The notes under the pieces were generated by a model. The model searched no databases. It was not told the origin of the DNA and worked only from the letters and a program-made list of their open reading frames with translations. From positions 1,116,001 through 1,180,000 of the forward strand of contig NC_135916.1 in NCBI RefSeq assembly GCF_964194155.1: a stretch of DNA of 64,000 bases, read 5' to 3'. Each line of letters begins with the position of its first letter. The stretch's first letter is position 1. This DNA is from Cetorhinus maximus (lineage: Eukaryota). Positions 1 through 64,000 of this stretch are shown in pieces. The position numbers were made by a program, and so were the translations under genes.

Positions 1-617
1 CCCACCCCCAAACCCCGCCCCTCCTGTATCTATAGGTCTCCGGGTTGTGTAAAAATGACTTTGCCACGATCTCTGTCAGTTCCTGGTAAATGTGTGCCGG
101 TGTTAGACTGCCCCTGTGAATTTCTGGTGTGTGAGCATTTATTTTATTATGTAGCAGTTCGTTGCTTGGAAGTGATTGGCGCTTTTCTTTTCTCTCCCCC
201 TCTATTCGTCAGTCTGTAGCATGAGAATGAGAGTTTTTATTCTGCATCTGCCAATGTCTGACATGTGAGTGTGGGTCTCTCTTGGCATTTGTCAATGTTT
301 GCAATGTGTGTGGTGTGTGAATGTGAATATTACATTGGGTTATTCAGTGTCAAATCGATCATCGTGTGTTTGAATCAACCTCTCAGTTTCTGACATTTAA
401 ATGTGAAAATACCTTAAAATTATCAGTTCTTTTGTATGTCAACTACATCCTGTACCTATAAATCTATTGTAAGCCAATCTAAGATTTACTCATTCTCTCA
501 GTAATGTTATGTGGTTATGTAATCTCTGTTATGACTGAATGGACTTTTCTCGCTATCTGTCAGTTTTCAATGTATGAAAAGCAAATACATGGCAGATGCT
601 TTAAAACATCGATTATG

Positions 618-1113
618 AACATAAGAACAGAAGAAATAGGAACAGGAGGCGGCCATTTGGCCACTCGAGCCTTCCTCATCATTCAATAAGATAATGGCTG
701 ATTTCTTTGTGTTTCAATCCCCACATTATCATCTACCCCCATAACCTTTGATTCTCTTGCCTATTAAGAATCTATCTGCCTCTGCCTTAAAAGATCTCAA
801 TGACCCTGCCTCCACTATCTTCTGAGGCAGAGATTTCCAAAGTCACACAGCCCTCTGAGAGAGAAAAAAATATCCTCACCCATGTCCAAAGAGGGCGATA
901 TCTAATTTAAAAACAGTGCCCCCTATTTGTGGAAACATCCTCTTGGTATCCACAATTTCAAGGCCACTCAGGATCTTGTATACATCAATCAATCACCCCT
1001 CACTCTTCTGAGACCCAGTGGAAACAAGCACAGTCTGTCCAACCTTTTCTTATAAGACATCACACTCATTACAGGTATCTATCTAGTAAAGCTCCTCTGA
1101 ACCACCTCCAATT
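618..1113 (-). mobile_element. CR1-type LINE 3' fragment
   Basis: Starts with the reverse-complement tail aacataagaacagaagaaataggaacaggagg, followed by degenerate CR1 ORF2 C-terminal sequence. Confidence 0.75.
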
Positions 1114-1912
1114 AGTGTGAAGTTATCCACATCAGTTGAAAAGGCAGCATGGGAGGGTACTATTTAAGTTGTGATGGATTGGGAAATGTTGAAGTAAAAA
1201 GGGAACTGGGTACCCATGCACACCAATCACTGAGAGCAAGCATGCAGGTGCAGGTAGCACTTAAGAAGGCAAATGATATGTTGGCCTTCATCGTGACATG
1301 GTTAATTGCAGGAGCAAGGATGTCTAACTGCAGCTATACAGGGCCTTGGCAAGACCACTCCTGGAGTATTGTGTGCAGTTCTGGTCTCCTTACCTAAGGG
1401 AGGATATATTTATCATAAGAGGAGTGCAGCGAAGATTCACCAGAGTGATCCCTGGGATGGCAGGATTGTCCTCTGAGGAGAGTTTGGGTCGAGTAGGCCT
1501 GTGTTCACTGGAGTTTAAAAGGATGAGAGGGTGTCTCAATGAAAGGTGTAACATTCTGACAGGGCTGGAATGATTGGGTGCAGGGATGATGTTTCCTCTG
1601 GCTGGGGGTCTAGAACAAGGGGTCACATTCTCAGGATACAGGGTAGATGGTTTAGAACTGAGATGAGGAGAAAGTTCTTCAATCAGAGGGTGGTAAACCT
1701 GTGCAATTCTCTATGATACAAGAGTGTGAAAGCCAAGTCACTGAATATATTTAAGAGCAAAATAGATAGATTTCAAGACTCCAAATGGACAAGGCTATGA
1801 TAACAGTGTGGTTGGATGGTGTTGAGATATAGGGTCAGCCATGATTAAATTGAATGGCAGAGCAGGCTCAACAGGGCAAATGACCTACTCCTGCTCCTAT
1901 TTTCTCTCTTTC
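1114..1912 (+). mobile_element. CR1-type LINE 3' fragment
   Basis: ORF 1346..1573 contains RPLLEYCVQFWSP, VQRRFTR and SLEFKRMRG. 3' end reads cctactcctgctcctatt. Confidence 0.88.
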
Positions 1913-2169
1913 CATGCCTGATATGTGATAATGGATTTCAGCTGTACCAGTTAGTTCATGTTTGGGATGTGTGTATTTTGTTCTGTATTCATATCTCTGT
2001 CTTGCAAGTGGTATATTTTGCTCTGTTCCTGATAATTTCTGATGAACTGATCGGTGGTTCTGTTTAGAACCTGTTGATTTCTGCTATGTGAATATGGGAT
2101 TTCCTTTGTCCTTGTCAGTTTATGGCATGAAGGTTTAACTCTGCAGCTAATGCAAATTCCAAATACCGT

Positions 2170-2372
2170 GAATATTGGAAATCTCAAGAAGAAAAATCAA
2201 AAATGCTGGAAATACTGAGCAGCTCTGGCAAGATTTGTGGAGACAGAAACAAAACTGCCATTTGTTTGAAAACTCCGAACTGATGAAGCGCCATTGAGCT
2301 GAAATGTTTTGTCTTGTTTTTTTCTCCACAGATGCTCCCAAACTCGCTGATTATTCCTCACATTTTCTTTGT
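2170..2372. mobile_element. Penelope-related inverted-repeat (pLTR-like) relic with hammerhead-like core
   Basis: Arm aaatgctggaaatactgagcag...gtggagacagaaac is mirrored by tttctccacagatgct...gctgattattcc. Core CTGATGA at 2280 and GAAA at 2301. Confidence 0.6.
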
Positions 2373-3894
2373 TTGTCCCCCATGTATGTTATTTCCAGCA
2401 AGTTCATCTGGCAGTTTCAAATATTTAATTCTGGCTTCCATTCTGACAATTTGCAATAATTGAATGGAGATTTTGCACTGTACCTCTCAGTTGTGTGTAT
2501 CTGTGTTTTCTGTACCTGTCAGTTTCGAGTATGTGAGGATTTATTTGAACTGCAAATTTTATATTGTGCCAAGTCGATGTGCATCCATTAGTTTCTCTGA
2601 ACTTACTGTGTTTTTAATTCTTTACCTGTCTGTGAATGGGGATTCTGCACTGTTCCCTGTTATTTACTCTTGTGTGACTGTATTTTTCCCAACACACTTA
2701 TAGTTCCAGCTGGCCTTTACTATGCATATGTCAGTCTCTGTAATGTGAGTGTAGCTATTACTCTGCACTTGCTTGTGCTTGATTTGTGAGTATATTTTTG
2801 AGTATTTTTGCCTGCATCTTAAATGGAATGTGTGTTTTGCTATTAACTCTCATTTGCTAAGATGTGTGTAAGTGGGTGGAACTAATCCTGTACCTGTACC
2901 TCTGTGATATATCAGCGTGATTGTATATCCCCACTAACATTTCAGGGTCACATATGTGAGCATGAAAATGATTTTGTGTCCCTTAGTTTACTGTAAATGA
3001 GTGAGGATTTAATCATTTAATGTCAGTCCTCTGTATGAGAATGTCGGGTTTATTCTGTCCTATTACTGGATAATTGTTATTTTTCTCTGTCTGCCTGTCA
3101 TATGTCTTGTCAGTTTTCCTCTGAACCGTCAGGCACCATTATTTGAGCCTGAGTCTGAGGTTGCATTTTCAATTTTATTTGTGATCCTGACCTTTACTTC
3201 CCTGTATCCCTCTGTTTTTGGTATGTGACGAGTAGTTTTATTCAGGACCTTACACATTTGAATTCAGGTTTATGTGTGTTTTTCCTGTAGCTATCAAAGT
3301 CTGTTATTTGAGTAAGAGTGTTCCTCCCTTTTTAACAGTTCAGTTCTGGAAGAATTGGTTTAATTCTGTATCTCTCTGTCTTGAATGTGCTGTTGATGAT
3401 ACATTATCACTCTCGGTCTCTGTTATGGGAATCCATATTTTTTGTGTTTCTGGCAGTCTCTGCTAGGGGAGAGGTGTTAATATGTTCCCTGTACTTGGTC
3501 AATATTAATTTGGTGAGATAAGGTTTAATATATTTATGTTTTTTGAATTGCATTTTCACTAATATTTCTCATTATCCAGTATAATTTATGCATTTTAATT
3601 TCATGCCAGTCATTTTCTAGTATTTGAGTGTGATTTCACTTGATATATTTCTGTCTCTTGCATGCGTGCCTTGGTGAAACTTATTTTCAAGCTGTCAGTG
3701 TCTGGTATGTTTTATATTTATATGTCAGCCATTTTTCAGTGAATGTGACTTTTATTTTGTGTGTTTTTAGTGCTTTTACTTTTATATATTTTTGCAAATT
3801 AGGTAACTGGAAGAGAATCTTAACCTGCAGTCAATCAGTTGTGTGGCACAATCTTGTTACATTTGACTAAGTGTCTAATGTTTACTGCACCTTC

Positions 3895-5512
3895 AACAGA
3901 GAAAATAACTGAGCAAACTATTGGGATTAAAGGGTGACAAGTCCCCAGGACCTGATGGCCTAAGTCCCAGTGTCTTAAAGGAAGTGGCAGTGTAGATAGT
4001 GAATGCATTGGCTATAATATTCCAAAATTCCCTGGATTCTGGAAAGGTTCCAGTGGTTAGGAAAGATGCTCACATAACGCCCTTATTCAAAAAGTGGGGG
4101 AGGGAGAAAGTAGGAATCTATAGACCAGTTAGTATAACATATGTCTTTGGGAAATTGTTGGAATCCATTATTAAGGAAGAAGTAATGGGGCATTTGGAAA
4201 GTCAAAATGCAATCCATCAGAGTCAGCATGGTTTTATGAAGAGTAAATCATGTTTGACTAATTTGCTAGATTTCTTTGAAGATGTGAGAAGCAAAGTGGG
4301 TAATGGGGATCCTGTAGATGTTGTATTATCTGGACTTCCAGAAGGCATTTGATAAGGTGCTGCACAAAAGATTAATACGCAAGGTAAGATCACACAAGGT
4401 TAGGGGTAATGTATTAGTTTGCATAGAGGATTGGCTAACCAACAGAAAGCAGAGATTCGGGAAAAATGTGTATTTTTCTGGATGGCAAGCTGTAACTAGT
4501 GGGGTGCCACAGGGTTTGGTCAATGGGCCCCATTTATTTACAATCTATATTATTGATTAGGATTCAGGGATAGAAGGTCCGATAGCTAAATTTGCAGATG
4601 ACACCAAAATAGGTGGGAAAGTAAGTTGCAATGAAGAAATAAGAAATTTTCAAATGGATATGGACAGGTTAGCTGAAAGGGCAAATGGAGTTTAACGTAG
4701 GTAAGTGTGAGATTATCCATTTTGGTCGGAAGAATAAAAAGGCGGTTTATATTTAATAGAGAGCAACTGCAGAATGCTTCAGTGCAGAGGGTTCTGGGTG
4801 ATCTCGTGCATGAATCGCTAAAAGCTAATATGCAGGTACAGCAGGTAATAAGGAAGGCAAATGGAATTTTGGCATTTATTGATAAAGGAAAAGTGTATAA
4901 AAATAGCCAAGTATTGTTGCAACTGTACAAGGCATTGGTGAGACCGCACCTGGAGTACTGTGCACAGTATTGGTCCCCATTCTTGAGGACCAATGTACTT
5001 GCACTGGAGGCGGTTCAGAGGAGGTTCATTAGATTGATTCCAGAGATGTGGGGCTTGTCTTATGAGGAGAGATTGAGCAGTTTAGGCCTATACTCGCTAG
5101 AGTTTAAAAGGATGAGAGGAGATCTAATTGAGGTATATAAGATTCCAAAAGGAATCGACAAAATAGACGAGGAGTGGTAGATTCCCCTTGTGAGACACTC
5201 TAGAACGAGAGGCTATACTTTTAGGCTAAGGGGTGGTAGATTTAAATCAGTGATGTGGAGCAATTACTTTTCTCAAAAGGTCATGAATCTGTGGAATTCA
5301 CTACCTCAGAGTGCAATGGATGCCGGGACACTGAATAAATTAAAGGAGGAGATAGACAGATTTTTAATTAGTCATGTGTTGAAAGGTCATGGGGAGAGGG
5401 CGGGAAATTGGAGTTGAGGTCGAAATGAGATCAGCCATGATTGTATTGAATGGAGGGGCAGGCTCGAGGGGCTGAATTGCCTACTCCTGCTCCTAGTTCT
5501 TATGTTCTTATG
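3895..5512 (+). mobile_element. 5'-truncated CR1 LINE, frameshifted reverse transcriptase
   Basis: Motifs YRPVS, QHGF, SCLTNLL, YLDFQKAFDKV, SGVPQG, KFADDTK (aaatttgcagatgacacc) and RPHLEY. Tail ttcttatgttcttatg. Confidence 0.95.
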
Positions 5513-5654
5513 CATTACCAATGTATATAGTCCTGCTAATTTTCAGCTGCGTATGTTTAAATTACTACCGTAATACCTGCTTCTTAACTACCGGGCCAGC
5601 ATTTAATTACTTAGATGCTGTCAATGTTCCATGTATATACTCACAGATGCTTCT

Positions 5655-5658
5655 TGTG

Positions 5659-5694
<36 letters not shown>

Positions 5695-5985
5695 AGTATT
5701 TGTGTCTGCAGGTGTGAATTTTTGTGAAAATCTGCATGACTGTGTGTGTCGGAGAGAAAGTGCAAGTTTGTTACTGTGTGCATTCATTTATGCATGTGTG
5801 TGTTTGTGCTTCTGTGTGTGTGAGGGCCTGTGTGTATGTTTGTGTGCATGTGTGTGATTTTTTGTGTGTGTGTGTTTGTGTATGTGTGCAACAGATGGTG
5901 TGCACATTTGTGTATATGTATGTTTGTCTGTGTGTGTTAGTGCAAGAGCCTGCGAGTGTGTGAATGTTTGTGTGGGAGTGTGCAG
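5655..5985. repeat. (TG)n-rich low-complexity tract
   Basis: Runs of tgtgtg visible directly. Copies at 43395-43745 and 35825-35970. Confidence 0.9.
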
Positions 5986-8242
5986 GGCTAATTTCCCATT
6001 TGTCTTTCTCTGGTACAGGATGCAGCTTTAGAATTAATTTTAATGAAATTTAAGTGTCTACCCTGTGACCATTACCTATGTTGGAATTAATTCCCTAAAT
6101 CTCAGTTATTATACTGTTTGTGTATCTCAAATTTCTCCTCTGTGTATATAACTCCATTATTATACATGTGAAGGTTTCTTCTGTACATAACATGTATCAC
6201 ATTCATGTTTCTGAAAACTATTTCTCCAATGCATTAATCTATTACTGTTTCCTAGCTCTGTTGCAGATTTTAAAATGAAACTTTGCATTTATCAAAGACC
6301 GGTGTTATTCTTTTATTTCATGTGAACTAAGGTATAGCATTCAGGCTGCAACTCGGCAAAAGTATTTGTGAATGATAATGAGACGCTTGAACTCACATGC
6401 TGTGTATGTCATATCTGATTGATTCAGTGTGTAATGATCTTACGTTATGAATCATAGTGAGAATATTAAACCGGCATGTGTTGTGTATCCATGACGTATT
6501 AATTAAAATTACACTTTCTCTTTATTTTAGATATAGTATGAGATCTTTGGAGGGGGGTTTAATGTGTTCCTCTGTGAGAACCTATGTACATTCTACAGAA
6601 TAATTTTGTACATTTCAGTCTGTTGCACTATCTGTAGCTAAGACTGCACTCTTCTGAAATGAATGAGGTGCCTTTCAATCTGATAGTATTTGTGGTTTTG
6701 GACTGTGATTGATGGACCTACCTTTCTGCGGTGCTTAGTGAGTGTGAATTGGGGAGAAATATTCTGTCTCCCCTGTTGTATTTGACTGTTGCGTTGAACA
6801 CGTCTATCTGAAACTTGAGATCAATGTGAATCTGATTCCTGCTCTCAGTGATGGTGGAACTGCTGTTCTGTCTGTGCTTTGAACAATAATGTACCTATGC
6901 CTACTCGAAGCATAGAGCTGCATGATTATTTAAGATGGGAAATCTATAGCTTGGCATTGGGGCTCAAAGAGAAATGGTGGCCCAATGTTATATAATTTTG
7001 AGATTGCAGGTAAATGTGTGTCTGTGCATGTGTGTATGTGTGTGTGTGTGTGTGCGTGTACATTTACCTGCCGGTCTTTAGTATGGGAGAAATTTATTTC
7101 TTCTCCACTATTTATATTCCACTATGTGAATGTGGGATCACACTGTATCTTTCACTTTTTAACATCTTACTATGGCGTTTATTTCTTTCCTGCCTGTGAA
7201 TGGGGATTCCAAAATGCACCTAGTTATTTGTTGCTGTGTGACTGTCTGATTTGTTTTATGAATGTTTGTAATTGATTCTGGGCTTTACTCTGGATCATTG
7301 ACTCTCTGTAATGCATTTGTGGCTATTATTCAGCACCTGTCAGTGCCTGATTTGTGAGTAAGCATCTTACTTTCACTGTTTCTGACATGTAATGCATATT
7401 TTTACTCATTGCCTCTTAGTTACAGGTATGTGGATTTGCATTTTATGTTCTGTATCTGCAATACTGTGAAATGTCAGTGTGATTCATTTTCCTGTTCTTT
7501 GTGTCAGGATCAGAAATGTGAGCATGGAAAAATTTGCTGAAACTCAGGTTATTTCAAATGAGTGAGACTTTACTCATTTGCTGTCAATCCCTGGTATGAG
7601 AAGGTATGGTTTAGTCTATGCCCATCATATTCTTGTGTGTGAGTATTGTCTTTTCCCATGGTCTGCATGTACCTTGTAGGTCATTGTCGATTTTGCTGTG
7701 AACTTGTCAGCCTGTATTACTTAAGTGTGATATTCACATTGCAGCTTTCAATTTAGTGTGTGAGCAAGGACCTCCCCCCACACTAACATCCCCCGCACTA
7801 CCCCTGACTGTATCTCTTGGTCTTTCATACAGGCTGTTATGTTTTAGTCAGCAACTTATGGGTTTTGATGCATTTTCAGGTCTGACATTACTGTAGCTAT
7901 CAACATCTGATTTCTCGGTACCCAACCTCTTCATATTTTGAAAAGTCTGTCATTGAAAAATTGATTATATTCAACACCTCTCTATCTCTGGTATGTGTCT
8001 GTGGTTTTATTATGTAAGTGTCTGCCCCTCTTACAGGAAGGTAACTTTCTTCTGTATCTGTCAGTCCCTCCTATGAGAGTGGTGTTATGTTATTCACTGT
8101 ACTTGTCAATATCTGCTTTGTGAGTTAAGTTTTAAACTTTCTTGTTTGTAGTGATCTGTCGATATAACTATTCTGAAAATATTGCTCTGGCATGTGATGT
8201 GTATGCGCGTCTGTATTAATGAATAAGTACTTTATCATTACC

Positions 8243-8833
8243 AGGAGCAGGTGATGGTGTAGTTGTATTGTCATTGGACTAATAATCTGGACAGCCAGGG
8301 TAGTGCTCTGGGTTCAAACCCTGACACTGCAGATTTTGGAATTTAAAATCAATAAAAATATGAATCGAATTAATGATCACCACGAAACCATTGTCGATTG
8401 TGGTAAAAACCCTTCTGGTTTACTAATATTCTTTAGAGAATGAAATCTGTCGTCCATGTACATGTGACTCTACACCCACCATTAAATGCCCTCTAAAATG
8501 GCCTAGCTAGCCACTCAATTGTAACAAATGGCAACAAAAAGATCATCGACAAAGGCAATCTCAGCCCTGTTGATCCTGAGGGACAAGGGCAGCAGATCGA
8601 TGAGAACACCACCACCTGGAAATTCCCCTCCAAGTGCCTCACCATTCTGAGATGGAACTATGCTGTCATTGCTGGGTCAAAAACCTGAAACTCCATTCCT
8701 AACAGCACTGTGGGTGTATCAACACCACAGGGACTGTAGCGGCTCAAGAAAGCAGCTTGTAAACCAACTTCTCAAGGGCAACTAAATGCTGTCCCAGCCA
8801 GCGAAGCAAACAACTCAAGGATGAATAAAATAA
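8243..8833 (+). mobile_element. Old tRNA-derived SINE with LINE-derived tail
   Basis: A-box-like tggtgtagttg and B-box ggttcaaacc. Tail ends ...aagggcaactaaatgctg...atgaataaaataaa. A paralogous copy occupies the same site at 23720-24340. Confidence 0.7.
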
Positions 8834-9241
8834 ATGTATGATACTGTGTGGGATCTTTGGTGTTGAGTCTATTGCATTGCTTTATGAATGCTGGGTACAT
8901 TCAAGGATTAATTCATTGAATTTCAATCAGCTTTATTTCCTGATATTTAAATTACAGCCAATGTTCCATTCTTGTGACATGCATGGAGTGAGCTTCAATT
9001 TGATATTGGTTGTGAGTTTGGACTGAAATTGGTGGACCTGCCATTCAGAGGTACTGAGTAGGAGTGTATTGTGATTATTCCAACCATCTCCCCAACCCCC
9101 GCCTCCCTTCTGAGCGTTTGACTATTGGATTGAGCACATGTATCTGGTATGAATTCCATTTGATTCTGACTATTTCTGTCCGTGGTGACGGTGGAAATGA
9201 TGTTCTGTCTGTATCTCTGCACTCTGTGAGTAATATCATAC

Positions 9242-9325
9242 CTGCTGTCAGTAACAATGAGATGGCTGCACTTTTATTTTGGTTGGGAAATCAACAGCTT
9301 GAAACCGATCCCTTCATGTATTTGC
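9242..9325 (-). ncRNA. Putative 84-nt non-coding exon of a minus-strand transcript
   Basis: Minus-strand acceptor tatgtttcttcctcTAG|g and donor CAG|GTATGA. Same length at 24727-24810, 46999-47082 and 62709-62792. Stops in all three frames. Confidence 0.45.
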
Positions 9326-9744
9326 CTAGAGGAAGAAACATATCTCTTGAAAGTCAAGATCAGCTGAGGCTTTGAAAGAAAATAGATCAACGTAACCTGG
9401 CAACTGATAATCAATTTTTATAATGCTCTACAAATCGTAAAGGACAATAAAGAAGTACAGTCCCTGATTCCACTTCAGCACCCTGCTTCGGTACTTTTCA
9501 AACATTTGAGTAACATTCAGAAACAGTCCTGTCCTGTCCTCCTCCAAGGATGTCACTACCCGAGGGGACAGGTACATTGGTGCAGGTCAGGTTTCAATTT
9601 CCAGCTCCCATTGTAAGAGCCGTCAACAAAAACCAACAGCCGCTGCGACAATGTTTCTTTAACACTTATCACTTGAAAAGCTGGTGCCTGCGATGGGTGA
9701 TATTTACATGATTGTTCCCCATCCTCACTGTCCGCCTGTTTCCA

Positions 9745-10310
9745 CTGTTCACTGTCCAAATGCCGACAAGTTGCATGAATCAGCAGCTATACTTGGAATA
9801 TGCATTACAGGTTTGAGGGGAGAAAATCCCAATAGTTTTCAATTGCAGCTTGCTCAGGTTCTGTCTCCCTCAGCAGGGCCACACACAGCCCCAGAAAGGC
9901 CTCTCCCCGTCCACCCGCTCACTCCAAGTTCCGGAACACGTTCCCGCACCGCTCCGCCTCTTACAAACAGCCCCCGGTTCCCCCTGAACTTACCCCGAGT
10001 CAATGATGATTTCTGTGTCCACACTGACAAACCGGGGCCCTGCTGGAATCAGAACGCTGTTTACTCGCTTACCCGGGCCCTAAGATTTCCATTTCTATCT
10101 GTTTGAAACAAAGGTCTCCCGCTCACTGAATGAAAAACTTCAATGGCGGAGTCTGGGAGAAGGGCAGCGCATGCGCTCTTCTAGTCAGGTCTGAGGAGTT
10201 GAATGAGGGCAGCAATGCGCATGCGCTTCTCTGGAATTTTACGTCACAGAATCAACATCATTTGCTCCTCCCCTCAGTCAATGTTCTCCAGCTTGAGCAT
10301 CACAACTGGG
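9745..10310 (-). promoter_or_regulatory. Conserved CpG-rich promoter / first-exon block (NRF1 x2, YY1-like, CRE)
   Basis: GCGCATGCGC at 10167 and 10217, AATGGCGG at 10142, ACGTCA at 10241. Minus-strand donors GTAAGC (10067-10072) and GTAAGT (9988-9993). Confidence 0.65.
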
Positions 10311-10404
10311 GCTGTGTGGAACGTTTCATCTAAGGCAGCATCCTGGTTATCTGAATATCCCTGGTCACCCTTGGTTCTCTGGGCTCGTTACTCCTTCCTC
10401 CTTC

Positions 10405-10628
10405 CTTTCTATTAATTTTCCGTAGATTGTAAATTCAGAAAAAAAATCTAACACTCTGAGACATGGGAGCCGCAGACTGTCTGATTCGCAGATTCCGTGG
10501 AGGAACCAATCACATGTGATTTCAGGCTATTATCTGAATAGCTCACATCAAGATGTTTATTCCAGGTGACAATATCAATTATCTGCTCCCGTTCCCTCCG
10601 GATCTCCCTGTTTATGTTGCTCCTCTTG
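10405..10628 (-). repeat. Inverted repeat, left arm (about 225 bp)
   Basis: Reverse complement of 12207-12432 with only a few mismatches. The same peptide (RSNINREIRR...GSHVSEC) appears on opposite strands in the ORF track. Confidence 0.95.
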
Positions 10629-10849
10629 GAGCCATTTACTAGCAAAAATTTGCCATGGTGATTGACTTGATTTGGGGGTATGAGCATTTTTATGGGCAGG
10701 GTCAGTTTTCAGCATGATGTTATTTAAATGAGGGCAAAAGTTTGTGGTAAAACACAATTTACGCTTGAAATTCCTTGGTCATTTGTACTGAATTGGGTGA
10801 ATTGTGTTGGAAATAGCAGTGAAAGTGAGTGAGGAGAATGCTGAGGCAG

Positions 10850-11830
10850 CTTGGAGAGGACATGTTGAGCCTGTACCGGCCCCATTTCAATTTTGAACAC
10901 CCCCCATAGTCCCACTGTATGTTTCACCACAAACAGGTCTTCCAAGTCTAAATTGGCCATTTCCTGCCTTATTTCACTAAAATCCACTCTCAACCAATCC
11001 AAAACATTTTTATTTGCAACTTGTCGATTTCTTTGTCCATAACAAACTTAATCTGTACCGTGTTGTATTTGCTATCGCTAAAATACTCACCCACCGTCAC
11101 CTCAGCCACCTGTCCGGCTTCATTCCCCCGAATTAGGTCCAGCCATGCACCTTCCCTTTTTGGACTCCCGACATATTGACCTAAAAAGTTCTCCTGTACA
11201 CATTTCAAAAAATCCACTACGTCCGAGCCCTTAACACTATTTATATCCCAATTAATGTTGGGAAAGTTGACATCACCTGATATAATTACCCTATTGCTAT
11301 TCTTTTTACACAACTCCACAAACAGTGCACATAGTTGCCCCTCAATTTACCGCTGACTACCTGGGGGTCTATAATTAAAACCTAATAACGTGGTTGCACA
11401 CTTTTTATTTCTTAGCTCAACCCACAAAGTTTCATTTGATGCATCGTTACTGCAGTAACTGACTCCTTAATTAATAATTCTAAGCCTCCTCCTCTTTTAC
11501 CCCCTCCGTTGTCTCACCTGAAATTTCAACATCACGGAATATTGAGCTGCCAATCCTGCCCTTCCCTCAACCACGTCTCAGTGATAGCTACTACACCACA
11601 ATTCCAAGGGTTTCAATCCACACCCTCAACTCATCCGTTTTATCTGCAATACTCCTGGCACTTAAGTTGAGGCCATCCAGCCTTGCCTTACTCCCTTGAA
11701 GCTTATTGCAGCTGTACTTCGTCGCTCATGGTTCTTCTACTGGCTTATGATGTGTCCCCATTCTGCTAAAATTCTGTGTCCCCTCCCCCTGCCGAGTTAG
11801 TTTAAACTCCTCCCAACAGCACTAGCCTAT
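10850..11830 (-). mobile_element. CR1 LINE ORF2 N-terminal AP-endonuclease fragment
   Basis: IISGD(V/F)NFPNINW, FLGQYVGSPKREGAWLDL and FSDS motifs. Confidence 0.85.
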
Positions 11831-12206
11831 CGGTGTGTGTGCCTTTCTGTCTCTGCCTCAATCTCCCTCTATCTATCTCTCTCTCACTCACTATTGATTC
11901 TTCTCTTTCCTTGCTCTCTTGCTCCCTTTCACACCCACATCTCACTACTTCTGGTGCTGTGAATGTTACTGATGCTGTTACCCATCCTCCATTGATATGC
12001 GTGACACCATTAGTGTTCATCCTCTCAGAAATTCAGCTCTGAAATTTCATTTGACTATCTCTAATAAAAAATCGAAGTGTGTTTTGAAAATCTCTGTCAC
12101 TGCCAGGAATGTGACAATCCGCGAATGCGCGTTAACATATAACTGGCCTGCTCTGGTTGTTGAGGTAGGGGTACATTGCAAACTGTGAAATTGTGACCTG
12201 TCAGTT

Positions 12207-12432
12207 CAAGAGGAGCAACATAAACAGGGAGATCCGGAGGGACCGGGAGCAGATAATTTATATTGTCACCTGGAATAAACATCTTGATGTGAGCTATTCA
12301 GATAATAGCCTGAAATCACATATGATTGGTTCCTCCACGGAATCTGCGAATCAGACAGTCTGCGGCTCCCATGTCTCAGAGTGTTAGATGATTTTTTTCT
12401 GAATTTACAATCTACGGAAAATTAATAGAAAG
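12207..12432 (+). repeat. Inverted repeat, right arm (ancestral H1 upstream sequence)
   Basis: Reverse complement of 10405-10628. A single homologous copy lies upstream of H1 in unit B (about 26970-27085 plus 27978-28055). Confidence 0.95.
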
Positions 12433-12570
12433 ACGAGCAAAGTTCGAAAAGAGGGGCAATTCTGTCCTGAGACCCTTACATTTGATACTAGTTTCAGCCT
12501 GTGAAGGTGCAGATGTGAACATTGTGTAAGGGAGCGTTGGAAATGGGCGGGCGAGTCAGAGGAATGAAAC

Positions 12571-12990
12571 TGTGTTTGTGTGTCCGTGCTGATCATGAGG
12601 TTTCCGAGACCCGCTTGCCTAAAATAAAAATATTTCCCTTCCAAAAATTCCACCTGTTCCCCAGCTTAACCCCGAAGTGAGATTTCAAGAGCATTTCTGA
12701 GTTGTTTTCTAGATTTCAGTCTAAGAGTAGAGGACATGTCAGAGATCGGGTGAAGGAGCCGCAGTAAATCAGGTTTAAATCGAAACTGGAGCCTTCAATT
12801 CGCGTGAAATATTTTCGACAGCAAACATTACAATGTCAGAGATAAGAAGGATTTAGTCTGGGACACTGGAGAGCCGGAATTTCCATGGAATTGGGGAGTT
12901 TGTGAGGAGAGAAAAACACAGAGAGGCAGCAGCAGCCTGGAGCTGACAGCAGCCTGTCTCCGCCCCGTCCGCTCGCTGCCTTTAAGTTGC
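12571..12990 (+). promoter_or_regulatory. H1 promoter: TG box, AC box, GC box, TATA-like TTTAAG
   Basis: TGTGTTT at 12571, AAACACA at 12914-12920, CCGCCC at 12960, cctttaag at about 12980. Confidence 0.7.
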
Positions 12991-13066
12991 TCAGTGCCGC
13001 CACCAGCGGCTTCATTTCTGAGCCCGTTCACATTGACAGAGACACTTTTGTGCAGAGTCCCGGAAC

Positions 13067-13720
13067 ATGACCGATACTGCAGCCGCCGAAACGGCTCCTC
13101 CAGCCGCTCCCGCCGCCCAGGTCAAGACTCCCAAGAAGAAGAAGAAGGCGGCTCCACGGAGCAGTGCAGCCGGTCCCAAGCTGGGCGAGCAGATCCTCAA
13201 GGTTGTGGCGGATTGCAGCGATCGCAAGGGGATGTCGCTGCCCGCGATCAAGAAGGCGCTGCGCGGCAAAGGGCTGGATGTGGAGAAACTGGGCTCCCAG
13301 ATCAAGCAAAGCATCAAGAGGAATGTGAAGAATGGCTTCCTGGTTCAGGTCAAGGGCACGGGCGCCTCGGGCTCCTTCAAAGTCCCTAAGAACACAACCC
13401 CGGGGAAAGTGGGAAAGAAGGCGAAGGTAGCAGCTGGCAAGAAATCTCCAGTGAAGAAAGCGGCAGCCAAGAAGGTGACAGCAAAGAAAGCAACGGCCAA
13501 GAAAACAGTCAAGAAAGCAACGGCCAAGAAGACTCCAGTCAAGAAAGCAGCGGCCAAGAAATCCCCAGCGAAGAAAGCAGCGGCCAAGAAAACAGCCAAG
13601 AAGGCGGCAACTCCCAAAAAGCCGGTGAAGAAAGCAGCCCCCAAGAAAAAGTCTCCGGCCAAGAAGGTGACGGGCGTCAAAAAAGTGGCGAAAGGGAAGG
13701 CCAAGCCCAAAGGGAGATAA
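13067..13720 (+). CDS. H1: Histone H1 (217 aa), unit A
   Basis: Globular domain (RKGMSLPAIKKAL...LVQVKGTGASGSFK), K/A/P-rich tail with S/TPxK motifs, intronless, downstream stem-loop. Confidence 0.98.
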   Translation: MTDTAAAETAPPAAPAAQVKTPKKKKKAAPRSSAAGPKLGEQILKVVADCSDRKGMSLPAIKKALRGKGLDVEKLGSQIKQSIKRNVKNGFLVQVKGTGASGSFKVPKNTTPGKVGKKAKVAAGKKSPVKKAAAKKVTAKKATAKKTVKKATAKKTPVKKAAAKKSPAKKAAAKKTAKKAATPKKPVKKAAPKKKSPAKKVTGVKKVAKGKAKPKGR

Positions 13721-13777
13721 GCAAAGACAGGAAAGAAGGGAAAGATCCCGAGCAAATTGTAAACCTCTGAACCCAAA

Positions 13778-13818
13778 GGCTCTTTTCAGAGCCACCCACA
13801 TTTCACATGAAAGAGCTG
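13778..13818 (+). terminator. Histone 3' stem-loop plus HDE
   Basis: CCAAA-GGCTCTTTTCAGAGCC-ACCCA followed by gaaagagctg. Confidence 0.97.
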
Positions 13819-14488
13819 ATTCCCTGATCATTTGATCCCTGTCTCCGCGCTGGGAGCAGTTTTCAGATGGAAATGTTTCTTTATCCTTCCACTTAAATCC
13901 TATTTTCCCGCTCACTCACTGACACACTCTCCACCCGTCCCCTCCCGCACTGTGCAATAAGACACAGGGATATCCTTACAGCTCCCTATCCGGAATGTGT
14001 CCCAGTGCATTCAATGTTTATCTTTCCTTTATTCACATTTTCAAGGTGAGAGTCAGCAATGGAGTGAGCATCGCTCAAATGTCCCGTCTCACAACTAAGG
14101 CCCATACCTGTTGTTTCTCTAATTCTGTTGGAAGAGATGTTAGGGAATTTCTAAATCCCTTTTGGCAGCCTGGAGGGGAGGGTTCGGGGGATAGTCTAGA
14201 GTTGTGTTGGTATAGAATAGGAGAGGGATTGAAATAGATGCAAACATTTGACTCTTGATTGAAATGCAGTATCGAGGGGGGAATATTACTGAGAGGATTG
14301 GATTTAATACATTCGATTTTCAAAATAGCTGGTTTATGATGTTGAAGTATTTCAGTTACGTTTAAAGTTTTCTGTTCAGCTCTCTTCAGAATTTGATAAC
14401 TAAATGTACTTCGGGCTGGCAGGAGGAGGGACTGTCTGACCAGAGACATTGCCCTGACTGTCACTCAGGCTGTCTCGCCCCGCCTCTG

Positions 14489-14565
14489 ACACACACACAC
14501 ACACTCTCTCTCTCTCTCTCTCTCTCTCCCTTCCTCAGTCAGGTCGGGGCGGGCTGTATAAAAGC
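14489..14565 (+). promoter_or_regulatory. H4 promoter: (CA)n(CT)n, TCAGGTC element, GC box, TATA
   Basis: Microsatellite 14489-14528, then tcaggtcggggcggg, then TATAAAAG at 14557. Confidence 0.8.
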
Positions 14566-14610
14566 GGAACGTGAAGCAGCTCCCAACTCATTCAGCAGCG
14601 ATTTGACTGA

Positions 14611-14931
<321 letters not shown>

Positions 14932-14964
14932 ACAAATCGACCCGACTCTATAACAAAACCCAAA

Positions 14965-14980
14965 GGCTCTTCTAAGAGCC
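14965..14980 (+). terminator. Histone 3' stem-loop
   Basis: GGCTCTTCTAAGAGCC. Confidence 0.95.
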
Positions 14981-16030
14981 GCCCACAACCTCACATTGAG
15001 AGCAGTGACTTCAGAGCTGGAGAGGGAAAGCGAGATGTAGTTTTATATAAACACAGCCTTTCCATCTGCGCATTTTCCATTAACAATATGATCGTGAGTC
15101 ACACAAGTTTCATGGTTTAATTTAGTTCGGTTTTCAGGAATTCGTTTCCATGATTCCTGCCGAAACTCGATTCAAAGCTTGACTGAGGAACACGACAGCT
15201 CCCAAACTAACACCGAGTTCACAAGATAAAGGCCATCATTTATTACACTTTAATCAGGAGTAACTATTTTGAGACACATCATTCTCGCTTCTTCGCCCCA
15301 TTATCACCCTGTCTTTTTTCTTCGCCATCTGTTCCTGGGTCGTTGAGACATGACAGGGTGTGGGGGGTACCAGTATACCAGCTTTAAATGGATTAGCCTG
15401 TACCGATGCAGCATGTTGTCTGGTTCCAGGGAGCACTGAACAACTTTATTCTGGCCTGTATCAGGGCGATCAATGAAATAACCCGAATTTAAACGGGAAT
15501 GTCAGGCGAATATTGAGAGGCTGATAGAAAAATCTGACTACACTTAATCACCTCGATTCTGCATCTCAGGACGGACGGAAGGGTGAAGTGGATGATCTGC
15601 TTTTGGTGCATGGTTTGGACTGCGAAGATGCATTTACGCACATTGTGGAAGATAGATCAAATATGTAAACTTAGATATTAACTTGATTTACAGAAAGGGT
15701 GCGCAATCCGCACACCCACATCGCCTCCCCCAGCCATAAAACACTAGAAACAAGAGCCAAGCCATTCTCTCTATAACATCTATAGGGCTTTGACATGAAT
15801 AAACCGATAAGGTTGATCAGTTTTAAATGTGAGACCCAAAATTCCGCCCATCAATAGGAGTTTTATTCCAGCCTGCTGTAAACCGATCAGGGAATGAATG
15901 AGAATTTAATCCACGTTCAAAAGCAGGAAGTCGGAGCTGGGACCGAAATGGGGCTCGCAAACATTGAGACCTTGTGATATTTGTCCATTCAGATTGATTT
16001 TATCTGCCTTCAAACTAGGTTTATTTTAAT

Positions 16031-16208
16031 GTCAGTTACTCGTCCCTTTGAAATTGGCGGGCATTGTGAAATTGATGAACTGTCAGTTTCTGCTCCACCA
16101 ATCAGGGCCCAGGAATCCATGCAGCCCGCTGCTCCTTTCAAATTTCTCGGCGGGATTGCGCTGCATCCAATCAGGACAGGAGGGAGGTGACGGACATGTC
16201 TTAAATAG
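16031..16208 (+). promoter_or_regulatory. H3 promoter: MYB-like, CHR/E2F-like, two CCAAT boxes, TATA-like
   Basis: GTCAGTTA at 16031, TTTGAA at 16047 plus TTGGCGGG at 16054, CCAAT at 16098 and 16167, TTAAATA at 16201. Confidence 0.75.
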
Positions 16209-16676
<468 letters not shown>

Positions 16677-16707
16677 AAACCCGACCCCCAGCACCATGTG
16701 CAACAAA

Positions 16708-16748
16708 GGCTCTTTTAAGAGCCACCAAGTCGGTCAGAGAAAGAGCTG
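16708..16748 (+). terminator. Histone 3' stem-loop plus HDE
   Basis: GGCTCTTTTAAGAGCC followed by gagaaagagctg. Confidence 0.96.
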
Positions 16749-16984
16749 CGATCTATTGTTAAAAGACGCCACCTCTTCTGCATATAATTTTCATTGTATT
16801 TCACCCTATACCTTTCCTTTGCTACATTTGTTGGGCTTTGGAGAACATTTGAAAGACGGTTATTTTATTATTCCAGGAACGTTTTCCCAAGTAGTGACAA
16901 TTGAGGAAAACACACATCCCATTGGCTTCTGCACGTTATCAGTTACATCTCTGTTTGAGTGACCAATGTGGAGGGTCCACGCAT

Positions 16985-17592
16985 TGACTTATCTTATACC
17001 TTTGGGAGGAATGGCGGTGCGATCAATGCTTATTGGTCCATTTTATTACAGCTGGTAATGTTCCTTTATATTACCAATCAGATCTCTGCTTGATTCACCA
17101 ACGTGGAGACGTCACGTGGTTGACTTCCTAAAGTAATGGCGCGAAATCGTCAGTTACTAACCCATTATATATTTCAAATTTGGAAAGACCGCACTGAAAT
17201 CGTAATAGCTAATTCCCTTTTTAAATTATAACAATGCACGATTCACCCAACTCTTTCCATCTTTTGGACATCCTGCAGCTTACCTGTATCTGTTAGTTTC
17301 TGACTTTTGAGTGCGGAGTTTCATGTCTCTGACATGAAGCAGAAATTAAAGCGCCAATTTTGCAGGAACCGAGCCTTTGTTTTATTGAACATTGAAAAGC
17401 CCGACGAAACGTATGTAAAACGAATAATTAATTTGATACAGAATATTGCCTTAACATATAACACAGTCATTTCCATTTTTTAAAAGATTGGTCTCCCTTA
17501 TTGCACTATATCATATTTGGTCACAAGCCCCAAATTCGCTTTTAAGATCCGGAATCCATTCGGGTTTAATCTCGGACCTTTTTTCCAGTCCT
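16985..17592. promoter_or_regulatory. Orphan H2A(/H2B) promoter; H2A gene deleted
   Basis: Colinear with 33935-34569. Shared segments: cttatacc..ggaggaatgg.ggtgcg, ccaatcagatctctgc, aaatcgtcagttactaacc, ttacctgtatctgtta, ggaccttttt.cagtcct. Confidence 0.85.
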
Positions 17593-19356
17593 CTTTCTCT
17601 TTGTTCAACATATTCTGGCATGTGAATATGGGCTTTTGTTAGGACTCTCTGCACCTTGTATATCATTGTCCGTTCTTTGAATATGATGCTCACTTTTCAA
17701 CTTTTTAATGTAGCATGTGAACATGGATTTTAATCAGGACTTATCAGTTGTTGACTGTGTATAAGTGTCATATTCATTCTGTATGTATCAGCCTCTGGTG
17801 CTGTGTATGAATGTTGCTAACCTTTGTTATGTGCCTGTTGTGGTTCTGTATATGGCTGCAGAATTAATACTCTAAATGTAAATTTTGGACCCTGTGGGCA
17901 TTGAATTCGTTTTTTTCTTTCACCATATCTGTTAAGAATTGATGAGTTGTGTGTTTTATTAAGTGTTTTCAGTTACTTGAATACTGTGATAGAGTTGAAT
18001 TAATCCTGTACCCATCAGTGTGTTGCATTGTATGTGGATGAATACATTTTGCCCTCTGTGTAGTACTCTGTACCTGCTATGTATGGAAGAGTGCATTCAT
18101 TCTATCTGCAATATTTTCTGGTACTATCCGTGAGAGAGGGATTCCATCTGAATCTATCAATATCTGGAACTAAATGTGAGAATGAAGTTGATACGGATCC
18201 AGCCAAGCTGTTTGAGAACAATATTTTTTTGTGTGTCAGTCAATCTGGGCAATTTTATGTCATTGTGGGTTTTTGGCTCTGCGTCCTTAAGACTTTTCTA
18301 AAAAGATTTGTGTATGTCTGTGGCTCCTGCTCTCCATTTAATTCCCTGCTACTCTATATGTGGTTGAATAATGCATTGCTTCCAAATATATTGTTAGTTT
18401 CTTGCTCTATATTTATTAGTCCCTTAAATTGATGGAGTGTGTATTCACTCATTTAGCTGACAGTGAGTGTGATTCATTCAAATTATCCCTGCATCTGCTA
18501 TTGCATGGGAATGTGCCACTCTCTGCATGTCTTTCAGTGCCTAGTACAATGCATGATTTTGGGATTAAATTGTACATGACAGCGTCGGGTAAGGTATGTG
18601 TTTGTGGAGTTATTTCTATGATGTTATGGCCTCTATGATTCTATATGAATGAGATTATTTTGGTATCCTTCAGTTTCAGGTAGGCTAAGTGAATGTGGGG
18701 TTCATTATTTATCTTTCAGCCTTGGTGCTTTCCAAGAGTAAGTACTAAGGGTAAACAAGAAGTGTTCAGAGAACTTACATTATGATTCTTAGTGAGAATA
18801 TTGATATGGCACATGTTGTGTATTAAGGTCTGTATTCATTAAAATTATATTTTACCTTTATTTCAGATATTGTATGAGATCTTTGGTGTGTAATTTAATA
18901 TGTTCCTCTGCGTGGCGTCTGGGTACATTCTTAGCTTCACATATACAGCTGATTGAAATGCACAGATTTAATGCTAAGACTCCACTCTTGTGAAAGGAAT
19001 GGATTGTCTTTCAATCTGAAAAAGTTTTGGGCCAGGATTGATGGGCCTACCATTCTGTGACACTCATTGAGTTTGAATTGGGGATCATATTCTGTCTCCC
19101 CTGTCGTGTTTGAATGTTGTATTGAACATGTCTGCCCATTTTTGGTTTAACCTATAACATGGGTTCTACCAATGTTATAGCCATAAGTTATATTCTGTAG
19201 TTGCATAGGAGTTCAAAAATGGTACTCAATCTGTAGCTCTGTGAAAACAATTGTGAATAGCTACATCACCTTCAATCAACTATATAGCCTCAAATGTAAT
19301 TGATGCAGTTTGTAGTCAAGGAATTACCATTGTACCTTTATTCATGCAGAGCTTTT

Positions 19357-19840
19357 CATAGAATCACAGAATCACACAGTGCAGATGAGGTCCTTCAGCC
19401 CATCGAGACTGCAACAACACGTGAGAAACAGCTGACCTACCTACCTAATCCCATTTATCAGCACTTGGCCCCTTAGCCTTGAATGTGATGATGTGCCAAG
19501 TGCTCATCCAAGTACTTTTTAAAGGATGTGAGGCAACACACCTCCACCACCCTCCCAGGCAGCGCATTCCAAACCGCCACCACCCTCTGGGTAAAAATTT
19601 GTTCCTCACATCCTTCATAAACCTCTTGCCGCTCACCTTGAACTTACGCCCCCTTGTGACTGACTCTTCAGCCAAGGGGAACAGCTGCTCCCTATCCACC
19701 CTGCACATGCCTCTCATAATCTTGCACACCTCGCTCAGGTCGCCCCTCAGCCTTCTCTGCTCCAACGAAAACAACCCAAGACTATTCAACCTCTCTTCAT
19801 AACTTAAATGTTTCATCCCAGGCAACATCCTGGTGAATAT
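19357..19840 (-). mobile_element. CR1 LINE 3' fragment (young family)
   Basis: ORF MLPGMKHLSYEERLNSLGLFSLEQRRLRGDL. Tail catagaatcacagaatcacacag. Confidence 0.92.
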
Positions 19841-21959
19841 TTTCTTAGACTGCTATGAAATATATAGCCCTGACTAAATTCTGAGGTACTGCATTGCAAT
19901 TTATTAAGTAACGTACAGTGAGCTATCTTTTTTCTGTTCTGGCTAAGAAGATTTAAGTAATATCTGATGAGAATGAAAGAGAGAGTATGATATTTGTTGT
20001 GTTTTCTTTTAATCCTTTGATTGGTCTGCTGGATTATATGGTAGATGGAAATATAAACCATATTAAGACTCTCCGGAGCAGTTTGTCTTTTGGATTGAAC
20101 AGTTGTCTCTTCCCTTTGAAACAGTGTGGGAATGAATAATTATTTACTCGTGACAGTGGACATAATGACCTGGCAGCATCTCTGTTCTCTGTGAACGATG
20201 CTGCAAGTATCTTGTGTTGGAACAAGCTCACTTTTCATCTTGCTTATGTTATAACTTTTATAGTTGTCACTATTATGTATCCACCTTAGTTACTAGCCTC
20301 ATCTGTCGATGCATAGCATTGTTTGTGAGCTGAGATTTGTTCACTTCTTTTTAAATTGATCATTTCAACCATTTTATGTTTACCATTGTTTCCACTGCAT
20401 ATTAATTTATTAATTTGCAGGCCTGTACTATTATTTGAGTAATGTTTTCATTTTTAAAAATGATGCTGAATTTCACTTTCATAACATATGGGTGAAAAGA
20501 TTATTTTGTCATCTTATTGGAATTGGGATCCCCCTTCTTTGCTGCAATTAATTCTATGAATTGCATGTAAAGTCACTGGGATCCATTTAGGTATTTTAAC
20601 CTGTATCAAATATATTATTTTCGCTGGAATGGAAGTGTGAAGTTGGTCTGTAACTCTCAGGATTTGTTTGTAATTACACTGCACGTTAATTTTTGCTGTG
20701 AGTGACTGACTGTTTAGAAAATCCACCCATGTCATTTTTTTTTTTAGCATAAGATGTGTTTCATTCTCTATTTTACAGTTTTGTTTTATAAATGAATGTA
20801 AGTTCTGTATAATTGTGTGCATTTTCAGGTATGTGAGTATGATTAGTTTTTATTCTCCTGTTGTATTTATTAATTTCTAAGATGCCAAAATGTGATTTTG
20901 ACATGGTGCCTGTCAGTTACTGGTAAGTGAGTGCTAGTGTTACACTGTCCCTGTGAATATCTGTTGTATGAGCATTACTTTGTAGCACTTCATTACTTGC
21001 AAGTGACTTTTTTTTCTCCCTCTTTGTGGCATGTGAATGTGAATATGTGTGTTGCTCTTACTTGGCATTTGACAGTTTTGTTACGTGTCTGGTAAGTTAA
21101 TGTGAATTTACACTCTTTCTTTTTCAGTTTTTAACATGTAAACATGTATTTGAGACTGATTCCCAATCTCTGGCATGAAAATTAGGAAATACCATAAATG
21201 TTTCAGTTTTTTATTCTGGATGTGTCACAAATATTCTTTAACCATTCTTCTCTTGTAAAGAAATTCTAAGATTTACTCAGATTCTCTTAGTAATGTTATG
21301 AAATTGTGTGATTATTGAACTGTGTGTAAGCCTGTCTGTGTGTGTGCACCTGTCTGTGTGTGTGTGGGTGTGTGTGTGGGTGTGTGTGCCTGTTTATGCT
21401 CCTTTTGTCTATCTTATGTGTGAATGGACTTTTCTCTCTATCTGTCATTTTTCAATATGTACATGTGCACATTGACTGGCACTCACAAGTATCTGGCATG
21501 CTGGTAAAGGTACATTTTGTACATATCCAGTTTTAGCTTTTCCCTTAGGATAGCCTTGGCTTTAAGTTGTAATATTCAGCTTCTGGTATGGAAGTGTGCA
21601 TGTTACCCGTACCTGACCCTTTCAGATATGAGAGTGTGGTATTCAAATTGTCTGCTCGTTTCTAGCCTCTGATGTGAGCATTTTTACTTTTGTTAAAGTT
21701 AGCATTTTTAATGAGACTCTGCATTTACTGTGAATTTCAGTATCTGATCTACGATTGTGGATTTTAATCAGTCCTGATTTGTTTCTGTTTGGGATTGATA
21801 TCTCTGTTATAGGAGTGATATATTCCATTCTGTTATTGTCACTTTCTAATGAGGTGAACGATCCTTTTTGATCAGAATCTGTTTAATTTTGGTGCCTGAA
21901 TATGGGATTTCCTTTGCAATTGTCAGATTTTGACATGAAGGAATGTTTATAATCTGTAG

Positions 21960-22190
21960 CAAAAGCAAAAACAAAATATCTACAGGTGGATGCTTGAAAT
22001 CTCAAGAAAAAGGAAACACAATTGCTGGAAATACTGAGCAGGCCAGACAACATCTGTGGAGTCAGGAGCTGAATTACCCTCCACCTGAAAATTCTGACAT
22101 CAGAAAAGGTCATTGAACTGTCATGTTCACTCTCAGCCTTTCTGAACAGGTGCTGGCTTCCTTGCTGAGTATTTCCTGCATTGTTGGTGT
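21960..22190. mobile_element. Penelope-related inverted-repeat relic (paralog of 2170-2372)
   Basis: gctggaaatactgagcagg is mirrored by cttgctgagtatttcctgca. Confidence 0.55.
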
Positions 22191-23719
22191 TTCTTCCTAC
22201 CCTTGTACGTGTTAATTTCCAACAAGTGAATATGGCATCACTGTGCACCTGCCAATGTCTGACAAATATGTTTCACTTCAATTCTGACAGGGTTTCAACG
22301 TAGAATTTGGTGTGCGTGTGTGCACATGTGCATGTTTCTAGAATGGTAGAATTTTTTTTTTTCTGCACTTTTCATAGAATGCTATGCGAATGTCAGTTCC
22401 CCCTGTATCTGTCACTTTTTAACATGTTACTATGAGTCTTATTGTTTACCTGTCTGTGAATGGGGATTTTAAAATGCACCAAGTTATTTGCTGCTGTGTG
22501 ACTGATTTCTTTTATACATGTTTGGAATTAATTATGGGTTTTTAAAAAATATATATACTTTATTTATAAAACATCTGAAAGAAAATTTCTAAATCGCCAT
22601 CACAAGAAGTGAAAACAGATTCAACTTTTAGACATGGATCACGAGATGCTTCAATACATTCAATGAATATTACAATCATTTCAATATGGTCATTACAGAC
22701 AGTCAGACAGCGCAATGATATTGGAGTTATCAACATACATCATGTTGCACACTTGAGGTGTTACAATACTATTACTATTCAATGCAGATATTTTTTGTGA
22801 GCAGTACAGCTTTACTCTGGGTATTTAACTCTCTGTAATGCACTTGTGGCTATTACTCTGCAGCTGCCAGTGACTGACATGTGAGGATGCATTTTGCATT
22901 CACTGTTGCTGACATGTAATGCATATTTTACTACTTAACTCTCAGTTACTGGTATATAGATGTGCTGATTTTATTCTGTATCAGTAATTCTGTGATATGT
23001 CAGTTTGATTCATTTTCCTGTTGTTTGGGTCAGGGTCAGAAGTATGATCATGGAAAAATAAATATGTTGAAACTCTTAGGCTATTTTAAATGAATGAGAA
23101 TTTAATTATTTGCTTTCAGTCCCCGGCATGAGAATGTGCCCTATGCTTATCATATTCTTGTAGGTGAGTATTGTCTTTCCTCCAGGTCTTTATGCACCTT
23201 GTAGGTCATTGTCGGTTTTGCCGTGAACATGTCAGCCTGTATTACTTGAGTGTGATGTTCACATTGCAGCTTTCAATTTAGTGTGTGAGCATAGACCATT
23301 CGTTCCCTCCTCCCAACCCCTCAACCCAAACCTACAGATTTTGATGCATGTTCATGTGTGATTTTAGCGTAGCTATCAACTTCTGCTTTCTGGGTACCCA
23401 TTTTCTTCTTATTTTGAAAATTCTGATGTGGAAAAAAGGATTTTATTCTGCACCTCTCTATCGCTGGTATGTGTCTGTGGTTTTACAATGTAAGCATCTG
23501 CCCCTGTCATGGGAATTCAGGTTTCTTCTGTATCTGTCAGTCTCTCCTATGAGAGCGGTGAAATGTTATTTGCTGTACTTGTCAATATCTGCTTTGTCAG
23601 TTAAGGTTTAACCTATCTTGTTTGTAGAGATCTGTTGATATAACTATTAGTGAGAATATTGCTCTGGCACGTGATGTGTATGTGTGTCTGTCTTAATGAA
23701 TATGTACTTTATCATTATC

Positions 23720-24340
23720 AGGGGAGGCGATGGTGTGGTGATGTTGTCATTGGGCTATTAATCCAAAGACCTAGGGTAATACTCTGGGGACACGGTTTCG
23801 AATCCTGCCGAGGTTTGGCGGATTGTGAATTCAATAAAAATCTGGAATTAAAAGAATAATGGTGACCATTGTCGATTCTTGTAAGAATCCATCTGGTGCA
23901 CTAATGCAGGAAACCTGTTGTCCTTACCTGGTCTGGCCGACATGCGGTGTTGTGTTAGACCCACTTGGCCACACAGTTGTAATAAACTGCTAAAAAGTCA
24001 CAAAAATGGAATGGAATCAGATGGACCACCCGACATTGAGTGAGGCACCGGAAACAAAAACGACTAAACTCAGCCCCGTTGACCCTGAGGGTAGATGGGA
24101 ACACCTCCAGCTAGAATTTCCACTCCAAGTCACTCCACCATCCTGACTTGGAAATATATCCTGTTCCTTCACTGTTGCTGGGGAAAAAATTTGGAATTGA
24201 CTCCCTAACAGCACTGTGGGTGTACCTACACCACGTGGACAGCAGGGGTTCAAGAAAGCAGCTCACCACCACCTTCTCAAGGGCAACTAAATGGTGGCAC
24301 AGCCAGCAAAGCCACATCCTGTGAATGAATTTAAAAAAAG
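23720..24340 (+). mobile_element. Old tRNA-derived SINE (paralog of 8243-8833)
   Basis: B-box-like gtttcgaatcc. Same tail and same flanks as the 8243 copy. Confidence 0.7.
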
Positions 24341-25184
24341 ATATTATATGGGATCTTTGGTGTTGAATTTATGGTGTTGCTTTATGAATGCTGGGTGCAC
24401 TGAAGGATTAATTCTGTAAATTTCAATCAGCTTTAATACCTGGTATTTAAATTACAGGCGATGTTCTACTCTTGTGACATGAAAGGGCTGCCCTTCAATC
24501 TGATAATGGCTGTGATTGTTGACTGCAATTGGTGGACCTGCAATTAAGCAGTACTGAGTAGGAGTGTACTGTGGTAAAATTATTCCACCTCCCCTGAGTG
24601 TCTGACCATTGGATGGAGCATTTGTACCTAGTTTTGAGATCAATTTGAGCCTGACTATTTCTGTTCTCGGTGATGGTGGAGCTGATGTTCTGTCTGTATC
24701 TCTGCACTCTCGGAGTAACATCGTACCTGCTGTCAGTTAGAAAGAGGTGGCTAGACTTTTATTTTTCCTGGGATATCATCAGCTTGAAACTGATCCTTTC
24801 ATTGATTTGCCTGGGGGAAGAAACAAAAGTCTTATAACTCAAAATCAGCAGAGGACATTGAAAGACAATAGGTCAACGTAATCTTTCAACTGACAATAAA
24901 TAAAAAAATATACATCTAGATGCAAAACATAACGAAACAATAAAAACTACAGTGTCTGATTCCACGTCAGCAACCTGCTTTGGTAGTTATCAAGCAATTG
25001 AGTGACACTCAGAAACAATCCACATCTGTATGGCTCCAAGGGTGACACTCCCCGAGGAAACAAAGACAGTTCAGATTTCAATATCCTGCTCCTAGCCGGT
25101 GCTAAAATGTTTATATCTTAATAGCTGGTGCCTCCAATACGTGTCCCCTACATGGTTTCTCTCCTCCTTACTCTCTGCCTGTTT

Positions 25185-25730
25185 CGACTGTTCACTGTCC
25201 AAATGCCGACAAGTTGCATGAATCAGCAGCTATACTTGGAATATGCATTACAGGTTTGAGGAGAGAAAATCCCAATAGTTTTCAATTGCAGCTTCCTCAA
25301 GTTCTGTCTCCCTCAGCAGCGCCACAGACAGTCCCATAAAGGACTCTCTCCGTTCAACCGCTCACTCCAAGTTCCGGAACACGTTCTTGCTCCGCTCCGC
25401 CTCTTACAAACAGCCCCCGGTTCTCCCTGAACTTACCCCGAGTCAATGATGATTTCTGTGTCCACACTGACAAACCGGCGACCTGCTGGAATCAGAACGC
25501 TGTTTACTCGCTTACCCGGGCCCTAAGATTTCCATTTCTATCTGTTTGAAACAAAGATCTCCCGCTCACTGGGCGCATGCGCTCTTCTAGTCATGTATGG
25601 GGAAACTGAAGGAGGTCAACAATGCGCACGCGCTTCTCTGGAAGAGACGTCACAGAACAAACGTCATTTGCTCCTCCCCTCAGTCAATGTTCTCCAGCTT
25701 GAGCATCACAATGGGTCTGTGTGGAACGGG
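25185..25730 (-). promoter_or_regulatory. Conserved NRF1/CRE promoter block, unit B paralog
   Basis: GCGCATGCGC at 25573, GACGTCA at 25647, both minus-strand donors kept. Near-identical to 9745-10130. Confidence 0.65.
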
Positions 25731-26674
25731 CAGAGTTTCAGGCAGGTGGACGACTCCTGTATGAAGCTCAAACTGATATCGCTCCCTGCAGCATCTTTGC
25801 TGTTCATTCACAGGTTTAGCAAATCAATCCGCCCAGTGAATCTATGTGTTTGCTGTGACCAGGCAGAAGTTAATGTCTGGTCTTAAAATCACTGTTTAAT
25901 AAAATCAGTTTGAACCTCTCAGTCACTGAGTGTCAATTCGAACATTTTTTATCCAAAGTTTACAGAGAGCTCCAGAGGTTATGGATCATTACATTTCGGA
26001 TACTATTCACCTCACCCACTGGCATTACTTCTGTGTGTGTGATAGAAATGTGTCTCCCTCTGGCCCAGTATTAGCTGGAGCTGAATCACGTCATCTCTCA
26101 CCTCTGTGGGTCTGTCAGTTTTAAATTAGTTTTCCCGATCAGGTTCAGCATCTTCGGTCTTTCAAAAAGAAAAACTCTCAATCTTCTAATTTCCAATGAT
26201 TAAAAGTTCAACTTGTTTATGATTCCCTCATCAGTCAACAGCATCATTTCTGGAATCTAGTCAGGAAAATTCACTGAATAATTTCAAGAGAATTATATCC
26301 CTCTCTGGTTCTAAAGGATGTTTGGGACAAAATTATTAATTCTCATATTTTTATATTCTATTGAAATACAGATGATCTGTATGCCTCTATCCGATGATAG
26401 ATATGAGGGCCACTCATTGCTATATTGACACGTGGTAGCAATAGAGAGAGCGATTTCTCTGCCTCTCCCTCCCTTGCTCCTTCTATCTCCTTCAATCTTG
26501 CTCCCTCTCCCCCCTATCTCGCGACTTCTGGTGCTGTGCAAGTTACTAATGTTAATGATAGGTCAATATACACTGGCAATGTGAACACTCCCCCCGTGTT
26601 ATGAGTCAGAATGTCACTGTTCCTTCTCCTCTCGGAAATTCAGGCCTGACATTTGATCTGATTTCAAAATTGAT

Positions 26675-26810
26675 TTCACCCGAAGGAGAGTCACACTGAC
26701 TCGAAAAGTTGACTCTGTCTTCCTCTCCACAGAGGCTCTCAGAGCTGCTGAGTTTTTCCAGCTATTTTTGTTTTTCAGATTTCCAACACCTGCACTATTT
26801 TGCTTTTATT
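26675..26810 (+). mobile_element. Penelope-related terminal fragment with hammerhead-like hairpin
   Basis: gaaggaGAGTCacactGACTCGAAAagttgactctg...ctccacag...gctgctgagtttttccagc. Confidence 0.6.
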
Positions 26811-27085
26811 TCATCGGTTCATCTCCAATCAAAAATCGAAGCGAGCTCTGAAAAGCCCTTTCATTGTCAGGAACTTGACTATGCGCGAATTTGTGTTCAT
26901 ATATAACTGGCCCGCTCTGGTTGTTGAGATTGGGGTACATTGCAAACTGTGAAATTTTGACCCGTCAGTTCAGTAGGAGCAACATAAACAGGGAAGTTTG
27001 GAGGGACCGGGAGCAGCTAATTTGTATTGTCATCAGAAATAAACATCTTGATGTGAGCTTTTCAGACAATAGCGTGAAATCATAT

Positions 27086-27977
27086 ATCACAGAATCACAC
27101 ACAGTGCAGAAGAGGCCCTTCGGCCCATCGAGTCTGCACTGACACGTGAGAAACACCTGACCTACCTACTTAATCACATTTACCAGCACTTAGCCCATAG
27201 GCTTGAATGTTATGACGTGCCAAGTGCTCATCCAGGTACTTTTAAAAGGATGTGAGGAAACCTGGCTCCACCACCCTCCCAGGCATCGCATTCCAGACTG
27301 TCACCACCCTCTGGGTTAAAAAAGTTATTCCTCACAGTCGCCATGAACCACCTGCCCCTCACCTTGAACTTATACCCCCTTGTGACTGACCCTTCAACTA
27401 AGGGGAACACCTGCTCCCTATCCATACTGTATATGCCCCTCATAATCTTGTACACCACGATCAGGTCGCCCATCAGTCTTCTCTGCTCCAACGTAAACAA
27501 CACTAGACTATCCAACCTCTATTCATAACCTAAATGTTTCATACCAGGCCACATCCTGGTGAATCTGCTCTGCACCACCTCCAGTGCAATCACATCCTTC
27601 CTATAATGTGGCCACCAGATTGTACTCCAGCTGTAGCCTCACCAAGGCTCTATACAACTCCAACATGACCTCCCTACTTTTGTAATCTATGCCTCGATTG
27701 ATTAAGGCAAGTGTCTCATATGCCTTTCCCCCACCCCACTAACATGACCCTATGCCTTCAGAGATCTAGGGACACACACGCCAAGGTCTCTTTGTTCCTC
27801 AGAACTTCCTAGTGTCATGCGGTTCATTGAATACTTCCTTGTCAAATTACTCCTTCCAAAGTGTATCACCTCACACTTTTCACGGTAAAACTCCATCTGC
27901 CTCTTATCTGCCCATTTGACCATCCCATCTATATCTTCCTGTAGCCCAACACACTCAACCTCGCTGTTAAACACCAA
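27086..27977 (-). mobile_element. CR1 LINE 3' half inserted upstream of unit B H1
   Basis: Motifs LQEDID..WADKRQMEF..EKCEVIHFG..EEQRDLGV and LEQRRLMGDL. Same tail as the 19357 copy. Confidence 0.92.
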
Positions 27978-28698
27978 TCTGCGAATGAGACCATCTACGG
28001 CTCCCATGCCACAGAGAGCTAAACGTTCGCTGAGTTTACAATCGACAATATTCTTCAAAGGAAAGGGAGCAAAGTACGAAAAAGAGGAGGAATTCACGCC
28101 TGAGAGCTTCACATTATTGACCGCTGTTCCCTGTAAACATGTAGATGTGAACATTGTGTAAGAGAGTGTTGGAACTGGGCGGGAGAGTCAGAGGAATGAA
28201 ACTGTGTTTGTGTGTCCGTTCTGATCATGAGATTTCCGAGTTCTGCTTGCCTAAACTAAAAATATTTTCTATTCATAAGTTCCCTCTTTTCCCCAACTTG
28301 ACGCCAAAGTGAGATTTAAAGACAATTTCTTGGTTGTTATCTAGATTTCAGTCGAAAAGTAGAGGACTTGTCAGAGATCGGGCGAAGGAGCCGCAGTAAA
28401 TCCGGTTTTAATCGAAACTCGAGTCTTCAATTCGCGTCAAATCTTTTCGACAGCAAACATTACAATGTCAGAGAAAAGAAGGATTTAGTCTGGGACACTG
28501 GAGAGCCGGAATTTCCATGGAATTGGGGAGTTTGTGAGGAGAGAAAAACACAGAGAGGCAGCAGCAGCCCGGAGCTGACAGCAGCCTGTCTCCGCCCCGT
28601 CCGCTCGCTGCCTTTAAGTTGCTCAGTGCCGCCACCAGCGGCTTCATTTCTGAGCCCGTTCACATTGACAGAGACACTTTTGTGCAGAGTCCCGGAAC

Positions 28699-29355
28699 AT
28701 GACCGATACTGCAGCCGCCGAAACGGCTCCTCCAGCCGCTCCCGCCGCCCAGGTCAAGACTCCCAAGAAGAAGAAGAAGGCGGCTCCCCGGAGCAGTGCA
28801 GCCGGTCCCAAGCTGGGCGAGCAGATCCTCAAGGTTGTGGCGGATTGCAGCGATCGCAAGGGGATGTCGCTGCCCGCGATCAAGAAGGCGCTGCGCGGCA
28901 AAGGGCTGGATGTGGAGAAACTCGGCTCCCAGATCAAGCAAAGCATCAAGAGGAATGTGAAGAATGGCTTCCTGGTTCAGGTCAAGGGCACTGGCGCCTC
29001 GGGCTCCTTCAAAGTCCCTAAGAACCCAACCCCGGGGAAAGTGGGAAAGAAGGCGAAGGTAGCAGCTGGCAAGAAATCTCCAGTGAAGAAAGCGGCAGCC
29101 AAGAAGGTGACAGCAAAGAATGCAGCGGCCAAGAAAACTCCAGTCAAGAAAGCACCGGCCAAGAAAACTCCAGTCAAGAAAGCAGCGGCCAAGAAATCCC
29201 CAGCGAAGAAAGCAGCGGCCAAGAAAACAGCCAAGAAGGCGGCAACTCCAAAAAAGCCGGTGAAGAAAGCAGCCCCCAAGAAAAAGTCTCCGGCCAAGAA
29301 GGTGTCGGGCGTCAAAAAAGTGGCGATAGCGAGGGCCAAGCCCAAAGGGAGATAA
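28699..29355 (+). CDS. H1: Histone H1 (218 aa), unit B
   Basis: Same globular domain as 13067, with variant tail repeats. Confidence 0.98.
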   Translation: MTDTAAAETAPPAAPAAQVKTPKKKKKAAPRSSAAGPKLGEQILKVVADCSDRKGMSLPAIKKALRGKGLDVEKLGSQIKQSIKRNVKNGFLVQVKGTGASGSFKVPKNPTPGKVGKKAKVAAGKKSPVKKAAAKKVTAKNAAAKKTPVKKAPAKKTPVKKAAAKKSPAKKAAAKKTAKKAATPKKPVKKAAPKKKSPAKKVSGVKKVAIARAKPKGR

Positions 29356-29412
29356 GCAAAGACAGGAAAGAAGGGAAAGATCCCGAGCAAATTGTAAACC
29401 TCTAAACCCTAA

Positions 29413-29428
29413 GGCTCTTTTCAGAGCC
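29413..29428 (+). terminator. Histone 3' stem-loop (variant flanks)
   Basis: CCTAA-GGCTCTTTTCAGAGCC-GCGCA. Confidence 0.93.
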
Positions 29429-30238
29429 GCGCACATTTCACATGAAAGAGCTGATCCCCTAATCATTTAATCCCTGTCTCGGAGCTGGGAGCAGATTTCA
29501 GATGGAAATGTTTCTTTATCCTTCCACTTAAATCCCATTTTCCCGCTCAGTCACTGACACACTCTCCACCCGTCCCCTCCCGCACTGTGCAATAAGACAC
29601 AGGGATATCCTTACAGCTCCCTATCCGGGATGTGTCCCAGTGCATTCAAAGTTTATCTTTTCTTTATTCACATTTGCAGGGTGAGAGTCTGCAATGGAGT
29701 GAGCATCGCTCAAATGTCCCGTCTCACAACTAAGGCCCATACCTGTTGTTTCTCTAATTCTGTTGGAAGAGATGTTAGGGAATTTCTCAATCCCTTTATT
29801 TCATTGTGGAGGGGAGGGGTCGGGGGATAGTCTAGAGTTGTGTTGGTATAGAATAGGAGAGGGATTGAAATAGACGTAAACATTTGACGCTTAATAGAAT
29901 TGCAGTATCGAGGGGGGGATATTACTGAGAGGATTGGATTTAATAAATTCGATTTTCGAGCTAGCTGGTTAATGATGTTGAAGTATTTCAGTTACGTTTA
30001 AAGCTCTTTGTTCAATTCTCTTCAGAATTTGATAAATAAATGTATTTCGGTCAGGCAGGAGGAAGAGCTGGTTTAACAAAGAGGTTGTTCTGTCTGTCAC
30101 TCAGTCTCTCCCGCCCCGCCTCTCACACACACACTCTCTCTCTCTCTCTCACTCTCCCTTCCTCAGTCAGGTCGGGGCGGGCTGTATAAAAGCGGAACCT
30201 GAAGCCGCTCCCCACTCATTCAGCAGCGATTTGACTGA

Positions 30239-30559
<321 letters not shown>

Positions 30560-31135
30560 ACAAATCGACCCGACCCTATAACAAAACCCAAAGGCTCTTC
30601 TAAGAGCCGCCCACAACCTCACATTGAGAGCAGTGACCTTGGAGAGGGAAAGCGATATGTAGTTCATAAAAACATCTTTTTCATCTGCGCATTCTCTATT
30701 CGCTTTACTATAGTGAGTTACACAAGGTTTCATGGTTTAATTTCGTTCGGTTTTCAGGAATTCGCTTCCTTTCAATCTCCAGAAACTCGATTCCCAGCCT
30801 GGCTGAGGAACACGACAGATTCCAAACTAACACCGAGTTCACAAGATAAAGGCCATCATTTATTACACTTTGATCAGGAGTAACTATTTTGAGACACATC
30901 ATTCTCGCTTCTTCGCACTATTTTCAACCCTGTCTTTTTTATCTTCGCTTTCTCTTCCTGAGTCTTTGAAACATGACAGGACCTGGGAGGTATCTGTAGA
31001 TGAGCTTTATATGGATCAGCCTGTATCGATGCAGCATGTTGACTGGTTCCAGGAAGCACGTTGTTTAAGAGCTTTATTCAGGCCTGTTTCAGAGCGATCA
31101 ATACAATAATGCGAATTTAAAAGGGAATGTAAGGC

Positions 31136-32162
31136 AAATCTCAGCAGGTCTGGCAGCAGCGGCGGAGATGAAAAGAGTTGACATTTCGAGTCCTCATGAC
31201 CCTTCAACAGAACTGAGTATAGTTAGGAGAGGGGTGAAATATAAGCTGGTTTAAGGTGGGGGGGCGGGGGGAGAGATAAGTTGAGGGTGGGGGGGCGTTG
31301 TAGGGACAAGCAAGCAGTGATAGGAGCAGATAATCGAAAGATGTCACAGACAACAGTAATAAAGAGTTGTTGAAGGTGACGATATCTAAACGAATGTGCT
31401 AATTACGAATGGATGGCAGGACACTCAAGGTACAGCTCTAGTGGGGGTGGGGTGGAAAGACTAACAGGGCATAAAAGGTATAAATTTAAAAATAATGGAA
31501 ATAGGTGAGAAAAGAAAAATCTATATAAATTATTGGAAAAATCAAAAGGAATGGGGAAGAAATGGAACGGGGGTGGGGATGGAGGAGAGAGTTCAAGTTC
31601 TAAAGTTGTTGAATTCAATATTCAGTTCGGAAGGCTGTAAAGTGCCTAGTCGGAAGATGAGGTGCTGTTCCTCCAGTTTGCGTTGGGCTTCACTGGAACA
31701 ATGCAGCAAGCCAAGGACAGACATGTGGGCAAGAGAGCAGGGTGGAGTGTTAAAATGGCAAGCGACAGGGAGGTTTGGGTCTTTCTTGCGGACAGACCGC
31801 AGGTGTTCTGCAAAGCGGTCGCCCAGTTTGCGTTTGGTCTCTTCAATGTAGAGGATACCGCATTGGGAGCAACGAATGCAGTAGACAAAGTTAGGGGAAA
31901 AGCAAGTGAAATGCTGCTTCACTTGAAAGGAGTGTTTGGGCCCTTGGACGGTGAGGAGAGAGGAAGTGAAGGGGCAGGTGTTGCATCTTTTGCGTGAGCA
32001 AGGGGACGTGCCGTAGGTGGGGGTTGAGGAGGAGGGGTTGATGGATGAGTGGACCAGGGTGTCCCGGAGGGAACGATCCCTACGGAATGCCGCCGGGGTG
32101 GGGTGAATGGAAGATGTGTTTGGTGGTGGCATCATGCTGGATTTGGCGGAAATGGCGGAGGA
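31136..32162 (-). mobile_element. Penelope-like retroelement 3' part (GIY-YIG endonuclease plus pLTR)
   Basis: ORF 31593..32135 has CxxxxCNTC, VYCIRCSQCGILYIEET, RFAEH and VACHFN. Terminal ctcagcaggtctggcagc...tttcgagtcctcatgacccttc. Confidence 0.92.
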
Positions 32163-32507
32163 ATGAGGCCTCCGGCCATCAATCGGTCAGGGGATGAAAG
32201 AATTTAATCTGCGTTCAAAAGCAGGAAGTCGGAGCTGTTTCCGAAATGGGTCTCGCAAACATTGAGACCTTGTGATATTTCGACTTTGAGATTTATTTTA
32301 TCTGCCTTCAAACTTGCTTTATTTCAATGTCAGTTACTCGTCCCTCTGAAATTGGCGGGCATTTTGAAATTGATGAACTGTCAGTTTCTGCCCCACCAAT
32401 CAGGGCCCAGAAATCAATGCAGCCCCGCTGCTCTTTTCAAATTTCTGGGCGGGATTGCGCTGCATCCAATCAGGACAGGAGGGAGGTGACGGACATGTCT
32501 TAAATAG

Positions 32508-32975
<468 letters not shown>

Positions 32976-33440
32976 ACTGACCCTTCCCGACACTAGACTT
33001 ACCCCGAGAACCACAAAGGCTCTTTTCAGAGCCACCAAGTCGGTCAGAGAAAGAGCTGCGATCAATTGTTAAAAACTCCAGCACCTAAAACCCACAAACC
33101 TACAATTTATTTTCTTTCCTTTTGATTATCCTGTTCCCTCCCTCTGCTGCATTTGGGGTTATGGGGTGATTCCGTTTATATTTGTTTGTAATTTTACATC
33201 ATTTTATTGGAAATGGGATGAGTTAATTATTCAAAGAACATTTCCCTGAACATTGGCAATTGGTCATATATAGATGCAGCACAGACTTTTCATGTCTGGA
33301 AAAGGCAACAGCGCCAGCGTCTCGTTGTAACCAGCGCTTTCACAGATCGCATGAGAAATATAATGTCATTCCGAATCGATAGGGATGTTATCGCGGATCC
33401 GGATAGACAACAGGTCGCCCCTTTCACTGATTAAGTGAGT

Positions 33441-33456
33441 GGCTCTGAAAAGAGCC
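33441..33456 (-). terminator. Histone 3' stem-loop of H2A
   Basis: Reverse complement reads CCAAA-GGCTCTTTTCAGAGCC-ACTCA. Confidence 0.96.
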
Positions 33457-33486
33457 TTTGGGTTCTCAGTTTAAAGAATGGTCGCT

Positions 33487-33930
<444 letters not shown>

Positions 33931-33934
33931 TCAG

Positions 33935-34150
33935 TTCTCTTATACCCTCAGGAGGAATGGTGGTGCGCTCAGAGCTGATTGTTTAATTGTAATATTCTTA
34001 AGATTATCGTCAAATTTTTCACATTGCCAATCAGATCTCTGCCTGACTCACCAATCTGGAGTCGCCACGAAATTGAATTCGGAAAGAAAGAGCGCCAAAT
34101 CGTCAGTTACTAACCGATTATAAATTTCATATTTGAAACTACCGCCAAAT
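33935..34150 (-). promoter_or_regulatory. H2A promoter / H2A-H2B divergent spacer
   Basis: Minus-strand TATAAG at about 33939-33944, CCAAT at about 34027 and 34051, GTCAGTTA at 34102, TTTGAA..CCGCCAAA at 34132-34149. Confidence 0.75.
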
Positions 34151-34674
34151 AATAGATCAAATGATAAATCGCACTTAAATCGGAATAGCTAATTCAGTTT
34201 TCAGACTAAGAATGTAATATTCACTCAATCTCTCACTAATTTGTCTGGTCTGCAGTTTACCTGTATCTGTTAATTTCTGATTGGGAGTGCGGAGTTTCAT
34301 GTATCTGACATCAAGCGGAAATTCAAGGCCCCAATTTAACAGATTCTAATCCTTCGTTTTATTCAATATTGAAAATCCCGCCGGCACATTTGTAAAACGA
34401 GGAGCTAATTTCATGCAGAAAATCGCCGTTACAGTTAACACAGTCAGTTCCAAACTATTAAAAGTTAGGCCTCCCTTATTGTACTATATCATCTTTAAAC
34501 GCAAATACCTCACTCGCGTTTAAAACCAGGAATCCATTCGTGTTTAAACTCGGACCTTTTTGCAGTCCTAACAGCCGGCGGAAATTCACGTTTACCGAGT
34601 GCTGCGGTTAAGCAATATCGGCCTGGATGTACAAGTGTGATATTATTTTAAAATAATAAAATTACATTATAATA

Positions 34675-34920
34675 TTGTATCCAGATTGCAGGTTATTAAT
34701 TCACTCCAATTTGAAGTGGTTCCGAATGAGTATTTATCTTGTTGCACGACTCGTGTTCGGTCTGCAGATGGAGCCAGGTCACAATAACTTGCACCTTATC
34801 GTTTCTGAACACACGTCGAGGAGCAACGGGCCTAATGCTGCTCTTGGAACTTGCCGAGCTCGCCTCCCGCCCCCCGTTAAAGAGGCAATGGTAGTGGCCA
34901 ACTCATCGCCCTCCATACTG
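34675..34920 (+). pseudogene. H2B: Decayed histone H2B fossil, divergent from H2A
   Basis: 34829 ggc cta atg ctg ctc ttg gaa ctt gcc gag ctc gcc = GLMLLLELAELA versus H2B [12 protein letters not shown]. HNN at 34780 versus HYN. YPD at 34678 versus HPD. Lies in the expected position and orientation. Confidence 0.6.
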
Positions 34921-34924
34921 ATCG

Positions 34925-36880
34925 GAACAAGCTGTTATATTCTGCACTTGCTGTTTTCTGCATTGGAATAGTGACTTTAGCTCTGAACCTCTCCGTCACT
35001 GCAATTCATTTATGCATTTTATTCTATAGCTGTCAGGGCCTGGAAGTGACTGTGAGGTGGACTTTGCTTCTGCTGCCATCAGCTTTTGACAAGCTGTAAA
35101 AATGCCAGATTCATTCCGTGTGTATCAGTCTCTGGTGCTACACACGAAAGGTGTTACCCTTCAGCACCTGTCAGTTTGTGGTACTGTGTATGACTGCAGG
35201 ATTAATACTCTAAATTTCAGTTTTGTCTCCCTTGCGGTGTAGAATTCATTTCATTTCACAATTTCTGTTTAGGATTGAGAAATTGTGTATTTCATTATGT
35301 CCAGTCGCTATCCGTATACTGTGATCGAGTTAATTTTGCACTAAGCAGTAATCTTGTATTATAGGTGGATTTAATTGTACCTCTGTGTATCGCTAAGTAT
35401 CTCTTATGTACTCAAGAGTGGGATTAATTCTATGCCCTGGTGCAATCAGTGAGAGTGAATTCCATTTGAATCTGTCAATATCTGGAAATAAATGTGAGGT
35501 TCAAAGAGATACTGATTGATTCAACATCTTTGAGTGAGCGTTGTTTTGTGTTCGTCAATCTGTGGCATGTTATGTGACTGTGGGTTTCCTCTGTGTCTTT
35601 TTGACTGTTTTTCCTNNNNNNNNNNNNNNNNNNNNNNNNNNNNNNNNNNNNNNNNNNNNNNNNNNNNNNNNNNNNNNNNNNNNNNNNNNNNNNNNNNNNN
35701 NNNNNNNNNNNNNNNNNNNNNNNNNNNNNNNNNNNNNNNNNNNNNNNTCTATCTCTGCATTTAATTTTCTGCTATTTTGTTTGTGGTTGGATAAATGCTT
35801 TGTTTGTCCTAGGTGTACCTGTGTTTAAGTATTTGTGTGCGTGTGTTTGTGTATGTATGCAAGAGATCTTGTGCGCATGTGTGTTTATGTATGTGTGTGT
35901 GAGTTTGCTTTGCATGTGTGTCTGTGTGTGTTAGAGCATGACTCTGCGAGTGTGTGAGTGTTTGTGTGGGATTGTGCAGGACTCATTTCCCATTTGTCTT
36001 CGTCCGGTACAGGATGTAGTTTTGGAATTAATTTACATGAAATTTAAGTGTCAATCCTGTGAACGTCACCTATGGTGGAATTAATTCCCTATATCTCAGT
36101 GATTGTACCGATCGTGTATCTCAAATTTGTGCTCTGTGTATATTTTTCCTTTATTGTACATGTGTAGCTTTCTCCTGTACCAAATATGTATCCCATGCAT
36201 GTGTGTGAAAACTATTTCTTCAATGCGTTAATCTATTACTGTTTCCCGGCTCTGTTGCAGATTTAGACATGAAACTTTGTATTTAACAAAGACAGGTTTT
36301 ATTCATTTGTTTTGTTTGAATTAAGGTATAGCATTCAGGCTGCAACTCGGCAAAAGTCTTTGTGAATGATAATGAGACCCTTGAAATTACATGCTGTGTA
36401 CCTCATATCTGATTGATTCAGTTTGTAACGATTTTACGTTATGAATCATAGTGAGCATATTGACCTGGAACGTGTTGTGTATTCATGCTGTACTAATTAA
36501 AATTACACTTTCTCCTTATTTCAGATATGGCATGAGATCTTTTGAGGGGAATTTAACGTGCCCCCAGACTCTTGGTCTTTGGTACGGGCTGTTATGTTTT
36601 AATTATCAACTTACATATTTTGATGAATTTTCACGTGTAATTTTACTGTAGTTATCAACATCTGATCTCTCTGTACCCAATCTCTTCTTATTTTGAAAAG
36701 TCGGTTATGGAAAAATTGATTTTATTCTGCACCTCTCTATCTCTGGTATGTGTCTGTGGTTTTATAATGTGGGTGTCTGCCCCTGTTACGAGAATCCAGC
36801 TTTCTTCTGTATCTGTCAGTGCTCCCTATGAGAGTGGTGATATGTTATTGACTGTACTTGTCAATATCGGCTTTATGAGT
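34925..36880 (+). repeat. Degenerate 40-bp array, third (truncated) paralog
   Basis: Units start at 36721, 36761 and 36801 at exact 40-nt spacing. Homologous to 17770-18300, 5850-6560 and 7880-8120. Confidence 0.6.
35616..35747. other. Assembly gap (132 N)
   Basis: N run. Confidence 1.
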
Positions 36881-36989
36881 GCGGCAGCGCCCCGAAGCCG
36901 AATTTCACATTGGGAACACATCAATGACCGTCCTGATTGATCACTTTTTAATCGTTAGCAGTGGCCTCCTTCTGTGCAGGGATTAGTTC

Positions 36990-37403
36990 TCTGATTTGCA
37001 TGGACACTATGGTCAATAAGCATCCAGTGCAACAGGCAGTTATCAAACTATGGTCAACTGCTAGTAAGGCAGGTATGTTAATCCCTGTCTGACCATCAGA
37101 CTCTATCCTACGCTACACCATCTGCATATAGGAACACATCACACTATAGAGTTTTGGACTTTTGAATTTGATTTTGTCAATTCCCCGTTACATCATCTAA
37201 TTTAAAGTGCTTCTGCTGCGTACGTATGTTGTTGCACGGCTCATCTTCTGTCAGGAGATGGCAGCAGTTCACTATAACTTGGATCTGGCTCTTTCTGATC
37301 AAACATCTAGAAAACAATAGGCCTGATGCTGCTCTTGAACATGGCCAAGCTCACCTCCGTTAAAAAGACTACGACAGCGGCCAATTACTTCCGCTCCATA
37401 CAG
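36990..37403 (+). pseudogene. H2B: Decayed histone H2B fossil with octamer promoter
   Basis: ATTTGCAT at 36994. 37111 cgc tac acc atc tgc ata tag resembles SYSIYIY. HYN at 37270. 37320-37400 GLMLLLNMAKLTSVKKTTTAANYFRSI aligns without gaps to [27 protein letters not shown]. Confidence 0.7.
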
Positions 37404-38368
37404 ATCGACACAATGTGTTTTCTTCTGCACTTGATGGTTTTTGCAATGCAATATTCACCCTAACTGGGTACTTCTCGGTCACTGGATTCACTGATGTGTT
37501 TTATGCCATACCTGTTGTTTTCAAGCAAGGGACAGAGATATTGCTCTGTAATTGACGGTCTTGGAGTTTCATTTCACAGCATGTGTTGACTGTTGCTGTG
37601 TGAGTGCGCTTTTTATTCAATACTTGTCAGATATTTTGACATAAGAGACTGTGTCTTTTTTGTTACCTGCCAGTTTTTTGATATTGAGTGTAAGTTCTAT
37701 ACAGCTGTGTGCTTATTCAGGTACGTGAATTAGATTCCCTACCAACAGCTCCGCACCCACCCCCAAACCCCGGCCCTCCTGTATCTATAGGTCTCCGGGT
37801 TGTGTAAAAATGACTTTGCCACGATCTCTGTCAGTTCCTGGTAAATGTGTGCCGGTGTTAGACTGCCCCTGTGAATTTCTGGTGTGTGAGCATTTATTTT
37901 ATTATGTAGCAGTTCGTTGCTTGGAAGTGATTGGCGCTTTTCTTTTCTCTCCCCCTCTATTCGTCAGTGTGTAGCATGAGAATGAGAGTTTTTATTCTGC
38001 ATCTGCCAATGTCTGACATGTGAGTGTCGGTCTCTCTTGGCATTTGTCAATGTTTGCAATGTGTGTGGTGTGTGAATGTGAATATTACATTGGGTTATTC
38101 AGTGTCAAATCGATCATCGTGTGTTTGAATCAACCTCTCAGTTTCTGACATTTAAATGTGAAAATACCTTAAAATTATCAGTTCTTTTGTATGTCAACTA
38201 CATCCTGTACCTATAAATCTATTGTAAGCCAATCTAAGATTTACTCATTCTCTCAGTAATGTTATGTGGTTATGTAATCTCTGTTATGACTGAATGGACT
38301 TTTCTCGCTGTCAGTTTTCAATGTATGAAAAGCAAATACATGGCAGATGCTTTAAAACATCGATTATG

Positions 38369-39660
38369 AACATAAGAACAGAAGAAATAGGAACAGGAGG
38401 CGGCCATTTGGCCACTCGAGCCTGCCTCATCATTCAATAAGATAATGGCTGATTTCTTTGTGTTTCAATCCCCACATTATCATCTACCCCCATAACCTTT
38501 GATTCTCTTGCCTATTAAGAATCTATCTGCCTCTGCCTTAAAAGATCTCAATGACCCTGCCTCCACTATCTTCTGAGGAAGAGATTTCCAAAGTCACACA
38601 GCCCTCTGAGAGAGAAAAATATCCTCACCTATTTCCAAAAAGTGTGATATCTAATTTAAAAACAGTGCCCCCTATTTCTCGAAACATCCTCTTGGTATCC
38701 ACAATTTCAAGGCCATTCAGGATCTTGTATACATCAATCAATCACCCCTCACTCTACTGAGACCCAGTGGAAACAAGCACAGTCTGTCCAACCTTTTCTT
38801 ATAAGACATCCCACTCATTCTAGGTAACTATCTAGTAAAGTTCCTCTGAACCACCTCCAATTAGTGTGAAGTTATCCACATCAGTTGAAAAGACATCATG
38901 GGAGAGTGTTATTTACATGGTGATAGACTGGGAAAGGTTGAAGTAAAAAGTGAGCTGGGTACCCATGCACACCAATCACTGAGAGCAAGCATGCAGGTGC
39001 AGGTAGCACTTAAGAAGGCAAATGATATGTTGGCCTTCATCGTGACATGGTTAATTGCAGGAGCAAGGATGTCTAACTGCAGCTATACAGGGCATTGGCA
39101 AGACCACTCCTGGAGTATTGTGTGCAGTTCTGGTCTCCTTGCCTAAGGGAGGATATATTTATCATAAGAGGAGTGCTGCGAACGTTCACCAGAGTGATCC
39201 CTGGGATGGCAGGATTGTCCTCTGAGGAGAGTTTGGGTCGAGTAGGCCTGTTTTCACTGGAGTTTAAAAGGATGAGAGGGGGTCTCAATGAAAGGTGTGA
39301 CATTCTGACAGGGCTGGACAGATGGCTTGCAGGGATGATGTTTCCTCTGGCTGGGGGTCTAGAACAAGGGGTCACATTCTCAGGATACAGGGTAGATGGT
39401 TTAGAACTGAGATGAGGAGAAAGTTCTTCAATCAGAGGGTGGTAAACCTGTGCAATTCTCTATGATAGAAGAGTGTGAAAGCCAAGTCACTGAATATATT
39501 TAAGAGCGAAATAGATAGATTTCAAGACTCCAAATGGACAAGGGTATGATAACAGTGTGGTTGGATGGTGTTGAGATATAGGGTCAGCCATGATTAAATT
39601 GAATGGCAGAGCAGGCTCAACAGGGCAAATGACCTACTCCTGCTCCTATTTTCTCTCTTT
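38369..39660. mobile_element. Oppositely oriented pair of CR1 3' fragments (duplicate of 618-1912)
   Basis: ORF 39095..39415 contains RPLLEYCVQFWSP. Confidence 0.85.
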
Positions 39661-41653
39661 CCATGCCTGATATGTGATAATGGATTTCAGCTGTACCAGT
39701 TAGTTCATGTTTGGGATGTGTGTGTATTTTGTTCTGTATTCATATCTCTGTCTTGCAAGTGGTATATTTTGCTCTGTTCCTGATAATTTCTGATGAACTG
39801 ATCGGTGGTTCTGTTTAGAACCTGTTGATTTCTGCTATGTGAATATGGGATTTCCTTTGTCCTTGTCAGTTTATGGCATGAAGGTTTAACTCTGCAGCTA
39901 ATGCAAATTCCAAATACCGTGAATATTGGAAATCTCAAGAAGAAAAATCAAAAATGCTGGAAATACTGAGCAGCTCTGGCAAGATTTGTGGAGACAGAAA
40001 CAAAACTGCCATTTGTTTGAAGACTCCGAACTGATGAAGCGCCATTGAGCTGAAATGTTTTGTCTTGTTTTTTTCTCCACAGATGCTCCCAAACTCGCTG
40101 ATTATTCCTCACATTTTCTTTGTTTGTCCCCCATGTATGTTATTTCCAGCAAGTTCATCTGGCAGTTTCAAATATTTAATTCTGGCTTCCATTCTGACAA
40201 TTTGCAATAATTGAATGGAGATTTTGCACTGTACCTCTCAGTTGTTTCTTTGTGTGTATCTGTGTTTTCTGTACCTGTCAGTTTCGAGTATGTGAGGATT
40301 TATTTGTACTGCAAATTTTATATTGTGCCAAGTCGATGTGCATCCGTTAGCTTCTCTGAACTTACTGTGTTTTTAATTCTTTACCTGTCTGTGAATGGGG
40401 ATTCTGCACTGTTCCCTGTTATTTACTCTTGTGTGACTGTATTTTTCCCAACACACTTATAGTTCCTGCTGGCCTTTACTATGCATATGTCAGTCTCTGT
40501 AATGTGAGTGTAGCTATTACTCTGCACTTGCTTGTGTTTGATTTGTGAGTATATTTTTGAGTATTTTTGCCTGCATCTTAAATGGAATGTGTGTTTTGCT
40601 ATTAACTCTCATTTGCTAAGATGTGTGTAAGTGGGTGGAACTAATCCTGTACCTGTACCTCTGTGATATATCAGCGTGATTGTATATCCCCACTAACATT
40701 TCAGGGTCACATATGTGAGCATGAAAATGATTTTGTGTCCCTTAGTTTACTGTAAATGAGTGAGGATTTAATCATTTAATGTCAGTCCTCTGTATGAGAA
40801 TGTCGGGTTTATTCTGTCCTATTACTGGATAATTGTTATTTTTCTCTGTCTGCCTGTCATATGTCTTGTCAGTTTTCCTCTGAACCGTCAGGCACCATTA
40901 TTTGAGCCTGAGTCTGAGGTTGCATTTTCAATTTTATTTGTGATCCTGACCTTTACTTCCCTGTATCCCTCTGTTTTTGGTATGTGACGAGTAGTTTTAT
41001 TCAGGACCTTACACATTTGAATTCAGGTTTATGTGTGTTTTTCCTGTAGCTATCAAAGTCTGTTATTTGAGTAAGAGTGTTCCTCCCTTTTTAACAGTTC
41101 AGTTCTGGAAGAATTGGTTTAATTCTGTATCTCTCTGTCTTGAATGTGCTGTTGATGATACATTATCACTCTCGGTCTCTGTTATGGGAATCCATATTTT
41201 TTGTGTTTCTGGCAGTCTCTGCTAGGGGAGAGGTGTTAATATGTTCCCTGTACTTGGTCAATATTAATTTGGTGAGATAAGGTTTAATATATTTATGTTT
41301 TTTGAATTGCATTTTCACTAATATTTCTCATTATCCAGTATAATTTATGCATTTTAATTTCATGCCAGTCATTTTCTAGTATTTGAGTGTGATTTCACTT
41401 GATATATTTCTGTCTCTTGCATGCGTGCCTTGGTGAAACTTATTTTCAAGCTGTCAGTGTCTGGTATGTTTTATATTTATATGTCAGCCATTTTTCAGTG
41501 AATGTGACTTTTATTTTCTGTGTTTTTAGTGCTTTTACTTTTATATATTTTTGCAAATTAGGTAACTGGAAGAGAATCTTAACCTGCAGTCAATCAGTTG
41601 TGTGGCACAATCTTGTTACATTTGACTAAGTGTCTAACGTTTACTGCACCTTC

Positions 41654-43271
41654 AACAGAGAAAATAACTGAGCAAACTATTGGGATTAAAGGGTGACAAG
41701 TCCCCAGGACCTGATGGCCTAAGTCCCAGTGTCTTAAAGGAACTGGCAGTGTAGATAGTGAATGCATTGGCTATAATATTCCAAAATTCCCTGGATTCTG
41801 GAAAGGTTCCAGTGGTTAGGAAAGATGCTCACATAACGCCCTTATTCAAAAAGTGGGGGAGGGAGAAAGTAGGAATCTATAGACCAGTTAGTATAACATA
41901 CGTCTTTGGGAAATTGTTGGAATCCATTATTAAGGAAGAAGTAATGGGGCATTTGGAAAGTCAAAATGCAATCCATCAGAGTCAGCATGGTTTTATGAAG
42001 AGTAAATCATGTTTGACTAATTTGCTAGATTTCTTTGAAGATGTGAGAAGCAAAGTGGGTAATGGGGATCCTGTAGATGTTGTATTATCTGGACTTCCAG
42101 AAGGCATTTGATAAGGTGCTGCACAAAAGATTAATACGCAAGGTAAGATCACACAAGGTTAGGGGTAATGTATTAGTTTGCATAGAGGATTGGCTAACCA
42201 ACAGAAAGCAGAGATTCGGGAAAAATGTGTATTTTTCTGGATGGCAAGCTGTAACTAGTGGGGTGCCACAGGGTTTGGTCAATGGGCCCCATTTATTTAC
42301 AATCTATATTATTGATTAGGATTCAGGGATAGAAGGTCCGATAGCTAAATTTGCAGATGACACCAAAATAGGTGGGAAAGTAAGTTGCAATGAAGAAATA
42401 AGAAATTTTCAAATGGATATGGACAGGTTAGCTGATAGGGCAAATGGAGTTTAACGTAGGTAAGTGTGAGATTATCCATTTTGGTCGGAAGAATAAAAAG
42501 GCGGTTTATATTTAATAGAGAGCAACTGCAGAATGCTTCAGTGCAGAGGGTTCTGGGTGATCTCGTGCATGAATCGCTAAAAGCTAATATGCAGGTACAG
42601 CAGGTAATAAGGAAGGCAAATGGAATTTTGGCATTTATTGATAAAGGAAAAGTGTATAAAAATAGGCAAGTATTGTTGCAACTGTACAAGGCATTGGTGA
42701 GACCGCACCTGGAGTACTGCGCACAGTATTGGTCCCCATTCTTGAGGACCGATGTACTTGCACTGGAGGCGGTTCAGAGGAGGTTCATTAGATTGATTCC
42801 AGAGATGTGGGGCTTGTCTTATGAGGAGAGATTGAGCAGTTTAGGCCTATACTCGCTAGAGTTTAAAAGGATGAGAGGAGATCTAATTGAGGTATATAAG
42901 ATTCCAAAAGGAATCGACAAAATAGACGAGGAGTGGTAGATTCCCCTTGTGAGACACTCTAGAATGAGAGGCTATACTTTTAGGCTAAGGGGTGGTAGAT
43001 TTAAATCAGTGATGTGGAGCAATTACTTTTCTCAAAAGGTCATGAATCTGTGGAATTCACTACCTCAGAGTGCAATGGATGCCGGGACACTGAATAAATT
43101 AAAGGAGGAGATAGACAGATTTTTAATTAGTCATGTGTTGAAAGGTCATGGGGAGAGGGCGGGAAATTGGAGTTGAGGTCGAAATGAGATCAGCCATGAT
43201 TGTATTGAATGGAGGGGCAGGCTCGAGGGGCTGAATTGCCTACTCCTGCTCCTAGTTCTTATGTTCTTATG
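41654..43271 (+). mobile_element. 5'-truncated CR1 LINE RT (duplicate of 3895-5512)
   Basis: Same RT motifs. Confidence 0.95.
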
Positions 43272-43417
43272 CATTACCAATGTATATAGTCCTGCTAATT
43301 TTCAGCTGCGTATGTTTAAATTACTACCGTAATACCTGCTTCTTAACTACCGGGCCAGCATTTAATTACTTAGATGCTGTCAATGTTCCATGTATATACT
43401 CACAGATGCTTCTTGTG

Positions 43418-43455
<38 letters not shown>

Positions 43456-45999
43456 TATTTGTGTCTGCAGGTGTGAATTTTTGTGAAAATCTGCATGACT
43501 GTGTGTGTCGGAGAGAAAGTGCAAGTTTGTTACTGTGTGCATTCATTTATGCATGTGTGTGTTTGTGCTTCTGTGTGCGTGAGGGCCTGTGTGTATGTTT
43601 GTGTGCATGTGTGTGATTTTTTGTGTGTGTGTGTTTGTGTATGTGTGCAACAGATGGTGTGCACATTTGTGTATATGTATGTTTGTCTGTGTGTGTTAGT
43701 GCAAGAGCCTGCGAGTGTGTGAATGTTTGTGTGGGAGTGTGCAGGGCTAATTTCCCATTTGTCTTTCTCTGGTACACGATGCAGCTTTAGAATTAATTTT
43801 AATGAAATTTAAGTGTCTACCCTGTGACCATTACCTATGTTGGAATTAATTCCCTAAATCTCAGTTATTATACTGTTTGTGGATCTCAAATTTCTCCTCT
43901 GTGTATATAACTCCATTATTATACATGTGAAGGTTTCTTCTGTACATAACATGTATCACATTCATGTTTCTGAAAACTATTTCTCCAATGCATTAATCTA
44001 TTACTGTTTCCTAGCTCTGTTGCAGATTTTAAAATGAAACTTTGCATTTATCAAAGACCGGTGTTATTCTTTTATTTAATGTGAACTAAGGTATAGCATT
44101 CAGGCTGCAACTCGGCAAAAGTATTTGTGAATGATAATGAGACGCTTGAACTCACATGCTGTGTGTGTCATATCTGATTGATTCAGTGTGTAATGATCTT
44201 ACGTTATGAATCATAGTGAGAATATTAAACCGGCATGTGTTGTGTATCCATGCCATATAAATTAAAATTACACTTTCTCTTTATTTTAGATATAGTATGA
44301 GATCTTTGGAGGGGGGTTTAATGTGTTCCTCTGTGAGAACCTAGGTACATTCTACAGAATAATTTTGTACATTTCAGTCTGTTGCACTATCTGTAGCTAA
44401 GACTGCACTCTTCTGAAATGAATGAGGTGCCTTTCAATCTGATAGTATTTGTGGGTTTGGACTGTGATTGATGGACCTACCTTTCTGCGGTGCTTAGTGA
44501 GTGTAAATTGGGGAGAAATATTCTGTCTCCCCTGTTGCATTTGACTGTTGCGTTGAACACGTCTATCTGAAACTTGAGATCAATGTGAATCTGATTCCTG
44601 CTCTCAGTGATGGTGGAACTGCTGTTCTGTCTGTGCTTTGAACAATAATGTACCTATGCCTACTCGAAGCATAGAGCTGCATGATTATTTAAGATGGGAA
44701 ATCTATAGCTTGGCATTGGGGCTCAAAGAGAAATGGTGGCCCAATGTTATATAATTTTGAGATTGCAGGTAAGTGTGTGTCTGTGCATGTGTGTATGTGT
44801 GTGTGTGTGTGCGTGTACATTTACCTGCCGGTCTTTAGTATGGGAGAAATTTATTTCTTCTCCACTATTTATATTCCGCTATGTGAATGTGGGATCACAC
44901 TGTATCTTTCACTTTTTAACATCTTACTATGGCGTTTATTTCTTTCCTGCCTGTGAATGGGGATTCCAAAATGCACCTAGTTATTTGTTGCTGTGTGACT
45001 GTCTGATTTGTTTTATGAATGTTTGTAATTGATTCTGGGCTTTACTCTGGATCATTGACTCTCTGTAATGCATTTGTGGCTATTATTCAGCACCTGTCAG
45101 TGCCTGATTTGTGAGTAAGCATCTTACTTTCACTGTTTCTGACATGTAATGCATATTTTTACTCATTGCCTCTTAGTTACAGGTATGTGGATTTGCATTT
45201 TATGTTCTGTATCTGCAATACTGTGAAATGTCAGTGTGATTCATTTTCCTGTTCTTTGTGTCAGGATCAGAAATGTGAGCATGGAAAAATTTGCTGAAAC
45301 TCAGGTTATTTCAAATGAGTGAGACTTTACTCATTTGCTGTCAATCCCTGGTATGAGAAGGTATGGTTTAGTCTATGCCCATCATATTCTTGTGTATGAG
45401 TATTGTCTTTTCCCATGGTCTGCATGTACCTTGTAGGTCATTGTCGATTTTGCTGTGAACTTGTCAGCCTGTATTACTTAAGTGTGATATTCACATTGCA
45501 GCTTTCAATTTAGTGTGTGAGCAAGGACCTCCCCCCACACTAACATCCCCCGCACTACCCCTGACTGTATCTCTTGGTCTTTCATACAGGCTGTTATGTT
45601 TTAGTCAGCAACTTATGGGTTTTGATGCATTTTCAGGTCTGACATTACTGTAGCTATCAACATCTGATTTCTCGGTACCCAACCTCTTCATATTTTGAAA
45701 AGTCTGTCATTGAAAAATTGATTATATTCAACACCTCTCTATCTCTGGTATGTGTCTGTGGTTTTATTATGTAAGTGTCTGCCCCTCTTACAGGAAGGTA
45801 ACTTTCTTCTGTATCTGTCAGTCCCTCCTATGAGAGTGGTGTTATGTTATTCACTGTACTTGTCAATATCTGCTTTGTGAGTTAAGTTTTAAACTTTCTT
45901 GTTTGTAGTGATCTGTCGATATAACTATTCTGAAAATATTGCTCTGGCATGTGATGTGTATGCGCGTCTGTATTAATGAATAAGTACTTTATCATTACC

Positions 46000-46590
46000 A
46001 GGAGCAGGTGATGGTGTAGTTGTATTGTCATTGGACTAATAATCTGGACAGCCAGGGTAGTGCTCTGGGTTGAAACCCTGACACTGCAGATGGTGGAATT
46101 TAAAATCAATAAAAATATGAATTGAATTAATGATCACCACGAAACCATTGTCGATTGTGGTAAAAACCCTTCTGGTTCACTAATATTCTTTAGAGAATGA
46201 AATCTGTCGTCCATGTACATGTGACTCTACACCCACAATTAAATGCCCTCTAAAATGGCCTAGCTAGCCACGCAATTGTAACAAATGGCAACAAAAAGAT
46301 CATCGACAAAGGCAATCTCAGCCCTGTTGATCCTGAGGGACAAGGGCAGCAGATCGATGAGAACACCACCACCTGGAAATTCCCCTCCAAGTGCCTCACC
46401 ATTCTGAGATGGAACTATGCTGTCATTGCTGGGACAAAAACCTGAAACTCCATTCCTAACAGCACTGTGGGTGTATCAACACCACAGGGACTGTAGCGGC
46501 TCAAGAAAGCAGCTTGTAAACCAACTTCTCAAGGGCAACTAAATGCTGTCCCAGCCAGCGAAGCAAACAACTCAAGGATGAATAAAATAA
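46000..46590 (+). mobile_element. Old tRNA-derived SINE (duplicate)
   Basis: Matches 8243-8833. Confidence 0.7.
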
Positions 46591-47499
46591 ATGTATGATA
46601 CTGTGTGGGATCTTTGGTGTTGAGTCTATTGCATTGCTTTATGAATGCTGGGTACATTCAAGGATTAATTCATTGAATTTCAATCAGCTTTATTTCCTGA
46701 TATTTAAATTACAGCCAATGTTCCATTCTTGTGACATGCATGGAGTGAGCTTCAATTTGATATTGGTTGTGAGTTTGGACTGAAATTGGTGGACCTGCCA
46801 TTCAGAGGTACTGAGTAGGAGTGTATTGTGATTATTCCAACCATCTCCCCAACCCCCGCCTCCCTTCTGAGCGTTTGACTATTGGATTGAGCACATGTAT
46901 CTGGTATGAATTCCATTTGATTCTGACTATTTCTGTCCGTGGTGACGGTGGAAATGATGTTCTGTCTGTATCTCTGCACTCTGTGAGTAATATCATACCT
47001 GCTGTCAGTAACAATGAGATGGCTGCACTTTTATTTTGGTTGGGAAATCAACAGCTTGAAACCGATCCCTTCATGTATTTGCCTAGAGGAAGAAACATAT
47101 CTCTTGAAAGTCAAGATCAGCTGAGGCTTTGAAAGAAAATAGATCAACGTAACCTGGCAACTGATAATCAATTTTTATAATGCTCTACAAATCGTAAAGG
47201 ACAATAAGAAGTACAGTCCCTGATTCCACTTCAGCACCCTGCTTCGGTACTTTTCAAACATTTGAGTAACATTCAGAAACAGTCCTGTCCTGTCCTCCTC
47301 CAAGGATGTCACTACCCGAGGGGACAGGTACATTGGTGCAGGTCAGGTTTCAATTTCCAGCTCCCATTGTAAGAGCCGTCAACAAAAACCAACAGCCGCT
47401 GCGACAATGTTTCTTTAACACTTATCACTTGAAAAGCTGGTGCCTGCGATGGGTGATATTTACATGATTGTTCCCCATCCTCACTGTCCGCCTGTTTCC

Positions 47500-48066
47500 A
47501 CTGTTCACTGTCCAAATGCCGACAAGTTGCATGAATCAGCAGCTATACTTGGAATATGCATTACAGGTTTGAGGGGAGAAAATCCCAATAGTTTTCAATT
47601 GCAGCTTGCTCAGGTTCTGTCTCCCTCAGCAGGGCCACACACAGCCCCAGAAAGGCCTCTCCCCGTCCACCCGCTCACTCCAAGTTCCGGAACACGTTCC
47701 CGCACCGCTCCGCCTCTTACAAACAGCCCCCGGTTCCCCCTGAACTTACCCCGAGTCAATGATGATTTCTGTGTCCACACTGACAAACCGGGGCCCTGCT
47801 GGAATCAGAACGCTGTTTACTCGCTTACCCGGGCCCTAAGATTTCCATTTCTATCTGTTTGAAACAAAGGTCTCCCGCTCACTGAATGAAAAACTTCAAT
47901 GGCGGAGTCTGGGAGAAGGGCAGCGCATGCGCTCTTCTAGTCAGGTCTGAGGAGTTGAATGAGGGCAGCAATGCGCATGCGCTTCTCTGGAATTTTACGT
48001 CACAGAATCAACATCATTTGCTCCTCCCCTCAGTCAATGTTCTCCAGCTTGAGCATCACAACTGGG
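47500..48066 (-). promoter_or_regulatory. NRF1/CRE promoter block (duplicate)
   Basis: GCGCATGCGC at 47923 and about 47973. Confidence 0.65.
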
Positions 48067-48160
48067 GCTGTGTGGAACGTTTCATCTAAGGTAGCATCCT
48101 GGTTATCTGAATATCCCTGGTCACCCTTGGTTCTCTGGGCTCGTTACTCCTTCCTCCTTC

Positions 48161-50188
48161 CTTTCTATTAATTTTCCGTAGATTGTAAATTCAGAAAAAA
48201 ACATCTAACACTCTGAGACATGGGAGCCGCAGACTGTCTGATTCGCAGATTCCGTGGAGGAACCAATCGCATGTGATTTCAGGCTATTATCTGAATAGCT
48301 CACATCAAGATGTTTATTCCAGGTGACAATATCAATTATCTGCTCCCGTTCCCTCCGGATCTCCCTGTTTATGTTGCTCCTCTTGGAGCCATTTACTAGC
48401 AAAAATTTGCCATGGTGATTGACTTGATTTGGGGGTATGAGCATTTTTATGGGCAGGGTCAGTTTTCAGCATGATGTTATTTAAATGAGGGCAAAAGTTT
48501 GTGGTAAAACACAATTTACGCTTGAAATTCCTTGGTCATTTGTACTGAATTGGGTGAATTGTGTTGGAAATAGCAGTGAAAGTGAGTGAGGAGAATGCTG
48601 AGGCAGCTTGGAGAGGACATGTTGAGCCTGTACCGGCCCCATTTCAATTTTGAACACCCCCCATAGTCCCTCTGTATGTTTCACCACAAACAGGTCTTCC
48701 AAGTCTAAATTGGCCATTTCCTGCCTTATTTCACTAAAATCCACTCTCAACCAATCCAAAACATTTTTATTTGCAACTTGTCGATTTCTTTGTCCATAAC
48801 AAACTTAATCTGTACCGTGTTGTATTTGCTATCGCTAAAATACTCACCCACCGTCACCTCAGCCACCTGTCCGGCTTCATTCCCCCGAATTAGGTCCAGC
48901 CATGCACCTTCCCTTTTTGGACTCCCGACATATTGACCTAAAAAGTTCTCCTGTACACATTTCAAAAAATCCACTACGTCCGAGCCCTTAACACTATTTA
49001 TATCCCAATTAATGTTGGGAAAGTTGAAATCACCTGATATAATTACCCTATTGCTATTCTTTTTACACAACTCCACAAACAGTGCACATAGTTGCCCCTC
49101 AATTTACCACTGACTACCTGGGGGTCTATAATTAAAACCTAATAACGTGGTTGCCCACTTTTTATTTCTTAGCTCAACCCACAAAGTTTCATTTGATGCA
49201 TCGTTACTGCAGTAACTGACTCCTTAATTAATAATTCTAAGCCTCCTCCTCTTTTACCCCCTCCGTTGTCTCACCTGAAATTTCAACATCACAGAATATT
49301 GAGCTGCCAATCCTGCCCTTCCCTCAACCACGTCTCAGTGATAGCTACTACACCACAATTCCAAGGGTTGCAATCCACACCCTCAACTCATCCGTTTTAT
49401 CTGCAATACTCCTGGCACTTAAGTTGAGGCCATCCAGCCTTGCCTTACTCCCTTGAAGCTTATTGCAGCTGTACTTCGTCGCTCATGGTTCTTCTACTGG
49501 CTTATGATGTGTCCCCATTCTGCTAAAATTCTGTGTCCCCTCCCCCTGCCGAGTTAGTTTAAACTCCTCCCAACAGCACTAGCCTATCGGTGTGTGTGCC
49601 TTTCTGTCTCTGCCTCAATCTCCCTCTATCTATCTCTCTCTCACTCACTATTGATTCTTCTCTTTCCTTGCTCTCTTGCTCCCTTTCGCACCCACATCTC
49701 TCTACTTCTGGTGCTGTGAATGTTACTGATGCTGTTACCCATCCTCCATTGATATGCGTGACACCGTTAGTGTTCATCCTCTAAGAAATTCAGCACTGAA
49801 ATTTCATTTGATTATCTCTATTAAAAAATCGAAGTGTGTTTTGAAAATCTCTGTCACTGCCAGGAATGTGACAATCCGCGAATGCGCGTTAACATATAAC
49901 TGGCCTGCTCTGGTTGTTGAGGTAGGGGTACATTGCAAACTGTGAAATTGTGACCTGTCAGTTCAAGAGGAGCAACATAAACAGGGAGATCCGGAGGGAC
50001 CGGGAGCAGATAATTTATATTGTCACCTGGAATAAACATCTTGATGTGAGCTATTCAGATAATAGCCTGAAATCACATATGATTGGTTCCTCCACGGAAT
50101 CTGCGAATCAGACAGTCTGCGGCTCCCATGTCTCAGAGTGTTAGATGTTTTTTTCTGAATTTACAATCTACGGAAAATTAATAGAAAG
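48161..50188. repeat. Inverted repeat arms 48161-48385 and 49964-50188 enclosing a CR1 endonuclease fragment
   Basis: Duplicate of 10405-12432. Confidence 0.93.
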
Positions 50189-50822
50189 ACGAACAAAGTT
50201 CGAAAAGAGGGGCAATTCTGTCCTGAGACCCTTACATTTGATACTAGTTTCAGCCTGTGAAGGTGCAGATGTGAACATTGTGTAAGGGAGCGTTGGAAAT
50301 GGGCGGGCGAGTCAAAGGAATGAAACTGTGTTTGTGTGTCCGTGCTGATCATGAGGTTTCCGAGACCCGCTTGCCTAAAATAAAAATATTTCCCTTTCAA
50401 AAATTCCACCTGTTCCCCAGCTTAACCCCGAAGTGAGATTTCAAGAGCATTTCTGAGTTGTTTTCTAGATTTCAGTCTAAAACTAGAGGACATGTCAGAG
50501 ATCGGGTGAAGGAGCCGCAGTAAATCAGGTTTAAATCGAAACTGGAGCCTTCAATTCGCGTGAAATATTTTCGACAGCAAACATTACAATGTCAGAGATA
50601 AGATGGATTTAGTCTGGGACACTGGAGAGCCGGAATTTCCATGGAATTGGGGAGTTTGTGAGGAGAGAAAAACACAGAGAGGCAGCAGCAGCCTGGAGCT
50701 GACAGCAGCCTGTCTCCGCCCCGTCCGCTCGCTGCCTTTAAGTTGCTCAGTGCCGCCACCAGCGGCTTCATTTCTCAGCCCGTTCACATTGACAGAGACA
50801 CTTTTGTGCAGAGTCCCGGAAC

Positions 50823-51476
50823 ATGACCGATACTGCAGCCGCCGAAACGGCTCCTCCAGCCGCTCCCGCCGCCCAGGTCAAGACTCCCAAGAAGAAGAAG
50901 AAGGCGGCTCCCCGGAGCAGTGCAGCCGGTCCCAAGCTGGGCGAGCAGATCCTCAAGGTTGTGGCGGATTGCAGCGATCGCAAGGGGATGTCGCTGCCCG
51001 CGATCAAGAAGGCGCTGCGCGGCAAAGGGCTGGATGTGGAGAAACTCGGCTCCCAGATCAAGCAAAGCGTCAAGAGGAATGTGAAGAATGGCTTCCTGGT
51101 TCAGGTCAAGGGCACGGGCGCCTCGGGCTCCTTCAAAGTCCCTAAGAACACAACCCCGGGGAAAGTGGGAAAGAAGGCGAAGGTAGCAGCTGGCAAGAAA
51201 TCTCCAGTGAAGAAAGCGGCAGCCAAGAAGGTGACAGCAAAGAAAGCAACGGCCAAGAAAACAGTCAAGAAAGCAACGGCCAAGAAGACTCCAGTCAAGA
51301 AAGCAGCGGCCAAGAAATCCCCAGCGAAGAAAGCAGCGGCCAAGAAAACAGCCAAGAAGGCGGCAACTCCCAAAAAGCCGGTGAAAAAAGCAGCCCCCAA
51401 GAAAAAGTCTCCGGCCAAGAAGGTGACGGGCGTCAAAAAAGTGGCGAAAGGGAGGGCCAAGCCCAAAGGGAGATAA
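50823..51476 (+). CDS. H1: Histone H1 (217 aa), unit A'
   Basis: Differs from 13067 by I>V (QSVKR) and K>R near the C-terminus. Stem-loop at 51534-51549. Confidence 0.98.
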   Translation: MTDTAAAETAPPAAPAAQVKTPKKKKKAAPRSSAAGPKLGEQILKVVADCSDRKGMSLPAIKKALRGKGLDVEKLGSQIKQSVKRNVKNGFLVQVKGTGASGSFKVPKNTTPGKVGKKAKVAAGKKSPVKKAAAKKVTAKKATAKKTVKKATAKKTPVKKAAAKKSPAKKAAAKKTAKKAATPKKPVKKAAPKKKSPAKKVTGVKKVAKGRAKPKGR

Positions 51477-52364
51477 GCAAAGACAGGAAAGAAGGGAAAG
51501 ATCCCGAGCAAATTGTAAACCTCTAAACCCAAAGGCTCTTTTCAGAGCCACCCACATTTCACATGAAAGAGCTGATTCCCTGATCATTTGATCCCTGTCT
51601 CCGCGCTGGGAGCAGTTTTCAGATGGAAATGTTTCTTTATCCTTCCACTTAAATCCTATTTTCCCGCTCACTCACTGACACACTCTCCACCCGTCCCCTC
51701 CCGCGCTGTGCAAAAGGACACAGGGATATCCTTACAGCTCCCTATCCGGAATGTGTCCCAATGCATTCAAAGTTTATCTTTCCTTTATTCACATTTTCAA
51801 GGTGAGAGTCTGCAATGGAGTGAGCATCGCTCAAATGTCCCGTCTCACAACTAAGGCCCATACCTGTTGTTTCTCTAATTCTATTGGAAGAGATGTTAGG
51901 GAATTTCTCAATCCCTTTTGGCAGCCTGGATGGGAGGGTTCGGGGGATAGTCTAGAGTTGTGTTGGTATAGAATAGGAGAGGGATTGAAATAGATGCAAA
52001 CATTTGACTCTTGATTGAAATGCAGTATCGAGGGGGGAATATTACTGAGAGGATTGGATTTAATACATTCGATTTTCAAAATAGCTGGTTTATGATGTTG
52101 AAGTATTTCAGTTACGTTTAAAGTTTTCTGTTCAGCTCTCTTCAGAATTTGATAACTAAATGTACTTCGGGCTGGCAGGAGGAGGGACTGTCTGACCAGA
52201 GACATTGCCCTGACTGTCACTCAGGCTGTCTCGCCCCGCCTCTGACACACACACACACACTCTCTCTCTCTCTCTCTCTCTCCCTTCCTCAGTCAGGTCG
52301 GGGCGGGCTGTATAAAAGTGGAACGTGAAGCAGCTCCCCACTCATTCAGCAGCGATTTGACTGA

Positions 52365-52685
<321 letters not shown>

Positions 52686-54019
52686 ACAAATCGACCCGAC
52701 TCTATAACAAAACCCAAAGGCTCTTCTAAGAGCCGCCCACAACCTCACATTCAGAGCAGTGACTTCAGAGCGGGAGAGGGAAAGCGATATGTAGTTTTAT
52801 AAACACACAGCGTTTCCATCTGCGCATTTTCCATTAACAATATGATCGTGAGTCACACAAGTTTCATGATTTAATTTAGTTCGGTTTTCAGGAATTCGTT
52901 TCCATGATTCCTGCCGAAACTCGATTCAAAGCTTGACTGAGGAACACGACAGCTCCCAAACTAACACCGAGTTCACAAGATAAAGGCCATCATTTATTAC
53001 ACTTTAATCAGGAGTAACTATTTTGAGACACATCATTCTCGCTTCTTCGCCCCATTATCACCCTGTCTTTTTTCTTCGCCATCTGTTCCTGGGTCGTTGA
53101 GACATGACAGGGTGTGGGGGGTACCTGTATACCAGCTTTAAATGGATTAGCCTGTACCGATGCAGCATGTTGTCTGGTTCCAGGGAGCACTGAACAACTT
53201 TATTCTGGCCTGTATCAGGGCGATCAATGAAATAACCCGAATTTAAACGGGAATGTAAGGCGAATATTGAGAGGCTGATAGAAAAATCTGACTACACTTA
53301 ATCACCTCGATTCTGCATCTCAGGACGGACGGAAGGGTGAAGTGGATGATCTGCATTTGGTGCATGGTTTGGACTGCGAAGATGCATTTACGCACATTGT
53401 GGAAGATAGTTCAAATATGTAAACTTAGATATTAACTTGATTTACAGAAAGGGTGCGCAATCCGCCCACCCACATCGCCTCCCCCAGCCATAAAACACTA
53501 GAAACAAGAGCCAAGCCATTCTCTCTATAACATCTATAGGGCTTTGACATGAATAAACCGATAAGGTTGATCAGTTTTATATGTGAGACCCAAAATTCCG
53601 CCCATCAATAGGAGTTTTATTCCAGCCTGCTGTAAACCGATCAGGGAATGAATGAGAATTTAATCCACGTTCAAAAGCCGGAAGTCGGAGCTGGGACCGA
53701 AATGGGGCTCGCAAACATTGAGACCTTGTGATATTTGTCCATTCAGATTGATTTTATCTGCCTTCAAACTAGGTTTATTTTAATGTCAGTTACTCGTCCC
53801 TTTGAAATTGGCGGGCATTGTGAAATTGATGAACTGTCAGTTTCTGCTCCACCAATCAGGGCCCAGAAATCCATGCAGCCCGCTGCTCTTTTCAAATTTC
53901 TGGGCGGGATTGCGCTGCATCCAATCAGGACAGGAGGGAGGTGACGGACATGTCTTAAATAGACAGACACAGAGCGGCTTGATCATTCTCAGAGTCTGTG
54001 TTCCACAGCGTTTGTTATC

Positions 54020-54573
<554 letters not shown>

Positions 54574-54881
54574 AAACCCGACCCCCAGCACCATGTGCAA
54601 CAAAGGCTCTTTTAAGAGCCACCAAGTCGGTCAGAGAAAGAGCTGCGATCTATTGTTAAAAGACGCCACCTCTTCTGCATATAATTTTCATTGTATTTCA
54701 CCCTATACCTTTCCTTTGCTACATTTGTTGGGCTTTGGAGAACATTTGAAAGGCGGTTATTTTATTATTCCAGGAACGTTTTCCCAAGTAGTGACAATTG
54801 AGGAAAACACACATCCCATTGGCTTCTGCACGTTATCAGTTACATCTCTGTTTGAGTGACCAATGTGGAGGATCCACGCAT

Positions 54882-55490
54882 TGACTTATCTTATACCTTC
54901 GGGAGGAATGGCGGTGCGATCAATGCTTATTGGTCCATTTTATTACAGCTGGTAATGTTCCTTTATATTACCAATCAGATCTCTGCTTGATTCACCAACG
55001 TGGAGACGTCACGTGGTTGACTTCCTAAAGTAATGGCGCGAAATCGTCAGTTACTAACCCATTATATATTTCAAATTTGGAAAGACCGCACTGAAATCGT
55101 AATAGCTAATTCCCTTTTTAAATTATAACAATGCACGATTCACCCAACTCTCTCCATCTTTTGGACATCCTGCAGCTTACCTGTATCTGTTAGTTTCTGA
55201 CTTTTGAGTGCGGAGTTTCATGTCTCTGACATGAAGCAGAAATTAAAGCGCCAATTTTGCAGGAACCGAGCCTTTGTTTTATTGAACATTGAAAAGCCCG
55301 CCTAAACGTGTGTAAAACGAATAATTAATTTGATACAGAATATTGCCTTAACATAAAGCTCAGTCAATTCTATAGTTTAAAAGATTGGTCTCCCTTACTG
55401 CACTATATCATATTTGGTCACAAGCCCCAAATTCGCTTTTAAAATCCGGAATCCATTCGGGTTTAATCTCGGACCTTTTTTCCAGTCCTC
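54882..55490. promoter_or_regulatory. Orphan H2A promoter (duplicate)
   Basis: Matches 16985-17592. Confidence 0.85.
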
Positions 55491-57253
55491 TTTCTCTTTG
55501 TTCAACATATTCTGGCATGTGAATATGGGCTTTTGTTAGGACTCTCTGCACCTTGTATATCATTGTCCGTTCTTTGAATATGATGCTCACTTTTCAACTT
55601 TTTAATGTAGCATGTGAACATGGATTTTAATCAGGACTTATCAGTTGTTGACTGTGTATAAGTGTCATATTCATTCTGTATGTATCAGCCTCTGGTGCTG
55701 TGTATGAATCTTGCTAACCTTTGTTATGTGCCTGTTGTGGTTCTGTATATGGCTGCAGAATTAATACTCTAAATGTAAATTTTGGACCTTGTGGGCATTG
55801 AATTCGTTTTTTTCTTTCACCATATCTGTTAAGAATTGATGAGTTGTGTGTTTTATTAAGTGTTTTCAGTTACTTGAATACTGTGATAGAGTTGAATTAA
55901 TCCTGTACCCACCAGTGTGTTGCATTGTATGTGGATGAATACATTTTGCCCTCTGTGTAGTACTCTGTACCTGCTATGTATGGAAGAGTTCATTCATTCT
56001 ATCTGCAATATTTTCTGGTACTATCCGTGAGAGAGGGATTCCATCTGAATCTATCAATATCTGGAACTAAATGTGAGAATGAAGTTGATACGGATCCAGC
56101 CAAGCTGTTTGAGAACAATATTTTTTTGTGTGTCAGTCAATCTGGGCAATTTTATGTCATTGTGGGTTTTTGGCTCTGCGTCCTTAAGACTTTTCTAAAA
56201 AGATTTGTGTATGTCTGTGGCTCCTGCTCTCCATTTAATTCCCTGCTACTCTATATGTGGTTGAATAATGCATTGCTTCCAAATATATTGTTAGTTTCTT
56301 GCTCTATATTTATTAGTCCCTTAAATTGATGGAGTGTGTATTCACTCATTTAGCTGACAGTGAGTGTGATTCATTCAAATTATCCCTGCATCTGCTATCG
56401 CATGGGAATGTGCCACTCTCTGCATGTCTTTCAGTGCCTAGTACAATGCATGATTTTGGGATTAAATTGTACATGACAGCGTCGGGTAAGGTATGTGTTT
56501 GTGGAGTTATTTCTATGATGTTATGGCCTCTATGATTCTATATGAATGAGATTATTTTGGTATCCTTCAGTTTCAGGTAGGCTAAGTGAATGTGGGGTTC
56601 ATTATTTATCTTTCAGCCTTGGTGCTTTCCAAGAGTAAGTACTAAGGGTAAACAAGAAGTGTTCAGAGAACTTACATTATGATTCTTAGTGAGAATATTG
56701 ATATGGCACATGTTGTGTATTAAGGTCTGTATTCATTAAAATTATATTTTACCTTTATTTCATATATTGTATGAGATCTTTGGTGTGGAATTTAATATGT
56801 TCCTCTGTGTGGCGTCTGGGTACATTCTTAGCTTCACATATACAGCTGATTGAAATGCACAGATTTAATGCTAAGACTCCACTCTTGTGAAAGGAATGGA
56901 TTGTCTTTCAATCTGAAAAAGTTTTGGGCCAGGATTGATGGGCCTACCATTCTGTGACACTCATTGAGTTTGAATTGGGGATAATATTCTGTCTCCCCTG
57001 TCGTGTTTGAATGTTGTATTGAACATGTCTGCCCATTTTTGGTTTAACCTATAACATGGGTTCTACCAATGTTATAGCCATAAGTTATATTCTGTAGTTG
57101 CATAGGAGTTCAAAAATGGTACTCAATCTGTAGCTCTGTGAAAACAATTGTGAATAGCTACATCACCTTCAATCAACTATATAGCCTCAAATGTAATTGA
57201 TGCAGTTTGTAGTCAAGGAATTACCATTGTACCTTTATTCATGCAGAGCTTTT

Positions 57254-57737
57254 CATAGAATCACAGAATCACACAGTGCAGAAGAGGTCCTTCAGCCCAT
57301 CGAGACTGCAACAACACGTGAGAAACACCTGACCTACCTACCTAATCCCATTTATCAGCACTTGGCCCCTTAGCCTTGAATGTGATGATGTGCCAAGTGC
57401 TCATCCAAGTACTTTTTAAAGGATGTGAGGCAACACACCTCCACCACCCTCCCAGGCAGCGCATTCCAAACCGTCACCACCCTCTGGGTAAAAATTTGTT
57501 CCTCACATCCTTCATAAACCTCTTGCCGCTCACCTTGAACTTACGCCCCCTTGTGACTGACTCTTCAGCCAAGGGGAACAGCTGCTCCCTATCCACCCTG
57601 CACATGCCTCTCATAATCTTGCACACCTCGCTCAGGTCGCCCCTCAGCCTTCTCTGCTCCAACGAAAACAACCCAAGACTATTCAACCTCTCTTCATAAC
57701 TTAAATGTTTCATCCCAGGCAACATCCTGGTGAATAT
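57254..57737 (-). mobile_element. CR1 3' fragment (duplicate of 19357-19840)
   Basis: ORF 57474..57725. Confidence 0.92.
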
Positions 57738-59232
57738 TTTTTTAGACTGCTATGAAATATATAGCCCTGACTAAATTCTGAGGTACTGCATTGCAATTTA
57801 TTAAGTAACGTACAGTGAGCTATCTTTTTTCTGTTCTGGCTAAGAAGAGTTAAGTAATATCTGATGAGAATGAAAGAGAGAGTATGATATTTGTTGTGTT
57901 TTCTTTTAATCCTTTGATTGGTCTGCTGGATTACATGGTAGATGGAAATATAAACCATATTAAGACTCTCCGGAGCAGTTTGTCTTTTGGATTGAACAGT
58001 TGTCTCTTCCCTTTGAAACAGTGTGGGAATGAATAATTATTTACTCGTGACAGTGGACATAATGACCTGGCAGCATCTCTGTTCTCTGTGAACGATGCTG
58101 CAAGTATCTTGTGTTGGAACAAGCTCACTTTTCATCTTGCTTATGTTATAACTTTTATAGTTGTCACTATTATGTATCCACCTTAGTTACTAGCCTCATC
58201 TGTCGATGCATAGCATTGTTTGTGAGCTGAGATTTGTTCACTTCTTTTTAAATTGATCATTTCAACCATTTTATGTGTACCATTGTTTCCACTGCATATT
58301 AATTTATTAATTTGCAGGCCTGTACTATTATTTGAGTAATGTTTCCATTTTTAAAAATGATGCTGAATTTCACTTTCATAACATATGGGTGAAAAGATTA
58401 TTTTGTCATCTTATTGGAATTGGGATCCCCCTTCTTTGCTGCAATTAATTCTATGAATTGCATGTAAAGTCACTGGGATCCATTTAGGTATTTTAACCTG
58501 TATCAAATATATTATTTTCGCTGGATTGGAAGTGTGATGTTGGTCTGTAACTCTCAGGATTTGTTTGTAATTACACTGCACGTTAATTTTTGCTGTGAGT
58601 GAATGACTGTTTAGAAAATCCATCCATGTCATTTTTTTTTTAGCATAAGATGTGTTTCATTCTCTATTTTCCAGTTTTGTTTTATAAATGAGTGTAAGTT
58701 CTGTATAATTGTGTGCATTTTCAGGTATGTGAGTATGATTAGTTTTTATTCTCCTGTTGTATTTATTAATTTCTAAGATGCCAAAATGTGATTTTGACAT
58801 GGTGCCTGTCAGTTACTGGTAAGTGAGTGCTAGTGTTACACTGTCCCTGTGAATATCTGGTGTATGAGCATTACTTTGTAGCACTTCATTACTTGCAAGT
58901 GACTTTTTTTTCTCCCTCTTTGTGGCATGTGAATGTGAATATGTGTGTTGCTCTTACTTGGCATTTGACAGTTTTGTTACGTGTCTGGTAAGTTAATGTG
59001 AATTTACACTCTTTCTTTTCCAGTTTTTAACATGTAAACATGTATTTGAGACTGATTCCCAATCTCTGGCATGAAAATTAGGAAATACCATAAATGTTTC
59101 AGTTTTTTATTCTGGATGTGTCACAAATATTCTTTAATCATTCTTCTCTTGTAAAGAAATTCTAAGATTTACTCAGATTCTCTTAGTAATGTTATGAAAT
59201 TGTGTGATTATTGAACTGTGTGTAAGCCTGTC

Positions 59233-59368
59233 NNNNNNNNNNNNNNNNNNNNNNNNNNNNNNNNNNNNNNNNNNNNNNNNNNNNNNNNNNNNNNNNNNNN
59301 NNNNNNNNNNNNNNNNNNNNNNNNNNNNNNNNNNNNNNNNNNNNNNNNNNNNNNNNNNNNNNNNNNNN
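59233..59368. other. Assembly gap (136 N) over a TG microsatellite
   Basis: Corresponds to about 50 bp of (TG)n-rich sequence at 21337-21386 in copy 1. Confidence 0.95.
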
Positions 59369-61699
59369 TGCCTGTTTATGCTCCTTTTGTCTATCTTATG
59401 TGTAAATGGACTTTTCTCTCTATCTGTCATTTTTCAATATGTACATGTGCACATTGACTGGCACTCACAAGTATCTGGCATGCTGGTAAAGGTACATTTT
59501 GTACATATCCAGTTTTAGCTTTTCCCTTAGGATAGCCTTGGCTTTGAGTTGTAATATTCAGCTTCTGGTATGGAAGTGTGCATGTTACCCGTACCTGACC
59601 CTTTCAGATATGAGAGTGTGGTATTCAAATTGTCTGCTCGTTTCTAGCCTCTGATGTGAGCATTTTTACTTTTGTTAAAGTTAGCATTTTTAATGATACT
59701 CTGCATTTACTGTGAATTTCAGTATCTGATCTACGATTGTGGATTTTAATCAGTCCTGATTTGTTTCTGTTTGGGATTGATATCTCTGTTATAGGAGTGA
59801 TATATTCCATTCTGTTATTGTCACTTTCTAATGAGCTGAATGATCCTTTTTGATCAGAATCTGTTTAATTTTGGTGCCTGAATATGGGATTTCCTTTGCA
59901 ATTGTCAGATTTTGACATGAAGGAATGTTTATACTCTGTAGCAAAAGCAAAAACAAAATATCTACAGGTGGATGCTTGAAATCTCAAGAAAAATGAAACA
60001 CAATTGCTGGAAATACTGAGCAGGCCAGACAACATCTGTGGAGACAGGAGCTGAATTACCCTCCACCTGAAAATTCTGACATCAGAAAAGGTCATTGAAC
60101 TGTCATGTTCACTCTCAGCCTTTCTGAACAGGTGCTGGCTTCCTTGCTGAGTATTTCCTGCATTGTTGGTGTTTCTTCCTACCCTTGTACGTGTTAATTT
60201 CCAACAAGTGAATATGGCATCACTGTGCACCTGCCAATGTCTGACACTTATGTTTCACTTCAATTCTGACAGGGTTTCAACGTAGAATTTGGTGTGCGTG
60301 TGTGCACATGTGCATGTTTCGAGAATGGTAGAAATTTTTTTTTTCTGCACTTTTCATAGAATGCTATGCGAATGTCAGTTCCCCCTGTATCTGTCACTTT
60401 TTAACATGTTACTATGAGTCTTATTGTTTACCTGTCTGTGAATGGGGATTTTAAAATGCACCAAGTTATTTGCTGCTGTGTGACTGATTTCTTTTATACA
60501 TGTTTGGAATTAATTATGGGTTTTTAAAAAATATATATACTTTATTTATAAAACATCTGAAAGAAAATTTCTAAATCGCCATCACAAGAAGTGAAAACAG
60601 ATTCAACTTTTAGACATGGATCACGAGATGCTTCAATACATTCAATGAATATTACAATCATTTCAATATGCTCATTACAGACAGTCAGACAGCGCAATGG
60701 TATTGGAGTTATCAACATACATCATGTTGCACACTTGAGGTGTTACAATACTATTACTATTCAATGCAGATATTTTTTGTGAGCAGTACAGCTTTACTCT
60801 GGGTATTTAACTCTCTGTAATGCACTTGTGGCTATTACTCTGCAGCTGCCAGTGACTGACATGTGAGGATGCATTTTGCATTCACTGTTGCTGACATGTA
60901 ATGCATATTTTACTACTTAACTCTCAGTTACTGGTATATAGATGTGCTGATTTTATTCTGTATCAGTAATTCTGTGATATGTCAGTTTGATTCATTTTCC
61001 TGTTGTTTGGGTCAGGGTCAGAAGTATGAGCATGGAAAAATAAATATGTTGAAACTCTTAGGCTATTTTAAATGAATGAGAATTTAATTATTTGCTTTCA
61101 ATCCCCGGCATGAGAATGTGCCCTATGCTTATCATATTCTTGTAGGTGAGTATTGTCTTTCCTCCAGGTCTCTATGCACCTTGTAGGTCATTGTCGGTTT
61201 TGCCGTGAACATGTCAGCCTGTATTACTTGAGTGTGATGTTCACATTGCAGCTTTCAATTTAGTGTGTGAGCATAGACCATTCGTTCCCTCCTCCCAACC
61301 CCTCAACCCAAACCTACAGATTTTGATGCATGTTCATGTGTGATTTTAGCGTAGCTATCAACTTCTGCTTTCTGGGTACCCATTTTCTTCTTATTTTGAA
61401 AATTCTGATGTGGATAAAAGGATTTTATTCTGCAACTCTCTATCGCTGGTATGTGTCTGTAGTTTTACAATGTAAGCATCTGCCCCTGTCATGGGAATTC
61501 AGGTTTCTTCTGTATCTGTCAGTCTCTCCTATGAGAGCGGTGAAATGTTATTTGCTGTACTTGTCAATATCTGCTTTGTCAGTTAAGGTTTAAGCTTTCT
61601 TGTTTGTAGAGATCTGTTGATATAACTATTAGTGAGAATATTGCTCTGGCACGTGATGTGTATGTGTGTCTGTCTTAATGAATATGTACTTTATCATTA

Positions 61700-62322
61700 T
61701 CAGGGGAGGCGATGGTGTGGTGATGTTGTCATTGGGCTATTAATCCAAAGACCTAGGGTAATACTCTGGGGACACGGTTTCGAATCCTGCCGAGGTTTGG
61801 CGGATTGTGAATTCAATAAAAATCTGGAATTAAAAGAATAATGGTGACCATTGTCGATTCTTGTAAGAATCCATCTGGTGCACTAATGCAGGAAACCTGT
61901 TGTCCTTACCTGGTCTGGCCGACATGCGGTGTTGTGTTAGACCCACTTGGCCACACAGTTGTAATAAACTGCTAAAATGTCACAAAAATGGAATGGAATC
62001 AGATGGACCACCCGACATTGAGTGAGGCACCGGAAACAAAAATGACTAAACACAGCCCCGTTGACCCTGAGGGTAGATGGGAACACCTCCAGCTAGAATT
62101 TCCACTCCAAGTCACTCCACCATCCTGACTTGGAAATATATCCTGTTCCTTCACTGTTGCTGGGGAAAAAATTTGGAATTGACTCCCTAACAGCACTGTG
62201 GGTGTACCTACACCACGTGGACAGCAGGGGTTCAAGAAAGCAGCTCACCACCACCTTCTCAAGGGCAACTAAATGGTGGCACAGCCAGCAAAGCCACATC
62301 CCGTGAATGAATTTAAAAAAAG
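61700..62322 (+). mobile_element. Old tRNA-derived SINE (duplicate of 23720-24340)
   Basis: Sequence match. Confidence 0.7.
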
Positions 62323-63164
62323 ATATTATATGGGATCTTTGGTGTTGAATTTATGGTGTTGCTTTATGAATGCTGGGTGCACTGAAGGATGAATTCTGTA
62401 AATTTCAATCAGCTTTAATACCTGGTATTTAAATTACAGGCGATGTTCTACTCTTGTGACATGAAAGGGCTGCCCTTCAATCTGATAATGGCTGTGATTG
62501 TTGACTGCAATTGGTGGACCTGCAATTCAGCAGTACTGAGTAGGAGTGTACTGTAGTAAAATTATTCCACCTCCCCTGAGTGTCTGACCATTGGATGGAG
62601 CATTTGTACCTGGGTTTGAGATCAATTTGAGCCTGACTATTTCTGTTCTCGGTGATGGTGGAGCTGATGTTCTGTCTGTATCTCTGCACTCTCGGAGTAA
62701 CATCGTACCTGCTGTCAGTTAGAAAGAGGTGGCTAGACGTTTATTTTTCCTGGGATATCATCAGCTTGAAACTGATCCCTTCATTGATTTGCCTGGAGGA
62801 AGAAACATAAGTCTTGTAACACAAAATCAGCAGAGGACATTGAAAGACAATAGGTCAACATAATCTTTCAACTGACAATAAATAAAAAAAATATATCTAG
62901 ATGCAAAACATAACGATACAATAAATACTACAGTGTCTGATTCCACGTCAGCAACCTGCTTTGGTAGTTTTCAAGCAATTGAGTGACACTCAGAAACAAT
63001 CCACATCTGTATGGCTCCAAGGGTGACACTCCCCGAGGATACAAAGACAGTTCAGATATCAATATCCAGCTCTCAGCCGGTGCTAAAATGTTTATATCTT
63101 AATAGCTGGTGCTTCCAAAGCGTGACCCCTACATGGTTACTCTCCTCCTTACTCTCTGCCTGTT

Positions 63165-63750
63165 ACCACTGTTCACTGTCCAAATGCCGACAAGTTGCAT
63201 GAATCAGCAGCTATACTTGGAATATGCATTACAGGTTTGAGGGGAGAAAATCCCAATAGTTTACAATTGCAGCTTGCTCAGGTTCTGTCTCCCTCAGCAG
63301 GGCCACACACAGCCCCATAAAGGCCTCTCCACGACCACCCGCTCACTCCAAGTTCCGGAACACGTTCCGCTTCGCTCCGCCTCTTACAAACAGCCCCCGG
63401 TTCTCCCTGAACTTACCCCGAGTCAATGATGATTTCTGTGTCCACACTGACAAACCGGTGCCCTGCTGGAATCAGAACGCTGTTTACTCGCTTACCCGGG
63501 CCCTAAGATTTCCATTTCTATCTGTTTGAAACAAAGGTCTCCCGCTCACTGAGTGAAAGGCCCTCAAAGGTCAGTTCTTGGGAGAAATGAGGGGCGCATG
63601 CGCTCTTCTAGCCATGTCTGAGGAAACAGAAGGAGGGCAGCAATGCGCAAGCGCTTCCCTGGAACAGACGTCACAGAACAAACGTCTTTTGCTCCGCCCC
63701 TCAGTCAATGTTCTCCAGCTTGAGCATCACAATGGGTCTGTGTGGAACGG
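63165..63750 (-). promoter_or_regulatory. NRF1/CRE promoter block, fourth copy
   Basis: GCGCATGCGC at 63594, GACGTCA and both donors kept. Confidence 0.65.
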
Positions 63751-63868
63751 GCAGAGTTTCAGGCAGGTGGACGATTCCTGAATGAAGCTCAAACTGATAT
63801 CGCTCCCTGCAGCATCTTAGCTGTTCATTCACCGGTTTAGGAAACCAATCCGCCCAGTGAATCTATGT

Positions 63869-63950
63869 CAAAAAAAAACAGAATTACCTGGAAAAACTCA
63901 GCAAGTCTGGCAGCATCGGCGGAGAAGAAATCAGTTAACGTTTCGAGCCG
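63869..63950 (-). mobile_element. Penelope-like terminal fragment absent from copy 1
   Basis: aaaacagaattacctggaaaaactcagcaagtctggcagcatcggcggagaag...aacgtttcgag. Same family as the end of the 31136 element. Confidence 0.8.
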
Positions 63951-64000
63951 TCTCAATTTCTCTGCTCCTCTCACCCATTCTAATCTGTCTCTCTCTGAAC

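Follow-up and report, generated by a model that had tools for sequence, protein, structure and literature searches.

A decayed 41-bp tandem array in the histone gene spacers of the shark Cetorhinus maximus

Introduction

Stephenson, Erba and Gall reportedly described in 1981 that satellite 1 of the newt Notophthalmus, with a unit of 222 bp, forms long tracts between the histone clusters. The histone spacers of the shark Cetorhinus maximus resemble it in that a tandem non-coding repeat serves as spacer between vertebrate histone cassettes. The shark unit, however, is 41 bp long and about one third decayed, whereas the newt repeat is said to be homogeneous, and we liken the two by arrangement, with no claim of homology. 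A further comparison is offered by the subrepeats of rDNA intergenic spacers, such as the 60/81-bp enhancer repeats of Xenopus, which are homogeneous and promoter-related. In both systems, short repeats of constant orientation occupy a set position within the spacer of a tandem multigene cassette, but the shark units are decayed, interrupted by transposons and without base-level constraint.

The accessible text of a review states that transcripts of the newt satellite on lampbrush chromosomes were interpreted as products of read-through from genes lying upstream; by their titles, Diaz 1981 and Gall 1981 belong to this newt literature. In the satellite "library" or life-cycle model, as given in the accessible text of PMC5615363, low-copy remnants escape homogenization and variants re-amplify, as 43-bp and 46-bp variants have done here; the old shark arrays differ from it in lacking concerted evolution at the level of the unit. 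The accessible part of a preprint (bioRxiv 10.1101/2025.06.08.657570) reports an enrichment of simple tandem repeats on small shark chromosomes, together with co-clusters of histone and tRNA genes. The setting, small repeat-rich chromosomes with histone and tRNA clusters, is the same as here, but that part of the preprint names no specific spacer unit, and Tandem Repeats Finder does not detect the 41-bp array in the stretch analyzed below. No description of the array was found in the searchable literature; Repbase and Dfam lay outside this search, and a library entry may exist. We conclude that the spacers probably hold a decayed 41-bp tandem array that was likely amplified once, upstream of H2B in an ancestral shark cassette, whose homogenization likely stopped and which decayed neutrally while whole cassettes were duplicated around it.

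Results

A 41-bp Tandem Unit in the Histone Spacers

The window is a stretch of 64,000 bp (contig NC_135916.1, positions 1,116,001 to 1,180,000; assembly GCF_964194155.1), the features of which are listed in Table 1. An earlier note on this DNA had proposed that its histone spacers are built from a 40-bp tandem unit. The periodicity is real, but the exact unit length is 41 bp: the consensus is a 41-mer that agrees with the earlier one at 37 of its 38 specified bases, a length of 40 corresponds to a 1-bp loss, and units of 45–46 bp occur too. Moreover, only about a third of 1–9240 (~2,980 of the first 9,300 bases) is recognizable as array; the remainder is made up of LINE and SINE inserts and a TG microsatellite, along with other spacer. 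Scored against the earlier consensus (38 specified bases), the examples quoted at 236 (32/38), 2716 (30), 2757 (24), 36721 (32), 36761 (23) and 36801 (28) are borne out. The pair quoted at 20909 and 20950 scores 15 and 9, because it was placed 11 bases out of register; real units lie at 20898 (27) and 20939 (25), 41 apart.

Matches of at least 22/38 to the earlier consensus number 160 on the + strand and 4 on the − strand of the whole window. Six profiles, each started from a different single unit of the window, converged on one consensus, irrespective of the seed, with 135 matches in the window on the + strand, 9 on the − strand and 10 on the reversed sequence; 39 of the 134 gaps between profile matches are 40 or 41, and 9 further gaps are 80–82. 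A cyclic HMM run on 1–37755 assigned 6,420 match bases to the + strand and 0 to either the − strand or the reversed sequence. Together with the continuous phase of the HMM rows, the 40–41 and 80–82 spacings show the head-to-tail arrangement of a minisatellite with a 10–100-bp unit. The + orientation, previously described as constant, holds within the window and is a property of it; elsewhere the strand of the array flips with that of the histone cassette. A search for structured RNA with Rfam found nothing but histone stem-loops in the window and, at 14 loci, nothing but tRNAs or one stem-loop.

Autocorrelation was tested against 100 dinucleotide shuffles, with a 95th percentile of the best shuffled lag of 3.4. 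A peak at 40–41 had been predicted for three masked intervals, and was present in 1–9240 (z 4.3 at lag 40, 3.2 at lag 41); 17600–24725 (2.7/1.8 at lags 40/41) and 34925–36880 (2.1/−0.2) failed the shuffle test. Hand-picked cores, chosen after the matches were known, gave z values at lags 40/41 of 4.3/5.0 (A) and 4.1/3.4 (B), and gene-region and LINE controls had no 40/41 peak. In three long arrays, period 41 stood 12.0, 10.7 and 6.3 robust SD over the median lag, a measure distinct from the shuffle test. Tandem Repeats Finder at a minimum score of 30 reported none of the 41-bp array in the window, in line with the expectation that it is too diverged for default finders; when relaxed, the program returned a 24-copy 41-bp array in the 772–797 kb stretch of C39.

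Table 1. Array blocks, histone cassettes and insertions in the window.
Feature	Position	Strand	Evidence and remarks
Decayed 41-bp array, block 1, ~13 units	24–577	+	HMM segments
Genome-wide interspersed repeat, LINE-like pieces, inserted in array	613–1916		Matches up to 15/40 unrelated loci; no B-block counterpart
Decayed 41-bp array, block 2	1898–2148	+	In-register alignment to C32 paralogue, ~71%
Putative SINE-like insertion	2149–2405		B copy 21945–22190; array phase resumes beyond
Decayed 41-bp array, block 3	2406–3760	+	Consensus scores, HMM; includes 2716/2757
Non-LTR retrotransposon 3′ fragment, reverse transcriptase remnant	3898–5516	+	RVT_1 E = 3.5e-11 at 4318–4557; matches up to 22/40 unrelated loci; no B-block counterpart
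Decayed 41-bp array, block 4	7021–8138 (7021–7764, 7963–8138)	+	HMM
Histone cassette A	13067–16676	+	H1 13067–13720, H4 14620–14931, H3 16266–16676; no H2A, H2B
Array start past cassette A, 45–46-bp units	17284–18039	+	HMM
Decayed array, spacer B	20755–23612 (20755–21937, 22204–22504, 22811–23612)	+	Interrupted by two inserts; holds units 20898/20939
Histone cassette B	28699–33879		H1 28699–29355, H4 30248–30559, H3 32565–32975 (+), H2A 33487–33879 (−); no H2B
Decayed array, spacer C	34934–37704	+	34934–35598 (46-bp units), 36704–36884 (includes 36721/36761/36801), 37414–37704
Recent 97–99% copies of 1–16288, 16267–21336, 21387–25847	37756–61591	+	Same array blocks carried
Array blocks within recent copies	37779–38284, 39647–41517, 44765–45895, 55181–55696, 58651–61591	+	HMM

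Distribution in the Genome

Statements on the whole genome are based on three patterns with mismatches allowed and on sampled stretches. Arrays of the 41-bp consensus, up to ~25 kb long, occur elsewhere on the window's contig, across C32 (a second histone-cluster contig) and on small contigs. A pattern allowing ≤3 mismatches matched 30 times in the genome, on C32 (14), C39 (15) and C408 (1); another mismatch pattern gave 108 matches, and among the 100 listed, 62 lay on C32 and one, a TG/TC simple repeat, on C1–C31. The reversed genome patterns, including the control for the first, gave 0 matches. All 49 matches listed as best candidates in a DNA search with window 2400–3500 fell on C39, and the HMM called nothing in 20/20 random 10-kb genome samples. 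Genome-wide dispersed copies, as expected of a transposable element, were not seen in two pattern scans, which placed the old form on histone-cluster contigs only.

Restriction to histone loci, which the earlier note had suggested checking, holds for the old 41-bp form but not for a young 46-bp subfamily, which is also found next to tRNA genes, or in places without any histone or tRNA gene within ~10 kb. A young array of the plain 41-bp form was not found with exact or two-unit genome patterns: exact-match patterns of the near-full consensus gave 0 matches, and a pattern of two adjacent near-consensus units gave 5 matches on C65, none of them called by the HMM. A short anchor repeated three times at 40–41 spacing matched the genome 859 times, and 20 loci examined held no profile matches at that spacing. 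Metagenome contigs gave 0 matches to the consensus pattern. The HMM mis-calls TG/TC-rich simple repeats, at C22:87.7 Mb and, with periods of 34–52, on C11 and C36.

Units Decayed Independently of Their Neighbors

Units are 0.655–0.682 (~66%) identical to the consensus and ~50% identical to each other, and one consensus was obtained in 9/9 stretches from three contigs, with differences at near-tied columns only. Among 670 near-complete units, adjacent units are 0.49–0.55 alike versus 0.50–0.54 for all pairs and 0.514 expected from independent decay; cross-locus medians are 0.50–0.53, and neighbors are no closer than random pairs. The old arrays show star-like decay, without concerted evolution at the unit level. 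Greater likeness within than between arrays, as in an active satellite, was found only in young offshoots related to the 41-bp unit, namely a 43-bp array (21 copies, 87% matches) and 46-bp arrays present in dispersed blocks with tRNA genes. Indels are in register with the unit in 9/47 rows, most rows being of the young 43-bp array; of ~9 indel events outside that array, one (167 bp) is exactly in register. Homogenization acts on whole multi-kilobase cassettes and not on the units of old arrays.

The unit has a splice-site-like look (a pyrimidine tract and AG, then GT), which was rejected as a signal because those columns are 0.45–0.79 conserved.

Position Upstream of H2B and Tests of Selection

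In the stretches examined, the array lies ~0.3–2.3 kb 5′ of H2B and on the opposite strand at 13/15 H2B genes or remnants, which are not 13 independent events because the presence of the repeat was the reason for selecting these stretches, which go back to few cassette types. The arrangement spans cassette types with H1 proteins only 51–75% identical to those of the window. Within the window, 34300–34568 matches DNA that in a C32 cassette lies directly 3′ of H2B; here H2B is missing and the array comes next. A tandem array between histone cassettes, the arrangement of newt satellite 1, is observed.

Constant position and orientation beside H2B fit function as well as inheritance. An element that is degenerate yet still works in chromatin or transcription through many weak sites, none of its bases being important singly (a boundary, spacer enhancer or read-through sink), would account for the fixed side and strand across cassette types, and agrees with a divergence slightly below background in one pooled test (584/9,999 = 0.058 at array sites versus 213/3,093 = 0.069), in which array sites were kept only if both copies agree on phase, which biases array divergence down. 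It also agrees with an excess of changes toward the consensus, the consensus base being reached at non-consensus sites in 59/97 and 32/63 cases; this may reflect mis-polarization, and could reflect gene conversion between units or selection. We nevertheless consider such an element unlikely. Paralogues differ at 0.044 of consensus sites (167/3784) versus 0.038 in non-array DNA (36/957), the corresponding values for C32 copies being 0.128 and 0.139, and by this comparison consensus bases are not protected between paralogues. Differences in which neither copy has the consensus base make up 0.176 of all, versus 0.211 ± 0.016 in a neutral simulation, and this lower value speaks for neutrality because selection for the consensus would raise the fraction. 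No column of the unit exceeds 0.84 conservation, short of the sequence constraint of functional spacer-enhancer repeats, and contigs of another organism (C) extend equally over array and non-array spacer, with a difference of ~6–10%. LINEs and SINEs break the arrays freely, recognizable units extend over <1 kb to ~20 kb per array, arrays are retained at loci where H2B has been deleted or has become a pseudogene, and two histone loci on C22 have no array.

Relative Order and Age

As the earlier note had claimed, the array predates both the A/B duplication and the transposable elements that interrupt it. The A and B array blocks align in register at JC 0.156–0.265 (0.152–0.255 for non-array DNA), a distance of ~0.16–0.27 versus 0.44 from unit to consensus, and the array has about five times the age of the duplication. 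The SINE-like insert of window ~2140–2340 is absent from the C32 paralogue, where the array is continuous, and the repeats at 613–1916 and 3898–5516 are missing from the B block. The order of events runs from the array (0.44 per lineage) through internal block duplications (0.31–0.45 pairwise), the A/B split (~0.17 pairwise) and the split from organism C (~0.06–0.10 pairwise) to a 38-kb duplication (0.01).

The absolute age of the array is one that we infer from these distances; at the whale shark/zebra shark rate it would be 396–817 My. Living cartilaginous fishes are about 420 My old, an age exceeded at the upper end of this range, and therefore a faster local rate or a non-star history is needed there. 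Tentatively, the array may be a relic some 300–450 My old, older than the shark–ray split, that marks the H2B upstream side in an ancestral chondrichthyan histone/tRNA cluster, a doubtful but possible dating under which it would still be legible only because shark DNA changes so slowly.

It is quite improbable that the array is much younger than it appears and its consensus not a frozen ancestor, either because the array was amplified from already variable units or because mutation in the histone cluster far outpaces that in coding DNA. A younger array is favored by the upper end of the naive age, which is implausibly high, by the ongoing turnover seen in the young 43-bp and 46-bp arrays, and by the faster evolution of small chromosomes and chromosome ends in sharks that the accessible text of PMC13100897 reports. 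Decay is, however, uniform in all old arrays, with no excess likeness of neighbors, and even the A/B split, so much younger than the array, predates the split from organism C.

Origin of the Unit

Capture of the unit from a C2H2 zinc-finger exon or from the internal repeat of a transposon, with the arrays as remnants of that element, is very unlikely. The unit visibly resembles zinc-finger coding DNA of the same genome in alignment, and the 46-bp form occurs in dispersed blocks with tRNA genes. The zinc-finger match, however, is not significant (score 39 versus 32.3 ± 4.7 in shuffles, p = 0.10) and a period of 41 fits neither 84 nor 42, and on the match and the lacking 84-bp period a zinc-finger origin was rejected; in addition, the HMM is silent in 11/12 zinc-finger loci, its twelfth call being a short TG-rich stretch, and only 19/6,616 array bases overlap genome-wide repeats. 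There is a negligible chance that the period merely stems from low-complexity T/G-rich sequence, such as the HMM mis-calls at a few loci, in light of the dinucleotide shuffles, the minus-strand and reversed controls, the seed-independent convergence, the spacing peaks at 40–41 and 80–82 and the empty searches with reversed genome patterns.

Discussion

Repeats of this kind are already known. On our best reading, the 41-bp array is a minisatellite that is frozen, decays neutrally, probably has no function and was inherited together with the histone cassette; what would make it interesting is its apparent age, which published shark rates put at about 400 My or more. The unit would have been amplified in a single burst just upstream of H2B in the ancestral shark histone cassette, by unequal crossing-over, slippage or rolling circle, routes that are now indistinguishable. 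Homogenization would then have stopped and the units decayed, presumably without selection on their sequence, while whole cassettes were duplicated around the frozen array and carried it along. H2B was probably lost from the cassettes of the window by deletion. LINE and SINE insertions came later, and the 43-bp and 46-bp variants were re-amplified.

A function of the array at its place upstream of H2B would be of greater consequence, but has no support at the base level. Should the age of 300–450 My be true, few decayed tandem arrays that can still be read in a vertebrate would be as old, and the array could be used as an internal clock to date both the duplications of cassettes and the transfer of histone-cluster pieces to other chromosome ends. 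Frozen satellite units can seed new arrays, and repeat annotation misses such DNA. If neutral, the array is of use as a fossil and does not represent a mechanism: from several hundred independently decayed units with one known ancestor, the spectrum of mutations over long times could be read, and the same units would serve as a relative clock of histone clusters in sharks.

Decayed tandem array in the histone spacers

The window (C39:1116001–1180000 of the 3.99-Gb genome) holds three histone cassettes. H2B is missing from all of them and H2A is present in only one; both genes occur in cassettes at the edge of the cluster and on contig C32. Self-comparison of the window reveals a 38-kb duplication at 99% and older paralogy of the A, B and C spacers at 65–91%. 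The 90% cluster of one window H1 names Cetorhinus maximus and Carcharodon carcharias among its listed members, which points to a lamniform shark as the source of the DNA.

The array in these spacers is real. An earlier note had proposed a very old, cryptic forward-strand periodicity of about 40 bp, and six of its eight example positions match its consensus (23–32 of 38 bases each); the other two, 20909 and 20950, are offset by 11 bases from the actual units, which start at 20898 and 20939. By autocorrelation, the highest peak of masked 1–9240 is at lag 40, with z 4.3 against a shuffle threshold of 3.4 (z 3.2 at lag 41), and masked 17600–24725 and 34925–36880 remained below threshold; the core of 17600–24725 passes, cores having been picked after hits were seen. 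Profiles grown from six different single units converged on one and the same 41-mer, with 135 matches on the forward and 9 on the reverse strand, spaced at 40–41 in 39 of 134 gaps and at 80–82 in nine. A cyclic HMM called 6,420 bases of 1–37755 on the forward strand and none on the reverse strand or in reversed sequence; its consensus agrees with 37 of the 38 bases specified earlier and has one extra base. We give practically no credence to the periodicity being an artefact.

The spacer is only partly built of units: within its first 9,300 bases some 2,980 are recognisable array, and the remainder includes a TG microsatellite and dispersed repeats (see table). Tandem Repeats Finder picks up none of this array in the window, in line with the expectation that the units are too diverged for default finders.

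Features of the window (window coordinates)
Feature	Position	Remarks
Histone cassette A	13067–16676	H1-H4-H3
Histone cassette B	28699–33879	H1-H4-H3 and reversed H2A
Third histone cassette	50823–54573	Copy of cassette A
Genome-wide repeat in spacer	613–1916	
Genome-wide repeat in spacer	3898–5516	Reverse transcriptase remnant
Genome-wide repeat in spacer	8253–8840	
Inverted repeat, 226 bp	10405–10628 / 12207–12432	98% identity; encloses some 1.6 kb upstream of H1
Interspersed repeat	31133–32162	Cassette B only; weak GIY-YIG match, E = 0.036
Third H3 copy	54020–54573	Insert of about 120–140 bp near its start, flank apparently duplicated; 99% twin at 16266 without insert

The inverted repeat resembles the terminal inverted repeats of a DNA transposon, and the cassette B repeat is possibly Penelope-like.

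Genomic distribution and association with H2B

The whole genome was scanned with two independent 31–32-base patterns (≤3 mismatches). All 30 matches of the first lie on C32, which holds a large histone cluster, C39 and C408. The second gave 108, and among the 100 listed 62 are on C32, 37 on C36, C39 or small contigs and one on C1–C31, the last being a TG/TC simple repeat rather than array. Reversed patterns gave no match for either, and the HMM made no call in 20 of 20 random 10-kb genome samples. Arrays reach about 25 kb (C39:772–797 kb, with lag 41 exceeding the median by 12 robust SD).

The 19 mapped stretches contain 15 H2B genes or remnants. Thirteen of these have an opposite-strand array about 0.3–2.3 kb on their 5′ side, a count that is not independent because most stretches were chosen for containing the repeat and share a history of duplication; of the other two, one sits at a stretch edge and cannot be judged, and one, on C22, has no array. 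No histone match was seen in 60 kb at the C39:772–797 kb array, which is about 92% identical to another array that does adjoin an H2B remnant. Window positions 34300–34568 and 17477–17583 match the sequence immediately 3′ of H2B in one of the C32 cassettes, and array follows them directly, which makes loss of H2B from the window's cassettes by deletion likely.

A near-identical unit recurs on many small unplaced contigs (L159–L164; C1639, C1897, C3151 and 21 more listed); the two that were mapped hold H3, broken H2A/H2B and array, and these contigs are likely a collapsed tandem histone array. At the right cluster edge (C39:1895001–1935000), several orientation switches of cassette and array indicate inversions. 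Exact matches to an H4 coding pattern number 356 in the genome. Of the first 100 listed, 85 are on C1–C27; nearly all of these are isolated, scattered copies and many share an identical stretch of 32 bases, which suggests numerous recent retrocopies of H4.

Younger offshoots were also found. In the C39 array at 777 kb one derived unit has been re-amplified (21 copies of 43 bp, 87% matches). A 46-bp form, in which the 41-mer is lengthened by five bases, occurs as arrays on C11, C16, C21, C36 and small contigs (166 pattern matches, 100 listed; lag-46 identity 0.57–0.89), and spacings of 45–46 bp near 17773 and 35018–35156 in the window fit it. Among 15 such stretches mapped, eight have a tRNA gene, three of these also decayed histone genes, and seven have neither gene type within about 10 kb. 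Restriction to histone loci, raised earlier, describes the plain 41-bp patterns (C32, C39, C408, C36 and small contigs, among the 100 listed for the second); the family as a whole also occurs away from intact histone genes. A dispersed block composed of tRNA-Gly, the 46-bp array, decayed H3/H2A and tRNA-Asp is found repeatedly, complete or incomplete, on C36, close to the beginning of C11 and on small contigs (L153–L158, L187–L190, L195–L198, L211–L212).

Sequence constraint

A degenerate regulatory spacer is an unlikely reading of the array. Comparison of paralogues gave a rate of change of 0.044 (167/3784) for array sites that match the consensus, 0.058 (102/1762) for those that do not and 0.038 (36/957) for DNA outside the array; among eight C32 copies the values were 0.128, 0.140 and 0.139. 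In a symmetric test of 9,999 sites, differences without the consensus base made up 0.176 of all (neutral 0.211 ± 0.016), which speaks against selection for the consensus, since such selection would raise this fraction. Counter to neutrality, pooled array divergence (0.058) is slightly under background (0.069), and polarised changes at non-consensus sites went toward the consensus in 59/97 and 32/63. Both can be explained by biased site choice and wrong polarity, and gene conversion between units may to some extent underlie the latter. The array is most likely neutral and would have no function. A splice-site-like reading of the unit was rejected, as no column is conserved above 0.84.

Age and history

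Units are 0.655–0.682 identical to one common consensus in all nine stretches, and neighbours are no more alike (0.49–0.55) than random or other-contig pairs (0.50–0.54; independent-decay expectation 0.514), a star-like decay. The unit-to-consensus distance is JC 0.44 (26,511 sites), with a true value near 0.45–0.5 by simulation. A/B paralogous blocks stand at 0.16–0.18 in six pairs, three of array and three of non-array DNA, and at about 0.26 in one more pair of each kind; the older duplications of internal blocks are at 0.31–0.45 and the 38-kb copy at 0.01. The array thus predates the A/B duplication, as had been claimed, and is about five times older than that split, per lineage. In another organism (C), contigs span both B-type spacer stretches and differ from them by about 6–10%.

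For whale shark and zebra shark, PMC13100897 gives dS 0.061–0.111 after about 50 My. At this rate the array would be 396–817 My old. Living cartilaginous fishes are younger than the upper part of this range, and we therefore claim no more than an age in the hundreds of millions of years, provided that the coding rates of sharks hold here; that the array is younger and fast-evolving is slightly less probable again than a regulatory role.

One 41-bp unit was likely amplified, probably in a single burst, upstream of H2B in an ancestral cassette. Derivation of the array from a gene or transposon is very improbable, a zinc-finger match of the unit having p = 0.10. After this amplification, unit-level homogenisation likely ceased and each unit decayed independently. 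The cassette afterwards passed through many rounds of duplication, inversion and rearrangement, with retroelement insertion and partial deletions, and occasional single units have seeded new arrays. Between the C32 copies L051 and L057, a 167-bp difference near position 1500 has its two ends at exactly corresponding positions in a pair of decayed units, as recombination between these would leave it.

Newt satellite 1 provides a precedent for tandem repeats lying between histone cassettes. The related literature includes a review (PMC5615363) and PMC12046345, and a preprint reports elasmobranch histone/tRNA co-clusters and small tandem-rich chromosomes (bioRxiv 10.1101/2025.06.08.657570). No description of the 41-bp family was found in the literature, repeat libraries and preprint supplements lying outside that search, and the family is apparently undescribed so far. 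The array matters chiefly because of how old it is and because it can serve as a clock.
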